NCBI GenBank assembly: GCA_964482515.1
Contig: CAYZXT010000006.1
Coordinates: forward strand, 28,521 to 92,520
Length of the DNA stretch: 64,000 nucleotides
Origin: an uncultured Elusimicrobia bacterium
Lineage (GTDB): Bacteria; Elusimicrobiota; Elusimicrobia; FEN-1173
Reading direction: 5' to 3'
Notes under the pieces: generated by a model
What the model saw: the letters and a program-made list of their open reading frames with translations, nothing else
The model's database searches: none
Told to the model about the DNA's origin: nothing
Part shown: piece after piece, positions 1-64,000 of the stretch
Layout: every line of letters starts with the position of its first letter
Numbering within the stretch: position 1 is the first letter of the stretch
Program-made: the position numbers and the translations under genes

Positions 1-1889
1 TCGTCGCCCGAACGCGAATAGACCGCGTAAAGCTTGTCCGACGCGGACGAGAGCGTGAGGTAGAAGAGCGTTTTCTCCTCGTCGTAGCCCGCCAGCTTTT
101 GGGAGATCCAATAGCCGGCCGGCTGCTGCATCAGCGCGCGCAGGCCGTCGCGCAGCAGCGGGTCTTCGTGCGACGAGCGAGGGAAAAGCCCTTCCTGCAG
201 CCCGACGAGGAACAACACTTTAAAGGAATCACCGCGGGCGTCCATGACCGACGCCACCCGCACGCCCTGTCCCATGCGCTCCGGCTCCAGCGACGCGCGC
301 TCCAGCCGTTCTTCCAGCGCTTCCAGAAACGACGTCCAGCCCGGCGGCTCGTTCAACGCGTCGAACAGCGCCAGGCTCTCGAGCGATGCGACGGTCTTCG
401 CCCATGCCTTTCCCTCCACTCCGTCGTGAGGCGGCGCCAAATACTCCCGCAGGATTTCCATGGCATGGGACACGAGGCCGCGCCAATTTTCAAAACGGCG
501 CGTGGGGTCCAAACGCTCATGGAGTCCCGACAGCCACGGCCAGAGAACGACGGCGCTCGCCGTGAGATCGCGGGCGTCTCCGGCGGACAGGGCCGACGGG
601 ACTTTCCCCTCCGCGCAGGCGGCCAATTTTCCCTGCCACTGGATCCAGCCCGAGTGGATACCCAAACGCTCCACGAGCGCGCGGGTTTCCGCCGGCACTT
701 TCTGCGCGCGGGAAAAATTGAGATAGGGAGACTCCGCCAGGTCGAGCAAAGCGCGGGCCGGCACGTCGCGGCGCCGCAGGGTCAAAAGGGCCAGCGCGGT
801 CTTGGCGATGGGGTGGCGGAGCAGCGGCTCGGAAGCCGCGAGGTGGAACGGGATGCCGTTCTCGCGGAAGACGTCTTCGACCGCCGCGCGATAGGGTTCC
901 AGCGAACGGGCCGTCACGCCGATCTGGGAATAGGGAACGGGATTGGACGGGTCCTCGCGCAGCCGCAGGATTTCCTTCGCCACGCGCCATATCTCGTCCC
1001 GCGCGCCCGAAGCGCTGATGATGTGAAAGGCATCCGCCTTCGGCCGGACGCCGGCCTTGTCCGGCGCGAAAAGACCGTCGAGCGCGCCGCCGACGGCCCG
1101 CGACGCCGCCCCCGGAGCAAGATGCTCGGGCGCCACGCCGCCCTGATGGAGTTTCAACTTGTAGAAACGCTCCGAGAAGGAGAAGGCCGGGTGCCCGTGG
1201 CGATAGGGAAAGAACACGCTCACGGGGCAGACTTCGCCGACGGACTGGAAGAAATCCGCCTGCACGCCGGTCAAGTCGTAGAACCCATAGTAAAGGACTT
1301 CCGCATAGGGAAATTTACCCGACGGGTTTTCCCGGAGGGACTGTGAAGCCCGGCGGGCCAGCGCGTGGAACGGCAGCAGGTCCAACTCCTTCAACCGCGC
1401 CGACAGTCTTTTCTGCAGGTGCAGCAGTTCTTTCAATCGCGCGCGGTCGTTCTCGTCCCGGACGAGTTCTTCAAAGTGGAATTCCAGGAATTGATCGGGG
1501 TCGACGCCGGCCTCCTCCAGGTCGCGAAGGGTTTCGCGGAAGGCCGAAGACAGGCGCCGAGAAAGGTTCTCATGCCGCGAGGCGAAATGGTCGCGCAGCA
1601 GCCCGTCGATCAATTTATCGAGGAAGAAATCATCCGTCAGCACCGTCCCGAACGAACGCCCTCCCGCCGACAGCACGTCGAGGGCCAGCGTGTAGAAGGT
1701 GTGGAAACGAACGTTGAGGAAGGTGCGGTTGTTTTCAACCGTGAGCAGGCGCTGCAGGCGTGAGGAAAGCTCTTTGGAGGGCGTGACGACGGAAATGGTC
1801 CGGCCTGGACCGGGCGATAAATCCTCCAGGCGTTTCAGGAACGCCGTTTCAAGCGAAGGCTGGAAGGGACCGCAGAAAACCTGAAACAC
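1..1889 (-). CDS. AddB/RexB-like helicase-nuclease subunit (PD-(D/E)XK superfamily), 3' end runs off the window
   Basis: Absent from the ORF track because it has no stop in the window. My hand translation of the minus strand from GTG at 1889 (overlapping the upstream TAG by 1 nt) stays open to nt 1: VFQVFCGPFQPSLETAFLKRLEDL...ISVVTPSKELSSRLQRLL...GVRVASVMDARGDSFKVLFLVGLQEGLFPR... The layout recalls AddB-type proteins. The + ORF 99..1346 is its antisense shadow. Confidence 0.5.
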   Translation of the reverse strand, partial: MFQVFCGPFQPSLETAFLKRLEDLSPGPGRTISVVTPSKELSSRLQRLLTVENNRTFLNVRFHTFYTLALDVLSAGGRSFGTVLTDDFFLDKLIDGLLRDHFASRHENLSRRLSSAFRETLRDLEEAGVDPDQFLEFHFEELVRDENDRARLKELLHLQKRLSARLKELDLLPFHALARRASQSLRENPSGKFPYAEVLYYGFYDLTGVQADFFQSVGEVCPVSVFFPYRHGHPAFSFSERFYKLKLHQGGVAPEHLAPGAASRAVGGALDGLFAPDKAGVRPKADAFHIISASGARDEIWRVAKEILRLREDPSNPVPYSQIGVTARSLEPYRAAVEDVFRENGIPFHLAASEPLLRHPIAKTALALLTLRRRDVPARALLDLAESPYLNFSRAQKVPAETRALVERLGIHSGWIQWQGKLAACAEGKVPSALSAGDARDLTASAVVLWPWLSGLHERLDPTRRFENWRGLVSHAMEILREYLAPPHDGVEGKAWAKTVASLESLALFDALNEPPGWTSFLEALEERLERASLEPERMGQGVRVASVMDARGDSFKVLFLVGLQEGLFPRSSHEDPLLRDGLRALMQQPAGYWISQKLAGYDEEKTLFYLTLSSASDKLYAVYSRSGD

Positions 1890-2212
1890 TATTCCGGCTT
1901 CGACGGCGGCTGGAAGCCGAACCCTCCGCCGCCTTCCGAGAGGCGGCTCGTCATTTTTTCAACCTCGCGCAGGAGCTCCGTCGGGCGCGTCTGCGCTTCC
2001 CCCGAGGCCCAGGCGAGGATGTTGAACATCAGCATCGCGATGGAAGCGAAGGCGGGGTTGGGCTTTTCCGCGGCTTCCTTGCGGATGGCGTTCATCTCGC
2101 CGTTGATCTCCGCGTAGTCGCGGGACACCTTGAAGATGCGCTCGCCGCAGCCGCGGCAGAACTTGTCCTCCGCGCTGTAGACCCAACCGCAGGTATGCGT
2201 CAATGGGGACAT
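1889..2212 (-). CDS. hypothetical small protein with a Cys-rich (zinc-ribbon-like) N-terminus
   Basis: 107-aa ORF with protein-like composition. It has THTCGW...CRGCGERIF cysteines followed by a hydrophobic stretch, and its stop overlaps the start of the downstream gene. Confidence 0.45.
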   Translation of the reverse strand: MSPLTHTCGWVYSAEDKFCRGCGERIFKVSRDYAEINGEMNAIRKEAAEKPNPAFASIAMLMFNILAWASGEAQTRPTELLREVEKMTSRLSEGGGGFGFQPPSKPE

Positions 2213-2228
2213 GGAACGCTCCTTTGGA

Positions 2229-2738
2229 CTATTTTTTTCGCCGGTTCTGGCGGACCGCTTCCGCCAGGACGATACCCGACGACGTCGAGAGGTTGAAGGA
2301 CCGGATCGACCCCGTGGCCGGGATCCGGAAGAACCGTCCGGGATACCGCTTCCAGAGGGATTTCGGAAGCCCGCGCGTCTCGGCGCCGAGGACCATGTAG
2401 GCGCCCTTCGGGATCCTCGCGTCCCAGAGGATTTTCTTCGCGTGGGTCGAGAAGAAGAAAATCTTTTCCTTCGGGATGCCGTGGAAGAAATAATCGACGT
2501 CCGGATGGACCTGGACGCGCACGTTGGGCCAATAGTCTAGGCCGGCGCGCTTCAGATATCTGTCGTCCAGGGAAAACCCCAGCTTGCCGACCAGGTGGAG
2601 TTCCGCGCCGAAACCCAGGCAGGTGCGGCCCACGTTCCCCGTGTTCCAGGGGATTTCGGGCTCCACCAGCACGACGCGGAAGGGGTTCGCCTTCGCGGCG
2701 GACGCTCTTTTGGTCATTTTAGTTTTTCCATTTTCCAT
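2229..2738 (-). CDS. trmL: SpoU-family tRNA 2'-O-methyltransferase (TrmL-like)
   Basis: FRVVLVEPEIPWNTGNVGRTC...YMVLGAETRGLP...IRIPATGSIRSFNLSTSSGIVLAEA matches the TrmL/SpoU motif order. The start is ambiguous (2747 TTG, 2738 ATG or 2717 ATG). Confidence 0.8.
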   Translation of the reverse strand: MENGKTKMTKRASAAKANPFRVVLVEPEIPWNTGNVGRTCLGFGAELHLVGKLGFSLDDRYLKRAGLDYWPNVRVQVHPDVDYFFHGIPKEKIFFFSTHAKKILWDARIPKGAYMVLGAETRGLPKSLWKRYPGRFFRIPATGSIRSFNLSTSSGIVLAEAVRQNRRKK

Positions 2739-2802
2739 AAACAACAATCCCGCCCTGAAGTTTCCTTCAAGACGGGACCATGGAGAGTGAATGTACGGCC
2801 GG

Positions 2803-3167
2803 CTAACCTTTTTCCCAGAGCTTCTTGCCTTTGAAGCCGTCGCCGGGGGCGTCGTCCGACGGCGGGATCCTCCGCTTGAGCTCCGCGTCGTCCGCGGCGG
2901 CCACGAAACGGAACTCGATCTCCTCGGGACGGATCAGGCCGAGGTTCCGCCTGGCTTCCTGCTCGAGGAATTCGTCGTCCCTCTGGGCACGCGCCAGTTC
3001 AAGCTGTTTGTTCGCCAACCGCGCCTGGGCCTCCTGCAGTTTGGCCGCCAGCCGGCTGTATTCCCGCCGGCGCGAAATGTAACCGCGCACGCCGCTGCTG
3101 GAGGCCAGCATCACCAGGACGAAGGCCCCGATGGACAGCCAGAGGACGTTCGTCTGGACGAATTTTT

Positions 3168-3171
<4 letters not shown>
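2803..3171 (-). CDS. ftsB: FtsB/DivIC-like septum formation initiator (coiled-coil, single TM)
   Basis: It lies immediately downstream of eno, the classic eno-ftsB synteny. The coiled coil is [38 protein letters not shown]. The TM helix ([15 protein letters not shown]) is encoded upstream of the first canonical start (GTG 3114), so I extend to CTG 3171. This start is uncertain. Confidence 0.6.
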
Positions 3172-4529
<1,358 letters not shown>

Positions 4530-4560
4530 GGAAATTTCTCCTTAAGGTTATCTTGTTGTC

Positions 4561-4613
4561 ACCCCGGCGGAAGCCGGGGTCCAGATGAACTGGATTCCGG
4601 CTTGCGCCGGAAT
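4561..4613 (-). terminator. two tandem 8-bp GC-rich hairpins between the phosphohexomutase gene and eno
   Basis: The first hairpin is ACCCCGGC-GGAA-GCCGGGGT (4561-4580). The second is ATTCCGGC-TTGC-GCCGGAAT (4594-4613). Both share the core CCGGC-N4-GCCGG. There is no clear U-tract, so an intercistronic stabiliser or attenuator is equally possible. Confidence 0.35.
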
Positions 4614-4627
4614 GACTGCTTAAAAAT

Positions 4628-6082
4628 TTACGCCTTCAATCCGGCCAGGATTTGCCCTTCTTTGGCCAGGGACTTCAACTTGTCCTTGTCGTCGCTTTCC
4701 AAATAGATCCGGACCACGGGTTCCGTGCCGGACAAGCGGATGCCCAGCCAGCTGCCGTCGGCGAGGATGAATTTGTGACCGTCGGTCTCCACGATGCGGC
4801 GGACGTTCATCTTGCCGAACTTGGTGGGAGGGTTTTCGCGCAGCTTCTCCCGCAGGGCGATCATCTTTTCCGTCGTAACGTGGAAATTCAGCCGCTCCGT
4901 GACGAAGGGCCCGACCTGCTTTTGCAGCGCCGCCAGGGACTTCCGCAAGGGCTGCTTGGTGACGGCCACAATCTCCGCCGCCAGGAGACAGGCGAGCACG
5001 CCGTCCTTCTCGGGCACATGTCCGCGAATCGAAAGCCCGCCGGACTCTTCCCCGCCCAGGATGAAATGGCCGCCCTTCGAGGGATAGACGGAACTCTCGT
5101 GCACCATCACGTCGCCGATGAACTTGAACCCCACCGGGGTTTCCTTCACGGAGAGCCCGTGAAACTTGGCCACCGCGTCGATGAAATGGGACGTCATGAC
5201 GCTGCGCGCCACCACGCCTTTCCACCCGCGCGTCTTGACCAGGTGGTCCAGGAGGAGAGGCAAGAATTCGTTGGGCGAGATCAGGCTGCCGTCCACGTCC
5301 ATGATGCCGAAACGGTCCGCGTCGCCGTCCGTCGCCAGTCCCAGGTGCGCTTTTTCCTTTTGGATGGCCTTGTGCATCGCTTCGAGGTTCTCCGGTTCGG
5401 GGGAAGGGCCTCCGCCGTTGTACAGCACGTCGCGGTCCTGCCTCAGGGAGATGACTTCGGCGCCGCAGCGCTCCAGAAATTCGTTCAGGTATCCGCGGCC
5501 GGCGCCCCAGATGGCGTCCACCACGACCTTGAGCTTGCCCTTCTTGATGGCCTTCACGTCCACCAAGCGCTCCAGTTGCTTGAAATATTCGGGTTTGGGG
5601 TTCAGCGGAACGATCAGGCGCTTCTTGATGCCCGTGGCCTCGCGGCCGGTCTTGGGCGCGGCTTCGCCCGAGAGGTAAACGTCGCAGCCGGACTCGATCC
5701 GCTGGGTGATCATCGGCAGGGCCGGACCGCCCCAGTCGGAATTGAACTTCAGTCCGGAATAGGCGAAGGGGTTGTGGCTCGCGGTGATGATGATGCCGCC
5801 CGCGGCCCTGGAACGAAGGATTTCGTAGGCCACCACCGGCGTGGGGATGTCCCTGTCCGAGAGGTGGACCTCAATGCCGTTGGCCGCGAAGACGTTGGCC
5901 ACGGTCTGGGAAAATTGTTCGGAAAGGAAGCGGGTGTCGTAGCCGATGACGACGGAGCGGTTGTGGAGGCCTTCCTGCTTCAGGTAATCGGCGATGGATT
6001 GGGTGACGATGCGGACGTTGGCAAAAGTGAATTCGTCGGCGATGATGGCTCGCCAACCGGACGTACCGAACTTGATCTTCAT
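4628..6082 (-). CDS. alpha-D-phosphohexomutase family protein (phosphoglucomutase/phosphomannomutase)
   Basis: MKIKFGTSGWRA..., active-site TASHNPFAYSGLKF, metal loop ATDGDADRFG, and GEESGG. The start is taken at the MKIKFGTSGWR Met rather than the track's upstream 6121. Confidence 0.85.
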   Translation of the reverse strand: MKIKFGTSGWRAIIADEFTFANVRIVTQSIADYLKQEGLHNRSVVIGYDTRFLSEQFSQTVANVFAANGIEVHLSDRDIPTPVVAYEILRSRAAGGIIITASHNPFAYSGLKFNSDWGGPALPMITQRIESGCDVYLSGEAAPKTGREATGIKKRLIVPLNPKPEYFKQLERLVDVKAIKKGKLKVVVDAIWGAGRGYLNEFLERCGAEVISLRQDRDVLYNGGGPSPEPENLEAMHKAIQKEKAHLGLATDGDADRFGIMDVDGSLISPNEFLPLLLDHLVKTRGWKGVVARSVMTSHFIDAVAKFHGLSVKETPVGFKFIGDVMVHESSVYPSKGGHFILGGEESGGLSIRGHVPEKDGVLACLLAAEIVAVTKQPLRKSLAALQKQVGPFVTERLNFHVTTEKMIALREKLRENPPTKFGKMNVRRIVETDGHKFILADGSWLGIRLSGTEPVVRIYLESDDKDKLKSLAKEGQILAGLKA

Positions 6083-6284
6083 GGGGCGCAAGTCTCCTCG
6101 GAGCCTCGAGGGACTCCGCAACAGGTTTGAGCCGCTATCCTATCACAAGGTCAAAAAGCTGTCAACGGCGGTCTGAGAGGGAAAAACGATGTGAAATCCT
6201 GACCTTAACAGTCATTTTTTGGGCGAATGGAGGACAGAAACTCGGCCGGATGGTAGGATTGATTTTTTGCCGGATGCAAACAGC

Positions 6285-9200
6285 TTAAGCGGAGGTCAAG
6301 AAAAGGCCAAGAGCCTTCAGTCCTTCTTGCAGGCTCTCAACCAGGCGGAAAATCGGCACCAGGACCACAACGTCCTTGTAGACGCCCAATTCGACCTGGT
6401 CCGAAGCGAAAATCACCGCATTTTTGGGATCCAATTGCCCCGCCTTTTCCAAGGCCGACAACAGCCTGTCCATCCTCAAGATCGCTCCGTCCAGAAGCGA
6501 CACTTCCGCGCGGGCCGAAGCAATGAGCGAGGGTCTCTCGCCGGCCAGGATGATCCGGATGTTGCCTTGGCGCAACAGGACGTCGTAGTCGCGCATGAAT
6601 TCCTCCCGGTCCCTGCCCGCATTGAAGGCTGCGTCCGCCGACATGCCTTGCCAGAAATCCGGAGAGGCTTGGCGCGGATCGCGCACGATCAGGGTCAAGG
6701 TGTTCGCCGTATCCCCGGCCGTTCCCGCATTATTGGCGACGAAGGCCGCCAGCAGTCCCGACACGGAGGCGCGCGCCGCGCCCTTCTTCATCACATCCGC
6801 CGGAACTTCAGCGAAGACGTCTTTGCCGCCCCTCATCCGCGCGGAAACTTTCGTGAAGACGACGCGTCCGGCGTATGCGGCCAGAATGTCACTCCGGAAG
6901 GTTTCATGGCCCCGCGGCGACCAAGCATCGCCCGGCGCGTTGTCGCCCAAAGACTCCAAAGCCCGCCCCAGGACATAAGCGGCCCCCCGGTCCCCGCCCC
7001 TTGCCGATTCCCGCGCCAAACCCTTGGTCAAGGCCCCGCGCAGAGCCGCCGGGTCGGGCGTTCCGTCCACAAAAGCGTTGCTGGCCAGTCTGATGTGAAT
7101 CCGCGGCAGGCCCAGGGCGTCCACCCCGAAATTCCGCGCCGGAGCGATGCCGCGCAGCCAGACGCGGGCCCGGTCGCGGAACCCCGACTCCTTCACATGC
7201 CAAGAATCATCGACGGCCACAGGGACCGGAACAACGGAAACCTCCGAAACCGAATCTTGCCGGGCGGATAGGATCGCGCGGAACGCCGCGGACAGAAGAG
7301 CGGAGAAGACCATCGCCAGAACAATCCCGCCGGCCACGCCGCCCGCAAGAGACCCCGCAAGGAAACCCAAAGATACCGGCAGGACCTGCGCCGCGAAATA
7401 GGCCCACCGCTCGCTCACCACGCCCAAGCCGTGCAGCGCCTCGTGCCCGGGCACGCCCAGGATATAAAGGCCGGCGCGGGACAACACCTTGAAAACGGGG
7501 TTTGAATGATAGACGAAATGGGCGAGGGAAGGATTCAGGACTAGCGCGTGTGTGTTCTTTTCAAATTCCAATAAATCGACGCCGGGCTCAACGCGGACCG
7601 AGCGGAACCCGAACAGGGGCGGCGCGCGACCGTCGGGGGTTTCATAGGCCGCTCCCGAACGCGCAGCCGCCGCCAAAACCAATCGGAGAATCCCCATCAG
7701 GACCAGCCCCGCCAGGGGCCAAGCCGCCGCCGCGCCCAGAGAGCTGGCCGCAAAACCGAAGGACGCGGCCAAAAACTGGGCGGACACCAGGAACGCCGCG
7801 GCCGCCACGCCGAACAACGCCGCCGCCCACAGCCCCTGCCGCCAGGTTTCCCGGGACACGGCCCTGCGCTCGATGTCCTCAAACAGCCTGTCATAAGCAT
7901 CCGACTCTCCTTCCGCTTCGAACCAATCGCGAACTTTTTTCAACGCGGCGGAACGATCCACCAGCGTTTCCAAAAGCCTATTCAGCAATTCGCTCCTTGG
8001 TCCATGGGCCGTCGGTTCCGATTGAGCGTCCCTCTCGCGCGATGAATACGCCTTCGCGGCGTCCTCATAACCCATTATGTCCGAAACTTTCCCATCATCG
8101 CCCACGAAGTACACTTGCACATACTCCGGAACCCGACATTTCAAAATAAAGTCCAACATGGCCTTTTTGGGAAACGCAGCATTCACTTTAATCGTGCACG
8201 GGACCGTGATCCCCGTGGTCAACTCGTTTAGGACGCGATGGATTATCAACCATTCCGATAGACCTTCTAAATTTATACTAATTACGGATGAATTATCCTC
8301 GACCCGCGTTTCCTCCTTCGACAACGATCTCATAAGGCCGCGAAGAGTTCCCATCATCTCCTCTGTAGGATTGGTTGGTTCACCAAATTTTCCGGACAAC
8401 GCCCAGGCATGGTCGTATTGCTTGGACCCGCTATCAACTATCAAGTCCTTTGGATTCGGATGGTGGAGGAACAAATTGACGATCATCGCCTCGGGAAATT
8501 GGCCGTCAGAGACAAAGACTTTATGCAGGGCCCGCAACCCAAAAAGAGGAGACAAATCCTTCACCCGGCTGGCCTCCAAGTGAAGTATCCCCAGACTGGG
8601 CAAGGACCCCATGCCTTCGAGGGGTTCCTGTCTTTGTCCCACATTGACCAGCAACCCGAATACATTTTTTTCCACCGTGGCTGAAGGGCCAAACAGGTCC
8701 CTCGCCCGCGTTACTTGGCTTTCGAGAGTGGGGAAGCGATCCTCAGCGGCCGGGGCCGGCGTCGCAATGGGCCCCATATCGGCGAACTCTTCCGGGTGCG
8801 CGCGGCGATAAGCGACAGCCTCGGGATAGGCTATTGTTCTGAACGATTTAAAAAATCCGATCTTGACGGCCTCGGGTCGAGGGGAACTTAAAATGATCCT
8901 CGACAGCACGGCTTCGGAAAATTGCCCTTCTTCGATAACTATTTTTAAATTCCTTACGTTAAGGTATTGAACCATTTTCAGCATGTCGGAACCCTTTATG
9001 CTCGCTCCGACAAAAAAAGTAAATTCCCCGAAGGATGACGGGTGAATGCTGCTCTCATTGGCGGCTGCGGGCCCGACTATTGCTTTCAGGTCATTCGACA
9101 ATTCCGCCGCAATCACAGAATCATTGTATGACGGAAAGATATGATCCATGCGATACGTCTTCTTACCTTTTCCCGATCTGGAAATTTCAGCAATAAAAGC

Positions 9201-12200
9201 CTTCGGCGCAGGACTATAATCCTGATAAAAACTCCTGATATCCTTTTTACGAAATTTCCCCTCTGGAATACTCATGGTTTTCAGCCCTCGTAATCCACTG
9301 AAAACCCTCAAGTCGGAAGGGCCATCCTCCTTAATAATGATCGATTCGATGCTCGGGCACTTCCTCCAAAGGACGTCCCAGGAAACCGCATAGTCCCGGT
9401 CAAGCATTAACTCCAGGGGACCATCATCACGCAAATGAACTTGATTTTCGCCGAAGGTGTCAACGAGAATCCGCCGCTGCTCCTCGATCGTGGGGAAGGG
9501 GTCCGGCGTATCTGCAGGCTGGACAGTCCGCTGCGCGGCGGGCGGCGTTGTCCCGGGCAACGCCATGAGGGAGAACTGCTTTGGGTGCGCGCGGTAATAC
9601 GCGACAGCCTCGGAATAACTCATTGAACGAGACTCCCCCTCATCGGATGAAAAGATAAAATGAACGTTCTCGGGCACGGGGGAAGTTAAAATAAAAAAGG
9701 TCATGAAAAATTCGTCGATTTGAAATCCTTCAGACATCAGAAAGACTTCTCTCATTTCAGAAAAGCCCGTCAGTACCCTCAATTCATCGACGCCCAGCCC
9801 TTGAGAAAGGCGAATGCGTAATTGCCACATATCCTGCATAAACTCCGCTGTCACAGAACTCATCATGTTGTGTCGCCCGAGTTTTTCCCTGATTATCGCC
9901 CTGACTTCCTTGAAGCCGGACCCTGGAATGAAGTCCGCCGCCGAAAACCATTTCATGCCTCCAGACGGATTGTCTGAATAAATACGGATCCTTCCAGAGT
10001 TTTCAGCTTCGCGATAAAACCTTTCAAGTTCCACTCGATGAAACCTCCCGGCTGGAAGCTGGATATTGCGCAGACCCCTTATCCCTTCATAAAAGTTAAT
10101 ACTGAGGGTGCCGTTTTCCCCGACAATTATCGTCCTAATGCTCGGGCAATGCTTCCAAAGGGATTCACACTCCCTATAAGGAAATAAATCTCTATCATCC
10201 ACAGTTAACTCCAAATCCCCGTTCCTATCCACCTTCACTTTTTCGGGCCCGAAGATATCAATGAGCGCTTCACGCTGCTCCTCGATCGCGGGGAAGGGGT
10301 CCGGCGTATCAGCAGGCTGGACAGTCCGCTGCGCGGCGGGCGGCGTTGCCCCGGGCAACGTGACGGTGAACTCCTCCGGGTGCGCGCGGCAATAGGCGAC
10401 AGCCTTGGAATAATCCATAAAACGGGGGGTCTCCCCTTGCATTATAATCTCCTGAATCTCCTCAATCGAGACGCCCTCGGGAAAAGGAGCGCTCAGAACG
10501 ATTCGGGCCATGTCGGCATCCGTAAATTGATCATGATCCACAAATATCAGGATACTCGCTCGACGAGAGTATTCCGTCATTTTCATTAAGTCGGGAACCG
10601 TCGCAACCTTCGTAGGTTTAATCTCATACTTACGAGATACCCCCAGACGAACATAAATATCACGCGTCAAGTGGGGCGGGACGAATTCTCGGCACGCCTC
10701 TTCCATCTCGGATATTAAATTTTCGTTGCTCAATCCAGGGGTGAAGGTGCTCGCCGAATAACTTTGTCTTACTATTTCTTCATCCCACACATGAACGACA
10801 ATTCGCATGGGATCATTTTCATTCCCAAAAAAAAGGCCGACGTCGTCATCAGAAAATTTTCCCGGTGGAATAAAAATGGTTCTCAGCCCTCTTAATCCAT
10901 TGAAAATCCTCAAGTCGGAAGGGCCATCCTCCCTGATAATGATCGATTCGATGCTCGGGCACTTCTTCCAAAGGGCGTCCCAAGAAACCTCGTAGTCCCG
11001 GTCAAGCGTTAGCCCCAGGTTACCGTGGAGAAGCAAACGAACTTGATTTTCGCCGAAGGTCTCAACAAGAATCCGCCGCTGCTCCTCGATCGTGGGGAAG
11101 TGACCGGAGGCATCCAATACATTATCGGGATAAACAGAATCAACCGGCGCCTCCTTCAAAACGGGCGCCCGTTCCCTGTCGCGGCGGGCGACGGCGTAAA
11201 TGTAAGCCGCTTCCACGCGGGACTGCAGTTCCCGCGCGCTCATGATGATGTAAGGCGCTTCTTTCAGATAGGCGGCCGCCTGGGGCTCGTCCAATGTCCC
11301 GGAAACAACAACCACCTCGAACCCCCTGTCCTTGAGGAAATGGACGAACTCGCCGGCGATGAGATTGCCCCCGTTGGCCGGCAGGCCGTGAACGAGCAAC
11401 GGCGGCCGGGTCGAAGCGGTGGGCATGCCACCGCGGCGGAACCCCCGCAAGGGATTGCGCAGGAACTTGGGGAGATAGAGCGTTCCGGTCCCGGGCGGGC
11501 CGAACTCCCGGCCCGGAGTCGCACGCCGCTGCACGAAAGCGGAAGCTTCCGCGTCAAGGAGGGATGAAACCGTCGTGCTTAATTCCTTCATTTTTGAATA
11601 TCGGGACTCCTCACTCAGAACGCTGGGGACAGGACGCGCCGATACGGATTCAGAGATCTGGACATCGTTATTGTCGTCGCGAGCCTTCGATTCATGAGCT
11701 CCCTCAATTCCATCGTATCGGGAGCCGACCGTTTCCGAGGCAACCCGACCAAACAATCCCGCCAGCCGACCCATTTGCGATATCCGGATCCGCCCAAGGA
11801 ACCCCAAAAATCGGGTCAACCGAGAATCTTCGGTTGAGACCCCTTCTGCCCTGGCCGCCGACAACTTGATCCCGCCATAAACCATGGACGCCAATAAACT
11901 GAGTCCGACAATAATAACCAGCGGAAGATAATTCGGCATTCCACGCAACAGCTCGGGTTCAGGAATTCTGGGAATCATTGCCGGAAGCGCCGAAGATCCC
12001 GAATTCGCGTGAACAACAAGAAGAGCCAGGATTCCCGAAGCCAAAAGGACCCCCGCGGCCAATGCCAGCCGCCTCATCCGAAATCGCGACCCGGCCGGCG
12101 CTTTATTCGATTTCAATTTAGCTTGCGCGATGGCCAATATCTTCGCTTTCCTCGCCGTCAAATCCTTGTCTCCGAGAAATCCCAGGGCCGTCAGAATCGA

Positions 12201-15200
12201 CCGGGGCGCCTTATTGTCGGTGAGCTGCGCGATTATTTCCCGAAGGCGCTCTTCGGAGGCCAGGGGCAAGTCATCTTCCATCAAACCGAGCTCATCGCTC
12301 AAACTCTTTAATATTTCGTTGCGCTGATCCTGCAAATCCTCAACGACGTCCTCCAGCGGCTCCTCTGGAACCGCCCGTTCCTCCATCTCGCGCGGCGGGC
12401 CGGACAGGTCCACCTCCCCGATACGACCAAGGACTTTCCCAACGTCAACACTCCCCGGCCGTGGCAAAACCGATTTTTCCTTGGGAGAACGAACCGGGAC
12501 GGCACCAAGGCTTAGGAACTCACCGTCCAATTTGATCCTCTGCATGGCTTTCAGGGCAAGGTATTGCCGGTAAAGAATTTCATCCTCCTCCAGGGTCTCC
12601 GGGATACCGTTTTGAAAAATCTCATCCACAACGTCCAAATGCCGCAGGGCCAAGGCAAACGGGTTGAGGTTTACTTCCCCATACCGCTCCAACCAAGCCG
12701 ACGCGGCCGCTTCCAATTGCGTTCGCGATATTTCCTTCCTTCCGTAGGCGATCAGGGCCAGTTGGAATATTTTCTTCGGCGCCAGGGAAAACAGCCCCTT
12801 CCAGTCACCGGCAATCCCCCTCTCCAAGTCGCGCTGAAAATAGACCGACTCATGGTCATTGTCTTGCGTTATGCTTCCGGGGAAATGTTGCCGCATTGCC
12901 CTTTTGTGACGCAGATCCTCCAAATCTTGATACACATCCTCAAAGGGGTCCGCCGGGGCCTGCAACCCCGCGAGCGAAAGAAAAAAATCCGGCGCCGAAG
13001 TGGGGGTAAGCCCCGCGAAATCCCGAGTGAATAACCCATGTCCGGCTTCATGCTCCAGGGTGTTCAACCAATCTTGGCCATCGAACTGGTCCTCCCTAAA
13101 AGCGATGTCCACCTTCTGCGCTTTGTAGGTCCCAGCTGCGGACTGCCCCGCGGGCTTGAGGCTGATTGTCACCGGCCGTTGGTGGACAGGAAGGATGAAT
13201 TGGGCGATGCGGCCGATGGCCTTCACTTTGTCCAGGCCGCTTCTGAACTCCAGGGAAGCAAGCGCCTTCCGGCCGGGCAATTCTTGCCCCCTCAGCATCC
13301 TCCGCAGATAGATGGGGCCGTACACCCTCTCCACGGCCTCTTCCGCCGAAACGCCCGACGCCGCCACGAGCAGGGCCCGCTTGAATTCCCGCGGCGTGGG
13401 CCGCTCCCGAGACCGCGGCAGGGCGTTCTGTATCCAAAGGTGCGCGCGGACGATGTAAGCCATGTCCTCGTCCGACAGGGCCGGGGCCTTCGTCCCGAAT
13501 TCCGTGACGATGTCCAAAGCGTATTCCGATAAGTCATCCTTGTCGTAATCCATCTCGCGGCGGAAGATCACCCGGTTCTGCAAGGCCGTGGAAAGCCTTT
13601 CGCGGCCGCTGAAGTCGGCCCCGTTGATCGTGGCGATGAACGCAAAACCCTTCGCGTCGGTGTTATCGTCGGTCAGCACGTCGTTCAGCTTCCCTTCCAA
13701 ATAGCCGCTGGGCAATACATCCAACTCGCTGACCACTAGAACGACCCCGTTCTCCTTGGCCCAAACTATGGCCTTCTCAAGCTCGTCGAACCGCGGCGAG
13801 GCGTTGATGTGGCAAAAGCTGCGCGGGCCCGGCGCGGCCGCCCCCGCCTTGACCGCCTCATAACCGCTCGACTCCAGAACCCGCACCACGGTCACGTCCT
13901 TGCCGCGGCCGGAGGCTCCCTCCAAAATCATTCCCCGCTTTCCCGCCGCAAGCCCGTTCCGTTTCATACGATATTCCCGCATGATGAGGAAATCTCCCAC
14001 CGCCGCGGCCAACCTCATCGTGGTGCGCGATAGGGTAAGGGCCCTCGACCTATACAATTGGGCCCCCTCGTTGCGCAGATCCTCTATCCAGGCGTTTTGG
14101 AGAGCCTCCGCGTCCACCGCGAATTTCAGGCGGAGCGCGTGCCGGAGCGCGACGCGGCCCTCCGGACTCAAGCTCGGCGAGAACATTTCCCACGCCGCAA
14201 GGAGCGCTTCTTCCACGATATTGCCGGATCCGCTCAGCACCTGCGCCCGGGCGGACAGTTCCTGGAGGTCGCGCAAAGAAATTCCCTGTCCCTCCTCCCA
14301 CCCCGCCACCCGGCGAACGGTCTCAAATACCCCGAGCAGCAGGGCCCGCAAGGCCGCCGCGTTCGGCGCATCCGGCGACACGTATTCTTCGAGCCTTTGC
14401 CGGAAAAACGCCTCGTCGAATTCAGGGAAGGCGACGGTGGGGACGTGCGGGGCGAGGAAATCCTGATACTTTCTGTCCTGCAGGGTTTCCTGGTTCCCGG
14501 TGAAAACGACCTTCTTGCCCTCCATATCGATCTTGCGCCCTTCGATCCACATGTAGGGGGTTTCCCCTTCTCCCACGAACAGCCCCCCGAAGAACCGCCA
14601 AAAATCCGGCCGCGCCAGGTTCGCTTCGTCCAGGACCAGCAGCGCCGGCCCATCGTGCAAAGCCCAGCGCGTGATGTCGGCGAACGCGGAGGCCCTGCCG
14701 GTCTCATCGTCGTTCGAGTCCTGTTCCTGGGCGTCCACCCCGATCGTCACGGGCCCGAACATCCGCAGCCCCAGCGCGTCCGCCAAACCTTTTGCCGCAA
14801 AGCTTTTTCCCGTCCCGGGAGACCCTTTCAGGAACACCGCCGGGGATTTTGCCAATATTCTCCGCACCCGCCCCAAACGTTTATCCCAACTTTCCTCGAC
14901 CGGGCCGGCCTTGTCGTTGATGGAAGGAGCTTGATCAACGGACGCGTTCGCCTTTCGGAAAAGGGCGCGGTAGAAACCCTCCCGGTCATCGCCCAGGTGC
15001 GCCGCGATCAGCGCGTCCTGAATCAGCTCGAGCGCCCTCCCGGCGCCCGCGCGATCAAAACTTTCGGGCACGCCGGCTTCGTCCAACAAATCCAGGCTGA
15101 GGGTATCCGCGAATTCCCAAAAACGGTCCTTCCATGTGGCGGGAGCGACGATCTTGTTCATCGCCGCTTTCAGTTTCGGCCCATGAATGCTCCTCCCAGT

Positions 15201-18200
15201 CAGCCCCGCCTCCTTCGGCCGAAATGTCCGCCGCGCCGCCGTCCGCAGAAACGCGGCCACGTTCGGATCGTCCGCGTAATCGTCAAGATAAACGTCCTCA
15301 AAGGCCCGCATCCAATCCAGCGTGCCATCGGGGTTTCGAGCCTGGCGGCACAGGAGCCGGAGGCGTCCCAGGCTGAAATCCGCCCGAGCCGGATAGAGCC
15401 CGCGCCGCGCCGGCGGAGGGACCGTCTCGAAAGCCCTTCTCAAGGAGAGCACCTTCTCAATATCGCTTTCCGTGAGAGCTCCACTGAATTCGCGCTTCAA
15501 TTCCTCCACTATGTCCCGCACGGAAATGTCCAACACGGCGCGGTGAAGAACCGAGACGCCGGCGCCGCTCCCGATATGAGAAAGAAGGATCAAGCGTCCC
15601 GTTAAAACGTTTTCCCCTTTGCCGGCGAAGGGACGGACCTCGCCGTTCACCACGAGATAGGGATTTTCATGCAAAGCCGTTTCCAACTGGCGCAGGAGAT
15701 CCGGATTGGATTCCATCCCCGCCAAAACGACGGTTTCTCCCCGTTCCAAGGCCTCCAACACCTGCCTCTTGACCGCCCGCAAACGCCCCCCCGGCAACAG
15801 CTCGCTCGCCATCGATAGATCGTCCAGGATGGTCGCCGGCGTGACCGGATAAACAAGGGGGGGCTGGCCGTTCCGTTCGGAGACGTCCCGCATGATCCGC
15901 GCCAACAGGCCGGACGGGTCCGATCCTTCAACGAGCGACACCCGCCGGTCCCGCGCCATTTCCCACGACTCCGGATCCGGGGCCCTGGTCCGGCGGACCG
16001 CCGGCAGCATTCCACGATAACGCAACGGGACCTCCACGCCGACGCCCAATTCAATTTCCAATTCGCCGCCCATATGCAAAAGACGGTGCCACAGCGACTC
16101 CGGAATTTCCGGATCGGTTATAAGGACCCGGAGACGCCCTCCGTCCGCGCCCATCCGCTCCAGCAATCCCGCGCCCTGGGACAACGTCCCCTGGGAATCG
16201 ATGCGGGTGAACTCAAACAGCTGGTGCTGCGTTTCCCGGTTCAAGACCCACGCGCGCTCCGCCGGCCAGGCGGTCTCGCCCGCCGGCACGACCCGTTTAT
16301 TCTCCAAGGCGCGCCGCCCGTAGCCGCCCTCCGCCCAATGGACGGAAAAACCTTCCCGCGCCGCCACCCATTTTCCGTTGGAAAGGATCCCGCCGTTCAA
16401 GAGGGCCTGCCGGACCATGTGGGACAACCGGGTGTTGGGGATTCCCTGCTCATCTCGCCACACGCCCCCTTGGATCAAGAGGGGCCGCCCTTCCCTCATG
16501 GCCCGGACGAGTGCGCCCTCTTCCCAGCGCACGCTTCCGTTGGGCAGAAGCCGGTAGCGCGCGACCAGCGCATCCTTAATATCGATGTCGTCGGACTCGA
16601 AAAGTTCCGCGCGCAGGCCGTTGAAAGCCTCCGGATCGTCGACCTGGGACAAACCTTCCAGCGGATCCGCGTAATCCGCGTCCGCTTGGAATTCCCCGGT
16701 CAGGGAGCGTGAATAAAAATCAACCGAAAATTCACGCAGCTGGTCCTCCCGCACCGCCCCAACGATGCGGAGCGACGGAGAGGCCTTAACGCCCAAATAC
16801 TCCGGAGAGTCCCCGAACAGCTGATTGAATCCCGCCACGGTCTTTGGGTCGGAATTCGTGTAGTCCAGGAACAACACGCCGCCCCGCTCGATCAATTGAA
16901 GCAAGGGGCTTTTCGCCTCCCCAAACCGGCCGTTTATCACGCGCGCGGGATTGAGCAAATCATCCAAATCGGTGTCATCCCGCAGGGTCAGCCGCAAATA
17001 CGGAATGTTTCCGTTCGCGGCCACGATTTCCCTTAGCCGCACATCCAATGCCTCCACATCCCGGGGCGTATTCACGAAGGTCAACCCGCGACCTTCGTTC
17101 AATAGATCGGTCAGGCTCGGATCGGCCCACGGCGAACCCATCGTCATCGGGAAACGGCGGAATATTTTGTTCCACCCCGTGTGGACGGCAACGGCCAGAA
17201 CAAAGCCGATCACCATGGCCAGGAGGGAGTAAAGCGGTCCATCGAACCCGGACAGGAACAACCGGGGCGCGGCGAGGGCGGCGAGGTTGAATAAGACAAC
17301 GGCGAAAAGGCGGACGGCGAAATCAACGGGGGATTTATTTTCATGGCGGAAAACGAAAGACGCCTGGTGCGCGGCGTAATAAACCGCCGCCACCAGCCAG
17401 AACGACATGACTATCGCCAAAAGCAGCGGATTCGCCTCCAGCAACACAGCCTTCAAATTCCATGCCGCCATCAGGATGAGGCCAGGCGCGCGGCCCATCC
17501 AAAAGGCGCGCCAGCGCGTCAACGTCGGCTGCCCCCGCGCTTCGATTTCCTTCCGCGCCGAAGCGGCGGGAGCCAGGCCCGCTTCTTCAATCACGGAATA
17601 GCCAAGCAGCTTGTGACTGATCATAGGATTCCTCAGCCACTCCGGCGCATGCTTGACCGCATTTTCGTAATAGGCCTTCGTGCTCGACAGGATCAGCGAG
17701 CGGCTTCCCCACAGGTTTTTCCACCAAGGAACGCTCAACCTCCGCGGCGGACTGAACCTCACCGACTGAAAGGAATCAGCGCCTCCCACGGGGAATTCGG
17801 CGACCACCGACGGCGCGCCCGGTCGCGCAATCAACAAGCCGTTCTCTCCGAACCCGATACTCCACCCCCACCACGCCTTGGCTTTCTCAATCAGCGCGCG
17901 AAGATTTTTACGCCTTTCACCTGAGGGAAGTTTGTTTTCCCTCCACCGCGCCTGGCTGCCCTCAACAGTGGCGGCCAAGGCGTTCGCCTTCACGGCGAAA
18001 TCATGGGCCTGGATCCTTCGCTGGAAGGGTTCGGCCAACCGCCGAATCAGCCCCGGCGAGGTAAACCGTGCGAAGATCAGGGAGATGGGTTCTCCGGCGA
18101 AAATTTTCTCGATGGGGAGTGGATCGCGGGAGAAGATGTCCATGTAATTTTTGGCCTGATCGATGTTTTCCACCTTTGGCGTGACGACGACGTAAGACGC

Positions 18201-19853
18201 ATTCTTCCGCCGCCAAAGCGCCGTCATACCCTCGGTGTGGAACCCGCCGGTCACCAGGACGGCGGAGGTTTGCTTTTCTTCTTTCATTTTCCTGAGCAGG
18301 TTTTCGGTGAGGGCTTCATTGCGGGCCAAAGCCAGACGGCAGAAATCTTCGAACGGTTTCAGCAATTCCGCGCGTATGGCGGGAAAAGCCGGAGAGCCCG
18401 ACGACAGAGAGCGGGCCCGGTCCGCCATGTTGAGGATCAACGGGCGTCGTTCCGTATAATCGGCCCAATGCCGCGGCGTCATTTCCGTGCGGAGCAATTT
18501 CGTCAGCAGGGCCTGGTCGCGTCCCAACCCCGCCAGTTCCTTTTGCGCCGGCTCAAAAGTGAGCCCGGCTTCGACTGTTTTTTCCATCCGTTCCAACTCG
18601 TCCAACAACTTGTCCCGGTTTATGCGCTCCGCGGACTGGACGTAGGTCATATAATCGGACAACTGCGGATAGCCGGTCAGGTCGATGTTCTTTTCCCGGC
18701 AAAGATCGCGCATATACGCGTAATATTCCCCGTAGCTCCTTTGACCGGCGCGGTACTCGACGCTCGCCCGCACCAGTTCATCCAGGGACTCCCGGCTCAG
18801 TCGCGATACCAGGCGATCGATCAAATCAAGCCGCTCGCGTTCCACCTTTTTGAAATCCAGTTTTTTCTCCCACCGGATCGCCCGGGACAACAGGGCCACG
18901 TTGGGATAGGCCCCGGCATCCGCGCGGGAGGAAAGAAAATCCACGTAAGCGCCCAGCCCTGTTTTACCCGCCTGGAAAGTTTGATAGAAGCGGTCGAACT
19001 CCTTGAGCCCGGGCGAATAAATTTTTTCTTTCAGACCGCTCACGGCCTCGGCCAGACCCGAGAGGAACTCCTCCGCTTCCCTCCGGCGGTCCTGGGCCGA
19101 GAGCACCGCGCGGGTGTTGTCGGCGTAAAGGTCGCCCGTCTCCACGCCCCAGAGGAGCGGCGCGACCTCCGACACCAACCCCAAATATTCCGCACCGCCC
19201 ACGTATCCTTCCTCCAGGAAATAGTCCGCGAGCTGTTGGTTCATTTCTTTCCCGGCCTCGGGCAGGGCCTTGTATTTTTCCATCTCGAAGTAGCCCTCGG
19301 CGCCCTCCAACCCCACGAGCTTCACCCCGCGCCCATCCTTCAGTCCCTGCAGGATGCGGGCGATGTTCTTTTGCGCGTCGTAGGCGCCATGGATGTCTTG
19401 AATGTGGATGATGAGGGGCGAATCCGATTTAGCCAAATGGATTTCCCGGACGCTTCCATAGGGCAAGACCAATCGGGAAAGCCAAGCGGGAACAATCCCG
19501 TTCTTGGCCCACTTCACGTTTTCAGAGAGGTCATGGGCGGACAAGGGAGCCAGAGATGGGGCGAGGGTGGATCCGTTCAGGGTTTCGGGAAGTCCCAGCG
19601 GGATTTGGCCGGTGGGAAGCTGGGCGAGGAGTTGATAGTCCCGGGATGAAAGACTGTTCGCGCGGCCCGGGTTATTTTGCGCCGAAGAGCGGGATACGGA
19701 TCTTCGTTCCTCCCAAAAGTTCGCCTCGGCCAAGGGCGATGCGACCGTTGAATAAAATAACAAGGCGCAGAGGGCGGCGGCGAGGCTCTTTTTGCTCGGT
19801 CCTTGCGCGCTGAAAGGCCTGAAAATCGAGCGGGTTCGGCGGATTATATCCAT
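6285..19853 (-). CDS. giant (4,522 aa) polytopic membrane protein: conserved N-domain, multi-AAA+ block, two HExxH motifs, 4 tandem modules, C-terminal domain
   Basis: ATG 19853 to TAA 6285-6287, uninterrupted. Composition is protein-like throughout, while overlapping ORFs are R/P/G/A-rich shadows. Motifs read directly: GSPGTGKS (14802-14825) with LLVLDEANLA (~14611-14645); GASGRGKD (13896-13919) with VVLVVSELD (~13715-13750); IATINGADFSGRERLSTALQNRVIF (~13560-13640); HEAGH (13038-13052); HEALH (7431-7445). Hydrophobic clusters lie near 17150-17480, 11860-12075 and 7270-7850. Confidence 0.9.
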   Translation of the reverse strand: MDIIRRTRSIFRPFSAQGPSKKSLAAALCALLFYSTVASPLAEANFWEERRSVSRSSAQNNPGRANSLSSRDYQLLAQLPTGQIPLGLPETLNGSTLAPSLAPLSAHDLSENVKWAKNGIVPAWLSRLVLPYGSVREIHLAKSDSPLIIHIQDIHGAYDAQKNIARILQGLKDGRGVKLVGLEGAEGYFEMEKYKALPEAGKEMNQQLADYFLEEGYVGGAEYLGLVSEVAPLLWGVETGDLYADNTRAVLSAQDRRREAEEFLSGLAEAVSGLKEKIYSPGLKEFDRFYQTFQAGKTGLGAYVDFLSSRADAGAYPNVALLSRAIRWEKKLDFKKVERERLDLIDRLVSRLSRESLDELVRASVEYRAGQRSYGEYYAYMRDLCREKNIDLTGYPQLSDYMTYVQSAERINRDKLLDELERMEKTVEAGLTFEPAQKELAGLGRDQALLTKLLRTEMTPRHWADYTERRPLILNMADRARSLSSGSPAFPAIRAELLKPFEDFCRLALARNEALTENLLRKMKEEKQTSAVLVTGGFHTEGMTALWRRKNASYVVVTPKVENIDQAKNYMDIFSRDPLPIEKIFAGEPISLIFARFTSPGLIRRLAEPFQRRIQAHDFAVKANALAATVEGSQARWRENKLPSGERRKNLRALIEKAKAWWGWSIGFGENGLLIARPGAPSVVAEFPVGGADSFQSVRFSPPRRLSVPWWKNLWGSRSLILSSTKAYYENAVKHAPEWLRNPMISHKLLGYSVIEEAGLAPAASARKEIEARGQPTLTRWRAFWMGRAPGLILMAAWNLKAVLLEANPLLLAIVMSFWLVAAVYYAAHQASFVFRHENKSPVDFAVRLFAVVLFNLAALAAPRLFLSGFDGPLYSLLAMVIGFVLAVAVHTGWNKIFRRFPMTMGSPWADPSLTDLLNEGRGLTFVNTPRDVEALDVRLREIVAANGNIPYLRLTLRDDTDLDDLLNPARVINGRFGEAKSPLLQLIERGGVLFLDYTNSDPKTVAGFNQLFGDSPEYLGVKASPSLRIVGAVREDQLREFSVDFYSRSLTGEFQADADYADPLEGLSQVDDPEAFNGLRAELFESDDIDIKDALVARYRLLPNGSVRWEEGALVRAMREGRPLLIQGGVWRDEQGIPNTRLSHMVRQALLNGGILSNGKWVAAREGFSVHWAEGGYGRRALENKRVVPAGETAWPAERAWVLNRETQHQLFEFTRIDSQGTLSQGAGLLERMGADGGRLRVLITDPEIPESLWHRLLHMGGELEIELGVGVEVPLRYRGMLPAVRRTRAPDPESWEMARDRRVSLVEGSDPSGLLARIMRDVSERNGQPPLVYPVTPATILDDLSMASELLPGGRLRAVKRQVLEALERGETVVLAGMESNPDLLRQLETALHENPYLVVNGEVRPFAGKGENVLTGRLILLSHIGSGAGVSVLHRAVLDISVRDIVEELKREFSGALTESDIEKVLSLRRAFETVPPPARRGLYPARADFSLGRLRLLCRQARNPDGTLDWMRAFEDVYLDDYADDPNVAAFLRTAARRTFRPKEAGLTGRSIHGPKLKAAMNKIVAPATWKDRFWEFADTLSLDLLDEAGVPESFDRAGAGRALELIQDALIAAHLGDDREGFYRALFRKANASVDQAPSINDKAGPVEESWDKRLGRVRRILAKSPAVFLKGSPGTGKSFAAKGLADALGLRMFGPVTIGVDAQEQDSNDDETGRASAFADITRWALHDGPALLVLDEANLARPDFWRFFGGLFVGEGETPYMWIEGRKIDMEGKKVVFTGNQETLQDRKYQDFLAPHVPTVAFPEFDEAFFRQRLEEYVSPDAPNAAALRALLLGVFETVRRVAGWEEGQGISLRDLQELSARAQVLSGSGNIVEEALLAAWEMFSPSLSPEGRVALRHALRLKFAVDAEALQNAWIEDLRNEGAQLYRSRALTLSRTTMRLAAAVGDFLIMREYRMKRNGLAAGKRGMILEGASGRGKDVTVVRVLESSGYEAVKAGAAAPGPRSFCHINASPRFDELEKAIVWAKENGVVLVVSELDVLPSGYLEGKLNDVLTDDNTDAKGFAFIATINGADFSGRERLSTALQNRVIFRREMDYDKDDLSEYALDIVTEFGTKAPALSDEDMAYIVRAHLWIQNALPRSRERPTPREFKRALLVAASGVSAEEAVERVYGPIYLRRMLRGQELPGRKALASLEFRSGLDKVKAIGRIAQFILPVHQRPVTISLKPAGQSAAGTYKAQKVDIAFREDQFDGQDWLNTLEHEAGHGLFTRDFAGLTPTSAPDFFLSLAGLQAPADPFEDVYQDLEDLRHKRAMRQHFPGSITQDNDHESVYFQRDLERGIAGDWKGLFSLAPKKIFQLALIAYGRKEISRTQLEAAASAWLERYGEVNLNPFALALRHLDVVDEIFQNGIPETLEEDEILYRQYLALKAMQRIKLDGEFLSLGAVPVRSPKEKSVLPRPGSVDVGKVLGRIGEVDLSGPPREMEERAVPEEPLEDVVEDLQDQRNEILKSLSDELGLMEDDLPLASEERLREIIAQLTDNKAPRSILTALGFLGDKDLTARKAKILAIAQAKLKSNKAPAGSRFRMRRLALAAGVLLASGILALLVVHANSGSSALPAMIPRIPEPELLRGMPNYLPLVIIVGLSLLASMVYGGIKLSAARAEGVSTEDSRLTRFLGFLGRIRISQMGRLAGLFGRVASETVGSRYDGIEGAHESKARDDNNDVQISESVSARPVPSVLSEESRYSKMKELSTTVSSLLDAEASAFVQRRATPGREFGPPGTGTLYLPKFLRNPLRGFRRGGMPTASTRPPLLVHGLPANGGNLIAGEFVHFLKDRGFEVVVVSGTLDEPQAAAYLKEAPYIIMSARELQSRVEAAYIYAVARRDRERAPVLKEAPVDSVYPDNVLDASGHFPTIEEQRRILVETFGENQVRLLLHGNLGLTLDRDYEVSWDALWKKCPSIESIIIREDGPSDLRIFNGLRGLRTIFIPPGKFSDDDVGLFFGNENDPMRIVVHVWDEEIVRQSYSASTFTPGLSNENLISEMEEACREFVPPHLTRDIYVRLGVSRKYEIKPTKVATVPDLMKMTEYSRRASILIFVDHDQFTDADMARIVLSAPFPEGVSIEEIQEIIMQGETPRFMDYSKAVAYCRAHPEEFTVTLPGATPPAAQRTVQPADTPDPFPAIEEQREALIDIFGPEKVKVDRNGDLELTVDDRDLFPYRECESLWKHCPSIRTIIVGENGTLSINFYEGIRGLRNIQLPAGRFHRVELERFYREAENSGRIRIYSDNPSGGMKWFSAADFIPGSGFKEVRAIIREKLGRHNMMSSVTAEFMQDMWQLRIRLSQGLGVDELRVLTGFSEMREVFLMSEGFQIDEFFMTFFILTSPVPENVHFIFSSDEGESRSMSYSEAVAYYRAHPKQFSLMALPGTTPPAAQRTVQPADTPDPFPTIEEQRRILVDTFGENQVHLRDDGPLELMLDRDYAVSWDVLWRKCPSIESIIIKEDGPSDLRVFSGLRGLKTMSIPEGKFRKKDIRSFYQDYSPAPKAFIAEISRSGKGKKTYRMDHIFPSYNDSVIAAELSNDLKAIVGPAAANESSIHPSSFGEFTFFVGASIKGSDMLKMVQYLNVRNLKIVIEEGQFSEAVLSRIILSSPRPEAVKIGFFKSFRTIAYPEAVAYRRAHPEEFADMGPIATPAPAAEDRFPTLESQVTRARDLFGPSATVEKNVFGLLVNVGQRQEPLEGMGSLPSLGILHLEASRVKDLSPLFGLRALHKVFVSDGQFPEAMIVNLFLHHPNPKDLIVDSGSKQYDHAWALSGKFGEPTNPTEEMMGTLRGLMRSLSKEETRVEDNSSVISINLEGLSEWLIIHRVLNELTTGITVPCTIKVNAAFPKKAMLDFILKCRVPEYVQVYFVGDDGKVSDIMGYEDAAKAYSSRERDAQSEPTAHGPRSELLNRLLETLVDRSAALKKVRDWFEAEGESDAYDRLFEDIERRAVSRETWRQGLWAAALFGVAAAAFLVSAQFLAASFGFAASSLGAAAAWPLAGLVLMGILRLVLAAAARSGAAYETPDGRAPPLFGFRSVRVEPGVDLLEFEKNTHALVLNPSLAHFVYHSNPVFKVLSRAGLYILGVPGHEALHGLGVVSERWAYFAAQVLPVSLGFLAGSLAGGVAGGIVLAMVFSALLSAAFRAILSARQDSVSEVSVVPVPVAVDDSWHVKESGFRDRARVWLRGIAPARNFGVDALGLPRIHIRLASNAFVDGTPDPAALRGALTKGLARESARGGDRGAAYVLGRALESLGDNAPGDAWSPRGHETFRSDILAAYAGRVVFTKVSARMRGGKDVFAEVPADVMKKGAARASVSGLLAAFVANNAGTAGDTANTLTLIVRDPRQASPDFWQGMSADAAFNAGRDREEFMRDYDVLLRQGNIRIILAGERPSLIASARAEVSLLDGAILRMDRLLSALEKAGQLDPKNAVIFASDQVELGVYKDVVVLVPIFRLVESLQEGLKALGLFLTSA
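8040..11100 (-). repeat. four in-frame tandem protein modules (~805, 798, 762 and ~700 nt) inside giant ORF 1
   Basis: Module starts are marked by (P/H/R)FPT(I/L)E(E/S)Q at nt ~11100, 10295, 9497 and 8735. Each has two LRR-like halves and ends in (Y/M)xEAVAYxRAHPEEF-type linkers. Hand-counted DNA identity between copies: 85/88 (9475-9562 vs 10273-10360), 58/60 (9439-9498 vs 11041-11100), 115/125 (9281-9405 vs 10883-11007). Confidence 0.85.
13560..17150 (-). other. multi-AAA+ (AAA_5/MoxR/midasin-like) block, two units with intact Walker A/B and upstream degenerate units
   Basis: There are two P-loop/Walker-B pairs (see the CDS entry), each followed by an ATxN...GR..L..AL.NR-type segment. Upstream units lack the P-loop Lys but keep Walker-B-like strands (GGVLFLDYTNSDPKTVAGFNQLF; GETVVLAGMESNPDLLRQLETAL). 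Confidence 0.6.
18085..19722 (-). other. conserved N-terminal domain of giant ORF 1 (paralogous to 44230-45870)
   Basis: Alignable by eye block by block with giant ORF 2: FWEERR/FWQDRR; IHIQDIHGAYDAQKNI/VLVQDAHEIYSAQLNI; LVGLEGAEG/LIGLEGAAG; LWGVETGDLY/MLGVETPTLY; LDFKKVERERLDLIDRLVSRL/LDFKAVESERLQLVKILSHRL; VLVTGGFHTEG...VVVTPKV/VIVVGGFHAPA...VTVTPKV; PLPIEKIFAGE/VPLEKMFLGE. Confidence 0.85.
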
Positions 19854-19935
19854 GCCAACAAGTATATAGGGGGTGGATAAAATCCGCCTTATTCATTAGT
19901 AACATATGTGTAAATTTTATAATGACGTTACCGTC
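19854..19935 (-). promoter_or_regulatory. upstream region of giant ORF 1 carrying motifs shared with the giant ORF 2 upstream region
   Basis: Minus-strand reading: ...AATTTACAcatATgTTACtAAT...ATCCaCccCCTATATActtgttggcATG. There is no Shine-Dalgarno sequence before the ATG. Confidence 0.45.
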
Positions 19936-19994
19936 GGAGACAGTCCCGACCGCCCTCTGGGACCGGATGAAAATGTCTCTATTTTATAGCTCGT

Positions 19995-21299
19995 TTATTG
20001 TTTGGTTCGCGGGGAAAGATATTCGGCCAAATGAAGGGTCTTAATTTTGGATTTAGCGCGGCGCAGGCCGAACCGGACCTGGAGCAGGCAGGAGATGCTG
20101 GAGGTGAGAACGTAGTCCGCCCCAGTCGAAAGGATGTTCTTGGTCTTGCGGTCCAGCACCGCGCGGGAAATCTCCGGGTGGACGAAACTGTAGGTCCCCC
20201 CGCCGCCGCAGCATTGCTCCGCTTCGGGCAACTCCCGGTAATCGATGTTCGCGGACCGGGCGAGGATCTGCCGCGGCGGATCGACGATCTTCTGGGCGTA
20301 GCGCGCCTTGCAGGGGTCGTGGTAGGTGACTTTGTTGTTTTGTTCAAGCGCCGGCGACCGAAGGCCTTTTTCCAAAAACCATTCGCTGAGGTCGCGCGTG
20401 CGCCGTGAAACGGTTTCCGCCCGGCGCAGCCAGTCGGGTTCGCCGTCGAACAACTGCGGATATTCTTTGATTGTCGAGGAGCAGGAGGAATCATCCACCA
20501 GGATGATCGCTTTCGGATATTTCTCCAACTCGACGATGTTCTTGCGGGCCATGGCCCGCGCCGCGTCGAGGTCGCCGTAGCTGACGCCCGGCATGCCGCA
20601 GCAAACGTTGTCGGCGCAGCCGGACTTGAAACCCGCCGAGCGTATGATCCGCGCGGTGGCCTCGCCCACCTGCGGCATGATGAAGTTCGATCCGCAGGCG
20701 ACGAACTGAATGATTTCCGCGTCCGGCGGAGGCGTTGCGTCGCCAAGCCTGTCGCGTAAGAACGTCGAAGGGACTTCCTCCGCCAGTTCTTCCGCGTCCG
20801 CGAGTTTGGGGCTGATCATCCGCAGCAAACCGGCGCGGTTCATCCAGCGGCTGACGCCCAGGCGCTTGCCGATAAACAGAATTTTCAGGAACGGCTCGAA
20901 CACCTTCGGCCGCGGCAGCAGGACGCGCAGGACGAACTTCAGGAACAGCGGCTGGCCGTGCTTCTCCGTGATCTTTTCCCGGGCCGCCACCATCAGCTTC
21001 GCCGTGGGAACCTCGGAAAAACACACCGACGTGCAGATGCCGCAGAGCAAACAGGTGGAGAAAAGCTTTTCCGCCTCGGCCGGGTCCGCGAGGCGGCCTT
21101 CCAGCACCGCGCGAAACGCCTGGTTCCGCCCGCGCGGCGACAGACCCTCGTCGCCCGTGGCCAGATAGGTCGGGCAGAACGACGTGCAGAAGCCGCAGCG
21201 GTTGCAGTGCATCGCGTCCGCGTAGTAGGCCTTGTCGGCCGGGCGGTTCAAAGCCGCCGGGCGGGAGATGAGGTCGATCTTTGACGGTTCGTCGGGCAT
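19995..21299 (-). CDS. glcF: glycolate oxidase-type Fe-S subunit (GlcF-like, 2x 4Fe-4S + 2x CCG domains)
   Basis: CNRCGFCTSFCPTY and CLLCGICTSVC ferredoxin motifs; CCGMPG and QCCGGGGTY cysteine-rich CCG motifs. Confidence 0.8.
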   Translation of the reverse strand: MPDEPSKIDLISRPAALNRPADKAYYADAMHCNRCGFCTSFCPTYLATGDEGLSPRGRNQAFRAVLEGRLADPAEAEKLFSTCLLCGICTSVCFSEVPTAKLMVAAREKITEKHGQPLFLKFVLRVLLPRPKVFEPFLKILFIGKRLGVSRWMNRAGLLRMISPKLADAEELAEEVPSTFLRDRLGDATPPPDAEIIQFVACGSNFIMPQVGEATARIIRSAGFKSGCADNVCCGMPGVSYGDLDAARAMARKNIVELEKYPKAIILVDDSSCSSTIKEYPQLFDGEPDWLRRAETVSRRTRDLSEWFLEKGLRSPALEQNNKVTYHDPCKARYAQKIVDPPRQILARSANIDYRELPEAEQCCGGGGTYSFVHPEISRAVLDRKTKNILSTGADYVLTSSISCLLQVRFGLRRAKSKIKTLHLAEYLSPRTKQ

Positions 21300-21300
21300 A

Positions 21301-23319
21301 TCAGGCGAAGATCGTCGGATTCAGGATGTTCCCGGGATCGCAGACGGCCTTCACGCGGCGGTGCAGTTCCGTCGGAACGAAGGGCCTCGGGTGGGGATCC
21401 AGTTCGAGCTTGTCCGCCGGAAAGGGCCAGAGGCGGAGCGTGACTTGGACGATGACGCCCAGGGTCCCCCAGGCGCCGAGGAAAAGCTTTTGCGCGTCGT
21501 ATCCCGCCACGTTCTTCATGACCTTGGCGCCCAGGTCGAGCAGTTCCCCTCCGGGCAGGACGACCTTCAGGCCGATGACCTGGTCCCGCAGGGACGGCGC
21601 GCGGCTTGAGCGCGTGGACAGGATTCCGCCCAGCGATCCGTGTCCGCCCAGGTGGAGATATTGCCCGGCGGATTTCAGGACGGCGGCCAGCTCGACGGGC
21701 GAAGCGCCCGCCTCCACGGTCAGAGTGAAATTGGATCTGTCGTGGTCGACGACCCGCGTCAGCGCGTCCGTCTTGAGCGTGAAGGCCCCCTCCGGGACGA
21801 GGAGCTTCTTGGTGCCGACGCCTTGGACGTAGAGGGGACGCTTTTGCTTCTCCGCGGTGAAAAGGATGTCGCGCAGGTCGTCCAGCTTCACGGGCCGCAG
21901 GCCCCCGCGCTCGGGAAGGGGTCCGGATTTCCAGGGAACCGATTTTTCCCCCTTCGCGTCGGGGATCAGTTTCTCGGGGTTGCAAAAATTATCCGGATCG
22001 AAGGCGCGTTTCAAGCCGCGGAAGAAATGCAGCGTGCTCGGCGTGAATAGCCAGCGCATGGCCTCGCGCTTGTCGATGCCGATGCCGTGTTCCCCGGAGA
22101 TGCTGCCGCCCAGGTCCACGCAGACCTTGAGCATTTCATACCCCGCGGCCTTGACCCGCCGCGTCTCCTCGACGTCGCGCTCGTCGAAAACGATGTTGGG
22201 ATGGAGGTTGCCGTCGCCGGCGTGGGCGATCAGGCCCATGCGCAATTTCTCCCGCGCCGCGATGGCGCGGATGCGCCGCACCGCTTCGGGCAGGAGCTGC
22301 CGCGGCACCACGCCGTCCTCGACCAGGACGTTGGGGCCGAGGCGCGCCATGGCCGGGTAGGAGCCGCGCCGACCCTCCCAGAGTTTCTCGCGTTCCGCCT
22401 CGTCTTTGGCCTGGCGGATTTCCCCGCAATCGTTCTTCCGGCAGATCTCCCGGATTTTCTCCACGGCGCGGGCCGTCGCCGCTTTGTCGCCGTCCACTTC
22501 AATCAACAACACCGCTTCGGCGTCCAGCGGATATCCGGCGTGGACAAAAGCTTCCACCGCCGCGATGGTCGTCCGGTCCATGATCTCCAACGTGGTCGGG
22601 ATGATCCCGGCGGTCACGATGTCCGTCACGGTCTGCACCGCGGCCTCCATCATGAAAAATGAAACCAGCAGCGTTTGCACGTCTTCCGGAACGGGAAGGA
22701 GCTTCACTTCGATCTTCGTGACGATCCCCAGCGTGCCCTCGGAGCCGACGAATAGCCCCGTCAAGTCGGGCCCGGGATCGTCGATCGACACTTTCACCAT
22801 TTCCCCGTCGGGAAGGACGACCTCAAGGCCGGTAACGTGGTGTGTGGTGACGCCGTACTTCAGGCAATGGGGGCCGCCCGCATTGGTGCCGACGTTGCCG
22901 CCGAGGGTCGAGGCTTTCTGGCTGGCGGGGTCCGGCGCGTAGAACAACCCCAGCGGCGCCAGTTCCTTCTGCAAATGGAGGTTGATCACGCCCGGCTCCA
23001 CCCAGGCGCGACGCCGCTCTTTGTCGATGGAGATGATTTTATTCAGCCGCGCCAAGTGGATGACCACGCCGTTCTCTTTCGGGATCGCGCCGCCGCAAAG
23101 GTTTGTGCCCGCGCCGCGCGCCACGAAGGGGACGCCCGCGTCGTGGGCCGCCTTCACCACAGCCGCGACCTGCTCCGCGCTGCGCGGCAGGGCCACGGCG
23201 CCTGGCAGGGTCTTGTCCACCGCGCCATCGTAGGAATAGACGAACATCGAGGCGGGATCGGTCAGGAGGCCGTCGGGGTCCAGAATGCTTTTGAGTTGTT
23301 TGAGCAGCGCGTCATTCAC
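21301..23319 (-). CDS. glcD: FAD-linked oxidase, apparent GlcD-GlcE fusion
   Basis: The N-terminal ~460 aa have an FAD_binding_4/GlcD-like order (ARGAGTNLCGGAIP..., HAGDGNLHPN, SGEHGIGIDK). The C-terminal ~200 aa look like a second, GlcE-like FAD-binding module (LYVQGVGTK...VVDHDRSNFTLTVEAG). The gene ends 1 nt before glcF. Confidence 0.8.
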   Translation of the reverse strand: MNDALLKQLKSILDPDGLLTDPASMFVYSYDGAVDKTLPGAVALPRSAEQVAAVVKAAHDAGVPFVARGAGTNLCGGAIPKENGVVIHLARLNKIISIDKERRRAWVEPGVINLHLQKELAPLGLFYAPDPASQKASTLGGNVGTNAGGPHCLKYGVTTHHVTGLEVVLPDGEMVKVSIDDPGPDLTGLFVGSEGTLGIVTKIEVKLLPVPEDVQTLLVSFFMMEAAVQTVTDIVTAGIIPTTLEIMDRTTIAAVEAFVHAGYPLDAEAVLLIEVDGDKAATARAVEKIREICRKNDCGEIRQAKDEAEREKLWEGRRGSYPAMARLGPNVLVEDGVVPRQLLPEAVRRIRAIAAREKLRMGLIAHAGDGNLHPNIVFDERDVEETRRVKAAGYEMLKVCVDLGGSISGEHGIGIDKREAMRWLFTPSTLHFFRGLKRAFDPDNFCNPEKLIPDAKGEKSVPWKSGPLPERGGLRPVKLDDLRDILFTAEKQKRPLYVQGVGTKKLLVPEGAFTLKTDALTRVVDHDRSNFTLTVEAGASPVELAAVLKSAGQYLHLGGHGSLGGILSTRSSRAPSLRDQVIGLKVVLPGGELLDLGAKVMKNVAGYDAQKLFLGAWGTLGVIVQVTLRLWPFPADKLELDPHPRPFVPTELHRRVKAVCDPGNILNPTIFA

Positions 23320-25516
23320 GAGGGGGATATTCTAGCGGTTTTGCGAGCAAATTACATTCGGCGGTTTTACCGTCGGTCCGCCATTCGACGGAGCCGTCGC
23401 GGCCCGTCACGAAAACCCGCGACCCGGGGAGCGCCGCCCCCGCCTCCCGGGACAACTCTTTCGAGGACGAAACGATCCAACGGGGATTCGCGTCGGCCAG
23501 GAAATTCTCGTCCACCTCGCCCGCGCCGTGTCCCGGCGACTGGAGGACGGACAGCGGCTCCAGCAGAAGGGCCGCTATTTTCTTTTGCGCGCGCGGCGAA
23601 AGATCGTTGGCGAAGAGGGCCGTTTGGCCGCCGAGCGTGGCGGTCAAAGCGATCGACGGCAGGGCGCGCCACTCGACGGAATCTTCGATCCACGCCTTTC
23701 CCGTCGCAAGGAAGCGGACCGGGATTTTCTTTTTCTGGAGGACCTTCCTAAGTTCCTTCATTTGGAAATTCTCCCAAACGGACTCCGGGCAAAGGAACTC
23801 GTCCACGGGAAATTCGCCCAGGACAGCGGACAATCCCGGCGCGTGGCGTGCATCCGCCCGCGTCAGGATGACGCGATGCAGCATGGCCACGGCGCGGCGG
23901 CGCAGGAACGGAACCAGTTTATAGGTCCCGAAGTTCGCGCCCCCGCCGTTCACCAGCGTCACCCGCCCCGCCGGGCTGGTGACGACCTGCGCGTCGCCCG
24001 CGCCCGCGTCCAGCCAGACGACGGAGAGGCGGCCCGCTTCGGGCTTCGACCGCGCCGCGTACAGCGCGGGCAAGCCGCAGGCCCAAATCGCGACGACCAA
24101 AAGCCAATGCCGCCGGAAATCGGGGCGCGGCGATGCGCTTTCCTCCGACCGCGGATGGATCGCGCCCCACACCAGGAACGTCGCGACCACGATCACTGAG
24201 AGAAGGGCGGTCTGCAGGCCGTTCCAGGGCGGCGTCCATTCCGCGCCGGGGACCTTCGCGAACAGCTCCACCGCGCGCCAGAGGCCCAGCGCGGATTTGT
24301 CCGTCAGCCACGCGGTCCCCGCGGCCAGCCAGCCGAGTCCCGACAAGTTCATCAGGGCCAGAATGACGCCGAGCGCCAAACAAAATCCCGCCCAGGGAGC
24401 GGCCACCAGGTTCGCCAGCAAGCCGATCCAGCTGAAGCGGTGGAAATAATAGAGCAGCATGGGAGACAGGGCCAGCTGCGCCGCGAACCCGGTGAAGAAG
24501 ATCGCCGCGGTCCAACGAACCCAAAGGCTGCGGTGGCGGACCAGGGATTCCAGGGCCGGCAGGCCAAGCAGGATCCCGAGCGTTGCCGAATAGGACATCT
24601 GAAATCCGGCCTCGAACAGCGCCGAGGGCCGGAGCGCCAGCAGGAGTCCCGCGGAAAGCGCCAACGCCTGGGCCAGCCGGTCCTCCCGCTCGATCAGCAG
24701 CGCGATCAAACCGAAGGTGACCATGACCGCGGCGCGGGTCACCGGGGGGTCCATGCCCGCCATGCCGGTGTAGATCCAGGCGCAGGGGATCGCGCCGACC
24801 AGGACCACCGCGCGCGGCAGACCCAGCATCCACCAGGCCGCCAGCGCCCAGAGCCCGATGATGAATCCCACGTTGGAGCCAGAGGCGACCAACAAGTGGT
24901 AGGTCCCGCTGCGGCGGAAGTCCCGGTCCATGTCCGGAAAACCCGCGGGCTTTTTACCGAGCACCAAACCTGAAACCAGTTCCGCGGCCGGGCGGCTCAA
25001 GCGGCGGCGGTAGACCTTCAAACAATTTCGGCGTAAGAAACTCAGCCAGCGTTTGGGAGACGACGCCGGCGCCTTCTCCAGCAGCCACCCCTTCTCCCGG
25101 GCCGCCAGCTTGGAAAAAATCCCGCGGCGCGCCCAGAAAGTCCGCGCGTCGAAGGACCCGGGGACCGTCGCCTGGGGGAACGGCGAGAGTTTTCCCCGCA
25201 GGACAATCCGGTCTCCCCAGCCCGCGCCGTAGGGAAGCCGCTGAGCCTGGACGAGAATCCTTCCCGACACCTCCGCGGGAACGCCGTATTCGGGCGTTAT
25301 CTTCTCCGCCCGGAGGACGAAGCGGATGAAGCCGCGGCCGTAATCCGGGTCCCGATCCAGGCGGCCGACGACCCGCACGTTTTGTCCGGCGGCGAAGCGG
25401 TGCGGATCGCGCGGGCCGGGCGCGGGTTCCCATCCGCGGAAACGGCTGAAGGACAGAAAGGCCATGTAGAGGAGGACCAGCCCGATGAGCGGGCGGCGGA
25501 GAACGTAGGGACGCAA
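23312..25516 (-). CDS. comEC: ComEC/Rec2 DNA internalisation competence protein with C-terminal metallo-beta-lactamase-like domain
   Basis: The N-terminal OB-like region is followed by a multi-TM competence domain (YHLLVASGSNVGFI...) and a C-terminal LSVVWLDAGAGDAQVV... lactamase_B-like segment. It overlaps glcD by 8 nt. Confidence 0.85.
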   Translation of the reverse strand: MRPYVLRRPLIGLVLLYMAFLSFSRFRGWEPAPGPRDPHRFAAGQNVRVVGRLDRDPDYGRGFIRFVLRAEKITPEYGVPAEVSGRILVQAQRLPYGAGWGDRIVLRGKLSPFPQATVPGSFDARTFWARRGIFSKLAAREKGWLLEKAPASSPKRWLSFLRRNCLKVYRRRLSRPAAELVSGLVLGKKPAGFPDMDRDFRRSGTYHLLVASGSNVGFIIGLWALAAWWMLGLPRAVVLVGAIPCAWIYTGMAGMDPPVTRAAVMVTFGLIALLIEREDRLAQALALSAGLLLALRPSALFEAGFQMSYSATLGILLGLPALESLVRHRSLWVRWTAAIFFTGFAAQLALSPMLLYYFHRFSWIGLLANLVAAPWAGFCLALGVILALMNLSGLGWLAAGTAWLTDKSALGLWRAVELFAKVPGAEWTPPWNGLQTALLSVIVVATFLVWGAIHPRSEESASPRPDFRRHWLLVVAIWACGLPALYAARSKPEAGRLSVVWLDAGAGDAQVVTSPAGRVTLVNGGGANFGTYKLVPFLRRRAVAMLHRVILTRADARHAPGLSAVLGEFPVDEFLCPESVWENFQMKELRKVLQKKKIPVRFLATGKAWIEDSVEWRALPSIALTATLGGQTALFANDLSPRAQKKIAALLLEPLSVLQSPGHGAGEVDENFLADANPRWIVSSSKELSREAGAALPGSRVFVTGRDGSVEWRTDGKTAECNLLAKPLEYPPRE

Positions 25517-25614
25517 AGCGAACCTCTCGGCGGGGGTGAGGATGAAATTCGTCCTCCCGGTTTTCGCCGGAATGACGGATTAGTTTTGGGGTGTTGGGGT
25601 GGAACTGCGGAAAA

Positions 25615-26202
25615 TCAGGCTTTGAAACTGTTGGTGATGGAATCCACTTCCGTTTTGATTTCTTTCAAGCGGCTGACAAGCTCCGGCGAGACGGACTTTC
25701 CCTGCACGAGCTCGTTCAATGCCCTGGAAATCTTCTCCGCCAAGTGGCGGTCCTTGACGACGCGGCCCTGAAGCGATTCCAGCATGCGGTTGAATTCATC
25801 CTGTAAATCCATGAGTTCGTCGCCCTTGCGCAGGTGTACGCGGTAGGTCAGGTCGCCGCCGCCCACGACTTTGGCGGACTGTTCGAAGCGGTAGATGGGT
25901 CCGGCGAGTTTGTGAGAGAGGAAGACCGTCACCACGCCGACCACCACCAGATAGATCACCAGTTTGGCGAGGAGGACCTTGTTGTTATTGAGGAAGAGCT
26001 CGTAGAGCCCTGGGTCCATCAGGTCGCTGACGACGTCCCGGCCGAACAAATAGTAAATGTCCCCCATGATGAGGCAGACGGCCAGGAGGATGGAGATCAT
26101 GACGAGCAAAATGAACTTGGATTGAAGGCCCTTTTTGATGATCAGGGTGCCGCGTTTGATGCGTTTCATTTGGGTGAGCGGACGGACCTGGACGGATTCC
26201 AT
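25615..26202 (-). CDS. membrane protein with two TM helices and a HAMP domain, no recognisable output domain
   Basis: HAMP-like HKLAGPIYRFEQSAKVVGGGDLTYRVHLRKGDELMDLQDEFNRMLESL follows two hydrophobic helices. Confidence 0.6.
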   Translation of the reverse strand: MESVQVRPLTQMKRIKRGTLIIKKGLQSKFILLVMISILLAVCLIMGDIYYLFGRDVVSDLMDPGLYELFLNNNKVLLAKLVIYLVVVGVVTVFLSHKLAGPIYRFEQSAKVVGGGDLTYRVHLRKGDELMDLQDEFNRMLESLQGRVVKDRHLAEKISRALNELVQGKSVSPELVSRLKEIKTEVDSITNSFKA

Positions 26203-26239
26203 AGAGTAAAACTAACAGAGGAACGGCGGTTTGTCAACG

Positions 26240-27253
26240 TCAAAACTTCCAGCGCGCCTGGACGCCGCCGACATCCCCCCGCATGAGAGGGGCGAGCTCA
26301 AGCTGAGCCTGTTTTCCTTCCGGGCGCGGAGCGCGGCCCCGGTTCACCGCGATCTTGGCGAACAAATATCCCATATAGATGGAAAGCGGGTAATCGCTGT
26401 ACCAATGGACGCCGTTGTTCACCATCTCATAGGCCAGGCCGGCCATCAGCGTGTACCCCACGGGGCGGATGAATTTATATTCGGGATAATTTTCCGCGAT
26501 CACCGTGGTGGTGATCAGGGCCGTGGGAAGATGTCCTGACGGGAAGGCGTCGTAATAGTTGGTGCGTTTGGCGTATTTCCGCTGGTTCGGGAAGAAACGC
26601 CAGCGCCCGCGCTTCTTCGACAGCGTGTTGGGATTTTCACGCCCGGTGGAATGCTTCAACGCCTGAACAACGATGCCGTTGGCGATGATGGCTTCGACCA
26701 ACTGGCTGGACGTCTGGAGCGCGCGGTAGTCGTCCTTCAACCACCCGTAGGTCAGGAAACTGCCCGCGATGGTGAAATGGGTGATGCCGTCTCCGAGGAA
26801 ATACAGCGCTGTCCCCAAGTTATAGGGGCCGCTGAGGCGGATCTTATAATCGACGCCGGGGACGGTCGTTTTAAAAAAAGGTTTTTGCACGCCGCTGTGG
26901 GAAACGCTCCATTTGTCCCCCAACTTCCAGCTGTTCTCAAACAGGTATTGGTCGTAGGAGATGAGCAGCACCGTGCTTGCCGTCACCGCGGCCAGGGGCC
27001 AGAGGCTGTCCTTGCTGACGGTGAACCTCCAGAACTTTTTCTGGTCGTCCACCTGGTACTTCAGCCAGGAAAAGACGCGGGGCTTTTCGTAGACATAACC
27101 GCCGTGGACTTGCGTGGCCGTCGATGAAAAAACGCCGGCCGCCGCTCCAGTGGAAGAAGACAGGTCGGACGGGACCGTTTCCTCCGCACGCAACGGGAGG
27201 CGCATCCGTCCTAACAAAAGCCCCATGAAGAGGAACGTCATTTTCCTGTTCAT
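26240..27253 (-). CDS. PAP2-family (type 2 phosphatidic acid phosphatase-like) secreted/membrane phosphatase
   Basis: The three PAP2 motifs are KHSTGRENPN, FPSGH and GVHWYSDYP. The start is taken at MNRKMTFLF... (signal peptide); its ATG overlaps the upstream TGA by 1 nt. Confidence 0.75.
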   Translation of the reverse strand: MNRKMTFLFMGLLLGRMRLPLRAEETVPSDLSSSTGAAAGVFSSTATQVHGGYVYEKPRVFSWLKYQVDDQKKFWRFTVSKDSLWPLAAVTASTVLLISYDQYLFENSWKLGDKWSVSHSGVQKPFFKTTVPGVDYKIRLSGPYNLGTALYFLGDGITHFTIAGSFLTYGWLKDDYRALQTSSQLVEAIIANGIVVQALKHSTGRENPNTLSKKRGRWRFFPNQRKYAKRTNYYDAFPSGHLPTALITTTVIAENYPEYKFIRPVGYTLMAGLAYEMVNNGVHWYSDYPLSIYMGYLFAKIAVNRGRAPRPEGKQAQLELAPLMRGDVGGVQARWKF

Positions 27254-28029
27254 CAGAAACTCTGCGCGAAGTAAATCCCGCGACCGTCCGTATAAAGGCT
27301 CCTCATCCTGCCCGACCGCTTCTCCCATCGGGACACGCTTTTCCCCACCCACGTCCCGAGCAGCGCGCCCGCCACCACGTCGCTGGCCCAGTGGTTGTTT
27401 TGATAGATGCGGCCCACGCCCACCGTGGCGGCATAGCCGTAACTCAAGAAATCCACCCAGAAATTATCGTATTCGTCGGCGACGACCGAAGCCATGGCGA
27501 AGGCCGTGGTGGCGTGACCGGAGGGAAAAGACGCCCGGGAAGTCTTGCTGCCCCGGAAAGGCCGGTACTCGTCGGCGTCATCCCCGGTGTAGGGCCGGTT
27601 GCGGCCGACAAGCCCTTTCACGGCGAGGACCAGGAGCCCGCTCGCCACCGCGGCCTCGACGCCCGCCACGCCAACGCGTTTCGCCCGCTCGGAACCGGCG
27701 ATGGCGCCACCGGCGTAAATCAACCCGGACATGCCGATGGTGACGTGCGGTTCCCCTATCAGTTCCCCGATGGTTCCGCGCCGGCCGAAACGTCCGGTAC
27801 CTAGGATTTTGTCGATGCTGTTATTACCGTGCGTGCTGACTTCCCTGTGAACGGACCGATCGACCAGGAGCGTCGCCCCTACCAATCCGCCCGCCGCGGC
27901 CCAGGGAACCCAGGAAGGAACGGCCTTCGCCGGCGCGGGTTCCTCCGCGCGCAGCCCCGCCGATGAAATGAAAAGCGCGGCACATAAAACCATCGCCGCG
28001 CGATGCTGAAACCTGTTCCCATCCCCCAT
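27253..28029 (-). CDS. PAP2-family phosphatase (tandem paralog)
   Basis: The PAP2 motifs are KGLVGRNRPY, FPSGHATTAFAMA and NNHWASDVVAGALLG. The start is taken at MGDGNRF..., preceding the signal peptide. Confidence 0.75.
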   Translation of the reverse strand: MGDGNRFQHRAAMVLCAALFISSAGLRAEEPAPAKAVPSWVPWAAAGGLVGATLLVDRSVHREVSTHGNNSIDKILGTGRFGRRGTIGELIGEPHVTIGMSGLIYAGGAIAGSERAKRVGVAGVEAAVASGLLVLAVKGLVGRNRPYTGDDADEYRPFRGSKTSRASFPSGHATTAFAMASVVADEYDNFWVDFLSYGYAATVGVGRIYQNNHWASDVVAGALLGTWVGKSVSRWEKRSGRMRSLYTDGRGIYFAQSF

Positions 28030-28031
28030 TA

Positions 28032-28652
28032 TTATTTCCCCCTGCGGTCCCTCGCCCAATCCCGCAGGGCATGGAAGGTGCTGCGGAAAGCCAGGCCCTC
28101 CCACGGGATCTCCTCCGGATAAAAAGCCTTTACGCTCATGGTTTCGTGTCCCGCCCGGGGCGCCGGGCCAAACACTTCACCGCGGTAGACCACCGTCACC
28201 ACGCCCGCGTCCTTATAGGAATAGACGCCGTGCAGCCCCGCCAGCCGGACTTTGGCGCGGATTTCCTCCCGGGTTTCGCGAACGGCGCCCTGCTCGACGG
28301 TCTCGCCCAGTTCCAGGTACCCGCCGGGGATGGCCCATTTCCCCCGCGCCGGCTCGATGTCGCGGCGGAGCAGATAAACTTTTTCGCCCCGCGTCGGGAT
28401 CACGGCCACGACGATGTGCGGGTTTTGATAGGCCACGAACTTGCACGTTTGGCAGACCAACCGGTTGTTGCGCTCGGCTTTCAGATAGGTGGCGACCAGC
28501 GGGCCGGCGCATTTGTGGCAGAACTTCACGCGGGCCACGGCGTATTTGTACCAAGTCGGGGGCATGGGGCGCGCGCGGAACCTCTCCATGATCTTCCGCT
28601 CCAGGGCGGGCGTGAGGAGGAAGGCGGACTTAACGCGCGGGCGCTTGGTCAT
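28032..28652 (-). CDS. NUDIX hydrolase with N-terminal Zn-ribbon
   Basis: Nudix box GGYLELGETVEQGAVRETREEI; N-terminal CHKC...CQTC cysteine pairs. Confidence 0.8.
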   Translation of the reverse strand: MTKRPRVKSAFLLTPALERKIMERFRARPMPPTWYKYAVARVKFCHKCAGPLVATYLKAERNNRLVCQTCKFVAYQNPHIVVAVIPTRGEKVYLLRRDIEPARGKWAIPGGYLELGETVEQGAVRETREEIRAKVRLAGLHGVYSYKDAGVVTVVYRGEVFGPAPRAGHETMSVKAFYPEEIPWEGLAFRSTFHALRDWARDRRGK

Positions 28653-29046
28653 GGAGTTGGATTAGGAAAATGCGGTCCGGCGTGAAGGGGACCTTGACCG
28701 GGCCCGGGTGGCCGCGGCCGTCCAGGTCGTCCAGGTCGGCGGCGACGATCTCCCGCAAACTATGATTAAAGTTATCGCGAAGTTGTTTCAAATCGATCCC
28801 CTGGAAAAAATCGCCGTAGGGCGACAACAGCTGGATCCCTGTGTCGTGGAGGATGCGCGCGCCGCGCAGGTTGCCGTTCCGGAAATGGTGCAGCGACGAC
28901 GTCACCTGGATGAGCCCCCGGTAAAAATCCTTGGACGAATCGTGGGTGTCGTGCCAAAGCGCTTCCCAATCTTCGTGCGCCTCGAAGTAATCCTGCCGGT
29001 TGAAATACTCGATGCCCTTGAGATAGCGTGGATCGTAATCGGCCAC
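28630..29046 (-). CDS. DUF309 domain protein
   Basis: GIEYFNRQDYFEAHEDWEALWHD...YRGLIQVTSSLHHFRNGNLRGA matches my memory of the DUF309 signature. Confidence 0.65.
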   Translation of the reverse strand: MADYDPRYLKGIEYFNRQDYFEAHEDWEALWHDTHDSSKDFYRGLIQVTSSLHHFRNGNLRGARILHDTGIQLLSPYGDFFQGIDLKQLRDNFNHSLREIVAADLDDLDGRGHPGPVKVPFTPDRIFLIQLHDQAPAR

Positions 29047-29047
29047 T

Positions 29048-29698
29048 TTATTTCTTCTTGGCGAAGGCGGGGAATTTGAAGGCCGCCGGGCATAATTTGT
29101 TCACCGGGCATTCCGGGCAAAGCGGCGTCGGGGCCTTGCAGATTTGCCGCCCATGGGTGATGATGGCGTGGGAATACCAGATCCAATCTTTCTGCGGGAC
29201 GACCTTCATCAGGTCCTGCTCGATCTTCACCGGGTCCGAATGCTTGGTGAACCCCAGCCGGCCGGAAACGCGCCGCACGTGCGTATCCACCACCACGCCG
29301 AGCGCGATGCCGTAGGCCACTCCCAGAACAACGTTGGCGGTCTTGCGGGCGACGCCACGCAGCTTCAGCAATTCCTCCATGGTCTTGGGCACCCGGCCGC
29401 CGTGGGTCTCCGCGACCGCGCGGCTCGTCAGCACGACGGACATGGCCTTGCTGTGATAGAAACCCGTTGAGCGGATGATGTTTTCCACGTCGGGCAGAGG
29501 CGCCGTGCCGAGGGCCTTGGGCGTGGGATATTTTTTGAAGAGGGCGGGAGTCACCATGTTGACGCGGACGTCGGTGCATTGGGCGGACAGGATCGTGGCG
29601 ACCAGCAGCTCCCAGGCGTTGCGGTGCGTCAGCGCGCATTCCGCACCGGGATAGGCCTTCTTGAGGATCGACAGAATCTTGGCGGCGTTGGTCGACAT
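29048..29698 (-). CDS. nth: endonuclease III (DNA-(apurinic/apyrimidinic site) lyase)
   Basis: AWELLVATILSAQCTD, an HhH-GPD region, and the C-terminal Fe-S cluster motif CKAPTPLCPECPVNKLC (C-x6-C-x2-C-x5-C). The start is taken at MSTNAAKILSILKK by analogy with Nth N-termini; the track start is 29740. Confidence 0.9.
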   Translation of the reverse strand: MSTNAAKILSILKKAYPGAECALTHRNAWELLVATILSAQCTDVRVNMVTPALFKKYPTPKALGTAPLPDVENIIRSTGFYHSKAMSVVLTSRAVAETHGGRVPKTMEELLKLRGVARKTANVVLGVAYGIALGVVVDTHVRRVSGRLGFTKHSDPVKIEQDLMKVVPQKDWIWYSHAIITHGRQICKAPTPLCPECPVNKLCPAAFKFPAFAKKK

Positions 29699-29738
29699 GG
29701 TCTGGGAACACTTCACCTGGGTTTTGTACAATGCTTCC

Positions 29739-30287
29739 ATGAAAATCTACACCAAAGTCGGCGACGGCGGGAACACGTTCCTGTTCGGCGGCAAGAAAGT
29801 CGCGAAGAACGACCCGCGGGTGGAAAGCTACGGCGACGTGGACGAGCTCAATTGTTTCCTGGGCTGGGCCAAGACGCAGATCAAAGGGCCGGACCTGATC
29901 GAAAAGTTGGATGTCGTGCAGGACGAACTGTTCGTCCTGGGCGCGGACCTGGCGACGCCGGCCGGAACGAAATCACCGAAGAAGGTCCCGCGCATCACGC
30001 GCCGCAACGTGGCGCGGTTGGAAAAAGAAATCGACGAACTTGAAATGACCCTGCCGCCCCTGCGGACCTTCATCCTGCCGGGCGGACATCCCGGCGGAGC
30101 GTCCCTGCACTTGGCCCGCGCCGTCTGCCGGCGGGCCGAGCGCGCCTGCATTCCGCTCCTGAAGGCCGGCGCCGTCAGCCTCAACGCGCAAATCTACTTG
30201 AACCGCCTGTCCGATTACCTTTTCGTCCTGGCCCGCGCCGTCAACCACCGCGAGCGCTGGCCGGAAACCCCCTGGCACCCGAAGTAA
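29739..30287 (+). CDS. PduO-type ATP:cob(I)alamin adenosyltransferase
   Basis: MKIYTKVGDGGNTFLFGGKKVAKNDPRVESYGDVDELN... then RRAERA...YLNRLSDYLFVLAR; start at the internal ATG 29739. Confidence 0.85.
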   Translation: MKIYTKVGDGGNTFLFGGKKVAKNDPRVESYGDVDELNCFLGWAKTQIKGPDLIEKLDVVQDELFVLGADLATPAGTKSPKKVPRITRRNVARLEKEIDELEMTLPPLRTFILPGGHPGGASLHLARAVCRRAERACIPLLKAGAVSLNAQIYLNRLSDYLFVLARAVNHRERWPETPWHPK

Positions 30288-30297
30288 ACCCGTCTTT

Positions 30298-31581
30298 TTA
30301 TTCTTTCACCGTCGCCGTGAAAAGAAGGTTTTTCCCTTTGACCATCTTTGAATAGACGACCCTGCTTCCGTCCGGCGAAAAGGACACGGTCGTCCAATTT
30401 TCGCTTTTCGGGACCACGAGCCTGAGCGGCTTTCCCGACGCGTATTTATACAGCTTGATGGGAGCGTAGGACTTATACGGCATGTGGGTGTAAACGTACA
30501 GAATGTCCTCCCGCTGCGTGTCCGCGAACCGGATGATCGGCCCGGAGATATCGAAGAGGTGCTCGACGGAATTTTCCCAGATCCGGTCGACCGAATAGGC
30601 TGCATCGTCGCCCTTGGGATAATAAATGAGCGGGCGGGGGCCCATGCCCCCGAAACCTGGATCGGTCACCAGCCCGGCCCAAGGGGCCGAAGCGCGCGAT
30701 ACCCAGAACGGGATCGACGAAACGGACCGGTCATCATTCTTCATGACGCGTATCTCCGGGATGAACTGGCGCCCTGAGGCGCGATCATCGTAATAGCAGG
30801 CGTAAAACCGCCGGTTGTAATTGCTAAAGACAAACCGGCTCGAGATATGTTCCGGATAGTCCGATATTTCCCTAAGGATCCTCAATACGTCCGGGTCCTT
30901 CCGGTACATATGTTCCAAACGTTTGATGTCTCCGCCGGGATCCCCGCGGCCCCACGCATTATCGGTGACGGCAAGCCCGGCCGATCCGTCAAACGCGTAT
31001 TCAATCTGATAGGACCGGTCGACCCCGTTGTGCATGTTGATGAAGAGGAGGTTGTTTGATTTCCATCCAAGGCCGGCGAAATGCGGCCCCACCAAAAACC
31101 GCGTGGACAAGAAGGCCTTGGATTTTTTTGTCTTCGTGTCGTACACGAGCAGGTCATGGGCCCTGACTCCGGAGGACGGATTGGATTCCGCGTAGGCCAC
31201 CTTGGTCATGTCCGGAGAGATAGCGGGAGTAAACACTTCCTTCGAACCGTCGGTGATCTGCTGTACGTCGACGAGCGTGAACCCCGCGGCGCTGGTCTCG
31301 AAGGTCAGCTTTCCGCCGAAAACCCAGCCCGTCAGGCCGGTGGACGTTTGGATGAAATACCAGCGGCCCTCCAGGCCGTCCATGGTCGCGGTGTAGGTGG
31401 TCTTGTTGAAAATCTCCGCCCGCTCGCCCTTGGACAGGTAGCCCCGGACTTCCGGCTTCTCGCTGATGTAGGTTTGGATCACCACCTTGTCCGCCTTTGA
31501 CACGACCGAATCGGCCCGCAGGACGCCGGCGCAGGAAAGGACGAGCGCCGCCGCCAGGATGAAATGTTTTTTTTGAGTCAT
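30298..31581 (-). CDS. secreted hypothetical protein, SH3b-like N-domain plus TolB-like beta-propeller region
   Basis: Signal peptide MTQKKHFILAAALVLSCAGVLRA; GRWYFIQTSTGLTGWVFGGKL (SH3b-like); repeated SPDxxxVAY/YS-type propeller strands (ISPDMTKVAY, FSPDGSRVVYS). Confidence 0.5.
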   Translation of the reverse strand: MTQKKHFILAAALVLSCAGVLRADSVVSKADKVVIQTYISEKPEVRGYLSKGERAEIFNKTTYTATMDGLEGRWYFIQTSTGLTGWVFGGKLTFETSAAGFTLVDVQQITDGSKEVFTPAISPDMTKVAYAESNPSSGVRAHDLLVYDTKTKKSKAFLSTRFLVGPHFAGLGWKSNNLLFINMHNGVDRSYQIEYAFDGSAGLAVTDNAWGRGDPGGDIKRLEHMYRKDPDVLRILREISDYPEHISSRFVFSNYNRRFYACYYDDRASGRQFIPEIRVMKNDDRSVSSIPFWVSRASAPWAGLVTDPGFGGMGPRPLIYYPKGDDAAYSVDRIWENSVEHLFDISGPIIRFADTQREDILYVYTHMPYKSYAPIKLYKYASGKPLRLVVPKSENWTTVSFSPDGSRVVYSKMVKGKNLLFTATVKE

Positions 31582-31641
31582 TGTTTCTCGTCCCCTTCAA
31601 TCCTATCGATGATCTTCTGATCGCCCTTCATGGAATCCCTC

Positions 31642-32013
31642 CTAGAACCTCGCTAGGATGAATTCGTGGAATTCTCCCATCCCATTCACAGCTTTCATTG
31701 CCTCCCGTTTATCGGCCTCTTCCCCCGGATAGCGGAATCGAACCGAATACTGATTAAGGAAATTTAAAACATCTTTTATCAATGCGAATGAACCATCAAC
31801 CTTTTCAGCTAAAACCTGCAAATCCATCAGATCATGCGTCTTTGGAAAACGCACGTTCTTCGAGGTGAGATAAGCTTTCAGATATTTTTCCGCGGATTGC
31901 TGGCAATGGAAGCAAACGACATCGTGAAGTTGTTTTTTGTTCTTGAGATATTGAACTGCCCGGTAATCCTGGTCGGCTTTCTCCAACCATTCCTTAACGA
32001 TCTTACCGTTCAT
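31642..32013 (-). CDS. HEPN domain protein (toxin of HEPN/MNT pair)
   Basis: WLEKADQDYRAVQYL...FHCQQSAEKYLKAYL...THDL, with an R-x4-H-like end. It overlaps the upstream nucleotidyltransferase gene by 11 nt and is low-GC. Confidence 0.75.
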   Translation of the reverse strand: MNGKIVKEWLEKADQDYRAVQYLKNKKQLHDVVCFHCQQSAEKYLKAYLTSKNVRFPKTHDLMDLQVLAEKVDGSFALIKDVLNFLNQYSVRFRYPGEEADKREAMKAVNGMGEFHEFILARF

Positions 32014-32335
32014 AAAGGATATGGCCCTTCTCCATTATATCCTGAAGGAAGTAATCACCGTGTTTGATTCGCTCTTCAACCTCATCGGAATGACGGACGA
32101 TGATGTCCACGGGGAAAGGCCGGGGATCAAGCGCCTTAGAAGCCGCCAAGTAAGTCTGCTGGCGTTTCTCTTTGCTCTTCTCATCACAAATCAGCAGAAA
32201 ATCCACGTCGCTATCGGGCGTGGGCTTCCCATAGGCGTAGGAACCGAATAGCACGATCCGCTTAGGATGTACCGCCTCGGCCATCTTCTTGGCGGCCTGC
32301 TTTATTTTCTGACGAGTGATTGAATTATGTTTCAT
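32003..32335 (-). CDS. minimal nucleotidyltransferase (MNT antitoxin of HEPN/MNT pair)
   Basis: RIVLFGSYAYGKPTPDSDVDFLLI is the GS-x10-DxD Pol-beta-type NTase motif. Confidence 0.8.
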   Translation of the reverse strand: MKHNSITRQKIKQAAKKMAEAVHPKRIVLFGSYAYGKPTPDSDVDFLLICDEKSKEKRQQTYLAASKALDPRPFPVDIIVRHSDEVEERIKHGDYFLQDIMEKGHILYER

Positions 32336-32351
32336 GGGTTTAGTTTAGAAT

Positions 32352-32801
32352 TTAATGATTAAATGAAACATAGAGATGCCCCGGACTTCCTGGAAAGCTT
32401 GCGTCATCATAAAATTCTTTAATGAATGACGGAAGAGCCATTAGTGTATCTACTCTTCCTTTAAACCATTCATTAAAAAGATTACCGCCACGAACAATCA
32501 CTGCTTTTGAAATATGAGAATCGGGAGCTTTTACAAAAGCGTTTATGAGGATTTCCGCATAGGGCGGAGTTACTGAAATTCGATCAAATAGTATACGGCA
32601 AAGAATTCCAAATTCTTGATCAGAAAGCCCATGAACTTGGCTGCTACAATCTGCAGAACCAAGAAGACAAAGATGTAGGGCGAGGGCGCCTTTTTCAGTC
32701 TTAAACATTGGATCATTATTTGTAAACAACTCACTCGCTTCAATAAACAGCAACAGACGTTCTTTTGCCGCTTCTAATGCGCTCGGCTTTTGTTCAAACA
32801 T
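32352..32801 (-). CDS. hypothetical protein (AT-rich, no recognisable motif)
   Basis: 149-aa ORF with protein-like composition, the only long ORF here. It is co-oriented and adjacent to the HEPN/MNT pair inside the same low-GC islet. Confidence 0.5.
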   Translation of the reverse strand: MFEQKPSALEAAKERLLLFIEASELFTNNDPMFKTEKGALALHLCLLGSADCSSQVHGLSDQEFGILCRILFDRISVTPPYAEILINAFVKAPDSHISKAVIVRGGNLFNEWFKGRVDTLMALPSFIKEFYDDASFPGSPGHLYVSFNH

Positions 32802-32822
32802 TTTTCCTCTCTTATATTGTGT

Positions 32823-33110
32823 CTACCCCGCCACCGCCTCGGATTCACCGACTTGCGCTTCCGCCGTCCTCCACCCCTTGGTCAGACACCAAAGGCCGTA
32901 GCCGCCGAGGATGGCGATGGGGCTGAACAACGAGAGGACGCACCACACGATCCCCGCGGTGCGCGCCCAGGGTTTGTGCTTCAGGATCGCGTTTCCCAGG
33001 ACGATATGGAACGCCGCGCTGAGCAGAAACAAAGTCACCAGGACCGGCCGGACGTTCGGCAATTGTTTCCAGACCAGCACCGGGGTGACGAACACCGCGA
33101 CCGCGCCCAT
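32823..33110 (-). CDS. small hydrophobic membrane protein, hypothetical
   Basis: Three hydrophobic segments. The first helix continues upstream of the ATG (WIIIV-MGAVAV), so the start is uncertain. Confidence 0.4.
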   Translation of the reverse strand: MGAVAVFVTPVLVWKQLPNVRPVLVTLFLLSAAFHIVLGNAILKHKPWARTAGIVWCVLSLFSPIAILGGYGLWCLTKGWRTAEAQVGESEAVAG

Positions 33111-33184
33111 GACGATGATGATCCATCCGGCGTGCCTGTAGGGCCGGCTTTCCTCCGCCGTTTTCGGTCTGCGTTCCGTGAAAA

Positions 33185-34882
33185 TTATTTCGGCACCCGA
33201 AGCACCGCGCCCTCGCTGGCCGACGTTACCATCGCCGCGTAGCGGGCCAGCCAGCCGGTCGTGTACTTCGGCTTGAGCGGCTTCCAGCTCTTGCGGCGCT
33301 TGGCCAGTTCCTTGGGCGTCAGATCCACGCTCAGGGTTTTCTTGTCCGCGTCGATGGTGATCATGTCGCCGTTCTTCAGCAGGCCGATGACGCCGCCCAC
33401 CGCCGCTTCGGGCGCGATGTGCCCCACCACCAAACCGTGGGTGCCGCCGGAGAAGCGTCCGTCCGTGATCAGGCCGACGGACTCCCCCATCCCCTTGCCG
33501 CTAATGATGGCCGTGAGGGACAGCATCTCCCGCATGCCCGGCCCGCCCTTGGGCCCCTCGTTGCGCACCACCACCACGTCGCCGTCCTTCACCTTGCCGT
33601 TCAGCGCCGCGGCCGTGGCCGCCTCTTCCGATTCATAAACTTTCGCCGGGCCCGTGATCTTGGTGCGCTTCAGGCCGGAGATCTTCGCCACCGCGCCTTC
33701 GGACGCCAGGTTGCCGTGGAGGATCACGATGGGGCTGGAGCCGCGCAGAGGGTTCTTCAAGTCGTTGATGATAGGCTGGCCCGCCTCGAGGTCGGGAAAC
33801 TCCGCCAGGTTCTCGGCGAGGGTCTTTCCCGTCACGGTCATGGCGCTGCCATCCAGCAAACCCGCGGCCAAAAGGATCTTCATCACGCCGGGCACGCCTC
33901 CGACCTTGTGCAGGTCGAACATGGAATATTTTCCGCTGGGCTTCAGGTCCGCCAGGTGCGGGACCTTCTTCCCGATGCGTTCGAAGTCCGACAGGCTCAG
34001 CTTCACGTTGAACGCGTCGGCGATGGCCATCAAATGGAGCACCGCGTTGGTGGAACCGCCGAGCGCCATCACCAGCGCGATGGCGTTCTCGAAGGAGTTC
34101 TTCTTCACGATGTCCCGCGGCCGGAGGTTCTTCTCCAAAAGCTTCACCACGGCCTCGCCCGCCTCGCCGCACTCCAGCTTCTTCTCCTCGGACTCCGCCG
34201 GGAACGACGAGCTGCCGGGCAGGCTCATGCCCATCACTTCGATGGCGCTGGCCATGGTGTTGGCCGTGTACATGCCGCCGCAGGAACCCGCGCCCGGGCA
34301 GGCGGTGCACTCGATGCGCTTCACCTGCGCCGCGTCCATGGCGCCCGCGTTGAACTGCCCCACCGCCTCGAACACGCTGACGATGTCCACGTCCTTGCCG
34401 TCGGTGTGGCCCGGCTTGATGCTCCCGCCGTAGCAGAACACGGCGGGCACGTTGATGCGGCCCATGCTCATCATGCAGCCCGGCATGTTCTTGTCGCAGC
34501 CGCCGATGGCCACGTAGCCGTCCATGCGCATGGCGTTGACCACGGTCTCGATGGAGTCCGCGATGATCTCGCGGCTCGGCAGCGAGTATCGCATGCCTTC
34601 GGTGCCCATGGAAATCCCGTCGGAGACCGTGATGGTGTTGAATATCTGCGGCGCGCCGCCCGCCCGGATGGCGCCGGCCTTGGCGTGGACGGCCAGGTGG
34701 TTGATGTGCACGTTGCAGGGCGTGATTTCGCTCCAGGTGCTGGCGATGCCGATCATGGGCTTGGTGAAATCATCGTCGCGAAAGCCGACGTCGCGCAGCA
34801 TGGCGCGGTTGGGCGAGCGGTTGATCCCGTCGGTCAGCTCGCCGCTACGGATTTTGAGATTGTTCTTGGTTTCGTTGGACAT
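33185..34882 (-). CDS. ilvD: dihydroxy-acid dehydratase
   Basis: Full IlvD signature ([44 protein letters not shown]). The start is taken at MSNETKNN..., preceded by AGGAGAA. Confidence 0.95.
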
Positions 34883-34902
34883 TTTATTCTCCTCGTTATG
34901 CT

Positions 34903-35220
34903 TTAAATCTTGATTTGCCAAAAAACACATGCAGCCGCTACAAACCAATATGCGGCGAATCCTGCCCACACGATCAGAACGCTCCAAAACGCCAAGGGGA
35001 AATCCTTGCGCTCAAAACTCACCTCGCGTATCCAATGCATATAATTCATCCTTCCAGTGATCAGGCCATGCGCGATCATGGCCAAACCGGCGCAGCCCAA
35101 TAAAAGAAACAGGGCTGCCAATTGGTTGGGATTGTCGGAATTGAATTTATAATAAAAAATTAACCCGAGGGTTATACCTGCCGCCAACGCACCCAGATTG
35201 ATTAAGAAACGTTTTATCAA
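34903..35220 (-). CDS. small membrane protein, hypothetical (AT-rich)
   Basis: 105-aa ORF with three predicted TM helices. Its composition is distinctly AT-richer than the flanking ilvD and HAD genes. Confidence 0.45.
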
Positions 35221-35228
35221 GCTTCTCC

Positions 35229-35909
35229 TTATTTAAACAGCTCCGCCAGGGACGCCGCGCGGACCGCGGTCAACGCCGGGACAATGAGGTCCGCCGCTTT
35301 CAGTTCTTCCGCCGAATAGGAATTACAGACCGCCGCGCATTTCATGCCCGCGGCATGGGCCGAATCGACGCCGTGTTTGGAATCCTCGATCACCAGGCAT
35401 TCCGCGGGCTGGATCTTCTTCGCCGGATATTTTTTGTTCAGCAGTTCCAACGCCAGCAGGAAAGCGTCCGGCGCCGGTTTGCCGTTCTTCACGTCTTCGG
35501 CGGACACAACCACATCGAAATATTGCGTGATGGCCGCCGTGTCGAGGGCCATGCGGACTTCTTCCTTCAGGGCCCCCGATGCCACGGCAAGCGGGTACTT
35601 CTGCGAGAGCGCCATCACCAGCTCCACCACGCCGGGCAGGATGACGAGGTTGCCCGACGCCTTTTCCTTGTACAGGACGGACTTCCGCGCGCGGAGCTCT
35701 TGGAGCTGTTCAGCTGTAGCCGATTTCCCGTGGTCGGAGAGGACGGCGTTGAAGGATTTCTTGTCGTCCATGGCGAGGTATTTGTCCAGATATTGTTCCT
35801 TGGTGAGCGTGACGCCGAGCTCGCCGACCAAGTCGCGCAATAGGGAAAAGTGCAGCTCTTCGGAATCGGCGATGACGCCGTCACAGTCGAAAATCACGAC
35901 CTTCAGCAT
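35229..35909 (-). CDS. HAD-superfamily hydrolase (beta-phosphoglucomutase-like subfamily)
   Basis: MLKVVIFDCDGVIADSE (DxDGxxxD motif I), ...ASGA..., KNGKPAPD, IEDSKHGVDSAHAAG. Only the C-terminal 226 aa of track ORF 35229..36827 are real. Confidence 0.8.
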   Translation of the reverse strand: MLKVVIFDCDGVIADSEELHFSLLRDLVGELGVTLTKEQYLDKYLAMDDKKSFNAVLSDHGKSATAEQLQELRARKSVLYKEKASGNLVILPGVVELVMALSQKYPLAVASGALKEEVRMALDTAAITQYFDVVVSAEDVKNGKPAPDAFLLALELLNKKYPAKKIQPAECLVIEDSKHGVDSAHAAGMKCAAVCNSYSAEELKAADLIVPALTAVRAASLAELFK

Positions 35910-37276
35910 GGTGTCTCCTGGAGAACATGTTTTTGCATGAATTCGTGCGCGAGCGCCCCGGCGCGGTGGCCGCTGCGGCAGGCGGCTTCGATCGTCGGCG
36001 GCAGTCCTGAGTCGACCCAGTCGCCCGCGAGGAAGAAGTTTTTCAGCGCGGTCTCGGACTTCGGCCGGTTCTTCCAGAATTCCGGCGTCGGAGAAGGCGT
36101 GGCCTGGCGCTCCCAAAGCACCGAGGAATGCTTCAGGCTTTTCTTGTCCGCGGCCGGAAAACATTTTTTCAAATCCTTCAGGGCGAAGTGGATGACTTCC
36201 TCGTTCGTCATCTTCGTGAAGTCCGGCCCGTAGCCCGTGGGATTGGCCCCGCTCAACACCAGCGACACGTAACCCGGCGTGGCGGCCTTTCCGTTCCACA
36301 GGCGGTGGCGGTTGAAGATCCAATGGAAATGTCCGTCCAACAGACCGGCGAAAGGTTCGGCGAAAAGCGCCGGGTCGAACCAGAGGTTCACGGACAGGAT
36401 GGCCGAGTGGGACGCCGGGTCCAGGCCCCGGTAGTAGTCTTTGATCTCCGCAGGACAGATCTTGGTGAAGGCGGCCAGGGGCACGGCGCAGACCACCGCG
36501 TCCGCCTCCACCGTCTCGCCGCTCTGTAATATAATCTTCTGGATCCGGTCGCTCTCCACCTTGAAGCCCGTCACGACCTGGCGGTAGCTCACCACTCCTT
36601 CGCGCGCCTTCAAATAACCGGGCAGCTCCATGGGCCAAAGCTTGCTGAGGCTGAGGGCCGAATACCCCAACCGCATGTCGGCGGATTTCCGCAGGAAGCC
36701 TTCGCGCAGGACCACGGCCAGCGCCGCCATGGACGCGCGATCCGGGTGCTCGTTCAGCGTGGCGAGGCAAAGCGGCGTCCAGAAGGCCCGCCGGACACCC
36801 GCGGTCTGTTTCTTGCGCGCCAGCCACTGGGAAACGGTCAGGTCTGCGAAATCTTCGCGACGCCGGAACCTGAAACCCGCCAGGGCGCGGATAAGGGAAA
36901 GCCGCTCGCCCAAACGCATCGCGCCGAAACCCAGGAACCCGGCGGCGAAGCCGGCCGCGCCGGAAAAAAGGGCGGGCTTCAACGTGTGGACGCGGCCCGC
37001 GCCGTTGTAGAAGGGGATGCGCAGGGACGGAAAGAACTTGAGCCGCTCCTCCACGCCCAGGCGGCGGAGAAACGAGATGGTGTCGCGATAGCAGCCGAGG
37101 AACAAGTGCTGGCCGTTGTCCACCTCGTCGCCGACGGTCCCGTCGCGGAGCGAGAACGTTCGCCCGCCCAGGGTCCCTCGCTGTTCGATCAGGGTGACGG
37201 GCAGGCCCAACTCGGCCAGCGCCGACGCCGCGGCCGCGCCCGCAAAACCGCCGCCGATGACGATCACGTGTCTCAT
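35903..37276 (-). CDS. hpnE: FAD-dependent amine-oxidase-family oxidoreductase, HpnE-like hydroxysqualene dehydroxylase
   Basis: Rossmann N-terminus VIVIGGGFAGAAAASALAELGLPVTLIEQRGTLGGR. It is the third gene after two squalene/phytoene-synthase paralogs, which is the hpnCDE order. Confidence 0.7.
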   Translation of the reverse strand: MRHVIVIGGGFAGAAAASALAELGLPVTLIEQRGTLGGRTFSLRDGTVGDEVDNGQHLFLGCYRDTISFLRRLGVEERLKFFPSLRIPFYNGAGRVHTLKPALFSGAAGFAAGFLGFGAMRLGERLSLIRALAGFRFRRREDFADLTVSQWLARKKQTAGVRRAFWTPLCLATLNEHPDRASMAALAVVLREGFLRKSADMRLGYSALSLSKLWPMELPGYLKAREGVVSYRQVVTGFKVESDRIQKIILQSGETVEADAVVCAVPLAAFTKICPAEIKDYYRGLDPASHSAILSVNLWFDPALFAEPFAGLLDGHFHWIFNRHRLWNGKAATPGYVSLVLSGANPTGYGPDFTKMTNEEVIHFALKDLKKCFPAADKKSLKHSSVLWERQATPSPTPEFWKNRPKSETALKNFFLAGDWVDSGLPPTIEAACRSGHRAGALAHEFMQKHVLQETPC

Positions 37277-37277
37277 C

Positions 37278-38147
37278 TCATGAAACCCACTCTTTCCATA
37301 ATACGCCGCCCACGCTTTTTAATTTCTGAAATGCCGTCAACCGGACGCGCCCGCCTCCGAAAACGGGAAACCCGGCGCGCTCGATTTTTTCCAAAAGGGA
37401 CCGGTACACCGCGCCCATGATCAGGGCGGGCCGGGCCGCGCGGAGGCTCGAGGCGGGCAAATCCGCCAGGGCGCGGGCGTACATCTCCCGGGCGCGGTTC
37501 GCCTCGAAGCGCAGCAACCGCTGAAGCGCCGGCGACATCCTTCCCGCGAGAATGTCCTCCTCCGAACAGTTGAAGCGTTTGATGTCTTCTCCGGGGATAT
37601 AAATTCTTCCGACGGCGGCGTCCGCGCCCACGTCCCGGAGGATGTTGGTGAGCTGGACCGCGTAGCCCAGGTGGATGGCGAAGGAGCAATGCCTGGTTTC
37701 GTCCAAGCCGAAGACCGGCAGGCACGCCAGCCCCACGGTCGACGCCACGCCGTAGCAGTATTTCAAAAGCCCGTCGAAGGTCTCGTAGCGCCGCCGCGAC
37801 AGGTCCATCTCTACCCCGTCGATCAAGTCCAAAAGGTGCCGGACGCTGATGTCGTACTCGTCGAGCGCCGCGCTGAGCGCCTCCCAGGTGCGCCGGTCGA
37901 TACGCGCGCTCGGCTCTTTTTCGGGGTTCTGGAGCAGATCCCGCCATTCGTCGAGCGCGTCCTTGGCCCGCGCCGGATCATGCTCATGATCGACGGAATC
38001 GTCCACCGCGCGGCAAAAAGCGTAAACGGCCTGCAGCGCCAGCCGCCGCTCCGCGGGCAGAAAGAAAAAAGCGGGCGCGAAGTTGCTGGCGCGGAAAACG
38101 CTCAGGGGAGACGGGGTCAACCGGGGCAAAGCGGCGGAGGGTGTCAT
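37278..38147 (-). CDS. hpnD: squalene/phytoene-synthase family, HpnD-like presqualene diphosphate synthase
   Basis: SNFAPAFFFLPAERRLALQAVYAFCRAVDDSVD and a second Asp-rich region NILRDVGADA. Confidence 0.75.
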   Translation of the reverse strand: MTPSAALPRLTPSPLSVFRASNFAPAFFFLPAERRLALQAVYAFCRAVDDSVDHEHDPARAKDALDEWRDLLQNPEKEPSARIDRRTWEALSAALDEYDISVRHLLDLIDGVEMDLSRRRYETFDGLLKYCYGVASTVGLACLPVFGLDETRHCSFAIHLGYAVQLTNILRDVGADAAVGRIYIPGEDIKRFNCSEEDILAGRMSPALQRLLRFEANRAREMYARALADLPASSLRAARPALIMGAVYRSLLEKIERAGFPVFGGGRVRLTAFQKLKSVGGVLWKEWVS

Positions 38148-38148
38148 A

Positions 38149-39117
38149 TCAACGGGAAACCGCTGAAGCGGGAGACGGGGAGGAACGCCAAAACAGCCAG
38201 CGCTTCATCAGCCGGGCCCAATCGAAAACCTTGATGCGGGGGCGCGACGACCAGACGTTCCATTGCGCGGCGTCGATTTTTTCCAGGATATGGGTCCCGC
38301 CCAGCCAAACGAGACGCAGTTCCTTCCGCAGGCGGGGAGACACGTCGTCGCAGAGCGGGCGGCCGGAAAGGAAAAGCGCCCAGGTGCGGTCGGACTGCGC
38401 CGCCATGAGCTCGCGCAGCGCCGGCGTGACGGGCCCGTACATCACCTGCTCCTCGGTCACGTCGAACATGTCCATGTCCTGCTGTGGAATGTATATCCGG
38501 TCCTTCTTCGCGTCCACGGTCACGTCCTGCCAGAAGTTCGCCAGCTGGAGCGCGGTGCAGATGTCGTCGGACCAGCGGCCGCGCTCTTCCGTCCACTCGC
38601 CGAAGATCCGCAGCACCAGTTCCCCCACCGGGTTGGCCGAATGGCGGCAATAGTAAAGGAGGTCATCGAAGGACTTGTGTCGGTTCTTCGTGACGTCCAT
38701 CTCGAAAGCCGTGATCAGCCGTTCAAAGGGATCGAGCGGCAGGCCGAAGCGCGCGATCGTATCGGCGAGGGCCCAGAACACGGGGTGGCGGCGGTGGTCG
38801 GTGGAACAGGCCCGCAACCGTTCGCGCCAATCCGCCAGCCGGTTCAGCCTCTCCGAGGGCTCCAGCGCGCCTTCATCGGCGAAGTCGTCGGCCAAACGGG
38901 CAAAAGCATAAACCGCGGCGATGGGCCCGCGCAGGCCGGCGGGGATGAACCGCGAGGCCACGGGGAAGTTCTCGTAATGGGAGCGGCTGAGGGCGAGGCA
39001 GGAGGCGTAGGATTCGGCTAAGGACCCGGCGCGTTCCGTTGTTTCACCCGCCGGGATAGCAGCGGCAAAATTCATAAATTGGAGGCTCGCATGGGAAAAG
39101 GTTTGAACGGGTTTCAT
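38149..39117 (-). CDS. hpnC: squalene/phytoene-synthase family, HpnC-like hydroxysqualene synthase
   Basis: HYENFPVASRFIPAGLRGPIAAVYAFARLADDFADE, ...NFWQDVTVDAKKDRIYIP. The start is moved downstream of the SWIB-gene terminator hairpin (39117 or 39075). Confidence 0.75.
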   Translation of the reverse strand: MKPVQTFSHASLQFMNFAAAIPAGETTERAGSLAESYASCLALSRSHYENFPVASRFIPAGLRGPIAAVYAFARLADDFADEGALEPSERLNRLADWRERLRACSTDHRRHPVFWALADTIARFGLPLDPFERLITAFEMDVTKNRHKSFDDLLYYCRHSANPVGELVLRIFGEWTEERGRWSDDICTALQLANFWQDVTVDAKKDRIYIPQQDMDMFDVTEEQVMYGPVTPALRELMAAQSDRTWALFLSGRPLCDDVSPRLRKELRLVWLGGTHILEKIDAAQWNVWSSRPRIKVFDWARLMKRWLFWRSSPSPASAVSR

Positions 39118-39159
39118 TATAGCAAAAAAGGCCGGAGGGGCCCTGCGGGGAGGATAGGC

Positions 39160-39200
39160 AAAAAAACGCGGGTGGACCCCCGTTAAGGGACCCACCCGCG
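39160..39200 (-). terminator. rho-independent terminator after the SWIB gene
   Basis: The 9-bp outer stem is CGCGGGTGG (39167-39175) / CCACCCGCG (39192-39200), with inner CCC/GGG pairing. On the minus strand it is followed by a 7-U tract (A-run 39160-39166 on plus). Confidence 0.65.
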
Positions 39201-39212
39201 GAGAGAGATATC

Positions 39213-39470
39213 TTATTTCGCGTGCTTGGCGACCAGCTTGGTCATCTCGAACATGTTGACCGTTTTTTTGCCGCCGAAAATGGCCAAAAGGGCATCGTCA
39301 GCGTTGATGTTGCGGCGGTTCTTTTTGTCCTGAAGACCGTTCTTCTTGATGTACGCCCACAATTTCTTGGTGATCTCCGTGCGCGGAAGCGCTTTGGATC
39401 CCACGACAACCGCCAATTTATCGTCCGGTTGGATGGGTTTCATGAAAGCTGCATTTGCTTTTCTGACCAT
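39213..39470 (-). CDS. SWIB/MDM2 domain protein
   Basis: PDDKLAVVVGSKALPRTEITKKLWAYIKKNGLQDKKNRRNINADDALLAIFGGKKTVNMFEMTKLV is a typical SWIB fold signature. The start at MVRK is preceded by AGGAGGA. Confidence 0.8.
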   Translation of the reverse strand: MVRKANAAFMKPIQPDDKLAVVVGSKALPRTEITKKLWAYIKKNGLQDKKNRRNINADDALLAIFGGKKTVNMFEMTKLVAKHAK

Positions 39471-39559
39471 GGTTCCTCCTGGAAATTTATGCTCAACGTC
39501 CTCAAAGTAGCAAATTCCCTGCATCTATCGCCAGAAGAATCTTCTGGCGATGCCGCCGA

Positions 39560-39841
39560 TCAGCCGCCGGAGCCGGAGTTCGAGGAGCCGGTGGACGCCT
39601 TCCGCGCGCCCGGCCCGCCCGCCACCTTGCCGATCACGTTCTTCAGCCAGCTTTTCTTCGCGCCGCCCGCGTCGGGCTTATGGGACTGGGATTTCTTTTC
39701 GTCCGGCGCATCGGCCCGCGGCGCGAACTGCGCCTTCGCCAGGGCCTTGCTCTCCTTGACCTGGTCTTCGGCCAGGTGACATTTCTTATACTTCTTCCCC
39801 GAACCGCAATGGCAGGGGTCGTTCCGTCCGATGTCGTTCAT
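39560..39841 (-). CDS. small SEC-C-motif protein with Lys/Ala/Gly-rich basic tail
   Basis: The N-terminal metal-binding motif NDPCHCGSGKKYKKCH is followed by a low-complexity basic tail. Confidence 0.65.
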   Translation of the reverse strand: MNDIGRNDPCHCGSGKKYKKCHLAEDQVKESKALAKAQFAPRADAPDEKKSQSHKPDAGGAKKSWLKNVIGKVAGGPGARKASTGSSNSGSGG

Positions 39842-39845
39842 GATT

Positions 39846-40250
39846 TCACTCCCAAATGGGCGCGTGCCACAGCGCCTCCATGAGCCAGCGCACCTCGGAA
39901 TCGCACAGCACCATCTCCGAGTAATCCGGCTTTCCCTCATCGTTCATGTAAGAAAGCGCCACGGTGACGTCCCGGTGTTTTTCCGCGTTCTTGTTCTTGG
40001 ACCAATCCGCGGACACGCACAGCAGGCCGTAGGGGACGTCCAAATGGGACCGCCACGCGGCTTCCTGGCAGGGGCCCTGGCAGGTCAGGCCCTTATGACG
40101 GGCCGACTCTTGGCCCTTCCGCGGGGCCTTGCCGGTCATCCCGGCGGCCTCGCAGATGGAAGCCAAAAAACTGTCCAGTTTCTTTTTGCTGATACGGGGA
40201 CCGACTTTCCGCTTTCCTTTGTTCTTTCGGTCTTCGTGTTCCTGTTCCAT
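39846..40250 (-). CDS. hypothetical protein
   Basis: 134-aa ORF with protein-like composition, 4 nt upstream of the SEC-C gene. No motif recognised. Confidence 0.4.
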   Translation of the reverse strand: MEQEHEDRKNKGKRKVGPRISKKKLDSFLASICEAAGMTGKAPRKGQESARHKGLTCQGPCQEAAWRSHLDVPYGLLCVSADWSKNKNAEKHRDVTVALSYMNDEGKPDYSEMVLCDSEVRWLMEALWHAPIWE

Positions 40251-40283
40251 GAGAGGAGTCTCCTTTGGAAGTTATACGGAAAT

Positions 40284-40568
40284 CTAATTGCCCTTCAGGT
40301 CGAACCAGGGGACCCGCTGCGCCCCGTGAGGATGGCCGTCCGACGCGAAGACCTGCACGCCCTTGATCTCGTACCAAACCGAATCTTGCGGCGCGCGCTG
40401 CGGATGGTGCTCCGTGGGGAAGAATTTCTTGTCCTGCACGCGGTACCACGGCTGCGCGTCCGGGCCGTCGGGATGGTGGACGGTGGTGAACACCAGCCCT
40501 TCGCGGATCTCGAAGGTCGGAAGTTTCTGGAAGCCCTTGGGATGGAAGACTGTATTGAAGAGTTTCAT
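40284..40568 (-). CDS. hypothetical small protein (His/Pro-rich beta-type)
   Basis: 94-aa ORF with repeated HHP/GHPHG segments and protein-like composition. Confidence 0.45.
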   Translation of the reverse strand: MKLFNTVFHPKGFQKLPTFEIREGLVFTTVHHPDGPDAQPWYRVQDKKFFPTEHHPQRAPQDSVWYEIKGVQVFASDGHPHGAQRVPWFDLKGN

Positions 40569-40605
40569 AGAGGGTTCACCCGTATTTTAGCAAATTGGTT
40601 GGCTT

Positions 40606-41505
40606 TTAGTTCCGTCGAGCGTCGGCCTTGGCGGGGACGAGGCTGCGTTCGGCCGAGAGGACCGTGTTCCAGAGCAGCATGGCCACGGTCATCTTCCCCA
40701 CGCCGCCGGGAACGGGCGTGATCAGGCGCGTCACTTCCTTGACCGCGTCGAAATCCACGTCGCCGCAAAGCCCCGTGGCGAGCCGGTTCATCCCGACGTC
40801 CACCACGACCGAGCCCGCCTTCACCATATGGGCCTTGATGAAGCGCGCGGAGCCGATGGCCGCCACCAGGATGTCCGCTTGGCGGCAGATCTGTCCGATG
40901 TCCTTGGTCCGGGAATGGCAGAGGGTCACGGTGGCGTCCGCGGCCAGCAGCATCAGAGCCAGCGGTTTTCCCACCAGCTGGGAGCGCCCGACCACCACGG
41001 CGTGGGTGCCGCTGATCGACACGTTGTTCTGCTCGAGGAGCTCCATGATGCCCCAGGGCGTGCAGGGGAGCGGCAGCTTCGAGGCGAGGACGTCGTTCCA
41101 GCTCTTCAGCTGGGCCCAGCGCCCCTGGTTCGACGGATGCAGACCGTCGGCGTCTTTCGACGGGTCGAGGGCGAGGAGGATTTTTTCCGGGTTTAAATGT
41201 TTCGGCAAGGGGAGCTGCACGATGATGCCGTGGACCTGGGGATCGGCGTTCAGCGCGCGGATTTTTTCCAGCAGGGCCTCCTCGCTGACGCCCGACGGAA
41301 GCGGAACGTGGATGGACTTTATCCCGTTCTGCTCGCAGGTCTTGATCTTTTGTCCCACGTAAACGGCCGAGGCCGGATCGTCGCCAACCAGCACGGTGGC
41401 CAAACCCGGCACGATGCCCTTGGCGGACAGTTCCTGGGCCTTGGCCTTCACCCGCTCAAGGACTTTTCCCGCCGCCATTTTCCCATCCAGCAAACTTGCG
41501 CTCAT
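40606..41505 (-). CDS. folD: bifunctional methylenetetrahydrofolate dehydrogenase/methenyl-THF cyclohydrolase
   Basis: LATVLVGDDPASAVYVGQKIK...GIIVQLPLP...VVVGRSQLVGKPLALML...TPVPGGVGKMT. Confidence 0.95.
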   Translation of the reverse strand: MSASLLDGKMAAGKVLERVKAKAQELSAKGIVPGLATVLVGDDPASAVYVGQKIKTCEQNGIKSIHVPLPSGVSEEALLEKIRALNADPQVHGIIVQLPLPKHLNPEKILLALDPSKDADGLHPSNQGRWAQLKSWNDVLASKLPLPCTPWGIMELLEQNNVSISGTHAVVVGRSQLVGKPLALMLLAADATVTLCHSRTKDIGQICRQADILVAAIGSARFIKAHMVKAGSVVVDVGMNRLATGLCGDVDFDAVKEVTRLITPVPGGVGKMTVAMLLWNTVLSAERSLVPAKADARRN

Positions 41506-42095
41506 ACTTGACCTCCATCGATGATCCCGCCGCCGAACACCAGCTGAACCGGTTCGTCCCCATGCACCAAGCCGAACCGGAGGGCCAGGCTCTCTAAATT
41601 CTCCACGTCCTCGCGATTGTATTTCAGCAAAAGATCCAGGGCTCCCTTATCGCCGGAATTCCGGAAACGGCCCCAAAGGCGGATGGCTTCCAACCCGTCC
41701 ACGCCGTCCGTGTCCCGTTGGATGCCCAGCGTCCGCTCCACTTTCTTCAGCCCGCCGTACAGGTTCCGCGCCCAGCAGTCATGCATCAGGTCGCGGTGGA
41801 AAAATTCCTTGGCCAGGTCGGCCCGCAGCTGGGTATGGATGATCGGCAGATCGAAGCGCGCGCCGTTGTAGGTGAACAAAACGTCGATCCCGCTGAGGAA
41901 TTCACGGATCTCCCGCGCGTGCAGCGCCGGATGGGTCCATTGGCGCGTGCCCTGGTCCGGGCGATGGATCCCCACGACGGTGATGTTCTGGGACCAGTCC
42001 GTCTCGATGTCCAGATAGGCCCGGACCTTGTAGCGCTCTTCCGGCGGGAGGAAAGTCTTCCGCTTGGAAAAGCGCCGCGGCCGGCCCCTACTCAT
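41502..42095 (-). CDS. RNase H-fold DEDD-type 3'-5' exonuclease (YprB/PolB-exo-like)
   Basis: YLDIETD (Exo I), FTYNGARFDLP (Exo II), HRDLMHD (Exo III-like). Confidence 0.6.
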   Translation of the reverse strand: MSRGRPRRFSKRKTFLPPEERYKVRAYLDIETDWSQNITVVGIHRPDQGTRQWTHPALHAREIREFLSGIDVLFTYNGARFDLPIIHTQLRADLAKEFFHRDLMHDCWARNLYGGLKKVERTLGIQRDTDGVDGLEAIRLWGRFRNSGDKGALDLLLKYNREDVENLESLALRFGLVHGDEPVQLVFGGGIIDGGQV

Positions 42096-42966
42096 TGGGA
42101 CACCAGACGCGCGCCTTCTCCGGGAGCCGCCGGATCTGGATTTTTTTCGTGCCGTTCACGGGAGGGTCCTCGCCGTCCGCCTGGGGCCAAACCGGCGTAT
42201 CGGTTTCCAGTGTCACCTGGTCCGCCTCTACCTTGCTGACTTTTGCGTCAAAAAGCGGCATGCCCATTTTCCCGCGCAACAAGCGGAGGCCCAGCCGCAG
42301 CTTCGACGTGGCCGGGACGAGGTACAACCGGAACGTGTCGTTTTCCGGCGATTGGTCTTTCTCGAAATAGAGCCCGCCGGAAAAATAGGGGCCGCTGCAG
42401 GCCAGCGACATATAATAGTTGCCCGTCAATTCGCCGCCCGGCCAGCGCGCCGTCACATGGATCGGTTGAAAAGACTTCAGGACGCCCCAGGAACCCTCCT
42501 TTTTTTCGAAGGATGAACGCGGCCGGCCGAAACCCGCGTTGTTGATGAAGATATCCGAAGCCGCTCCACCGTCCGCATCCCAGGAAATTTCATAGAGGGA
42601 GAAATCCACCAGCCGGCTCACTTCCGGCGCGTCCGCTTCCCATCGCCGCCAAAAATATTTCGACAGGTTCATCCGCCGCGCCAGGTCGTTGCACGTTCCG
42701 GACGGTATCAGGGCCAGTTCCACGCGGTCCAGGGCCTTTTGTTTCCACACGCGCCGCGCCACTCGGTGGAAGCTCCCGTCCCCGCCCCAAACGACGATGC
42801 GGTCGACGCCTTCCTTCAGAGCCCAATCCACCAGGGTCTCGATGTGCTCCGGATGCTCCTTGGAGACCCAGCCCCAGGGATTATGGCTGGCGTTGCCGTC
42901 GGTGGTGGCCTTCACCCAGCTGTAGGCGGACGACGAAGGATTTAAGATATGGAAAACGCTTTTCAT
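42088..42966 (-). CDS. diacylglycerol-kinase-family lipid kinase (YegS/BmrU-like)
   Basis: RIVVWGGDGSFHRVA, ALIPSGTCNDLAR. Only the C-terminal 292 aa of track ORF 42088..43716 are real; the ATG overlaps the panE stop (ATGA). Confidence 0.75.
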   Translation of the reverse strand: MKSVFHILNPSSSAYSWVKATTDGNASHNPWGWVSKEHPEHIETLVDWALKEGVDRIVVWGGDGSFHRVARRVWKQKALDRVELALIPSGTCNDLARRMNLSKYFWRRWEADAPEVSRLVDFSLYEISWDADGGAASDIFINNAGFGRPRSSFEKKEGSWGVLKSFQPIHVTARWPGGELTGNYYMSLACSGPYFSGGLYFEKDQSPENDTFRLYLVPATSKLRLGLRLLRGKMGMPLFDAKVSKVEADQVTLETDTPVWPQADGEDPPVNGTKKIQIRRLPEKARVWCPNE

Positions 42967-43907
42967 GACAGAGATATCTCCTCGACGCTTTTCAACAGCC
43001 GGTCCAGCGCGATCAGCGTGGGCGCGGGCTTCCGGCTTTTCTTCGCCGCGTCCAGGAACGGCCCGAGGATGACGCCGCGTTCCGTCGCCCGGCCGCGGGC
43101 CAGATCCTGGGCCATGGAATTGCGGTTGGCCGCGGTGGCGCGCAGGACTTCCTCCAAGTGCTTCCGGGCCTCCTTGATCGAAATGGGATGCTTCAGGACC
43201 GCGGAAAGTTGCACGCATTCTCCCAGGGATTGTTCCAGCAACGGAAGCAGGGGGGCCTCCAACAGCCGCCCGTTGGTGACGTCGGCCAGGGCGCCGATGG
43301 GGTTGGCCGTGGCGTTGACGATCAGCTTCAGCCAGCTCACGTGATCGAAATTTTTCTCCACCTTGATTCGGAACCCCGCGGTGGACATGATCTTGGCGAT
43401 CCGGGCGGCCTCGGGGCAATGGGCGTTGAGGATCGTCGTGCCCGCCGCGGCCTGGAACGCGCGCCCCACGTTGACCAGGGTCACCGCCTCGTGGGTGATC
43501 CCGCGCACGATCTGGCGCGGCGGCCATTTCTTCGTCAAAAGTTTTTCGATCCCCCAGCCGTTCTGGAGGGCCACCATCACGGTCTTCGAGCCGGACAGGG
43601 ACGCGACCGCGCGGGCCACGGCCGGGATCGCCGGGGACTTCACCATCAAAAAGATCACGTCCATCTTGGGCCAGCCGCGCGTTTCCGATGAAACCCGGCC
43701 GTCCTGCGCCACCCAATCCAGCACCGACGCCCCGGACACGTGGAAGCCGCGGTCCTGCAGTTCCTTCGCCCGCGCCGGCCGATGGTCCAACACCCAGAGC
43801 TTGCGGAATTTCTGCCCCAACCGCGCGGCGAAATAGGATCCCAGAGCGCCGGGACCCACTATCAGGAAATTTGGTTCGAGGGGAGCTGCGGAGGCCATCA
43901 ACCGCAA
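42963..43907 (-). CDS. panE: 2-dehydropantoate 2-reductase (ApbA/PanE family)
   Basis: Rossmann N-terminus FLIVGPGALGSYFAARL, ...KSPA..., and a C-terminal SMAQDLARGRATE-type motif. Confidence 0.75.
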   Translation of the reverse strand: MRLMASAAPLEPNFLIVGPGALGSYFAARLGQKFRKLWVLDHRPARAKELQDRGFHVSGASVLDWVAQDGRVSSETRGWPKMDVIFLMVKSPAIPAVARAVASLSGSKTVMVALQNGWGIEKLLTKKWPPRQIVRGITHEAVTLVNVGRAFQAAAGTTILNAHCPEAARIAKIMSTAGFRIKVEKNFDHVSWLKLIVNATANPIGALADVTNGRLLEAPLLPLLEQSLGECVQLSAVLKHPISIKEARKHLEEVLRATAANRNSMAQDLARGRATERGVILGPFLDAAKKSRKPAPTLIALDRLLKSVEEISLS

Positions 43908-43990
43908 ATTAACATTTTCGACACCTTATCGCTAGGGCTCGACGCCAGTCGTGACCCCGGCATGCAATCTTATCGATGACGAAGCGGATT

Positions 43991-44083
43991 AATTTACATT
44001 ATTGTTACAATCACTTAACGCCCCGTTAAGACGGTCCCGCTACAATGACGGCTCATCCGCAACCTATATAACCTTCTCAACCA
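43991..44083 (+). promoter_or_regulatory. upstream region of giant ORF 2 with motifs shared with giant ORF 1 plus a 7-bp-arm palindrome
   Basis: AATTTACAttATtgTTACAAT (43991-44011); palindrome CTTAACG-ccc-CGTTAAG (44014-44030); ATCCgCaaCCTATATA (44055-44070). Confidence 0.45.
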
Positions 44084-44116
44084 TTGCACATCCAACTCAG
44101 CAAGGGGAATGAACCA

Positions 44117-47100
44117 ATGGCATCAAAACCGGTTTTCAACGCACGCAAATCCTGTTTGACCCGCTCGGTCGCCGCCGGGACGGCGCTCCTGTTCCTGGGA
44201 TCGACCGTCCTCTCCCCTTGGGCCGAAGCGAGTTTCTGGCAGGACCGGCGGAAAGCCGTCGAGTCATCGCAGCGTGACCCCGAAGCCGCGCAACAGTTCG
44301 CCCAACTCCCCCGGGCGCTTTCCGATTTGAACGGCGCCCTCCCGCGGGTCGCGAATTCCTTCCCCGACCGCCAAGCCCTCACCGACATTCCCTCCGTCCA
44401 AACGGACGGCATTTCCCGCAAAGACGTAGAACATCTGCCGTCGTGGCTGACCTCCCTTCCCGCGACCTACGGCGACATCCAGAAAATACGCCTGGTTACC
44501 CGGCCGGAAGAACATCCCCTCGTCGTCTTGGTGCAGGACGCCCATGAAATTTATTCCGCCCAGCTCAACATCTCGCACGTTCTGGAACACCTGGATAAAA
44601 ATTCCCAGGGCCAACGGCTGCTGATCGGGCTGGAAGGCGCCGCGGGGCCGCTCGATCTTAAAACTTACCGCCGATCCGCCGACCGCCGCCGCCAGGCCAT
44701 CGTTTCGGACGTCCTGCTCGAGACGAAACTGCTGAGCGGACCGGAACATTTCGGCTTCACGGCGGAGCGCGAACCCCGGATGCTGGGCGTCGAAACGCCT
44801 ACGCTCTACATCGAAAACGTCCAGGCCTATCAGGAATTGCTCCCCAGGAAAGACGCGTTCAAGGAACAGCTCTCCGCCTTCGATTTTTCCCTGAAACCGG
44901 CCAAAGATAAATTCTTCAGCCTCACGCTCTGGGCCCTGGACGAAAACATCGCCTCCTACCACAAAGGGTCCCTCGACCTCCTGCATTACGTGAAGTTTCT
45001 GTCCAAACAGGTCGAGCTCGGAAAGGATTTCCCGGAAACCCGCCAATTGCTGGACGTCCTGGCGCTCGAGGATTCCCTGGATTTCAAGGCCGTGGAAAGC
45101 GAGCGCCTCCAGCTCGTTAAAATACTCTCCCACCGCCTGGACAAGGCGGCGCTCAACGGTTTATTGCAGGCCAGCCTCGCCTACAAAATGGGGCGCATAT
45201 CCTACGGCGCGTACCACGAACACCTCCGCATCCTGACCCGGAACGCCGGCGTCGACCTCTCCCGCTTCCCCGGGTTCAACGTCTACATCCAGTACGTTCT
45301 GCTGTCGGAAAAAATCGACAAGTACACGTTGTTCGACGAAGTCAACGCTCTCAAAGAAACCGTCGTGGACCGTCTGGGGTCCAGCCAGGGCCAAAAAGAA
45401 CTGCTTCGCCTTTCCGAGGACATCCGCCTGCTGGAAAGTTTGTCGGAACAACAGTTCGGCCCCACCGAGTGGGAGCGATACTCGGCGCGGCGCGATGAAA
45501 TCCTGCGCATCCCGCAGCGCATCGCCGCGTTGTCCCATGACGCGCAGCCGTCGCCTTCGGCGGTCGCGTCGTTCCAGGAAACGCTCCCCCTGTTTGAACG
45601 TTTCTACCGCGCGGCCGACGCCCGCAACGGCGCCCTGATCGGGAACCTTCTCGAAGGCATGCAGCCCGCCGCGTCCGGACAAACGGCGGCCGTGATCGTG
45701 GTCGGCGGTTTCCACGCGCCCGCGATCGAAAAACTCCTGGGCGACAAAAACATTTCCGTCGTCACGGTCACGCCCAAGGTCGGCCCCGTCGACAAAGCGT
45801 CCCGCTATCTGGACGTTTTCGCGCTGAAGCACGTCCCGTTGGAGAAAATGTTCCTGGGCGAAAAGCTTTACATGGCGCCCGTGCGATTGACGGGCACGAA
45901 CGAGGCGATGGCGGCGATCCAACCAGCGAGAACAACCGATGATTTGAAGCGGGTCTATCTGACCTACGATTATATTCTCGACCAGCTGGGAGAGACCGGG
46001 AGAAAAATCAAGGCGTTCGGGGATCTCGACAAACACATCGAGTCAACTTTTGATCGCGCCCACGGCGTATGGTTCTTCAAGGTCCTAATGCCGGATGGGA
46101 GCAACCCAATTTATCTTTGCGGAGCGGAAACGGCAGGCGCCCGCGAAAAAGTAATCTCCGCTCTTGGTTATGCCCCAAGCGGTTTGAAATGGAAAATCGA
46201 CAAGCAGGAAGACGATATTGCGCTCGTCATCATTTCCGATCGAGCGGCCGAGAAATACCCCTTCTTACAGGCAAAACCATCCCTGACTTCCTGGGTCAAG
46301 GACGCGGTGGATTTCCTGCGCCAGCCGCCCACGGTCGCCGTGGCGGGTTTTGTCGCCGTCACCGCTTTAGTCGCTCAATACGCCATTGTCATTCTCGGCT
46401 TGGGAGTTCCGGCAGCTTTGATGATGGGAATGGCGTGGGGCGTCATTGTTCCCGTCCTTATCATTCTTATGGGCCAGTTGCCGCGATTCGCGCGAATGCC
46501 GGCTTTCGCTCCGGCAATGATGCGCGCCTCGAACAACTCACAACAACCGGAGGAGGTTTCCCCGAGCGCCCCGCTTTTCATGCAGTCCACCTCCCAGGGC
46601 GGAAAATCGGCAGTTAACGCTAATTCAACGGAAGAAACCCGCGCCATCAAGGCCTGGATCAGGGAGCAATTGGATTTAATGTCGGAGGAATTAGGCAAAA
46701 CCCCGGACACCTATGAGGAGATCCTGCGTCACAGCGACGAGGCTCTGACGGCTATCGCCCAACGGATCATCGACGGTACGTTAAACCGGCATGCAGCCAT
46801 CAACGTGGACCCAGACGCGCCCCCGGTCAAGACGACGGACGAGGAACTGAACATCGGCGTTTACGCGGTGGCCGCAAACCCTCTGCACTGGGGCCATATC
46901 CTGCTCGCTCTCGACGCCGTCGCCTATCACGGCGTGGACCAGGTAGTGTTCATCCCGCAGGGCGAAGACGAACGCAAACCCGACCTCGACAAGCTGAACA
47001 CCGAGCAGCGGCACGAAATCGTTCCGGCCGTCTTGGCCAATTTCGCGCCATTCTTTAAATATTCCCCCCTCGGGCTCGGTAACAAATACGACGGCGAAAC

Positions 47101-49825
47101 GAACGTTTTCCGCCTTTTCAAAATGAATCCTAATCAGAGGATGCGCCTGCATTATATGGTCGGCGCCGATCACTTCAACGTGTTCGTCCTCAACAAAGCC
47201 GGGCGATGGGTGGAAGACACGGTGGCGAAACTTTCCAAGAACCTCTTGGACCCAGCGCGCATCGCCGCATTGGACAACGTTTACCAAAACAATCCCCTCC
47301 ACAGACTCACGGCCCTTTTCATCGCCAGGATTGAAAAAGGTCGGGCGCTTATGCCGCGGTTCGATCAATTGGAAGCCGAGATCCGAGAAGCCTCACTAAC
47401 AAATATTTCCTTCGCTGATCAAGAAAGCGGGGGAAGCATTGCGCACGAGCAACTGACCATTCACGTCATGAAAGGCGTCCAATTCGAAGCCTCCTCCACC
47501 ATGGTGCGGAACGGCGATTACTCCCTGGTCCCTTACCACTATTACATGTACGCCAAAGCGCGCGGCATGTATAAAATCCCGCCGACGCCCCGGTGGAAAA
47601 TGGAAAAAAAACCCACGATGAGGCGCCTCGACAAAATCACCGGATTTTTACCCGACGGCGTGGCACCGCAGGGCATTTACTCGATGGAATGGCACCTCCG
47701 GTGGACGGCCAACATCACCCAGGCGGCCGCCAAGGAATTGCAGGTCAGCACCAACTGGGCGGAGTTCTTGGCGATGGTCCACGACCTCAGCGACTGGCCC
47801 TTCCGCCACTTTGGCCGGACAGGAGACTTCGCGCGGGTCATCGATGCCGCGCAAAGAGCCGGGTACAACCAGAAAGTCCAAACAGTGGAGCTGCTTGCCC
47901 AGGATGGGGTTTATCTGACCCCCGAAATGGTCAAAGACATTATACACTTCGACATAAGCAACCCGAACCCCACCAGCCCGGAGCAACAAGCCGCTTTGAT
48001 CGTGGATTCGCTCATGAGCGTTATGTCGGATATCGTCTTCGGACTAACGTATAGAGTCAGCGCTTCCAGCCAGGACACCCTCATTACGTACGACCAAATT
48101 CCGGAGGACCTTAGAACCCTCTTTAATTTGCGGGAAACGACACTCACGACTCTAAACGAGCAAAGCGACAACAACATCGGCGAGATGGTCCAGGTCGCCG
48201 TTTTAAACGCAGTCAGCAACCTGTACCGCGAGGTCGAGAGCTCCCAGGAGACCATTGAGGAGCTGGAACGTGTCATTCGGGAAATTGAAGCGGAAAAGGG
48301 TCCGCTTGATGACAAAGCCAAAGCGGACGTTCGCATCAAGGTTGTTAGGTTCGGGATTTACAAGCGAGCCGGTCAGGTCAAACAACAGGCCCGGGCAAAT
48401 TTTATCAGCGATCTCCTCTACAAACCCATGACGGCGGAATATTCCGCCGCAGCCTCCGATTACCTCATGCGGGCCTATGAAAAAACCTTCGGCGTCCCCT
48501 TCATCGGCGACGGTTCCGACGATGAAAAAGCCCGCGAATTCCTGGTAATACTCAGCCGCATGTCGGAAGACGAAGTCATCGCCTTGGCGGACGACGAGCC
48601 TGCGCGGAGCATGATGTACTTCGGTGGCGCGGCGGTGACGGGCGCCCTTGGCTTAATGGCCGCGTTTGGATCGATTCTCTTGGTTAATCGCTGGATCAAA
48701 AATCAAAATCCGGACTTCCGCCTTCCCTCATGGAACAACAAAGGGACCGCGGCCTATTTTGCTTTCAGCGTCCTTATGGGAATCCTTTTGTCCTCGTTCA
48801 TCCATGCATTGGGCGCCCCGCTTTGGATTGCCGACATGCTGACGGCGCTGTTCGTCATCTCCCCCCAGATTATCCTGACCGCCCGAATGAACTTGGCCCC
48901 GGCGACACATCAAACCCTTACGGACGAACACGTCGCGGAGGAAATCATTCCCAGTATTCGGATTACAACGACGAGCCTCGAGAAACAGCAATCTGAGATC
49001 CTGGCGCTGCTCACCGGCGACGCATCGAAATCCCCCGCCCGGAAACGGCAGCTGGCGGGCCGCGTCGCGGCGTTCGTGTCGACCTACGCCGCCCTGGACC
49101 GCGCCGCCGAGCAGCCCGGCCGGTCGGAAGCCGTGATTCAAGGCCTGGCGGATTCAGTCAGGCTAGCGCTCTCCTCGCTGAACGGATCCTTCAACGAGAC
49201 CCTGGCGTCCCTCTATAACGGCCTCATCGCGGCCGGGGTCCAATTGTTCCAGGGAAGCATCCCGAGCGGCCTGCAGATCGTCGTCGTCAACGCCGCCGAC
49301 CTGAAGGGTTTGAGCGCTTCCGAGCAGGACGTCTATCTCGCCCGCTACGTCGCGCCCGTGTTGGATTCCGCGCAGCGCGTCCTGGTCATCGGCGACGCGG
49401 CGTCTTACGGAGACGCTTCCATCGCCAAGATAAAGTCCGTCATCGACAACGCGAACGGCGGAAACGGCCTGCCCTACAGCTACGCGGAGGCGAAACGTCT
49501 GGACCCGGCCGATCCGGAATCGCCGGTCGACCTCATGGCGACGCTGAAACAAAGGGACGGCGCGGCGCTGAACGAGCTGACGGAAACAGGACTGCAGTTG
49601 AGCGGGTTCGTCACGGCCCTGGAACTCGCGAGCGTCGCGCCGCTGTCGAGCGACGACATCCGCGAGCTGTCGGACGCCGGCCTGCTCGCCCCCGACGGAA
49701 ACCTCTGGTTCCTGTGGGTCAGCATCGCCCTCAACCAGGCGTTCTCCGCGCAGAACGCGGCGCAGGCGATCCAGGGCATCGTCAACGACATCAACGGCAT
49801 CATCCAAACGCTGATCGCCGCCTAA
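44117..49825 (+). CDS. giant (~1,900 aa) polytopic membrane protein: conserved N-domain, NadD-like nucleotidyltransferase + HD-like core, C-terminal domain
   Basis: The frame is open from TTG 44084. ATG 44117 has a good SD (AAGGGGA, 8-nt spacing). Motifs: N-domain as in giant ORF 1; TM cluster ~46330-46490; AANPLHWGH (H at 46886) and SSTMVR (47492-47509); H-x28-HD (47693 / 47780-47785); coiled coil ~48240-48330; TM cluster ~48610-48890. TAA at 49823-49825. Confidence 0.9.
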   Translation: MASKPVFNARKSCLTRSVAAGTALLFLGSTVLSPWAEASFWQDRRKAVESSQRDPEAAQQFAQLPRALSDLNGALPRVANSFPDRQALTDIPSVQTDGISRKDVEHLPSWLTSLPATYGDIQKIRLVTRPEEHPLVVLVQDAHEIYSAQLNISHVLEHLDKNSQGQRLLIGLEGAAGPLDLKTYRRSADRRRQAIVSDVLLETKLLSGPEHFGFTAEREPRMLGVETPTLYIENVQAYQELLPRKDAFKEQLSAFDFSLKPAKDKFFSLTLWALDENIASYHKGSLDLLHYVKFLSKQVELGKDFPETRQLLDVLALEDSLDFKAVESERLQLVKILSHRLDKAALNGLLQASLAYKMGRISYGAYHEHLRILTRNAGVDLSRFPGFNVYIQYVLLSEKIDKYTLFDEVNALKETVVDRLGSSQGQKELLRLSEDIRLLESLSEQQFGPTEWERYSARRDEILRIPQRIAALSHDAQPSPSAVASFQETLPLFERFYRAADARNGALIGNLLEGMQPAASGQTAAVIVVGGFHAPAIEKLLGDKNISVVTVTPKVGPVDKASRYLDVFALKHVPLEKMFLGEKLYMAPVRLTGTNEAMAAIQPARTTDDLKRVYLTYDYILDQLGETGRKIKAFGDLDKHIESTFDRAHGVWFFKVLMPDGSNPIYLCGAETAGAREKVISALGYAPSGLKWKIDKQEDDIALVIISDRAAEKYPFLQAKPSLTSWVKDAVDFLRQPPTVAVAGFVAVTALVAQYAIVILGLGVPAALMMGMAWGVIVPVLIILMGQLPRFARMPAFAPAMMRASNNSQQPEEVSPSAPLFMQSTSQGGKSAVNANSTEETRAIKAWIREQLDLMSEELGKTPDTYEEILRHSDEALTAIAQRIIDGTLNRHAAINVDPDAPPVKTTDEELNIGVYAVAANPLHWGHILLALDAVAYHGVDQVVFIPQGEDERKPDLDKLNTEQRHEIVPAVLANFAPFFKYSPLGLGNKYDGETNVFRLFKMNPNQRMRLHYMVGADHFNVFVLNKAGRWVEDTVAKLSKNLLDPARIAALDNVYQNNPLHRLTALFIARIEKGRALMPRFDQLEAEIREASLTNISFADQESGGSIAHEQLTIHVMKGVQFEASSTMVRNGDYSLVPYHYYMYAKARGMYKIPPTPRWKMEKKPTMRRLDKITGFLPDGVAPQGIYSMEWHLRWTANITQAAAKELQVSTNWAEFLAMVHDLSDWPFRHFGRTGDFARVIDAAQRAGYNQKVQTVELLAQDGVYLTPEMVKDIIHFDISNPNPTSPEQQAALIVDSLMSVMSDIVFGLTYRVSASSQDTLITYDQIPEDLRTLFNLRETTLTTLNEQSDNNIGEMVQVAVLNAVSNLYREVESSQETIEELERVIREIEAEKGPLDDKAKADVRIKVVRFGIYKRAGQVKQQARANFISDLLYKPMTAEYSAAASDYLMRAYEKTFGVPFIGDGSDDEKAREFLVILSRMSEDEVIALADDEPARSMMYFGGAAVTGALGLMAAFGSILLVNRWIKNQNPDFRLPSWNNKGTAAYFAFSVLMGILLSSFIHALGAPLWIADMLTALFVISPQIILTARMNLAPATHQTLTDEHVAEEIIPSIRITTTSLEKQQSEILALLTGDASKSPARKRQLAGRVAAFVSTYAALDRAAEQPGRSEAVIQGLADSVRLALSSLNGSFNETLASLYNGLIAAGVQLFQGSIPSGLQIVVVNAADLKGLSASEQDVYLARYVAPVLDSAQRVLVIGDAASYGDASIAKIKSVIDNANGGNGLPYSYAEAKRLDPADPESPVDLMATLKQRDGAALNELTETGLQLSGFVTALELASVAPLSSDDIRELSDAGLLAPDGNLWFLWVSIALNQAFSAQNAAQAIQGIVNDINGIIQTLIAA
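44230..45870 (+). other. conserved N-terminal domain of giant ORF 2 (paralogous to 18085-19722)
   Basis: See the block-by-block alignment listed for 18085-19722. Confidence 0.85.
46840..47560 (+). other. NadD/NMNAT-like cytidylyltransferase-fold nucleotidyltransferase domain
   Basis: IGVYAVAANPLHWGHILLA is the (H/T)xGH motif in NadD-like context. FEASSTMVRNG is the ISSTxxR-type C-terminal motif. Their spacing of ~200 aa is appropriate for the fold. Confidence 0.65.
47690..48100 (+). other. HD-like phosphohydrolase domain (YqeK-like position after NadD-like domain)
   Basis: EWHLRWTANITQAAAKELQVSTNWAEFLAMVHDLSD gives H-x28-HD, the spacing typical of HD domains. I could not place the downstream metal ligands confidently. 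Confidence 0.4.
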
Positions 49826-49850
49826 CAAAGCATCCAATATTCGCTTAAAT

Positions 49851-49890
49851 AAAACACCCGCCCTTCAACAAGGCGGGTGTTTTATTTTTG
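49851..49890. terminator. bidirectional rho-independent terminator between convergent genes
   Basis: The 12-bp stem is AAAACACCCGCC (49851-49862) / GGCGGGTGTTTT (49872-49883) with a 9-nt loop. It is followed by ATTTTTG on plus, and the stem ends in a T-run on minus. Confidence 0.8.
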
Positions 49891-49903
49891 GATCGGAATT
49901 TGT

Positions 49904-50902
49904 TTATCCGCGGATTTTTTTGAAGACTTTCTCCACCTCGTCCCATACTTTTTTTGGGTCCTCGGCCAGGACGGTGTCCAGCAGTTCCCCTCCATCGTAG
50001 CTCCAGGCCGCCAGGTGGGTGACGCCGGCCTTGACCGCGGCGTCGCAGGCCGCCTCGATTTCATTCTCCCGGCCCTTCGACAGGCGCATCGCCTGGACCC
50101 AGATCTGGCTCCCTTTTCCCGCGGCGGAGCGCACGGTCTTTTCCGCGAAACGCGTCACGGTCGGCCCGGGCGGTTCGTTCCGCCGGGGCGGCCAGCGCCA
50201 GTAGGGATCGCTGCCGAAAATATCCAGCGCGGGGATGGCCGAAAGGTTGTTCCAGATCTGCTCGTATCCCGCGTATCCTTCGAAAGCGTAGAGGCAGAGC
50301 GCGTTGCGGACGCGCCGGCGATGGGTATAATCCATCAAACCCTCCAGGAAGCCGCGAAGCGTGCGAAGGCGGAACGTGCGGGCGTCTTCGTCCATGCGCT
50401 GCGGCATGACGCGCCCGAAGTCCGCCTTGAACAGTTCCTGGCACGCCGGGCAGATGCAGGAGTAAATCCCTTCCCACTCCAGGTCCCAATGAAAATAGAC
50501 GTGGGGCTCGTCCCAGAAAATCACCTGCGCGCCCTGGTCCGCGACGTGGGAAACCCACTGCCGGACGAAGGTCTGGAACGCCGGGCTGTTGAGGCAGGCC
50601 GCCGGAACGCGTTTCCCGTTGGAGAGGACTTGCCAGGTTTCGGGATGGTCCAATAAAAACTTGGAGAGGGCCTCGCCGCCGAAAACGCCGCCGAGCCCCC
50701 AGGGGTCCACCCAAAGCTCCAGGCCGCGCTTGCGCGTGTCCTCGAAGATCCGGGAGAGCGACGCTTTGTGAAATTGGAAATCGTTTTCGCTGTAGGTGTG
50801 GACGACGTAGTCGCAGCAATCGGCCAGGCGGGCCTGGTCGCGGCGGGCATGCTCCAGATAACGGTTGCCGAAATAGGAAACGCCGGTGAGCAAGATTTTC
50901 AC
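49904..50902 (-). CDS. uncharacterised TIM-barrel-like protein, possibly clan GH-A-type glycoside hydrolase
   Basis: GTG start with a GGGAGG SD. VIFWDEPHV resembles the (N/D)EP acid/base strand of clan GH-A enzymes. The assignment is weak. Confidence 0.35.
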   Translation of the reverse strand: MKILLTGVSYFGNRYLEHARRDQARLADCCDYVVHTYSENDFQFHKASLSRIFEDTRKRGLELWVDPWGLGGVFGGEALSKFLLDHPETWQVLSNGKRVPAACLNSPAFQTFVRQWVSHVADQGAQVIFWDEPHVYFHWDLEWEGIYSCICPACQELFKADFGRVMPQRMDEDARTFRLRTLRGFLEGLMDYTHRRRVRNALCLYAFEGYAGYEQIWNNLSAIPALDIFGSDPYWRWPPRRNEPPGPTVTRFAEKTVRSAAGKGSQIWVQAMRLSKGRENEIEAACDAAVKAGVTHLAAWSYDGGELLDTVLAEDPKKVWDEVEKVFKKIRG

Positions 50903-50956
50903 CTCCCTTTCACAACAAGAATACGCCGGCAGCGGGCGGCGTCAAGGGTCGAAAAA

Positions 50957-53197
50957 TCATTCCCCTTCCCGCAGAAAAGCCTCCGGGATCCAGTAGCCGT
51001 TCTGGGGACGCCAGCCGTTCTCGCGGGAAAGCGTCCGGAAGAAGACGTCCCGCAGGTCCTGGACGCGCTTCGCGCCTTCCCGCATGACGGCGAAGTCCGT
51101 CTCGCCGTTGGAATCCGCCCCGAAGTGGTACAGCTCGTAACGAACGGACGGGCGCGTGGGGACATAGACCAAGCGCTCCTGGCCCAGCTGCACCATGCGG
51201 TGCCGGGCCATCATGACGATGTCCGCGTATTCCGGCTTCAACCGCAGATAGCCGCCGCGCCAAAAATCAAATTCCACCATGAGCGGGACCGGCGGATAGG
51301 GCAGGCGCTGCTTTTGATAGAAGCCGCCGTCGAAAGGCGACGCCCAAATCCCGGTCTCCGAATAGGCCGCGAAATATTCGTCCGCCTCGCCGCCGAAATC
51401 CCGCTCCGTGAGCGGATATCCCTCCATCTCCAGCGGCGCGGCCAGGTTCAGCAGGGAGAGGAGCGTCGGCGCCGCGTCCACGCCGCGCACCGGCTCGGAG
51501 ACGACCCGCGCCGGCATGCGGTGCCTCGGGTCCTGGAAGACCAGCGGCGCCTCGACCACTTCCCGCCCGCGCAGATGGTTGCCGTGGCCCTGACCGAGAC
51601 CCCGTTCAAAGAGCTGCTCGCCATAGGGAGACCATAGAACCACGATGGTCTTATCGGTCATTCCGTTTTTTTTCAGAGCGTCCAAAACCCGGCCCACGGC
51701 CGCGTCCACGGCGCGGACGTTGTTCTCGTAAAGCTCCCGCACGCGCTCCCGGTCCGCGGGAGAAAAACGCGCCCGCGCGCCGGCGGCCATGGGCATCATG
51801 TAGCGGCATGACCCTCTATAACGGTTGTGCATCACGTCGCCCGCCAGGGACGAGGACAGGGCGTAGGGCTCCCGCAGCGCGGAGAAATAGACCGTGAGGA
51901 AAAATTTGTCCTTGAACCGCAGCCTCGCCAGACGTGCTTCGGCCTCCTGAGCCAGCAACATCGGGTCGGACAATTCGGCCAACCCCCGCAAGGACGGGAA
52001 TGCCTGCCGCCCCCAATACCCGGAAAAATAGGGCAGCAAATGGACCTGCCGCTTGAAGGCGCGCTGGCGGAACAGCGAGCCGGCCCGCGCGTCCGGCGCC
52101 CGCACGCGGTGGAACGATTCCCGGACGCGCCCGAAGAAATTCCCCCCGAAGTCCGCCACCGCCTCCGTCCAATAACCTTCTTTGTTCAAACGGACGGGGA
52201 TCCCTTCGGCGCCCAGGCCCAGTTCGTCCGGCGAGGGGAACGCGTCGCGCACGCCGTGGGTGAAGGGCGAAAGCCCGGTGAAGAACGTCATCAGCGAGGG
52301 ATAGTTCCGCGCCAGCGGCGGCACGCAGGACGTGAAGGTCCGGCTCTGCGCGGCCAGTTCCGCGATGCGCGGCGCCAGCGGTTTTCCGTCCCGCTGCGCG
52401 GAGATCATATCGGAACGGAATGAATCCACCATCAGGACCAATACGTTGGACCCCTGGTTGCGGCGGGCCTGCAGGCGGAACACACCCCACACCCCTCCGA
52501 TGAAAACCGCCAGGAAAACCACCGCCACCAACCCGCCGAAACGCACGGGCGGGCGGAGCGCCTTCAGCCAGCGGACGAAACGCCGGACGATTTCCACGCA
52601 GGCCGCGGCCAGGAAGAGATACGCCGTCCATGTGTAGGCGGACAGCATCCAAACCGGGCAGATGTCCGTCACAAATATCTGCTGGAAGCGGAAGAAAAAG
52701 CCCCGCTCTAAAAAAGCTTCCTGATAAAGCGCCGGATGGCGGAACATGTCCCCCGTGAGGAAAGCGCCGTGGAGCCAGAATATCCCGAGGGCCGTGGCCG
52801 CGATGCGGGCGCCCCGCGAAAGGCGGTGGCGGTCCGCCGCGGGCCAGAACTCCCCGAGCAGGATCCAGACGTTCCGCCAAACGACGCCCCAGAACATCCC
52901 CAGCAGGACGTGCAAGACAAACAGGACGAAGTGGAACAGCGCGCGCTGAAGGAGGAACATGTCCTCGGGCAGCGGGACATAACTCAATCCCTCAAAACCG
53001 AAGAGTCGCCCGGGCCCCGACTGCCACCGGGAGAAAAGATAAAGCGCCACGCCGACGCCGGCGCCGACGCGGGACTCCAGGGAGCGGGCCGACTCCTTCT
53101 CGATCCATTGCGCGGCTTCCCATCCGCCGGAGACGATCCAGCGGCTGAAGATTTCGCGCAGGATTTTTCGGGCGCGCGGCCAGCGGTCAGGGTTCAT
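50957..53197 (-). CDS. membrane-anchored sulfatase/alkaline-phosphatase-superfamily protein (LtaS/phosphoglycerol-transferase-like)
   Basis: The ~260-aa multi-TM N-terminus is followed by NVLVLMVDSFRSDMIS (metal-binding/nucleophile strand) and ...GHGNHL... Confidence 0.7.
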   Translation of the reverse strand: MNPDRWPRARKILREIFSRWIVSGGWEAAQWIEKESARSLESRVGAGVGVALYLFSRWQSGPGRLFGFEGLSYVPLPEDMFLLQRALFHFVLFVLHVLLGMFWGVVWRNVWILLGEFWPAADRHRLSRGARIAATALGIFWLHGAFLTGDMFRHPALYQEAFLERGFFFRFQQIFVTDICPVWMLSAYTWTAYLFLAAACVEIVRRFVRWLKALRPPVRFGGLVAVVFLAVFIGGVWGVFRLQARRNQGSNVLVLMVDSFRSDMISAQRDGKPLAPRIAELAAQSRTFTSCVPPLARNYPSLMTFFTGLSPFTHGVRDAFPSPDELGLGAEGIPVRLNKEGYWTEAVADFGGNFFGRVRESFHRVRAPDARAGSLFRQRAFKRQVHLLPYFSGYWGRQAFPSLRGLAELSDPMLLAQEAEARLARLRFKDKFFLTVYFSALREPYALSSSLAGDVMHNRYRGSCRYMMPMAAGARARFSPADRERVRELYENNVRAVDAAVGRVLDALKKNGMTDKTIVVLWSPYGEQLFERGLGQGHGNHLRGREVVEAPLVFQDPRHRMPARVVSEPVRGVDAAPTLLSLLNLAAPLEMEGYPLTERDFGGEADEYFAAYSETGIWASPFDGGFYQKQRLPYPPVPLMVEFDFWRGGYLRLKPEYADIVMMARHRMVQLGQERLVYVPTRPSVRYELYHFGADSNGETDFAVMREGAKRVQDLRDVFFRTLSRENGWRPQNGYWIPEAFLREGE

Positions 53198-55643
53198 CGA
53201 GCGGGTCCCCCTTTCCTTGCCGTTGGCCGGCCTCCGTGGTCTTCAAGAGGGGGTCGGCCCAGAGCGTCCGGTCCGCGGCCGACGACGGATTTTCCCACAC
53301 GGTGGGGCTCGCGGACGAAGGGCGGCGCCCGATGAACAACAGCGGCCCCTCGTCCCCGGGAGACGGCGACGCGGAGCCTTCCATCCACGGGAAATTGTTG
53401 TAGTCGTACCATTCCACGCCGCGGCGCTCCAGGAAAGGCAGCCGGTACCGGGAGAAAAGCAGCTGGTCATTGGAGAGATATTTTTCGTTCACGCGCACCT
53501 GCATGACGTAGGAAATGGACGGTGGCCAAGTTTCAAAGCGGACCTCGCCCGTCGACGCGTTCAGCGTGAAAGAATATTCATAGGCGCCGGTGCGCGCGGA
53601 CTCCCCTGAGGAATGGAAGGAGCGGAACTGTCCGCCCGGAAGGCGGATGGAGCCGCGGACCGGCTGTCCCTTCAGGTCCCAAAAAACCAGTCTCGTCTCC
53701 AGCGGATCCGGATCGACTTCGTCCATCACGCGCCGCGTCAGGCTCAGCAGGTTGCGCTCCCGGTAGATAAGGTTGCGCGTTTCGCCCGGGTCCGCCCAAA
53801 TATCATACAGCTCTTCCCGGCCGTCGGGCATCCGCAAAATCTCCTCGCCCCATAATCCGCGCAGCTCCGTTTCGGCGGAACGTTCGCGCCGGACGTATTT
53901 ATAATGCCCTTCCGTCAGCAGGGACTTGGCGCCGTGGGCGTAGGTCAGGATCGGAAGGGCCTGCTCCTGGTCCGTGGGCTTCAGCGACAGGGAAAACGTC
54001 GAGCCTTGGAAGGTCCCCGGCGACGGCAATCCGAGGAGGGCCAGGAAAGTCGGGGCCGCGTCCAGGAGCTGCGTCGGCTTGTGAAAAATCCGCCCGGGCG
54101 GCAAATTGCGGTGCTTCAAAATCCAGACGGCGTGAATTTCTTCCTCCGTCAAATGGATCCCCTCCGCCGGGACGAAGCGCCAAAGCGCGCGGCCCGTGGA
54201 CGCCGAAACCATGGGACGCGGCGAGAAAACGGCGCCCCGGGTCGACATCGCCGAGACAAGACTGCGTTCGCCCAGATTGAAATCCTGCAAAAACTGGAGG
54301 AAGCGTCCGAGATATTCGTCAATGTATGACAGCTGCGCGCGCCGGCGCCATAAATCCAGATCCCCCCGGTCCCGCGGGAATCCATCGAACCCGCGGCCCC
54401 AATAGCGGAGCGGGGGTGGAGAATCCGGCGCGGCCTCTCCCGCATAGACCAAGAGGAAAAACGGCTCTTCCCCCTCATGCGCGGCCAACCAATTCTCCGC
54501 GGCCTGAAAGGTCTGGGCCGTGTCGTAGCCGGACGGCGCGAAAGCGTGGACTTCGTCGAAATTCCAGTCCACGCCCGGGCCGGGGTTGTCCGTCATGAAC
54601 CCCAAGGGACCCATGGCCACGGTGCGATAACCCGCCTCCCGCAAGACGGTCACCAGGCTCGCGGGCGCGTTCGCGTAAAAACGGTCGCGCTCCGCAGCGC
54701 CGGGGCTGGACGCCCGCGCCGCTTCGCCGATCTGGCTGATCCGGCGCGACGTCAACAGGCTCGGCAGGGCGAAGCGCGGCGATACGGCGTTGGTGTAGAA
54801 CCGTTGGTAGTCGACCCCCTGGCGGGCCAGGGAATCGAAAGACGCGAGAGTATGCCGCGCGGCGCCGTGGGCCCCCATTTCGTCCGCGCGCAACGAATTC
54901 AAAACGATCAGTACGACGGAGTCACGCGGAGGATTTTTCTTCGGCCGGGGGACCCAAAGGAGGGGCTCCGCCCAAAAGGCGTGGACTGAATCCGCCGAAA
55001 CGCCGTCGTCCCCCGCGGCCTCCGCGTGGAAACGCAGTTTCACGGAGCGTCCGCTGATCTTTTTAAGGTCGATCTCCGCGGCGGGCCAATGGGCCTCGGC
55101 TTCGCGCTGCGACAAGGCGGGCGACGGCGGCAGCCATTTTTTCCAGCGGGGGTCCTGGAACGGTTCGTGGGAAAATATTTCCTGGTCGAACAATCTCTCC
55201 ACGCCGCCGCCCGCCACGACCGCGTCCACGGTGAAACGCAACCGGCCGGGGACCGGCCCTTCGGCAAGCACTCCGCAATGGAACGTCAATACAGCCGAAG
55301 TGGGAACGAAGACGTCGAATTCGTAGGTCGAAGGAGCGGGAGCGTAGAGCGCGCGACGGCGGATGAAGCTTTCGGGAGGGTGGCCCAGGGACACCTGGAC
55401 GACGCGGGGAGATTGGTTGGCGGAAGGACGGGCGTTGGCCCAGGGATTCTTCGCCAACCGCGACGCGGACGCGCTGAAATCGTCCGTCGAAAGCCGGGCT
55501 TCGGAAGCCCTCTGCAGGAAATCATAGGCGGCCGTTCGGCGGGGCTTTGCCAGGGGTTCCGGAGAATGGGCCGGCAGCCGCTTATCGTTGGGCCAGAGGA
55601 CCGCCAGTCCGTAAGCCAGTCCGAGGGCCGCGGCCACGCTCAA
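53187..55643 (-). CDS. sulfatase/alkaline-phosphatase-superfamily protein, N-terminally anchored, with extra beta-rich domains
   Basis: SVVLIVLNSLRADEMGAHGAARHTLASFDSLARQGV is a sulfatase N-terminal strand. TTG start; the TM helix continues upstream, so the start is uncertain. It overlaps the downstream paralog by 11 nt. Confidence 0.7.
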   Translation of the reverse strand: MSVAAALGLAYGLAVLWPNDKRLPAHSPEPLAKPRRTAAYDFLQRASEARLSTDDFSASASRLAKNPWANARPSANQSPRVVQVSLGHPPESFIRRRALYAPAPSTYEFDVFVPTSAVLTFHCGVLAEGPVPGRLRFTVDAVVAGGGVERLFDQEIFSHEPFQDPRWKKWLPPSPALSQREAEAHWPAAEIDLKKISGRSVKLRFHAEAAGDDGVSADSVHAFWAEPLLWVPRPKKNPPRDSVVLIVLNSLRADEMGAHGAARHTLASFDSLARQGVDYQRFYTNAVSPRFALPSLLTSRRISQIGEAARASSPGAAERDRFYANAPASLVTVLREAGYRTVAMGPLGFMTDNPGPGVDWNFDEVHAFAPSGYDTAQTFQAAENWLAAHEGEEPFFLLVYAGEAAPDSPPPLRYWGRGFDGFPRDRGDLDLWRRRAQLSYIDEYLGRFLQFLQDFNLGERSLVSAMSTRGAVFSPRPMVSASTGRALWRFVPAEGIHLTEEEIHAVWILKHRNLPPGRIFHKPTQLLDAAPTFLALLGLPSPGTFQGSTFSLSLKPTDQEQALPILTYAHGAKSLLTEGHYKYVRRERSAETELRGLWGEEILRMPDGREELYDIWADPGETRNLIYRERNLLSLTRRVMDEVDPDPLETRLVFWDLKGQPVRGSIRLPGGQFRSFHSSGESARTGAYEYSFTLNASTGEVRFETWPPSISYVMQVRVNEKYLSNDQLLFSRYRLPFLERRGVEWYDYNNFPWMEGSASPSPGDEGPLLFIGRRPSSASPTVWENPSSAADRTLWADPLLKTTEAGQRQGKGDPLDEP

Positions 55644-55714
55644 GAACGCGGCGATCCGCCAGCCCCAGCGGGCCGGCGAAACTGCGGGTCGGGAGGCGGA
55701 GCGGGACGATGGTT

Positions 55715-56212
55715 TCAGCGGAAGTTGGTGAACTGAAGGGCCACGCCGAAATCGCCGCTCCGGAGCACGTTCATCGCGGCCTGGAGGTCGTCCTTGGACC
55801 GGCTCGTCACGCGCACCTGGTCCGCCTGGATGGAAGGCGTCACTTTGATTTTCGAATCCTTGATCGCCTTGACCATCTCCTTCGCCTTCTCCGATGAGAT
55901 GCCCTGCGTGATCTTGGCGACCTGCCGGACCGTGGCGCCGAGGGCGACCTCGAGCTTCTGGAAATCGAAGGACTTCAGGGAGATCCCCTGCTTCACGGAG
56001 CGGGACTGGAAGATGTCGATCACGCTTTTGAGCTTGCCTTCGTTGTCCGAGTAAAAGGTGACGGTGTTTTCTTTTTTATCCAATTCCAGCCGGCTGACGC
56101 TTCCTTTGAAATCGAAGCGCGTGGTGATCTCCCGGTTCGCCGTGTTGACCGCGTTGTCCACCGCCTGCAAATCCACTTTTGAAGTAACGTCGAACGAAAA
56201 TTCCTGCGCCAT
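55715..56212 (-). CDS. yajQ: YajQ-family (UPF0234) nucleotide-binding protein
   Basis: MAQEFSFDVTSKVDLQAVDNAVNTANREITTRFDFKG...VQADQVRVTSRSKDDLQ. The start at MAQEF is preceded by AAGGAGGA. Confidence 0.85.
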   Translation of the reverse strand: MAQEFSFDVTSKVDLQAVDNAVNTANREITTRFDFKGSVSRLELDKKENTVTFYSDNEGKLKSVIDIFQSRSVKQGISLKSFDFQKLEVALGATVRQVAKITQGISSEKAKEMVKAIKDSKIKVTPSIQADQVRVTSRSKDDLQAAMNVLRSGDFGVALQFTNFR

Positions 56213-56322
56213 TCCATCCTCCTTTGTTCGCCATCCAATAATCAATCATTGATTTTATTTTAACTTGTTTGCTCGCGCCTGCCTACCTGGACGCCCGCTC
56301 AGCCAATAGATATCATCTTCCC

Positions 56323-56577
56323 ATGCCGGACATCCCACTCAAGCAACCGGAACCCGTCGTCCTGCGGATTGAAAAGCGCGTCGGCAAAACCGTCACGATC
56401 ATCGACGGACTTCGCATGCACCCTGACGGTAAATTGGAGCTGTTGTCCAAATTCAAAAAACGCTGCGGCGCCGGCGGGACGCTCAAAGAAGGCAAACCGG
56501 AAATACAGGGCGACCAAAGAACCATCCTCAAAGCCGAGCTGGAAAAACTTGGCTACCGCGTCAAAATCGGAAACTGA
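56323..56577 (+). CDS. yciH: SUI1/YciH-family translation initiation factor
   Basis: VVLRIEKRVGKTVTIIDGL...LLSKFKKRCGAGGTLKEGKPEIQGDQRTILKAELEKLGYRVK. Confidence 0.85.
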   Translation: MPDIPLKQPEPVVLRIEKRVGKTVTIIDGLRMHPDGKLELLSKFKKRCGAGGTLKEGKPEIQGDQRTILKAELEKLGYRVKIGN

Positions 56578-56668
56578 TTCCCCGTAAAATCAATATCCTG
56601 ACCCTCGCCAAAACACGAGGGCGAATGCACTCGGCTGGTCCAGTGGGCCGGCCTCCGTGCATACGACA

Positions 56669-56720
56669 AGAACCCCGTTCTCCCCATGCACGAAATCGTG
56701 GCAGGGAAGAACAGGGTTCT
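56669..56720. other. long imperfect hairpin in a 233-nt convergent intergenic region
   Basis: AGAACCCCGTTCTCCCC (56669-56685) pairs with GGGAAGAACAGGGTTCT (56704-56720) at 15 of 17 positions. The loop contains a nested CACG-AAAT-CGTG hairpin. Confidence 0.5.
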
Positions 56721-56810
56721 GTGTTTAAAGCGGCGCGGAATCGAATCTTCGGCGGCGTGAAGTGAAACGGGTTGCGCGAAGACGCCGGTCCCGACGCTAG
56801 GGGGCTAAAA

Positions 56811-57032
56811 TTAACGGCGGACCATTTTAGCGCGAGAGATATCCCCTTGCTTATCGAGGAAATACAGGAAGCCTTCCTCTTTCTTGATCCCCGCTTTGGA
56901 GACCTTCTGAGGCTTGCCACCTTTCTTCCCCCCGCGGGCCATCTTCGCCCGGGAGACATCGCCCTGCTTATCAATGAAGTAGAGGAACCCTTCTTCGCGT
57001 TTCACTCCGACTTTAGCGACTTTCTGTGCCAT
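56811..57032 (-). CDS. small basic protein made of two tandem ~30-aa repeats
   Basis: KVAKVGVKREEGFLYFIDKQGDVSRAKMAR / KVSKAGIKKEEGFLYFLDKQGDISRAKMVR, joined by GGKKGGKPQ. Confidence 0.6.
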   Translation of the reverse strand: MAQKVAKVGVKREEGFLYFIDKQGDVSRAKMARGGKKGGKPQKVSKAGIKKEEGFLYFLDKQGDISRAKMVRR

Positions 57033-57122
57033 TTTGTTTCACCCCCTTTCATTAATGGGTCTACCGACGTAAATCTGCAGACACTTTATTTATTTTGTGA
57101 CGGAAAAGCAAGCAACGGAAAA

Positions 57123-57371
57123 TTATTTTCCGTTGGAGACGGTTTTTCCTCCGTCGAAAAGCGGCATCTGGGCTTCCTGCGGCAGCGTGATCAGTTGTTC
57201 CCGCAGCCATGAGTCGACGACTTCCTTGGAGAAACGATACTGGCGGCCAATGCGAGAGGCGGGAATTTTCCGCTGACGGATCAATCCATATATCTTGGAC
57301 TTGCCGATGCCCAAATAGTCGGCGAGCTCCTTGATGTCCATCACTTCCTTGAACTTTCCGTCTTGTGCCAT
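57123..57371 (-). CDS. excisionase/MerR-type helix-turn-helix DNA-binding protein (HTH_17-like)
   Basis: MDIKELADYLGIGKSKIYGLIRQRKIPASRIGRQYRFSKEVVDSWL. Confidence 0.7.
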   Translation of the reverse strand: MAQDGKFKEVMDIKELADYLGIGKSKIYGLIRQRKIPASRIGRQYRFSKEVVDSWLREQLITLPQEAQMPLFDGGKTVSNGK

Positions 57372-57580
57372 GTTTTATCACCAACAGCTTTCTGTAGCCA
57401 TCGATCTTCATACTATCTAAACATCCTTTTCCTGTCAAGCAAACCGGAATGATTCGTAAAAATACTTTCTTGATCCTCCCCCTGTCGCCGTCCGTGAATT
57501 AATTGTAATATCAATAATTATAATTATTGCTTACGTTCAGACGTTTAGCGGACGATGGGCGATCTTCGAAAGGGACTACA

Positions 57581-58528
57581 ATGCGAAAAAAAATCACGGT
57601 GGTAGGGGCCGGCAACGTCGGCGCCACATTGGCCCAGCGGTTGGCTGAAATGGACTTGGCGGACGTCGTCATGGTGGACATTCCGCAAACGGAAGGGATG
57701 CCCGCCGGCAAGGCGCTGGACATCTCAGAGTCCGCCCCCATTTATGGGTACGACGCGCGTGTGACCGGCGCCACGAATTATGGTCCGACCGAAAATTCCG
57801 ACATCGTGGTGATCACCGCCGGCATCCCCCGCAAACCCGGGATGAGCCGCGACGATTTGCTTAACACCAATGCGGGGATCGTGAAATCCGTGTCCGAGCA
57901 GATCGCCAAGACGTCCCCGAAAGCCATTCTCATCATCGTCTCCAACCCATTGGACGCCATGGCTTACGTGGCCTTAAAAACCACGGGTTTTCCGCGCGAA
58001 CGCGTCATCGGGATGGCCGGCGTGCTGGATTCGGCCCGCATGGCCACCTTTGTGGCTGAAGCATTGCAGGTGTCCGTTGAAGACGTTCAGCCGACTGTTT
58101 TGGGCGGCCACGGCGACACAATGGTCCCCGTGACGCGATACACGACCGTCGCAGGAGTTCCGGTGACGGAATTGATCCCGAAAGACAAACTGGACGCCAT
58201 CGTCCAACGAACCCGGGACGGCGGCGCCGAGATCGTCAAGCTGCTTAAAACCGGTTCTGCCTATTACGCTCCGTCGGCCAGCGTCGCCGCCATGGTTGAG
58301 TCGATCTTGAAGGACAAGAAACGCATCCTCCCCTGCGCCGTGTATCTGGACGGCGAGTACGGCATGAAGGGGGTTTTCCTCGGGGTTCCGACGAAGTTGG
58401 GCGCCAAGGGGATCGAACAGGTCGTCCAGATTTCTCTTAACGCCGACGAGAAAACCGCGTTGCAGAAATCGGGGGACGCGGTAAACGAATTGGTTGAAGC
58501 GATGCGCCGACTCGGCGTCGTCGCCTAA
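57581..58528 (+). CDS. mdh: malate dehydrogenase (LDH-like MDH family)
   Basis: [15 protein letters not shown]...[26 protein letters not shown]...SNPLDAM...GGHGDTMVP. Start at MRKK. Confidence 0.93.
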
Positions 58529-58670
58529 GGATCGGTCTTTTTTTCAATTCGTACTCCTTCGCGGTCTTGAATCGCGCGAAGGGGCGGGTGAAGCGGCGGG
58601 AACAAGGGCCATGGCGTTCGTCATTTATGTTCGTCGCGAGCGCTCTGCGGCCTCAACATGGCGGGGGGAA

Positions 58671-58886
58671 ATGCCAATGACCACCGAACGGTTGCAATGT
58701 GGTAAACGGGAATACATCCTGGAATCCAGGATCACCAAGAACGGCCATCGTTACATCATGATCACGGAAAAGAGCTCGGGACGATCATCCAAAGTCATCG
58801 TCTTTCACGACCATTATGAAGTGTTCCGTGAAGCGATTGAACGCACCATGGTCGCGGAGCCGCTGCCGGCGGATTCATCCGTCTAA
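58671..58886 (+). CDS. small PUR-alpha-like (DUF3276-type) nucleic-acid-binding protein, tentative
   Basis: ERLQCGKREYILESRITKNGHRYIMITEKSSGRSSKVIVFHDHYEVFREAIE follows the PUR repeat pattern (GKRxYxxD/E...G.YxxITE...xxIxxxxxxxxxF). GGGGGA precedes the ATG at 58671. Confidence 0.4.
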   Translation: MPMTTERLQCGKREYILESRITKNGHRYIMITEKSSGRSSKVIVFHDHYEVFREAIERTMVAEPLPADSSV

Positions 58887-58970
58887 GCGCCGTATTTGCG
58901 GATCATCCCCGCGGCGGCCGGCCGTGGGGATGGGGTTTCTTTCACCGACGATTTGATCGTTTTTCCTTTT

Positions 58971-59762
58971 ATGCTCCTCACCATTGATATCGGCAATACA
59001 AACATCGTGCTGGGCGTCTTTCAATTTTCACAGGGACGGCCCAAAAAAGATCTGACGGCATCCTGGCGTCTTTCCACGGCGCCGCGGTGCACGGCGGACG
59101 ATTACGCCTCCCCGCTTTTGACCCTCATGCGGAACACCGGATTGAATCCTTCCCTCGTCCGGGGAGTCTGCGTCGCCAGCGTGGTTCCTTCCCTGGACTT
59201 CGCCTTCCAAAAACTTTCCGAGAAATACTTCGACATCCACCCGCTCATGGTCGGGCCGGACACGCGAACGGGAATCAAAATCCTCTATGCCAACCCGGCC
59301 GAAGTCGGCGCCGACCGGATCGTGAACGCGGTCGCCGCCTACGAGCGGGTCCACGGCTCCTGCATCGTGGTGGATTTCGGAACGGCGACGACTTTCGACT
59401 GCCTGGGGCGTCGGGGAGAGTATTTGGGCGGAGCCATCGCCCCCGGACCTTTCATGGCGGCCGAAGCCCTGGCCCAAAAAACAGCCAAACTGCCCCAGTT
59501 GGGAATCCTCCAAAAACCGCGGAAAGCCGTAGGGCGGACCACCCTTGACAGTCTTCGATCCGGGTTATACCACGGCTATATTGGCCTCACGGAGGGCATC
59601 CTGAGGCAGCTTGTGAAAGAAATGGGCACGCGTCCCAGGGTCCTTGCCACCGGCGGATTGGCGGGTCTTCTCTCCCCGGCCGTTCCGATTATAAAAGAAG
59701 TCCACCCCGACCTAACCCTGGAAGGATTACGGCTTATTTGGATGCGCAATCAACACTCATAA
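58971..59762 (+). CDS. coaX: type III pantothenate kinase
   Basis: MLLTIDIGNTNIVLGVF, ...EVGADRIVNAVAA..., VVDFGTATTFD, ...GG... Confidence 0.9.
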   Translation: MLLTIDIGNTNIVLGVFQFSQGRPKKDLTASWRLSTAPRCTADDYASPLLTLMRNTGLNPSLVRGVCVASVVPSLDFAFQKLSEKYFDIHPLMVGPDTRTGIKILYANPAEVGADRIVNAVAAYERVHGSCIVVDFGTATTFDCLGRRGEYLGGAIAPGPFMAAEALAQKTAKLPQLGILQKPRKAVGRTTLDSLRSGLYHGYIGLTEGILRQLVKEMGTRPRVLATGGLAGLLSPAVPIIKEVHPDLTLEGLRLIWMRNQHS

Positions 59763-59855
59763 GGAATTAAAATCGCTGTTAATCAATTATTTCTTGGATC
59801 TTACCTTTCTATTTTCATCAAAAATCAACTATTTGATCGGTTAATATGTGTATTT

Positions 59856-59921
59856 TGTGGGCAACTCTGTGGGCAACTGGGACAAATTAATCGTTTCCTG
59901 CATTATAATGCATTTATAATG
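59856..59921 (+). promoter_or_regulatory. direct-repeat operator-like elements and duplicated TATAAT boxes upstream of the DUF523/DUF1722 gene
   Basis: TGTGGGCAACT occurs twice in tandem (59856-59866 and 59868-59878). CATTATAATG / CATTTATAATG lie at 59901-59921, ~25 nt before the ATG at 59945. Confidence 0.4.
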
Positions 59922-59944
59922 TCAAATAGAGGCAAAAGCACCCG

Positions 59945-60934
59945 ATGGCTCCCGCCAAACCCGTTCCTGTCTCCAAATCCTTCCCCACCCCCCATGTGGT
60001 GGTCAGTCGGTGTCTCGGATTCGATGCCTGCCGATACAATGGAGAGCGCATTCCGGATGATTTCGTTGAAAAATTGCGCCCTCACGTCAAATTCACCACG
60101 GTTTGCCCGGAAATCCAAATCGGCCTCGGAGTTCCCCGCGATCCGATCCATTTGGAACTGATTGAAGGACGCACGCGTCTCGTTCAACCCGCGACCGGGA
60201 AGGACGTCACTGAGGACATGAAGGGCTTCGCCGATTCATTCTTTTCGTCCTTACAGGAGTGCGATGGGTTCATCCTCAAAAGCCGTTCCCCTTCCTGCGG
60301 CCTGCGGGACGTCAAACTGCGGCGGGCGAAGGGCGGACAATCCATCGGCCGGGGATCCGGAATGTTCGGCGAAGAAGTGCTGAAAAGGTTTCCCGCCTGC
60401 GCGATCGAGGATGAGGCCCGGCTCAGCAACAAGCGGATCCGGGAAGATTTCCTCACGCGCCTTTTTCTGTGGGCCCGCTTCCGGCAAGTCCGGAAAAGCG
60501 GCTCCATGCGTGCGCTCATTCACTTTCACGCCGACCACAAACTTCTGCTGATGGCTTATCATCCGAAGGAGCTTTCCCTCCTCGGGAACATCGTCGCCAA
60601 CCGGGAAAAGCAAAATCCCGCGGAGGTTATCGCCGCGTATGGATCCCGTCTCGGGACCGCCGTGTCAGCGCCGCCCACAACCGGACGCAACGTGAACGTT
60701 CTCATGCACGCATTCGGGTACGTTTCCAACGACCTGAAACCCGCCGAAAGGATCCATTTCCTCTCGGCCCTGGAAGAATACCGTCGCCGGCGTTTGCCGC
60801 TCTCCGCGCTCCTGGGTATTTTCCAGTCCTGGCTGGCCCGATTCGAACCGGCTTACCTGCAGACCCAGGCTTTCTTTTTTCCTTTTCCCTCCGAACTTGC
60901 GGACATTCAGGATTCGGGCAAAGACCGCCTGTAA
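59945..60934 (+). CDS. DUF523 (TudS-like) + DUF1722 (YbgA-like) fusion protein
   Basis: The N-terminus VVVSRCLGFDACRYNGE...KSRSPSCG is DUF523-like. The C-terminal half with HFHADHKLLLMAYHP...NVLMHAFGY is DUF1722-like. Confidence 0.75.
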   Translation: MAPAKPVPVSKSFPTPHVVVSRCLGFDACRYNGERIPDDFVEKLRPHVKFTTVCPEIQIGLGVPRDPIHLELIEGRTRLVQPATGKDVTEDMKGFADSFFSSLQECDGFILKSRSPSCGLRDVKLRRAKGGQSIGRGSGMFGEEVLKRFPACAIEDEARLSNKRIREDFLTRLFLWARFRQVRKSGSMRALIHFHADHKLLLMAYHPKELSLLGNIVANREKQNPAEVIAAYGSRLGTAVSAPPTTGRNVNVLMHAFGYVSNDLKPAERIHFLSALEEYRRRRLPLSALLGIFQSWLARFEPAYLQTQAFFFPFPSELADIQDSGKDRL

Positions 60935-60989
60935 TTTCCCGGGCCCGAGGCGCGACTCTGCCTTTGAATTTCTCCGGCTTCCAGTTTGA

Positions 60990-61250
60990 CGTCCCGTACC
61001 CCAAGAATACGCCGAGGAACACCTGCTACAATTGCCGGACACAAAGAACCGGATCATCCTGCTGGGCGAGGATGAACCTTCCGTCAAGCCTTGCGCGCGT
61101 ATTTAAACGCGGAGCATCCGGAGATCAACTTGAACCATGCCAATATCCAGTGGGCCACCCTGAGCGACATGGAAGACGTCATGCTGATCGAGTCGCAACG
61201 AATAACGGTGAAGATCACCGAGGCCTACCGGCAGAGCGCCGGATCCCTAC
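60990..61250 (+). pseudogene. possible decayed gene fragment: protein-like reading split across two frames
   Basis: Frame A, 60990-61103: RPVPQEYAEEHLLQLPDTKNRIILLGEDEPSVKPCARI*. Frame B from 61091: ..AYLNAEHPEINLNHANIQWATLSDMEDVMLIESQRITVKITEAYRQ. There is no convincing start, and frame B runs into the antisense of the next gene. Confidence 0.2.
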
Positions 61251-62470
61251 CAACTCCGCTCGACCGTCAGACAAATCCTCCTCACCGCCTCATCCACCCG
61301 CCATCCCGCGGGGTAGAAAATTCCGTCGCCGATGAAATCCCTCTTCGCGATGGAGCCCGCCAAGAACCAGTGCCAGCGTTCGTCGGGCCGGTAACCCGCG
61401 CCCAGGCTGAAGCGCGTCGTCTCCGCCCGCCGGTCCGCGTAAAAGGGCGCGTAATGGAACCCATACTGCAAACTCCACTTCTCCCCGAGCCGCTGATTGA
61501 CTCCCACGCCGACCTCCGTCACGTCGCGCAGGCGCAACGATGAAATCGCGGCCGTTCCGGTCGATGAAATAACCTCGCGGAAGATCGGCTTTAGAGCGGC
61601 GACGCCCGAAGGGATTTTTCCGTTGACCGCGGCCTGTTGCCAAAAAACATGTTTCACATCCACCGCCAGCTCGACCGTTTTTCCATCATTGGGATGAAAA
61701 TTGAACCCGAGGATGCCCTGGGAAGGCAATTGCCACTGTTCCCCGGAACTCTTCCCTTCGCCCACCGGCGAATCCGCCAACTGGAAACTCCTCTCCACCG
61801 CGACCGCCGGACGATACACCGCGCCGACGTTCAGACTGGCGGACGGACGCCAGCGCACGCCGACCTCGCCGGAAAAACCCCTGTAGCGCGCCGTCTCCTT
61901 CACGTCGAGCGAAGGCGCGCCGTTTAGCGGATATTTTCCGAACCGCAGCGTTTCGCGTCCGATCAATTGATAGGCGTTCAGCTTGACGGACAATTTCGAC
62001 CCGAGCGGGACCGAAATCCCGCTTCCGAGTTTCAAGATTTCGCCGGAACCGGTGAAACGGTTTTCCCCGGCAGGCAGGCCCGTGCTGTTGTAGATCCGAT
62101 AGGATGACCGGGCGTTGAAATCCATGACCGGCGCGGCAAACAGCCGCCATTCCCATTTTCTTTTTTTGAAAGGGAGGACCAACGAGACATTCTCCAGCCG
62201 AAAGCGGCTCTCATCGGCCAAGCGCGTTTGCGCCGCGGACTCCGACCACATCTGGCTCGTACCGACATTCGCCGCCGTCAGCGACAGTATCCGCCGCGGA
62301 CCTTCGGGGTGATAATCCGCAACGCCCGCGCCGCCCATGGCCGCGCTCTTGGCGTTCCCCGGTTCCATCGGGTCGCCGAAGACCCTGACCGCGAAATAGC
62401 TGTCGGCGCGAAGCGCCACGAGTCCCACATAGAAAAATAACCCGGATAGAATGAACCTTTTCATGCGCAT
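61247..62470 (-). CDS. outer-membrane beta-barrel protein, family unassigned (FadL/porin-like?)
   Basis: Signal peptide MRMKRFILSGLFFYVGLVALRA, alternating beta-strand pattern, and a C-terminal aromatic residue (..LTVERSW). The ATG overlaps the upstream TGA by 1 nt. Confidence 0.55.
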   Translation of the reverse strand: MRMKRFILSGLFFYVGLVALRADSYFAVRVFGDPMEPGNAKSAAMGGAGVADYHPEGPRRILSLTAANVGTSQMWSESAAQTRLADESRFRLENVSLVLPFKKRKWEWRLFAAPVMDFNARSSYRIYNSTGLPAGENRFTGSGEILKLGSGISVPLGSKLSVKLNAYQLIGRETLRFGKYPLNGAPSLDVKETARYRGFSGEVGVRWRPSASLNVGAVYRPAVAVERSFQLADSPVGEGKSSGEQWQLPSQGILGFNFHPNDGKTVELAVDVKHVFWQQAAVNGKIPSGVAALKPIFREVISSTGTAAISSLRLRDVTEVGVGVNQRLGEKWSLQYGFHYAPFYADRRAETTRFSLGAGYRPDERWHWFLAGSIAKRDFIGDGIFYPAGWRVDEAVRRICLTVERSW

Positions 62471-64000
62471 CACCCTCCCCACTTGCAGTCCAGCTGGAGG
62501 TGGAATCCCTGCCGGACCGCACCGAAGGCCGACTGTTCCCGGTCCGCCCTGGACGAGCCCGCGGAAAAAAACCTGGATTCTCTCCGGTTGACGTCGTACT
62601 TCAGCCAAAGGTTCCAACTCTTGCCGATCTTCTGTTCGACGATCAAATAGAACCGCGTGCCCGGCGCGCCGCGCAGATCGTTCATGGCGCCGGCCAGGCG
62701 GTTGTAGATCACGCCGTCCCAGATTTCTTCCACGCCCGTGGTCAGGTTCGCGTCGGGCGAATCGAAAGCGTAGAACCGCGCTTTCAAAGTCAGGCCCTCC
62801 GTGGGTTTGTAAAAAGCATCGCCCATCAGGAGCTGCCCGACCGCGCGGGAACCGTCGTCCACGTTTTCCTCCTCCCGCGTTTCATAGCGGAAACGAAGCC
62901 CGGCGGCTTCGCTCCGCCACGACAGCTCGCCGCGGTTGCGGACGGTCCGCTGGCGCGTCGTCAGCATGACGCCGTCCGGGACCGGCGTGCCGAGGCGGTC
63001 TTCCTCCGTGATGAACGTCCGCAGGGTCAAGGCCAGCTCCCGCGTCAAAGCCCAGGTGCCCCGCAGAAAAATCTCCCGCCCCGCGGAAGACGCCACCGGA
63101 AGGCTGCCGTCGCCGCCGCCCAGGCTTTCCGGGAACGACACGGCGCCGTAGTTCGCCTCGCCTTCGAAACGGGGGCCCTGATATTGGAGCCCCGCGGAAC
63201 CGCCGCGCTGGTTGCGCGTCGAATCCGGCAAGAACGCGACGCCCTGGCCGTGCCGCGTAAAAAAATCCGGGTCGTAATCGTAGAAACTCAGCCAAATCTT
63301 CCAGGGGTTCAAATCCAATAACGGCGTCGCGGTCACCGCGCGGGACGCGGTTTCGTTCGCGCCTTCTCCCGAGGGACGAGAGAGCCCCGCCTCGCCGAAC
63401 AGGTTCAACAGGCCAGTGAACAAATCCCAATCGACCCCGGCCATGTCGTTCCGGTTCCCGCGAAAACTTTGCGCCGAGGCGAAGGCGTCGCCGTTGGGAT
63501 CGATCGCGCGGTCGTAGCGGCTGCCGTAGGCCGTCATCCCCATTTTCTGTTTTTGGCCGAACAATAACTCCGCCCGCGCGCCCGCCAATCGCTCGTGTAC
63601 CGCAAGGATGTTCTTCCCTTCGGGGACGTAGCCGTCGCCCGTGAAGGCCCGCAACGAATCCAAATCCTGGGCGACGCGGCCCGTCACGGGATCGACCCGT
63701 AAATCCAAAGGCCTGTCCGAGGCGAAGAAGGAAATCCCCATCCGGCCGAACCGAAGCTCCAGCGCCGCGCCGCGGAGATAGGAATTGAACGAGCTCGTGA
63801 AATCCGGCTCCGAGCCGACGGTCTTCACCTTGACCGGGCGGATGAGCTCGCCCAGCCCGTCGTAAAAAAGCAGCCCCTGCCCGTAGGAGAGCGTGTAGTT
63901 CCCCGCGATGCATTTTTCCAGCGGGCCGAGCCGCGAAAGCTCCAGGGAGCTTTTCGTCATGTGCCGGTCGCCGAGAGACGCAACCGTGACGGGCGGACCG
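62470..64000 (-). CDS. large outer-membrane beta-barrel-like protein, 5' end beyond the window
   Basis: The frame stays open upstream of the track start at 63960 to nt 64000. It is Gly/aromatic-rich with alternating strands (GNYTLSYGQGLLFYDG..., FYLIVEQKIGKSWNLWLKYD). Confidence 0.5.
   Translation of the reverse strand, partial: GPPVTVASLGDRHMTKSSLELSRLGPLEKCIAGNYTLSYGQGLLFYDGLGELIRPVKVKTVGSEPDFTSSFNSYLRGAALELRFGRMGISFFASDRPLDLRVDPVTGRVAQDLDSLRAFTGDGYVPEGKNILAVHERLAGARAELLFGQKQKMGMTAYGSRYDRAIDPNGDAFASAQSFRGNRNDMAGVDWDLFTGLLNLFGEAGLSRPSGEGANETASRAVTATPLLDLNPWKIWLSFYDYDPDFFTRHGQGVAFLPDSTRNQRGGSAGLQYQGPRFEGEANYGAVSFPESLGGGDGSLPVASSAGREIFLRGTWALTRELALTLRTFITEEDRLGTPVPDGVMLTTRQRTVRNRGELSWRSEAAGLRFRYETREEENVDDGSRAVGQLLMGDAFYKPTEGLTLKARFYAFDSPDANLTTGVEEIWDGVIYNRLAGAMNDLRGAPGTRFYLIVEQKIGKSWNLWLKYDVNRRESRFFSAGSSRADREQSAFGAVRQGFHLQLDCKWGG

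What the first reader, a model, noticed from the sequence alone, without database searches (positions are those of the whole stretch)
6285..19853. 4,522-aa single ORF with an architecture I cannot match to any characterised protein
One uninterrupted minus-strand ORF of 13,569 nt covers 21% of the window. Reading N to C, the translation shows:
- a signal anchor;
- a ~550-aa domain shared with the second giant ORF;
- a TM cluster;
- a ~1,200-aa block of AAA_5/MoxR/midasin-like units, two with intact Walker A/B;
- HEAGH;
- an acidic/coiled linker;
- a TM pair;
- four ~255-270-aa tandem LRR-like modules;
- a TM cluster containing HEALH;
- a ~330-aa C-terminal domain.

The alternation of TM clusters with ATPase and repeat blocks implies large domains on both sides of the membrane. 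That fits an envelope-spanning machine encoded as one polypeptide. Giant ORFs are known from some uncultivated lineages but are largely functionally undescribed.
Basis: partly seen in the sequence, partly recalled or inferred. Interest (0 to 1): 0.85.

Follow-up and report, generated by a model that had tools for sequence, protein, structure and literature searches.

The report
Giant membrane-anchored AAA-ATPase/LRR orphan protein
The 4,522-residue gene looks real and has no full-length ortholog in public data; it is an unusual member of a large, barely described family of big membrane proteins from Elusimicrobiota and Omnitrophota that share one hydrolase-like N-terminal "head", here fused to a rare chain of ATPase units, leucine-rich repeats and two protease-like motifs.

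Summary
The ORF (6285-19853, minus strand, 4,522 aa) is real. It keeps coding periodicity throughout. Per-run assemblies reproduce aa 1-2927 and 3800-4522 exactly; the repeat region between them rests on one assembly.

Most listed features hold, with corrections:
- Only one AAA unit (D) has canonical Walker A/B. Unit E is degenerate, and three upstream units are weakly supported.
- The four ~260-aa modules contain internalin-type LRR stretches but are not LRR solenoids.
- HEAGH is only a motif. HEALH sits in a small conserved membrane module (GHExxH..G...E).

New findings:
- The domain shared with the second giant ORF heads at least 333 genes of 430 to more than 4,000 aa in Elusimicrobiota and Omnitrophota MAGs. 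It has a TIKI/Ere/ChaN/TraB-like fold with an invariant D-x-H/E/H set.
- Paralog bodies carry unrelated enzymes, as in the multi-enzyme Omnitrophota giants.
- The AAA_5 array recurs in only three other proteins, each also with LRRs.

The TM hairpins argue against an envelope-spanning machine. At most the head lies outside the cytoplasm.

Best reading (confidence about 0.4): an inner-membrane-tethered, ATP-driven machine that remodels or processes proteins. Novelty: new variant of a known, poorly understood kind.

The parts
6285..19853 (-). Whole ORF, 4,522 aa, ATG start, preceded by a 141-bp AT-rich intergenic region
   Evidence: independent Logan contigs cover aa 1-2927 and 3800-4522
19728..19787 (-). 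Signal-peptide-like or signal-anchor hydrophobic segment (aa 23-42). Four K/R lie in the 15 residues before it, and the family-conserved EANFWxERR motif follows it.
18054..19724 (-). Family-defining head domain (aa 44-600): alpha/beta core of TIKI/Ere/ChaN/TraB type with a roughly 290-aa helical insert. Invariant residues are D153-x-H155, E183, R511 and G536-G537-x-H539.
17172..17489 (-). TM cluster 1 (aa 789-894); three helices by hydropathy, a fourth is possible
13254..17093 (-). AAA_5 (MoxR-clade) tandem array (aa 921-2200). Units A (921-1055), B (1056-1295) and C (1296-1445) are degenerate. A helical region spans aa 1446-1655. Unit D (1656-1960) is canonical and unit E (1965-2200) is semi-degenerate.
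   Evidence: Pfam AAA_5 E 3.4e-10 for the whole protein; unit B E 1e-3; unit C E 4.9e-3; D-E hhalign 93%; colinear with P0001, P0002 and L086
14802..14825 (-). Unit D Walker A, GSPGTGKS (aa 1677-1684). Its Walker B, LLVLDEAN, is at 14619-14642 (aa 1738-1745).
13896..13919 (-). Unit E degenerate Walker A, GASGRGKD (aa 1979-1986). Its degenerate Walker B, LVVSELD, is at 13719-13739.
   Evidence: relatives have GEPGIGKS and VVCDEMN
13038..13052 (-). HEAGH motif (aa 2268-2272) directly after the AAA array; zincin-like by motif only
   Evidence: no Pfam or PDB match
12078..12416 (-). Acidic, Leu-rich linker (aa 2480-2592; 21% D+E, 15% L)
11859..12065 (-). TM hairpin (aa 2597-2618 and 2643-2665), basic on both outer flanks
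7959..11102 (-). Four tandem modules of about 254-268 aa (R1 2918-3185, R2 3186-3451, R3 3452-3705, R4 3706-3965). Each carries internalin-type LRR stretches. GC3 is low in this region.
7263..7838 (-). Conserved membrane module: two TM helices, then a loop with invariant GHEALH..G...E..Y..AQ..P (HEALH at 7431-7445), then a 41-aa hydrophobic hairpin
   Evidence: Three homologs (P0029, P0040, P0041), E 4.5e-6 to 3.7e-4; alignment A7
6288..7262 (-). C-terminal domain (aa 4198-4522) with no detectable homolog
44084..49825 (+). Paralogous head-domain protein (1,913 aa) with a different body: NadD-like nucleotidyltransferase and HD/dGTPase-like domains

Best explanation
The gene encodes one inner-membrane-tethered, mostly cytoplasmic modular protein. 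It belongs to a large family of proteins in Elusimicrobiota and Omnitrophota that share an N-terminal head.

Proposed working, step by step:
1. A signal-like segment exports the head. The head is a TIKI/erythromycin-esterase/ChaN/TraB-fold domain with a complete His/acid catalytic set, so it is probably a periplasmic hydrolase or a ligand-sensing or processing module. Because it is common to all family members, it probably serves a generic anchoring or regulatory role.
2. Three TM helices bring the chain into the cytoplasm.
3. A tandem array of five MoxR-clade (AAA_5) units follows. Only unit D is a competent ATPase. Unit E is a degenerate nucleotide site, and units A-C are structural remnants. 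This resembles dynein and midasin, where only some ring sites hydrolyse ATP.
4. The array is followed by a zincin-like HEAGH motif, a TM hairpin, four LRR-bearing modules that would bind the client or partner protein, a second conserved juxtamembrane GHExxH module, and an orphan C-terminal domain.

Taken together, I read it as an ATP-driven device at the membrane that remodels or processes proteins. The logic resembles FtsH or MoxR-plus-peptidase systems, with the LRRs supplying specificity.

What is shown: the ORF, family membership, the head fold and motif, AAA_5 identity, the LRR stretches, and conservation of the HEALH module. What is inferred: topology, catalytic activity, coupling of ATPase to peptidase, and the client.
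For: **ORF**
- The ORF is real.

**Head family**
- At least 333 relatives exist, and the best 80 loci are nearly all Elusimicrobiota or Omnitrophota MAGs, with several copies per genome.
- The ORFs they head range from 430 to more than 4,000 aa.

**Head fold and motif**
- The AF2 model has pLDDT 78.6.
- Pfam ChaN/Tiki matches 18 of 63 members.
- Invariant D153-x-H155, E183 and H539 mirror the RRSP 2His/2Glu set E3900-x-H3902, E3930 and H4030. The 28-residue H-to-E spacing is the same (PMC6254334).

**AAA_5 array**
- The whole-protein score is above the Pfam cut-off.
- Unit D is canonical.
- The array is colinear over about 1,100 aa with P0001, P0002 and the L086 ORF. All three also carry LRRs, so LRRs and this array recur together.
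- P0001 has a weak Transglut_core match just upstream of its array (E 0.012). This fits the published MoxR-plus-peptidase theme (PMC3495828).

**LRR stretches**
- The top 27 PDB profile hits are all LRR proteins, E 1e-3 to 1.
- The exhaustive search hits LRR_4 proteins.

**HEALH module**
- It is invariant in all three homologs found.

**Topology**
- Both flanks of the aa 2597-2665 hairpin, and the approach to the aa 4006 helix, carry several K/R.
- P0029 continues into a DnaA-type HTH after the equivalent hairpin.
Against: - No peptidase profile matches either HExxH motif.
- HEAGH has no homologs with which to test conservation.
- Units A-C are only weakly AAA-like (hhalign E 5.6e-4 to 0.9). 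The AF2 model of the array failed (pLDDT 40), so a ring arrangement is unshown.
- No VWA/MIDAS partner, typical of the MoxR clade, was found in the protein or in its neighbours.
- Foldseek did not confirm the head fold at significance. Its best E was 0.15, and Ere-family probability was at most 0.47.
- Topology is from hydropathy only. Crude counts across the family are inconsistent.
- Paralogs carry unrelated metabolic enzymes, so fusion to the head need not imply a concerted mechanism.
- There is no expression evidence.
- The repeat region has atypical codon usage.
Confidence: 0.4

Rival explanations
1. It is a polyprotein or fusion scaffold with no concerted machine. Head-family genes would be membrane-tethered carriers onto which unrelated cytoplasmic modules have been fused, possibly cleaved later by the built-in HExxH or TIKI-like sites. 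The AAA array, LRR modules and C-terminal domain would then act independently.
For: - Bodies of 16 paralogs carry unrelated enzymes: PGM/PMM, PEPCK, PGK, peptidase M3, GDH, malate synthase, radical SAM, deaminase and one canonical AAA_5.
- The second giant ORF in the window carries NadD-like and HD domains.
- P0024 and P0025 carry an MFS transporter.
- The same pattern is described for multi-enzyme Omnitrophota giants, where proteolytic processing was proposed.
- The repeat region has distinct GC3, which suggests separate acquisition.
Against: - LRRs co-occur with this particular AAA array in three unrelated-context relatives. That argues these two parts work together.
- No cleavage sites or processing evidence are available.
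Confidence: 0.22
2. It is an NLR/STAND-like or MoxR-type conflict (immunity or effector) protein. The LRR modules would sense a foreign or partner protein, the NTPase array would switch state, and the HExxH modules would act as effectors.
For: - NTPase plus LRR plus peptidase-like motifs is the canonical sensor-switch-effector layout.
- Unit D gives weak nSTAND3 matches, E 0.0065-0.07.
- MoxR-centred conflict systems are documented (PMC7159879).
- The genes are multi-copy, hypervariable and often arranged in tandem.
- The repeat region has atypical codon usage.
- The relatives are large LRR proteins of about 2,200 aa.
Against: - No PADLOC model matches.
- AAA_5 scores better than the STAND models.
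- The neighbours are housekeeping genes: enolase, PGM, GlcD/F-like and ComEC.
- No mobile-element or defence-island context is seen.
- The paralog bodies are metabolic enzymes, not toxins.
Confidence: 0.18
3. One reading: an envelope-spanning machine with large functional domains alternating on both sides of the membrane.
For: Four TM clusters and a signal-like N-terminus. The head is probably periplasmic.
Against: - TM clusters 2 to 4 read as hairpins, so the chain returns to the same side.
- ATPase units need cytoplasmic ATP.
- No beta-barrel or outer-membrane element was found.
Confidence: 0.07
4. It is an assembly chimera or a decaying pseudogene that merely stays open.
For: - The GC3 shift at aa 2600-4000.
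- The middle 2.6 kb is supported by one assembly only, and a Logan contig breaks inside a DNA repeat.
- The protein is a singleton.
Against: - Thirteen and a half kilobases without a stop, with coding periodicity almost everywhere.
- Both flanks are reproduced at 100% in independent per-run assemblies.
- Conserved motifs are intact in the head, unit D and the HEALH module.
- The repeat offsets are in frame.
Confidence: 0.04

Closest known systems
Multi-enzyme, SP+TM giant proteins of Omnitrophota ('Archaeovorin'-type; West-Roberts et al. 2023 bioRxiv 10.1101/2023.11.21.568195; 2026 preprint 10.64898/2026.06.07.730766)
   Same: - Very long single ORFs in uncultivated small-celled bacteria.
- A signal-like N-terminus, many TM segments and mixed enzymatic modules. 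AAA_5 is listed among the domains of the Omnitrophota giants.
- N-terminal regions reported as lacking identifiable domains.
- Head-family members occur in Omnitrophota MAGs. Their bodies carry the same kinds of enzymes: PGM/PMM, FBPase and radical SAM.
   Different: - The window's protein is 4.5 kaa, not 10-147 kaa.
- No SecA_DEAD, C39/S8, HEAT or glycosyltransferase content was detected.
- The closest heads are Elusimicrobiota-like.
- This member carries no metabolic enzyme.
- Whether the published giants carry this head was not tested.
TIKI / erythromycin esterase / ChaN / TraB-PrgY superfamily
   Same: - The conserved acid-x-His, Glu and GxxH-type His set is present.
- TraB/PrgY proteins also join this domain to C-terminal TM helices (from my own knowledge, not tested here).
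   Different: - The head has a roughly 290-aa helical insert.
- Asp replaces the first Glu.
- All Pfam scores are below the gathering threshold.
- No member of the superfamily is known fused to multi-kilodalton bodies.
MoxR-clade AAA+ ATPases (MoxR, RavA, NorQ/CbbQ) and their eukaryotic derivatives midasin and dynein
   Same: - The AAA_5 signature is present.
- Several AAA_5-like units lie in one chain with only a subset catalytically intact, as in midasin and dynein.
   Different: - Bacterial MoxR proteins are single-unit hexamers with a VWA partner, and none was found here.
- Midasin and dynein have six units and, in midasin, a MIDAS domain. Here there are five candidate units, of which only D and E are robust.
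- No solved structure matches by sequence.
About 2,200-aa LRR + AAA_5-array proteins P0001, P0002 and the L086 ORF (uncharacterised, from Gram-negative metagenomic genomes)
   Same: - The only detectable homologs of the whole array: colinear, about 26% identity, with the same degenerate-A/B/C plus P-loop-D/E layout.
- They also contain LRRs.
   Different: - They are soluble, with no head and no TM segments.
- Their LRRs are RNI/F-box-type and N-terminal.
- Both their D and E sites are canonical.
- They have a possible transglutaminase-like Cys-His-Asp region instead of HExxH.
FtsH (membrane-anchored AAA+ protease)
   Same: The order is the same: periplasmic domain, TM, cytoplasmic AAA, then HExxH. 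This is a functional analogy for a membrane-proximal ATP-dependent processing machine.
   Different: The AAA clade differs, there is no M41 peptidase match, the ATPase is a single-chain array rather than a homohexamer, and the protein is far larger.

Membership tests
TIKI/Ere/ChaN/TraB superfamily (head domain) | Alpha/beta core with a central parallel sheet, similar to solved members | tested here: met
   [not shown]
TIKI/Ere/ChaN/TraB superfamily (head domain) | 2His/2Glu-type catalytic set (acid-x-His, Glu about 28 residues later, distal His) | tested here: met
   D153-x-H155, E183 and H539 are invariant in 63 of 63 members. The RRSP set is E3900-x-H3902, E3930 and H4030. The first acid is Asp, not Glu. 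Spatial clustering was not checked.
TIKI/Ere/ChaN/TraB superfamily (head domain) | Pfam family score above the gathering cut-off | tested here: not met
   Cofac_haem_bdg scores 17.7 bits against 27.7 for this protein. It matches 18 of 63 members at E <= 0.1, with a best E of 5.4e-6.
AAA_5 / MoxR clade | Pfam AAA_5 above the gathering score | tested here: met
   40.5 bits against 22, E 3.4e-10 for the whole protein. Contributions come from units B, C, D and E.
AAA_5 / MoxR clade | Canonical Walker A (GxxGxGK[ST]) and Walker B (hhhhDE) | tested here: met
   Unit D only: GSPGTGKS and LLVLDEAN. Unit E reads GASGRGKD and LVVSELD. Units A-C lack P-loops.
AAA_5 / MoxR clade | Helix-2 insert characteristic of the clade | not testable with these tools
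   The AF2 model of the array was unusable, pLDDT 40.
AAA_5 / MoxR clade | Associated VWA/MIDAS co-chaperone, fused or adjacent | tested here: not met
   No VWA hit in the protein or in flanking genes.
Midasin/dynein-type single-chain AAA ring | Six tandem AAA units in one polypeptide forming a ring | tested here: inconclusive
   There are five candidate units. D-E homology is solid (hhalign 93%). Units A-C are weak, E 5.6e-4 to 0.9. No structure is available.
Zincin metallopeptidases | HExxH plus a third ligand in a recognised peptidase fold or profile | tested here: inconclusive
   Both motifs are present. No Pfam or PDB match was found. In the HEALH module, GHExxH..G...E is invariant in 4 of 4 sequences. 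HEAGH has no homologs.
Leucine-rich repeat proteins | Tandem LxxLxLxxNxL-type units recognised by LRR profiles | tested here: inconclusive
   No Pfam LRR hit on the giant. A profile of the four modules hits only LRR structures among its top 27, E 1e-3 to 1, over module positions about 45-147. The exhaustive search returns LRR_4 proteins. LRR stretches are present, but the module as a whole is not an LRR domain.
Omnitrophota 'Archaeovorin'/multi-enzyme giants | Length over 10-30 kaa, SecA_DEAD domain, many metabolic or glycosyl-enzyme domains, many TM segments | tested here: not met
   The protein is 4.5 kaa with no SecA or metabolic Pfam hits. It shares only the SP+TM modular layout and, through its paralogs, the enzyme repertoire.
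Known anti-phage defence proteins | Match to a PADLOC model | tested here: not met
   No hit at E <= 0.01.

The most novel reading that the evidence does not exclude
The aa 921-2200 block is a genuine bacterial single-chain ring or arc of MoxR-clade AAA units, with one active site and the rest degenerate. That would make it a prokaryotic counterpart of the concatenated midasin/dynein motor. Here it would be tethered to the membrane and wired to LRR client-binding modules and peptidase sites. The literature places concatenation of MoxR-like units in early eukaryotes (PMC3495828), so a bacterial concatenated array, shared with three LRR proteins from other bacteria, would be an independent or ancestral example.
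Probability: 0.15. Interest if true: 0.85.

Novelty: new variant of a known kind. Interest (0 to 1): 0.58.

Why it matters
**1. A handle on the giant membrane proteins**
- Giant membrane proteins of Omnitrophota and related uncultivated phyla are a recognised puzzle. Their N-termini are reported as unannotatable, and their topology is paradoxical.
- This window shows that hundreds of large-to-giant genes, in Elusimicrobiota and also Omnitrophota, begin with one conserved head.
- The head has a TIKI/Ere/ChaN-fold and a complete catalytic set.
- That gives a concrete, mutable feature (D153, H155, E183, H539) for testing how these proteins are targeted, anchored or processed.

**2. A rare AAA_5 array**
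- This member carries a tandem AAA_5 array known otherwise from only three LRR proteins.
- If the array forms a single-chain ring, it bears on how midasin- and dynein-type motors arose.

**3. Practical caveat**
- The protein is an orphan with no expression data, so all functional statements remain predictions.

Tried and rejected
- **Whole-protein homolog search:** it timed out.
- **PDB sequence searches:** phmmer with the whole protein found nothing. Profile searches with the head, the AAA array and the HEALH module gave no significant hit.
- **AF2 of the AAA array:** with a 3-sequence alignment it gave pLDDT 40, so no fold search was run on it.
- **Fold searches of the head model:** Foldseek against the PDB was not significant. 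The afdb50 library was unavailable.
- **Defence models:** PADLOC gave no hit.
- **Full-length orthologs:**
  - None of the 82 head-family loci contains the AAA array or the repeats.
  - The metagenome scan with the array alignment found only two loci, both of the soluble LRR type.
  - The exhaustive search of aa 3330-4522 returned the protein itself as the only full match.
- **Exact look-up of the giant:** The look-up of encoding contigs found nothing. Continuity was tested through the neighbouring genes instead.
- **TM counting across the family:** a crude count to fix topology by parity was inconclusive.
- **VWA reading of the C-terminal domain:** considered and rejected, because there is no DxSxS motif and no Pfam hit.
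- **tRNA-His call:** considered spurious, because Rfam gives no match and it lies inside an ORF.
Full report
**Observation**

The window has one minus-strand ORF at 6285-19853: 4,522 codons, ATG start, one terminal stop. It follows a 141-bp AT-rich intergenic region. With roughly 0.03 stops per codon expected at 62% GC, such an ORF cannot be chance.

GC3 > GC1 > GC2 holds in frame in almost every 200-codon block; aa 2601-2800, where the low-GC3 region begins, is the exception. GC3 falls from 0.70-0.83 to 0.52-0.60 across aa 2600-4000, against 0.83-0.89 in neighbouring housekeeping genes.

The protein is a singleton 90% cluster from one NCBI contig of 116 kb. Neighbouring genes also occur on per-run Logan contigs:
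- L087 and L088 are 100% identical to window 23386-11071 and 25536-17980. They reproduce giant aa 1-2927 and 1-624.
- L089 is 100% identical to window 8457-4559, which is aa 3800-4522 plus PGM.
- Only window 8457-11071 (modules R1-R3) rests on a single assembly.

That stretch contains an 88-nt/97% repeat 798 nt apart and a 272-nt/84% repeat 1,602 nt apart. L087 ends inside one of them. Both offsets are multiples of three, so a mis-assembly would change module number, not the frame.

**Anatomy, N to C**

- Signal-like segment, aa 23-42, with a strongly basic N-flank.
- Head domain, aa 44-600.
- TM cluster, aa 789-894: three helices by hydropathy, with a weak fourth candidate.
- AAA block, aa 921-2200.
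- HEAGH, aa 2268-2272.
- Acidic, Leu-rich linker, aa 2480-2592 (21% D+E).
- TM hairpin, aa 2597-2665.
- Four modules starting at aa 2918, 3186, 3452 and 3706, 19-44% identical to R1.
- Two TM helices, aa 4006-4066.
- A loop with HEALH, aa 4137-4141.
- A 41-residue hydrophobic stretch, aa 4157-4197.
- An orphan C-terminal domain, aa 4198-4522.

**The head domain is the key to context**

It is 35% identical to the N-terminus of the second giant ORF at 44084-49825 (E 6e-86). These are the only two copies in the window.

A database search found three homologs at 41-44% identity, one from an Elusimicrobia MAG. A scan of one genome per GTDB species, using an alignment of the heads, gave at least 333 confirmed relatives. 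The best 80 are nearly all Elusimicrobiota MAGs, with five to nine or more copies per genome. Omnitrophota, MAGs labelled 'Planctomycetia' and Ca. Obscuribacterium also appear. No hit exceeds 47% identity.

The ORFs these heads open range from about 430 to more than 4,000 aa. Twelve exceed 3,800 aa and are cut off by the 10-kb flank limit. Several loci hold two or three such genes in tandem.

Across 63 heads the invariant residues include D153, H155, Q161, E183, R511, G536, G537 and H539.

Evidence on the fold:
- Pfam's ChaN/Tiki model matches 18 of 63 members below threshold, best E 5.4e-6, and TraB matches one.
- An AF2 model from 25 sequences has pLDDT 78.6, and about 90 in the core.
- Foldseek was not significant, although Ere-family entries had the highest probabilities.

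The invariant D-x-H, the Glu 28 residues later and the distal GGxH His reproduce the RRSP 2His/2Glu set (E3900-x-H3902, E3930, H4030; PMC6254334).

I conclude that the head is a divergent TIKI/Ere/ChaN/TraB-fold domain with a large helical insert and a probably competent active site.

**Paralog bodies**

A Pfam census of 16 bodies gave:
- PGM/PMM, PEPCK, PGK, peptidase M3, PLP enzyme and deaminase;
- malate synthase, GDH, nucleotidyltransferase and radical SAM;
- FBPase, methyltransferase, EamA and ABC1;
- one canonical AAA_5.

The second giant ORF in the window carries NadD-like and HD/dGTPase-like domains. P0024 and P0025 carry MFS.

This matches the multi-enzyme, SP+TM giant proteins described for Omnitrophota, whose N-termini were reported as lacking identifiable domains. 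None of the 82 loci contains the AAA array or the repeats of the present protein.

**AAA block**

AAA_5 passes Pfam's cut-off for the whole protein (40.5 bits, E 3.4e-10).

- Unit D is canonical: GSPGTGKS, LLVLDEAN, then VFTGNQ.
- Unit E reads GASGRGKD and LVVSELD. Relatives have GEPGIGKS and VVCDEMN at these positions.
- hhalign links D and E at 93% probability. Units A-C match D or E only weakly, in the Walker B register (E 5.6e-4 to 0.27).
- Pfam gives AAA_5 at E 1e-3 for unit B and 4.9e-3 for unit C.

The whole block aligns colinearly with only three proteins, at about 26% identity: P0001, P0002 and a 2,236-aa ORF in L086. All three are about 2,200 aa and soluble. All have N-terminal RNI-type LRRs and a full AAA_5 hit in unit E. 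P0001 has a weak transglutaminase-core match just upstream of its array (E 0.012).

No PDB sequence matches the array. No VWA domain was found in the protein or its neighbours. AF2 on the array failed (pLDDT 40), so a ring is unproven.

**Modules and C-terminal part**

Exhaustive HMMER search of aa 3330-4522 against 1.84 billion representatives returned three kinds of match:
- the protein itself;
- LRR_4/LRR_8 proteins hitting aa about 3737-3810;
- three small proteins matching aa 4011-4222.

A profile of the four modules hits only LRR structures among its top 27 PDB matches, including Roco LRR and internalin B (E 1e-3 to 1, module positions 45-147). The modules therefore contain internalin-type LRR stretches within a larger unit that has no other match.

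In the HEALH module, GHExxH..G...E..Y..AQ..P is invariant in all four sequences. One homolog continues into a DnaA-type HTH, which implies that the segment after the last hydrophobic hairpin is cytoplasmic.

**Topology (inferred)**

The ATPase must be cytoplasmic. The aa 2597-2665 cluster reads as a hairpin with K/R-rich flanks, and the aa 4006-4066 cluster reads as two helices. The LRR modules, the HEALH loop and probably the C-terminal domain are therefore cytoplasmic too. Only the head can be outside.

Crude TM counts after the head across the family are not consistent. Of the 44 members with a hydrophobic cluster after the head, 25 give 1 or 3 helices and 19 give 2 or 4; 23 further members show no cluster within 520 aa. 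This echoes the localisation paradox noted for the Omnitrophota giants.

**Mechanism**

I favour (0.4) an inner-membrane-tethered, ATP-driven device that remodels or processes proteins. Its parts would be:
- a periplasmic TIKI-fold head, acting as a generic anchor, sensor or processing module;
- a cytoplasmic single-chain AAA_5 array with one active site;
- LRR modules as the client-binding platform;
- two HExxH sites as candidate processing centres.

This parallels FtsH and the MoxR-plus-peptidase systems proposed in PMC3495828.

Rivals:
- a fusion scaffold or polyprotein without concerted action (0.22);
- an NLR/MoxR-type conflict protein (0.18; no PADLOC hit);
- an artefact (0.04).

**Novelty**

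This is a new variant of a known but poorly understood kind. The two findings that go beyond what I could find described are the shared TIKI-fold head and the rare association of LRRs with the AAA_5 array.

Noticed in passing
window 44084-49825 (+): Second head-domain giant ORF of 1,913 aa. It has the head (aa 27-603), a roughly 54-aa hydrophobic stretch, a NadD-like nucleotidyltransferase (aa 920-1035, E 2.5e-8), an HD/dGTPase-like domain (aa 1209-1397, E 1.9e-6) and a further TM cluster. The even TM count after the head would put nucleotide enzymes outside the cytoplasm, which is paradoxical.
   Followed up: partly
L014, L018, L024, L026, L056 (MAG loci): Head-domain genes often lie two or three in tandem in Elusimicrobiota MAGs, and genomes carry five to nine or more copies. 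This looks like an expanding paralogous family with hypervariable bodies.
   Followed up: partly
window 7850-12050: The LRR-module region of the giant ORF has GC 0.51-0.55 and GC3 0.52-0.60. The rest of the gene has GC3 0.70-0.83 and housekeeping neighbours have 0.83-0.89. This suggests separate origin or recent expansion of the modules.
   Followed up: partly
window 9475-9562 / 10273-10360 and 9227-9498 / 10829-11100: Near-identical DNA repeats at module junctions (88 nt at 97%; 272 nt at 84%). An independent Logan contig stops at 11071, inside one of them. Module copy number is the one part of the ORF not independently supported.
   Followed up: yes
P0001 aa ~890-1010; L086 ORF aa ~790-930: The soluble LRR plus AAA_5-array relatives carry a Cys...His...Asp motif set (GSCRH / DCHALIEL / VNVDLGG) just before the array. 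Transglut_core matches weakly (E 0.012) in P0001 only.
   Followed up: partly
P0024, P0025 (database proteins): Distant head-domain relatives (21-23% identity) are fused to an MFS_1 transporter domain.
   Followed up: no
L001 543-8495 (GCA_016788905.1): A 2,650-aa gene with an APH (kinase-like) domain lies next to a head-domain gene that is truncated at the contig end. Part of its N-terminal region matches the giant's head (35% identity, subject aa 52-150).
   Followed up: no
window 40065-40137 (+): ARAGORN calls a tRNA-His with anticodon ATG inside ORF 39831-40721. Rfam finds no tRNA at gathering threshold anywhere in the window, so the call is probably a false positive.
   Followed up: yes
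window 35903-39195 (-) and 50957-55643 (-): A squalene/phytoene-synthase plus amine-oxidase (hopanoid-type) gene cluster, and two adjacent large sulfatase-family membrane proteins (746 and 818 aa).
   Followed up: no
window 6219-19649 (+), several: Antisense ORFs of 150-550 aa run all along the giant ORF, for example 18003-19649 and 14058-15605. They have no Pfam support where tested (4652-6130, opposite PGM) and are typical high-GC shadow ORFs.
   Followed up: partly

Follow-up and report, generated by a model that had tools for sequence, protein, structure and literature searches.

The window analysed here, a stretch of 64,000 nucleotides, carries on its minus strand an open reading frame (6285..19853) for a membrane protein of 4,522 amino acids, with about ten predicted transmembrane (TM) helices, an AAA_5 ATPase domain near residue 1673 and four repeats of about 265 residues each (residues 2914-3941). 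Two HExxH motifs occur in this giant protein: HEAGH at residues 2268-2272 (13038..13052, minus strand), which serves here as context only, and HEALH at residues 4137-4141 (7431..7445, minus strand), which belongs to a module of about 190 residues near the C-terminus. The C-terminal region itself (residues 4197-4522; 6288..7265, minus strand) is soluble and has neither a homologue nor a family match. No full-length orthologue of the giant protein was found in any collection searched, and the whole protein had no relative among the GTDB genomes. The 64-kb window contains no rRNA, and no further copy of the HEALH module was found in it or in the related loci. The gene neighbourhood is not conserved either, as each locus is adjoined by unrelated housekeeping genes.

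The placement of the second HExxH at 7431-7445 by the first-pass annotation was borne out by a base-by-base check: the peptide that it quoted, LYILGVPGHEALHGLGVVSERWAYFAAQVLPVSLGF, is found in the translation of the 4,522-residue frame, and gtgcagcgcctcgtg, once reverse-complemented, reads cac gag gcg ctg cac, that is, HEALH. The GC content of the module by codon position (0.70/0.51/0.77) fits coding in the minus-strand frame, and the plus-strand open reading frames that overlap the module have the pattern of antisense shadows.

The conserved module as a whole, defined by homology to other proteins described below, covers residues 4006-4204 (7242..7838, minus strand, as are all the coordinates that follow). 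It starts with two hydrophobic helices, TM1 (residues 4009-4031; 7761..7829) and TM2 (residues 4044-4066; 7656..7724), both located by Kyte-Doolittle hydropathy. They are followed by a cytoplasmic insert (residues 4067-4118; 7500..7655), delimited by the alignments and by AlphaFold2 secondary structure, in which the conserved blocks LFGF and x-L-x-[LV]-N-P are found, along with the invariant L4104; the low-confidence prediction for this part has three beta strands and one short helix. The putative active-site helix (residues 4119-4142; 7428..7499), as predicted by AlphaFold2, ends in G4136-H4137-E4138-A-L-H4141, and the glycine turn together with the start of the next helix (7377..7424) contributes the invariant residues G4144, E4148, Y4152, A4155, Q4156 and P4159. 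Of these, E4148, Y4152 and Q4156 are spaced i, i+4, i+8, so that they fall on one face of the helix. This helix runs without interruption into TM3 (residues 4157-4175; 7329..7385), the first arm of a hairpin whose second arm, TM4 (residues 4177-4196; 7266..7325), is joined to it by a glycine-rich turn; both arms were again assigned from hydropathy.

The proposal that HEALH is embedded in the last TM cluster of the protein was thus correct, given the hydrophobic helix pairs on its two sides. It had been further suggested that the motif lies at the edge of or within these helices, and here only the edge is supported. The best 19-residue Kyte-Doolittle window that contains HEALH scores 1.02 in the giant protein vs the TM threshold of 1.6, and the corresponding means for the motif windows of all seven members of the family are between 0.24 and 1.13. 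The motif adjoins the membrane and is not inside it. Positive charges flank the loops assigned to the cytoplasm, the TM1-TM2 and TM3-TM4 connectors are uncharged, and in the resulting topology the AAA ATPase is on the same side as HEALH, with both HExxH motifs and about 80% of the giant protein being cytoplasmic. This distribution of charge suggests that HEALH faces the cytoplasm. Moreover, one of the homologous proteins (P0002) has a DnaA_C-type helix-turn-helix domain after the module and no later TM helix, which argues for a cytoplasmic location of the C-terminal side.

The relatives of the module were found by two routes. A full HMMER scan of 1.84 billion cluster-representative proteins, with residues 3950-4522 of the giant protein as query, recovered the giant protein itself and five others (P0002-P0006; E-values from 3.4e-7 to 5.7e-4), which align to it over the module only. 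When the invariant residues were turned into a DNA pattern, a single contig among 241 million metagenome records matched it, and this contig holds a true member of the family, a 2,229-residue open reading frame (L001) with the full module (41% identity over 127 residues, pairwise E-value of 4e-16). The same pattern gave no match in 185,579 reference genomes, these genome and metagenome scans covering the +7 spacing of the glutamate, and none in viral contigs, for which both spacings were tried. A tblastn search against plasmids and phages also gave no match. A word-indexed homology search with the C-terminal 533 residues of the giant protein returned nothing, and with two profile alignments as queries it found only P0006, so the word index is evidently blind to this family. 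The module is very rare and previously undescribed. All seven members come from uncultured environmental bacteria, none of them with an attached phenotype.

The overall identity among the seven is only 30-47%, and nevertheless they share the architecture of two TM helices, a strand-rich loop of about 70 residues, a motif block and a TM hairpin. Eleven alignment columns are invariant in 7/7 members: L4104, G4136, H4137, E4138, H4141, G4144, E4148, Y4152, A4155, Q4156 and P4159. The motif block can be written as G-H-E-x-x-H-x-x-G-x(2-3)-E-x3-Y-x2-A-Q-x2-P, with a distance between glycine and glutamate that differs by one residue between members, and outside it the members keep a common order of elements, with the TM pair upstream, then the blocks LFGF and L-x-[LV]-N-P, and a double hydrophobic segment downstream. 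Hence, the conservation of HExxH that the first-pass annotation had proposed to check is complete, with both histidines and the glutamate at the catalytic position retained in every module. Nor is the motif buried in the middle of a helix without partner ligands, since conserved potential ligands accompany it, namely a glutamate at +6 or +7, a tyrosine and a glutamine. All seven members were recruited by a similarity that includes the motif block, and for the four hits with E-values of about 1e-4 the conservation is partly circular for this reason.

These data also bear on the simplest reading of all, in which HEALH is a functionless chance motif in a hydrophobic region rich in Ala, Gly and Leu. 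From composition, 0.076 HExxH motifs are expected in the giant protein, where two are observed; a single motif might thus arise by chance, and such an expectation is not negligible genome-wide. HEALH, however, is not a chance motif, because it is invariant in all six homologous modules elsewhere, together with eight other positions, and the DNA pattern built on the invariant residues is absent from the reference genomes and hit nothing but a true member in the metagenomes. The conservation data effectively refute the chance reading, which we regard as hardly credible.

Structure prediction gives a partial picture of the module. Both AlphaFold2 runs returned strands, a short helix, a helix that ends in HExxH, a loop and a helix that starts at the invariant glutamate, with pLDDT values of about 70-81 from HExxH to the hairpin and of 39-53 for the strands and short helix upstream of the HExxH helix. 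Fold searches with these models, which are too poor for fold assignment, found no zincin. The candidate for the third ligand is the invariant glutamate that opens the next predicted helix, 6-7 residues after the second histidine. We know of no characterised family in which a glutamate at this distance from HExxH is the third ligand, and the motif string was not found in the literature searched.

We think that, on balance, HEALH probably serves both metal binding and catalysis in a rare and undescribed zincin-like module of about 190 residues that is held against the membrane. In such a module, the first two TM helices would lead into the cytoplasmic insert of about 70 residues, rich in beta strand, which may provide the substrate-binding sheet and the backing helix of a zincin N-terminal subdomain. 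An amphipathic helix would end in G-H-E-x-x-H, the invariant glycine three residues further on would make a tight turn, and the next helix would open with the invariant glutamate 6-7 residues after the second histidine and, with tyrosine and glutamine on the same face, run into a TM or re-entrant hairpin. H4137 and H4141, most likely together with E4148, would hold a Zn2+ ion, E4138 would activate the water molecule, and a second-shell or transition-state role might fall to Y4152 and Q4156. The site would lie on the cytoplasmic side of the inner membrane, right at its surface, where it could cut membrane-proximal cytoplasmic polypeptide, possibly including parts of its own multidomain protein.

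The same conserved residues could instead bind metal or support the structure without any proteolysis, as in a metal sensor, in an enzyme that hydrolyses a non-peptide substrate at the surface of the membrane, or in a pseudo-enzyme by which the large cytoplasmic domains are anchored or organised. Conservation reveals constraint and not chemistry, the module has no detectable kinship to proven peptidases, the proposed arrangement of ligands is unprecedented, and HExxH is known in non-protease domains too (PMC3650047). What speaks for catalysis is that the glutamate at the catalytic position is as invariant as both histidines. Pure metal sites tolerate change at that position. The module also follows the classic grammar of zincins, in which G-H-E-x-x-H-x-x-G precedes a helix that opens with an acidic residue. 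Besides, the predicted succession, from strands through a helix to the HExxH helix and the one after it, is compatible with a minimal zincin. In our opinion a role other than proteolysis has a small, though real, chance of being the right one.

The first-pass annotation had also raised the possibility of two separate proteolytic centres and of self-processing of the giant precursor, which would then be cut into separate functional pieces. Self-cleavage is sterically possible, because both motifs and most of the protein appear to face the cytoplasm, and self-cleaving membrane zincins are known, as in BlaR1 (PMC6925264). Several members also have large cytoplasmic domains after the module that could be released, such as the helix-turn-helix domain of P0002 and a methyltransferase in L001, and the latter protein has five HExxH motifs vs 0.084 expected. 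On the other hand, no homologue or family match was found for the HEAGH region, and the module is present as well in a complete protein of 443 residues (P0004), in which there is little to release. The HEAGH and HEALH regions were compared as possible duplicates of each other, and HEAGH was compared with the HExxH regions of L001; neither comparison gave significant similarity. Two such centres are, in our view, quite unlikely, and self-cleavage of the giant protein is speculation that goes as far as steric feasibility and nothing more.

A bolder version can be formulated for the module by itself: it would found a new family of zincins, in which a membrane hairpin is attached directly to a minimal metal site, HExxHxxG(x)2-3E, and would serve giant bacterial multi-enzyme polyproteins of the membrane as their own protease for maturation, dividing them into separate functional parts at the cytoplasmic membrane surface. 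We consider it a long shot; if it were true, the 4,522-residue protein and the 2,229-residue L001, with its five HExxH motifs, would be bacterial examples of what viruses do when they process their polyproteins. With regard to the favoured zincin-like module, an active protease would represent a new and extremely rare family among membrane-associated zinc proteases, and neither M48, M50 and M56 nor the metzincins are known to have a ligand glutamate in this place, 6-7 residues beyond HExxH where a membrane helix begins. Its location inside very large multidomain membrane proteins would moreover give a handle on the post-translational processing of such giants. The practical value is modest, given a family of just seven known proteins from uncultured environmental bacteria, none with a phenotype.

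Neither curated families nor solved structures nor profile comparisons assign the module to the zincins: searches of Pfam and NCBIfam at E<=10 gave no match other than one sub-threshold hit to DUF3267 in one of the seven members, and nothing meaningful came from sequence and profile searches of the PDB, whether the query was the module, the C-terminal domain or the HEAGH region. Judged on these profiles and on motif content, the module does not appear to be a qualifying member of M48, M50 or M56.

In metzincins the consensus is HExxHxxGxx(H/D), plus a Met-turn. The resemblance of the module to them, at the sequence level only, consists of the invariant glycine at +3 and a potential ligand at +6 (+7 in some members), but the residue at the ligand position is a glutamate and not His/Asp, no invariant methionine is found downstream in the members, and the next element is a membrane helix.

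The hallmarks of M50 are an HExxH inside a TM helix and an aspartate ligand in the N-x-x-P-x-x-x-x-D-G motif of a later TM helix. The module could be related to them as a divergent protease of the site-2-protease (S2P) clan (MEROPS clan MM: M50, DUF3267/TmcP-like) that cleaves within the bilayer. Most DUF3267 proteins are HExxH proteases of this clan with four TM helices, TmcP being a site-specific protease according to mutagenesis, and the hallmark of the clan includes a distal Asp and a Pro (PMC13252029). The module similarly forms a small four-helix membrane unit around HExxH, its invariant Q-x-x-P is similar to N-x-x-P in the S2P motif, and DUF3267 (PF11667) is the only Pfam model with any signal, the match of P0005 (E-value of 0.014) starting at HExxH and covering positions 5-73 of the 108 in the profile. 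This match, however, scores 16.2 bits vs a gathering cutoff of 27.1, and the other six members have no DUF3267 hit. The proline (P4159) is conserved, but the distal Asp has no counterpart, as no aspartate follows the invariant Q-x-x-P and none is invariant in the hairpin. Furthermore, the HExxH is not intramembrane and lies outside any TM-grade helix, predicted strands precede its helix as in soluble zincins and MecR1, and hhalign against RseP gave a probability of 1.5%. We find cleavage within the bilayer by an S2P-type enzyme very unlikely.

In HtpX (M48B), a pair of TM helices at the N-terminus is followed by a cytoplasmic loop, HExxH and two further hydrophobic segments, and the active site faces the cytoplasm. 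Hydropathy and charge suggest the same TM-TM, cytoplasmic loop, HExxH, TM-TM order for the module. The two differ in that HtpX is a stand-alone protein of about 290 residues whereas the module sits within giant multidomain proteins, and in that no conserved glutamate follows the second hydrophobic pair here. In M56, MecR1 has a TM helix, about 80 residues with a small helix and three strands, HExxH at 204-208, a re-entrant hairpin at 213-243 and then E245xxxD, and autoproteolysis is known for BlaR1 (PMC6925264). BlaR1/MecR1 and the module thus have in common a catalytic core against the membrane, with HExxH on the cytoplasmic side (as proposed here for the module), about 70-80 residues of helix and strand (predicted, in the case of the module) between the TM helix and HExxH, and a helical hairpin directly after it. 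They share no sequence or profile similarity, the C-terminal extracellular penicillin-binding sensor of M56 is missing from the module, and the ExxxD after the hairpin is not conserved, the invariant glutamate of the module being located before it.

This match of order and spacing with MecR1 (here TM2, about 70 residues, HExxH and a hairpin of about 40 residues) is what recommends reading the module as a highly divergent gluzincin of M48/M56 type, in which the third ligand would be an acidic residue after the hairpin (D4199 or E4203) and not E4148. Acidic residues do occur about 3-10 residues after the hairpin in 6/7 members, and the autoproteolysis of BlaR1 offers an M56 precedent (PMC6925264). 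Those residues are unaligned, though: past TM4, where the ExxxD site of M48/M56 would be, none of the columns in the alignment of the seven sequences is invariably acidic, and L001 has no acidic residue nearby, while the pre-hairpin E4148 is invariant. In addition, no member has a Peptidase_M48 or Peptidase_M56 hit at E<=10, hhalign against E. coli HtpX gave a probability of 0.3%, and no transpeptidase or penicillin-binding sensor domain was hit. We thus consider this gluzincin assignment unlikely. As for the arrangement like that of M48, M50 and M56 put forward in the first-pass annotation, membership of these families does not hold, since profile matches and their third-ligand motifs are absent, but the membrane-metalloprotease layout does: a conserved HExxH that looks like a functional site and is flanked by TM helices, in an order like that of HtpX and MecR1.

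The minus-strand ORF at positions 6285..19853 of the window (13.6 kb) encodes a giant protein of 4,522 aa with two HExxH motifs. The first, HEAGH, lies at aa 2268-2272 (window 13038-13052, minus strand), and the second, HEALH, at aa 4137-4141 (window 7431-7445, minus strand), where the peptide quoted in the first-pass annotation was indeed recovered. By Kyte-Doolittle hydropathy, HEALH is preceded by hydrophobic helices at aa ~4009-4031 and 4044-4066 and followed by others at aa ~4157-4175 and 4177-4196; this region of ~190 aa (aa 4006-4204) is called the module here. At the three codon positions, GC is 0.70/0.51/0.77 within the module and 0.62/0.44/0.70 over the ORF as a whole, which fits translation in the minus-strand frame, and the plus-strand ORFs overlapping the module region have the GC pattern of antisense shadows. 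Composition predicts 0.076 HExxH in the giant protein against the two observed; judged by composition alone, a single one could still be due to chance.

Relatives of the module are very few. A word-indexed protein search with the C-terminal 533 aa gave no match, and aa 3950-4522, run exhaustively with HMMER against 1.84 billion cluster representatives, retrieved the giant protein itself and only five others, P0002-P0006 (E values 3.4e-7 to 5.7e-4), whose matches are all limited to aa ~4011-4222, exactly the TM-loop-HExxH-TM region. All five carry the signature G-H-E-[AS]-x-H-x-x-G-x(2,3)-E-x3-Y-x2-A-Q-x2-P. Nucleotide collections were scanned with a degenerate DNA pattern built from the invariant residues of the module; it had zero matches in 185,579 reference genomes and in viral contigs, and matched exactly one contig, L001, among 241 million metagenome records. 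The L001 protein contains a complete module and, over 127 aa, is 41% identical to the giant protein (pairwise E 4e-16).

The seven-sequence alignments show 30-47% overall identity to the giant protein and 11 invariant columns (L4104, G4136, H4137, E4138, H4141, G4144, E4148, Y4152, A4155, Q4156 and P4159); for the four weakest matches, which draw much of their score from the motif block, this conservation is partly circular. For P0002 and L001, significance extends well beyond that block. Outside it, the members share, in the same order, the upstream hydrophobic helix pair, an LFGF block, an x-L-x-[LV]-N-P block and the downstream double hydrophobic segment. The first-pass annotation had proposed conservation of the second HExxH in relatives as a check, and G, H, E and H are invariant in all seven modules. 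A chance HExxH is ruled out by this conservation, and we conclude from the alignments that HEALH is a predicted functional site under constraint. Since no full-length orthologue of the giant protein was found among the cluster representatives and GTDB genomes, and each module member is a singleton cluster, the conserved unit is the module and not the giant protein.

The motif had been placed at the edge of or within hydrophobic helices. The flanking helix pairs agree with the former; the latter does not hold, as the best 19-residue hydropathy window containing the HExxH scores 0.24-1.13 in the seven members, against a threshold of 1.6, and the next TM-grade segment starts ~15-30 residues after the motif. 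Two AlphaFold2 runs on a shallow alignment, of low overall confidence (mean pLDDT 53.5 and 60.9), concur on the order of elements: after a TM helix come three short strands (aa ~4085-4106), then a short helix, then the helix of aa 4119-4142, which has HEALH at its end. The invariant Gly lies in the five-residue loop that links this helix to a long one starting at the invariant E4148; from HExxH to hairpin pLDDT is ~70-81. E4148, Y4152 and Q4156, spaced i, i+4, i+8 in the sequence, thus share a face of the long helix.

Loops assigned to the cytoplasm have 3-9 Lys/Arg at their flanks, and the short connectors TM1-TM2 and TM3-TM4 have none; this charge distribution heuristically supports a topology of ten helices with both termini inside the cell. 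In this topology, the cytoplasmic parts include the AAA_5 ATPase (aa ~1673), the two HExxH motifs and the last 326 aa; only aa 43-801 and short loops lie outside. P0002 gives independent support for the orientation of the module: its helix-turn-helix of the DnaA_C type, a domain expected in the cytoplasm, follows the module with no hydrophobic helix between.

At the sequence level, the module has an invariant HExxH at a helix end, an invariant Gly three residues on and an invariant acidic residue heading the next helix. As this matches a zincin active site, and strands are predicted ahead of the active-site helix, we propose a zincin-like metalloprotease module lying against the membrane. Its zinc ligands would be H4137, H4141 and probably E4148, with E4138 as the general base, in an active site facing the cytoplasm at the membrane surface. 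We lean towards a zincin-type catalytic site, and would hold any particular substrate with less confidence.

One such substrate could be the giant protein itself, processed by its own HExxH sites. Both motifs and most of the protein are on the same membrane side in the charge-based topology, the L001 protein has five HExxH against 0.084 expected, and several members have large cytoplasmic domains after the module. However, neither a homologue nor a family match was found for the HEAGH region, which is not significantly similar to the module or to L001's other HExxH regions, and a complete 443-aa protein also carries the module, so we think self-processing quite improbable.

The L001 protein (2,229 aa; 6572-13261, minus strand, of contig Ga0182027_10000472) has its four other HExxH at 286 (HELGH), 697 (HEFGH), 1641 (HEMTH) and 1656 (HESLH), and a C-terminal SAM methyltransferase domain (aa 1916-2030). 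In P0002 (1,058 aa; 928-4104, plus strand, of contig Ga0182027_10009337, here L002), the module is close to the N-terminus and the helix-turn-helix spans aa 737-804; the P0002 gene is directly upstream of rimP-nusA-infB-rbfA-truB. A membrane-tethered DNA-binding domain beside a putative protease resembles, by analogy, the regulated release of a transcription factor.

The giant gene, on a contig of 116 kb, has housekeeping neighbours (enolase, phosphoglucomutase, glycolate oxidase subunits, ComEC), and other members lie beside rimP-nusA-infB (L002) and plsX-fabHDG (L001); neither a conserved neighbourhood nor a mobile-element context was found among the window, L001 and L002. The adjacent housekeeping genes have a GC3 of 0.85-0.89, and that of the giant ORF is clearly lower, at 0.70, a difference compatible with poorly adapted codon usage or an evolutionary history of its own. 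After the TM pair at aa 2596-2663 and before the module, the giant protein has four tandem repeats of ~265 aa (window 8031-11114, aa 2914-3941; mutual identity 25-75%), for which no family match was found. An AAA_5 match (aa 1673-1695) and a second Walker-A-like stretch, GASGRGKD, visible in the translation near aa 2010, suggest tandem MoxR/dynein-type ATPase domains upstream of HEAGH (window ~13800-14840, aa ~1673-2020). A second large ORF (window 44084-49825, plus strand) encodes 1,913 aa, without any Pfam domain or HExxH. Over the first ~570 aa its product is a paralogue of giant aa 35-598 (35% identity, E 2.6e-84), so the genome has at least two large proteins sharing a predicted extracytoplasmic N-terminal domain. 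This domain has a weak, sub-threshold match to the ChaN/Tiki superfamily PF04187 at giant aa 495-542 (window ~18230-18370; E 0.0088, 16.5 bits, cutoff 27.7). Because some Tiki-like domains are metal-dependent proteases, it may be a third hydrolase-like region. ARAGORN called a tRNA-His whose anticodon, ATG, is unusual, at window 40065-40137 (plus strand), inside ORF 39831-40721; the call is probably spurious, because Rfam at gathering thresholds found no RNA family in the whole window.

Comparison with known families gave little for the giant protein's module: nothing in Pfam and NCBIfam at E<=10, empty or irrelevant profile searches of PDB sequences, and no literature match to the motif string. 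The sole lead is a sub-threshold match of P0005 to DUF3267 (E 0.014, 16.2 bits, cutoff 27.1), absent from the other six members. According to a 2026 preprint, DUF3267 proteins belong to the site-2-protease clan and are HExxH proteases with four helices and a distal Asp and Pro; one of them, TmcP, was shown by mutagenesis to be a protease (PMC13252029). In contrast, the module lacks such an Asp and has an HExxH that is not intramembrane, which also speaks against M50, as does hhalign against E. coli RseP (probability 1.5%). On sequence grounds we regard it as a real, conserved, very rare and putatively zincin-like membrane module, not yet described. Its HExxHxxG turn and ligand candidate at +6/+7 recall the metzincin consensus, but the candidate is Glu and no Met-turn is conserved. 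The element order is strikingly similar to that of MecR1, and that of HtpX is also similar. In MecR1, ~80 aa comprising one small helix and three strands separate a TM helix from the HExxH, after which come a re-entrant hairpin and ExxxD (PMC6925264). Membership of M48/M56 was rejected, as no M48 or M56 model matched, hhalign against HtpX gave a probability of 0.3%, and no post-hairpin acidic residue is conserved. The M48/M50/M56-like arrangement of the first-pass annotation is thus retained for the M48/M56 element order and dropped for membership of all three, whose models and ligand motifs the module does not share. Given the similar order and the failed family tests, we liken the module to M48/M56 without assigning it to any named family: in its putative working, it would be most like an M48/M56-type membrane-surface protease.

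What the first reader, a model, noticed from the sequence alone, without database searches (positions are those of the whole stretch)
8040..11100. Four in-frame tandem modules of ~255-270 aa with LRR-like halves
Module starts are marked by FPT(I/L)E(E/S)Q at ~11100, 10295, 9497 and 8735.

Each module contains two leucine-rich segments, for example CPSIESIIIREDGPSDLRIFNGLRGLRTIFIPPGKF. Each ends in xEAVAYxRAHPEEF plus a Pro/Ala/Thr linker (TPPAAQRTVQPADTPDPFP).

Modules 1 and 3 are much closer to each other than to modules 2 and 4. The array lies between TM segments and is probably surface or periplasm exposed, so a ligand- or partner-binding function is plausible.
Basis: seen in the sequence. 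Interest (0 to 1): 0.65.

Follow-up and report, generated by a model that had tools for sequence, protein, structure and literature searches.

The report
Tandem capped-LRR modules in giant protein
A 4,522-residue membrane protein of an uncultivated bacterium carries four in-frame ~265-residue modules built from very divergent leucine-rich-repeat units; they most likely form a protein-binding arm attached to an ATPase core, so this is a real but fairly ordinary kind of repeat array in an undescribed family of giant proteins.

Summary
The four markers lie at 11099, 10295, 9497 and 8735, inside one ORF (6285-19853, minus strand, 4,522 aa). Modules M1-M3 match each other at E 2e-66 to 4e-34. M4 is remote but collinear (E 7e-6 against an M1-M3 profile).

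Each module has two halves. The N-half is an N-cap, two 22-residue LRRs and a C-cap. It is homologous (hhalign 97%, E 9e-11) to the repeated "capped LRR unit" of three other giant proteins from metagenomes. The C-half looks like a degenerate second unit, but the evidence is weak.

No protein other than this one among 1.84 billion cluster representatives matches a whole module, and Pfam does not detect it.

In a 40%-GC metagenomic genome, a homologue of this protein's AAA_5/HExxH core (34% identity over about 1,600 aa) is followed directly by a separate gene for a capped-LRR array. Core and array are therefore a conserved pair.

The array forms a low-GC3 island (0.55-0.60, against 0.73-0.76 in the rest of the gene). 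It is mosaic, with near-identical junctions and unrelated centres.

A two-helix hairpin puts the array on the same membrane side as the ATPase core. Periplasmic exposure is therefore unsupported, though not excluded.

Verdict: a new variant of a known kind, of moderate interest.

The parts
6285..19853 (-). Single 4,522-aa ORF that contains the array. Order of parts: signal/anchor, EreA/ChaN-like N-domain, TM cluster, AAA_5+HExxH core, TM hairpin, pre-array domain, four modules, post-array helix, two TM hairpins, C-terminal domain.
10296..11099 (-). Module M1 (aa 2919-3186). N-half aa 2919-3040 (N-cap FPTIEEQRRILVETFG, two LRRs CPSIESIIIREDGPSDLRIFNG / LRGLRTIFIPPGKF, C-cap SDDDVGLFFGNENDPMRIVVHV). 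C-half aa 3041-3165. P/A/T linker aa 3166-3186.
9498..10295 (-). Module M2 (aa 3187-3452).
8736..9497 (-). Module M3 (aa 3453-3706). Its first ~90 aa are 67-84% identical to M1; its centre is unrelated.
7929..8735 (-). Module M4 (aa 3707 to about 3975; the recognisable module core ends near aa 3936 = window 8046). It is the most divergent copy but has the most canonical C-cap (FPEAMIVNLFLHHPNPKDLIVD).
10273..10360 (-). M1/M2 junction. This 88 nt is 97% identical to the M2/M3 junction (9475-9562). The two copies are 798 nt (266 codons) apart, so in frame. The longest exact run is 37 nt.
9475..9562 (-). M2/M3 junction, the second copy of the 88-nt repeat.
11124..11435 (-). Pre-array alpha/beta domain (aa 2807-2910). 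It is similar to the N-terminus of the stand-alone array protein P0006 (Smith-Waterman z 7.6; 0 of 300 shuffles reach the score). Its GC3 is host-like (0.81 for codons 2801-2900).
7854..7985 (-). Post-array helix (aa 3957-4000). It is similar to the segment that follows the last unit of P0006 (z 7.1).
11865..12071 (-). TM hairpin upstream of the array (aa 2595-2615 and 2644-2663, with a 28-aa loop). There are 5 K/R in the 15 residues before the first helix, and K2663 plus 2 K/R (with 3 D/E) in the 15 after the second.
7656..7835 (-). TM hairpin downstream of the array (aa 4007-4066).
12390..17105 (-). Conserved core (aa 917-2488). It has two P-loops (GSPGTGKS at 14802-14825, GASGRGKD at 13896-13919), a Pfam AAA_5 match, and HEAGH at 13038-13052. 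It is 34% identical to the 2,202-aa protein encoded directly upstream of the array gene in L006.
18078..19556 (-). N-terminal domain (aa ~100-592) with an EreA/ChaN/TraB-like fold and a helical insert. It is shared with P0002, P0034, Elusimicrobia MAG proteins and the paralogue at 44084-49825.
44084..49825 (+). Paralogous 1,913-aa ORF. It begins with the same N-domain (35% identity over 589 aa, E 1.5e-84) and has no LRR modules.

Best explanation
SHOWN
- Window 7929-11099 encodes residues 2919-3975 of one 4,522-aa multi-pass membrane protein. It is a genuine tandem array of four ~265-aa supermodules.
- The N-half of each supermodule is a 'capped mini-LRR' unit. It has an N-cap helix plus hairpin (FPTIEEQ...), two 22-residue LRR_4-type repeats, and a C-cap helix and strand (xSxxxΦxxΦFxxxPNxxxΦxV).
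- The C-half looks like a second, degenerate unit ending in AVAYxRAHP. The evidence for that is weak.
- The same unit is the repeated building block of a few other giant proteins from uncultivated bacteria. Those proteins also share other parts of this one.
- In one 40%-GC genome, a homologue of the AAA_5/HExxH core and a capped-LRR array protein are adjacent genes in the same order as here. Here they are fused.
- The array is a low-GC3 island within the gene.

INFERRED
- The array is the multivalent protein-binding arm, for a partner or a substrate, of the AAA_5/HExxH core.
- It sits on the same side of the membrane as that core.
- It arose by old duplications. Module junctions are still being homogenised by gene conversion, while module centres have diverged beyond recognition.
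- The array interior may have been replaced from a lower-GC relative.
For: Array and repeats
- Repeat statistics.

LRR nature
- The four-module profile, run against 1.84 billion cluster representatives, hits only itself over the full length. Otherwise it hits profile positions ~44-106 of LRR proteins many times per protein.
- Those hits include Roco proteins with Pfam LRR_4 at E 2e-156.
- Weak PDB sequence hits go to the Roco LRR and internalin B.
- hhalign of the N-half against 19 capped units of P0002/P0006 gives 97% probability, E 9.3e-11, over 72 columns.
- The C-cap HMM hits M4 at 10.8 bits, against 0.2 for the best of 200 shuffles.
- The AF2 model of M1 has pLDDT 81.7 with an alternating beta/alpha pattern. 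Strands fall on IESIII and TIFI, and helices on the cap motifs.

Same family elsewhere
- The N-domain is shared with P0002 and P0034 (E 1e-17 to 1e-21).
- The pre- and post-array flanks are shared with P0006 (z 7.6 and 7.1).

Synteny
- L006 gene 3296-9904 carries AAA_5. It matches giant aa 917-1998 (E 2e-167) and 2011-2488 (E 4e-74). The array protein P0052 follows it directly.
- The Walker A motifs and HExxH are invariant between the two cores.

Topology
- The hairpin and its flanking charges.

Mosaic and composition
-.
Against: - No experiment and no characterised homologue exist, so binding is inferred only from the LRR fold class.
- No module reaches a Pfam LRR threshold.
- C-half homology to LRR units is marginal.
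- The conserved core-array pairing rests on one other locus (L005 and L006 are the same locus in two samples).
- The hydropathy-based topology is crude. The 788-893 cluster could hold 3 or 4 helices.
- Relatives have signal-peptide-like N-termini and no further TM segments. That would put an ATPase core outside the cell unless those proteins are anchored or delivered elsewhere.
Confidence: 0.6

Rival explanations
1. Surface- or periplasm-exposed adhesin or ligand-binding array. The N-terminal signal sequence exports the protein. An even number of helices at each TM cluster leaves all large domains, including the LRR array, outside. There they bind a surface ligand or another cell.
For: - The N-terminus looks like a Sec signal or anchor.
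- P0002, P0034 and L006 g2202 have signal-like N-termini and no other TM segments.
- The 788-893 cluster can be read as four helices.
- Internalin-type LRRs are classic extracellular binders, and the module profile hits internalin B weakly.
- The Omnitrophota giant-protein preprint predicts most domains of its TM-rich giants to be extracellular, while warning that such predictions are unreliable.
Against: - This would also place two P-loop ATPase domains outside the cytoplasm, where there is no ATP.
- The stand-alone array protein P0052 has no N-terminal signal sequence.
- Pfam finds no cell-wall anchor, autotransporter, T1SS or T9SS signature.
Confidence: 0.2
2. Delivered effector. The whole family consists of secreted giant effectors or toxins that act inside a host or prey cell. 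The LRR array mimics or targets host proteins, and the ATPase works in the target's cytoplasm.
For: - Signal-like N-termini are seen in the family members examined, but not in the stand-alone array protein P0052.
- Relatives fuse PPDK-like, PP2C and methyltransferase domains.
- AAA_5 and PPDK_N are listed among the domains of predatory Omnitrophota giants.
- Family members share a short C-terminal tail ending in A, which could be a sorting signal.
Against: - The window protein has about 11 hydrophobic helices spread along it, which suits an integral membrane protein better than a soluble effector.
- The genomic neighbourhood is ordinary housekeeping, with no secretion system within 64 kb.
- The top fold matches are non-toxin hydrolase-like proteins.
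Confidence: 0.12
3. Compositional insertion or artefact. The array is a recently inserted foreign cassette that is functionally irrelevant, or it results from mis-assembly or collapse of a repeat.
For: - There is a sharp low-GC island (47-54% against ~60-66%). GC3 is 0.55-0.60 against 0.73-0.76 in the rest of the gene and 0.82-0.89 in housekeeping genes.
- The nearest unit relatives come from 38-40% GC genomes.
- P0002 and P0051 are identical except for two 110-aa LRR blocks, so such arrays can vary or collapse.
Against: - About 3.2 kb of lower-GC sequence stays open and in frame within a 13.6-kb ORF.
- The modules are 31-44% identical to each other, not near-identical. The longest exact repeat is 37 nt, too short for assembly collapse.
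- The core-plus-array order is conserved in L006.
- The conserved pre- and post-array flanks have host-like GC3.
- The module model is confident.
Confidence: 0.08

Closest known systems
Bacterial 22-residue LRR domains (Pfam LRR_4; internalin and Roco-type LRRs)
   Same: The N-half of each module has two LxxLxxLxLxx...L repeats of about 22 residues. The module profile aligns with LRR_4 repeats of Roco proteins and with internalin B.
   Different: There are only two clear repeats per unit, flanked by family-specific N- and C-caps that Pfam does not model. No module reaches a Pfam LRR threshold. There is no Roc-COR, Ig-like inter-repeat, LPXTG or GW part.
Capped LRR unit arrays of the metagenomic giants P0002/P0051 (6,362/6,582 aa), P0006/P0052 (2,507/2,513 aa) and P0034 (2,636 aa)
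   Same: They share the unit grammar: an N-cap (L/F)(S/P)(F/T)xEQ helix, LRRs, and a C-cap ΦYELFxxxPNRxxLxV...W. They share an N-terminal EreA/ChaN-like domain (P0002, P0034) or the array flanks and an AAA_5 core neighbour (P0052). P0002 also has higher-order supermodules made of several capped units (read directly).
   Different: Those proteins have many canonical LRRs per unit and up to ~20 units. They have only an N-terminal hydrophobic segment (P0002, P0034) or a single C-terminal one (P0006/P0052), with no TM hairpins, and they come from 38-40% GC genomes. The window's modules are minimal (2 LRRs), paired with a degenerate second unit, and have no full-length match anywhere.
NTPase-plus-LRR sensors (NLR/STAND proteins; Roco proteins)
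   Same: The order is a P-loop NTPase region followed by a C-terminal LRR array. That suggests the LRRs act as a recognition or regulatory arm for the NTPase.
   Different: The NTPase here is AAA_5-like, not NACHT, NB-ARC or Roc. The nSTAND3 match is below threshold (E 0.073, 13 bits against a cut-off of 27). TM hairpins separate the parts. PADLOC finds no defence family.
TM-rich giant proteins of Omnitrophota ('archaeovorins') and tandem-repeat scaffold giants
   Same: They are very long, largely unannotated, with interspersed TM segments. Their domain lists include AAA_5 and PPDK_N. Their repeat architectures have diverged at the nucleotide level.
   Different: This protein is 4.5 kaa, not 7-150 kaa. 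Pfam finds no SecA_DEAD, C39 or S8 domains. There is no adjacent secretion-system locus. The nearest N-domain homologues are Elusimicrobia MAGs. LRR arrays are not mentioned in the 2026 survey. The term occurs once in the 2023 preprint, in a passage I did not read.

Membership tests
Leucine-rich repeat superfamily (LRR_4 / bacterial 22-residue type) | Tandem 20-30-residue repeats with the LxxLxLxx(N/C/T)xL core | tested here: met
   Two consecutive ~22-aa repeats occur in the N-half of every module (CPSIESIIIREDGPSDLRIFNG / LRGLRTIFIPPGKFSDDDVGLF). This is read from the alignment. Strands are predicted on IESIII and TIFI.
Leucine-rich repeat superfamily (LRR_4 / bacterial 22-residue type) | Match to a curated LRR model above its threshold | tested here: not met
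   hmmscan of each module against Pfam at E <= 10 gives no LRR family. The whole protein gives only AAA-type matches.
Leucine-rich repeat superfamily (LRR_4 / bacterial 22-residue type) | Profile-level homology to bona fide LRR proteins | tested here: met
   The module profile hits 49 LRR-containing proteins at positions ~44-106, with up to 14 stretches each. P0003 and P0004 are LRR_4 Roco proteins. hhalign against capped LRR units gives 97%, E 9.3e-11. PDB hits are the Roco LRR at E 1.2e-3 and internalin B at E 7e-3.
Leucine-rich repeat superfamily (LRR_4 / bacterial 22-residue type) | Curved beta/alpha solenoid structure | tested here: inconclusive
   [not shown]
Capped-LRR-unit giant proteins (undescribed family: P0002, P0006, P0034) | C-cap motif ΦxxΦFxxxPNxxxLxV after the last LRR, plus the N-cap (L/F)x(F/T)xEQ helix | tested here: met
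   M4 FPEAMIVNLFLHHPNPKDLIV scores 10.8 bits with a cap HMM built only from P0002/P0006, against a shuffled maximum of 0.2. The hhalign alignment covers the cap in all modules. The N-cap similarity is seen by eye only, because the N-cap HMM is not significant.
Capped-LRR-unit giant proteins (undescribed family: P0002, P0006, P0034) | Shared non-repeat parts or shared gene neighbourhood | tested here: met
   The N-domain matches P0002/P0034 at E 1e-17 to 1e-21. The flanks match P0006 at z 7.6 and 7.1. The AAA_5 core homologue lies directly upstream of P0052.
NLR / STAND NTPase sensors | NACHT, NB-ARC or another STAND NTPase module next to the repeats | tested here: not met
   Only AAA_5 passes its threshold. 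nSTAND3 is at E 0.073, 13.2 bits against a cut-off of 27.2. PADLOC gives no hit.
Roco proteins | LRR followed by Roc GTPase and COR domains | tested here: not met
   There are no Roc or COR matches in the 4,522-aa protein.
Internalins | N-terminal cap, LRR, Ig-like inter-repeat region and a cell-wall anchor (LPXTG or GW) | tested here: not met
   Pfam finds no LRR_adjacent, Ig-like or anchor domains. The only link is weak LRR-level similarity to InlB.
Omnitrophota archaeovorin-type giant proteins | Length above 7,000 aa, many TM regions, a divergent SecA_DEAD domain and an adjacent T2SS/T4P-like locus (per 10.1101/2023.11.21.568195) | tested here: not met
   The protein is 4,522 aa. TM segments are present, but there is no SecA_DEAD. 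The neighbours are PGM, enolase, GlcD/F-like and ComEC.
AAA_5 (MoxR/dynein-related) ATPases, for the upstream core | Pfam AAA_5 above its gathering score, with an intact Walker A | tested here: met
   AAA_5 is at E 3.4e-10, 40.5 bits against a cut-off of 22. GSPGTGKS and GASGRGKD are conserved with L006 g2202, which scores AAA_5 at E 6.6e-18.
EreA/ChaN/TraB (Tiki-like) superfamily, for the N-terminal domain | The alpha/beta fold with conserved His/Glu | tested here: inconclusive
   [not shown]

The most novel reading that the evidence does not exclude
The capped mini-LRR array is the exchangeable recognition arm of a previously undescribed class of modular membrane machines. The class would combine an EreA/ChaN-like head, an AAA_5 + HExxH core and an LRR array, and would occur in Elusimicrobiota-like and other uncultivated bacteria. 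The core and array can be fused or split into adjacent genes. The array interior would be swapped horizontally between conserved flanks, which would explain the low-GC3 island, and reshaped by in-frame recombination at homogenised junctions. This would retarget an ATP-driven protease or remodeller to new protein substrates or partners.
Probability: 0.2. Interest if true: 0.65.

Novelty: new variant of a known kind. Interest (0 to 1): 0.4.

Why it matters
LRR arrays are a standard way to build binding surfaces, so the array itself is not surprising. Three things add value.

1. It defines a 'capped mini-LRR' unit and a two-unit supermodule that curated domain libraries miss. This annotates about 1,050 residues of dark sequence here, and thousands more in related giant proteins.

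2. It links the array to a conserved AAA_5/HExxH core through a fusion/fission pair. That gives a testable functional coupling for a family of giant proteins with no annotation.

3. It gives a clean example of mosaic repeat evolution inside one gene: homogenised junctions, unrecognisable centres and a synonymous-site GC island.

If the recognition-arm idea holds, the family would give a handle on what TM-rich giant proteins of uncultivated bacteria do.

Tried and rejected
- Word-indexed homology search with M1 found nothing.
- The same search with core aa 917-1640 found nothing, not even the known relative. A 3,623-aa query timed out.
- Scans of GTDB genome contigs and JGI metagenome contigs found no relatives. 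I used the whole protein and the core alignment. Copy number in orthologues could therefore not be compared.
- The organism could not be named. Exact look-ups place the window's proteins on an unnamed NCBI contig of 116,168 bp, and the contig look-ups failed.
- The afdb50 fold library was unavailable.
- Foldseek against the PDB with the M1 model gave nothing meaningful.
- NCBIfam and PADLOC gave nothing for the giant protein.
- PDB sequence searches gave nothing useful for the core, the pre-array region or the C-terminal region.
- A DGR-like or templated diversification mechanism is rejected. No copy of array DNA or protein exists elsewhere in the window.
- A shared C-terminal domain among family members is rejected (Smith-Waterman z <= 2). 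Only a short terminal tail recurs.
- The N-cap HMM built from relatives does not significantly detect the window's N-caps.
- Loci around other N-domain homologues (L002-L004, L007, L008) contain no LRR modules and no AAA core.

Full report
**1. What is at the coordinates**

The finding lies inside one uninterrupted ORF on the minus strand, 6285-19853, encoding 4,522 aa. The markers FP[TA][IL]E[ES]Q sit at aa 2919, 3187, 3453 and 3707. These are window positions 11099, 10295, 9497 and 8735, exactly as reported. M2 reads FPAIEEQ.

This defines four modules:
- M1: 268 aa.
- M2: 266 aa.
- M3: 254 aa.
- M4: about 269 aa. Its recognisable core ends near aa 3936, window 8046.

**2. Is the repeat more than chance?**

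Pairwise blastp gives:
- M1-M3: 42% identity, E 1.9e-66.
- M1-M2: 35%, E 1.8e-48.
- M2-M3: 31%, E 4e-34.
- M4 against the others: 20-24%, E 6e-5 to 7e-4.

A profile of M1-M3, searched against the protein with M1-M3 masked, finds only M4 (E 6.8e-6). The match is collinear over profile positions 48-233. There are therefore four modules and no cryptic fifth.

BLOSUM autocorrelation over the array peaks at lags of 534 aa (z 8.0), 266 aa (z 5.2) and 786 aa (z 3.4). The control regions and one shuffle gave maximum z of 3.0-4.1, so the 786-aa peak is not above background.

Tandem Repeats Finder reports nothing of this period, because the copies are too diverged at the DNA level. The repeat finder recovers only the conserved parts.

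**3. Anatomy of a module**

An AlphaFold2 model of M1 has mean pLDDT 81.7 and pTM 0.56. It was built from only the four modules as its alignment. The order of elements is:
- helix 4-15;
- hairpin 20-32;
- helix 40-46;
- strand 50-55 (IESIII);
- short helix;
- strand 74-77 (TIFI);
- helix 84-91 (DDDVGLFF);
- strands 101-115;
- a second half with helices 125-147, a hairpin at 149-161, helix 168-179, strand 183-188 (SILIFV), helix 194-202 (DADMARIV), strand 210-215, and a terminal helix 230-239 (YSKAVAYCRA);
- a disordered P/A/T linker from residue 247 to the end of the module (pLDDT below 50).

The N-half therefore reads as N-cap, two ~22-residue LRRs and C-cap. The C-half has one LRR-like beta/alpha turn with a similar cap: (D/E)QF(S/T)xxxΦxxΦΦLxxPxPExVxΦ.

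Profile-profile comparison of N-halves with C-halves gives E 6e-4 but only 28% probability. An internal duplication is plausible but not proven.

**4. LRR assignment**

- Pfam finds no family in any module, even at E 10.
- An exhaustive HMMER search with the four-module profile against 1.84 billion cluster representatives returned 50 hits. The only full-length match is the protein itself (P0001).
- All other hits match profile positions ~44-106, and they do so repeatedly (2-14 stretches per protein).
- The generic hits are ordinary LRR proteins. P0003 and P0004, for example, are Roco proteins with LRR_4 at E 2e-156 and 7e-81.
- A PDB sequence search gives weak hits to the Chlorobium Roco LRR (E 1.2e-3) and to internalin B.

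The LRR call therefore rests on sequence profiles and secondary structure, not on a fold match.

**5. The real relatives**

Three of the hits are more than generic LRR proteins: P0002 (6,362 aa), P0006 (2,507 aa) and P0034 (2,636 aa).

- They are built from a repeated unit:
  - an N-cap xLSFEEQVxxVKxFLxxNG plus a hairpin;
  - a run of canonical 22-aa LRRs;
  - a C-cap VSxxxIYELFVxN(E/P)NRENLxV...ITWxDVPEEYKQQ.
- HMMER alignments place our LRR1, LRR2 and cap on the last two LRRs and the cap of these units.
- hhalign of our N-halves against 19 such units gives 97% probability, E 9.3e-11, over 72 columns.
- A cap HMM built only from the relatives hits M4 (FPEAMIVNLFLHHPNPKDLIV) at 10.8 bits, against 0.2 for the best of 200 shuffles.
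- The C-half aligns in register, but weakly (E 0.0098, probability 4%).
- P0002 also shows supermodules of several capped units repeated in tandem. For example, aa 1404-1758 and 1759-2110 each begin LTF(D/Q)EQ (read).

**6. Shared parts outside the array**

*N-terminal domain.*
- The giant's N-terminal ~570 residues match the N-termini of P0002 and P0034 (E 5e-21 and 8e-17).
- They also match 14 database proteins. The best are two Elusimicrobia MAG proteins at 44-46% identity, and one is from Omnitrophica.
- Several such N-domain proteins are clustered giants (L003, L004).
- A second ORF in this window, 44084-49825(+), 1,913 aa, begins with the same domain (35% identity, E 1.5e-84).
- H134, Q140 and E162 are invariant.

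*Pre- and post-array flanks.*
- The ~100-aa domain just before the array, and the helix just after it, resemble the N-terminus of P0006 and the segment after its last unit.
- Smith-Waterman z is 7.6 and 7.1, and 0 of 300 shuffles reach either score.

**7. Conserved pairing with an ATPase core**

- P0052 is the 90%-identity cluster mate of P0006. It lies on a 376-kb JGI contig of 40% GC, directly downstream of a 2,202-aa AAA_5 protein.
- That protein is 34.7% identical to giant aa 917-1998 (E 2e-167) and 33.5% identical to aa 2011-2488 (E 4e-74).
- Both Walker A motifs (GSPGTGKS, GxSGRGKD) and an HExxH motif (HEAGHGLFTR) are invariant between the two.
- So what is one polypeptide here (core, TM hairpin, pre-array domain, array, post-array helix) is two adjacent genes there, in the same order.
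- This fusion/fission pair is the main reason to think the array works together with the core. It rests on one independent locus, because L005 and L006 are the same locus in two samples.

**8. Topology**

Kyte-Doolittle scanning finds:
- an N-terminal hydrophobic segment (aa 23-43) preceded by six K/R;
- a cluster of three or four helices at aa 788-893;
- a two-helix hairpin at aa 2595-2615 and 2644-2663;
- two more hairpins at aa 4007-4066 and 4156-4197.

The hairpin before the array has 5 K/R in the 15 residues before its first helix. After its second helix there is K2663 plus 2 K/R, together with 3 D/E, in the next 15. By helix parity, the array is on the same side as the AAA_5 core. The ATPase argues for the cytoplasm, so 'periplasm or surface exposed' is not supported.

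Two caveats apply:
- The method is crude.
- P0002, P0034 and L006 g2202 have signal-like N-termini and no further TM segments. That leaves the extracytoplasmic and delivered-effector readings open.

**9. Evolution of the array**

- *Mosaic identity.* M1 against M3 is 67-84% identical (81-91% at the nucleotide level) over the first 90 alignment columns. It is 7-14% identical over columns 91-180, and 28-59% over columns 181-270.
- *Junctions.* The M1/M2 and M2/M3 junctions share 88 nt at 97% identity, 798 nt apart and therefore in frame. The longest exact run is 37 nt.
- *Interpretation (inferred).* This pattern fits old duplications with continuing gene conversion at the module ends. The junction repeats also give a substrate for in-frame gain or loss of M2.
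- *Copy number in a relative.* P0002 and P0051 are identical over 6,362 residues except for two 110-aa (5 x 22) LRR blocks. That is either real variation or assembly collapse. In the window, the copies are too different for collapse.
- *Composition.*
  - The array is a sharp low-GC island (47-54% against ~60-66%).
  - GC3 is 0.55-0.60 in the array, 0.73-0.76 in the rest of the gene and 0.82-0.89 in housekeeping genes.
  - The pre-array codons 2801-2900 (0.81) and the post-array codons (0.79) are host-like.
  - This could mean that the array interior was replaced from a lower-GC relative. The nearest unit relatives come from 38-40% GC genomes. This remains an inference.
- *No template copy.* No copy of the array exists elsewhere in the window, so a templated diversification system is unlikely.

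**10. Context and literature**

- The neighbouring genes are housekeeping: enolase, phosphoglucomutase, GlcD/GlcF-like, ComEC, IlvD, squalene synthase and MDH.
- There is no secretion locus and no defence family.
- Two preprints on Omnitrophota giant proteins describe TM-rich, mostly unannotated giants.
  - One lists AAA_5 and PPDK_N among their domains (10.1101/2023.11.21.568195).
  - The other defines a 'tandem-repeat scaffold' class whose nucleotide repeats have decayed (10.64898/2026.06.07.730766).
- The 2026 survey does not mention LRRs at all. In the 2023 preprint the term occurs once, in a passage I did not read. I found no description of this unit or this family.

**11. Verdict**

The LRR-like reading holds for the N-halves and is weak for the C-halves. 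The localisation claim is not supported.

The most likely role is a multivalent protein-binding arm coupled to the AAA_5/HExxH core. I put the anatomy at about 0.9 and the function at about 0.45.

It is a new variant of a known kind: a divergent LRR array in an undescribed family of modular giant proteins. Interest is moderate.

Noticed in passing
window 44084-49825 (+): A second large ORF (1,913 aa, no Pfam match) begins with the same EreA/ChaN-like N-domain as the giant (35% identity over 589 aa, E 1.5e-84). It has its own TM pairs and no LRR modules. The genome therefore carries at least two paralogous 'N-domain-headed' giants.
   Followed up: partly
[not shown]
   Followed up: partly
window 6288-6320 (-), and the C-termini of ORF 44084-49825, P0002, P0034, the L004 1,872-aa and 1,297-aa proteins, and the L002 2,650-aa protein: All these family members end in a short hydrophobic, small-residue tail terminating in A (…GLFLTSA, …IQTLIAA, …LLILAAA, …LISQMA, …FIQTFA, …AVLQSA, …ALAQAA). 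There is no wider C-terminal similarity. This could be a sorting, secretion or degradation signal.
   Followed up: no
P0002 against P0051 (aa 3446 and 3610/3720): The two proteins are 100% identical over 6,362 residues but differ by two insertions of exactly 110 aa (five 22-residue LRRs). This is either true copy-number variation or assembly collapse of near-identical LRRs.
   Followed up: partly
L006 10001-17542 and 17552-27280 (C-termini of the 2,513-aa and 3,242-aa proteins): Both proteins carry a similar C-terminal motif, L(T/I)PVIINI(I/M)P(A/I)TD(L/I)P(L/M)(I/L)LGE. In the 2,513-aa protein it is preceded by GGIDLNP. The 3,242-aa neighbour combines HEAT, PP2C and methyltransferase domains.
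   Followed up: no
window 7431-7445 (-), giant aa 4137-4141: A second HExxH motif (GVPGHEALHG) lies in the short loop between the two C-terminal TM hairpins. This layout recalls membrane-embedded metalloproteases. No family match was found.
   Followed up: no
window 7900-11200: GC3 rises and falls along the array. The 100-codon windows over the two long-linker junctions (M1/M2, M2/M3) reach 0.67-0.68 and the window over M3/M4 reaches 0.64, while module interiors drop to 0.47-0.48. The junctions are also the segments that are near-identical between modules, which is compatible with GC-biased gene conversion.
   Followed up: partly
window 40065-40137 (+): ARAGORN calls a tRNA-His with the unusual anticodon ATG. 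Rfam found no RNA family, tRNA included, at gathering threshold anywhere in the window. This is probably a false positive.
   Followed up: partly
L003 (GCA_016715645.1) and L004 (JGI 3300056625): In Elusimicrobia-type relatives the N-domain genes sit in clusters of giant genes. These include proteins with PPDK_N, PEP-utilizers and PEP-utilizers_C domains. P0002 fuses the N-domain, LRR units and a PPDK-like C-terminal region in one protein.
   Followed up: partly
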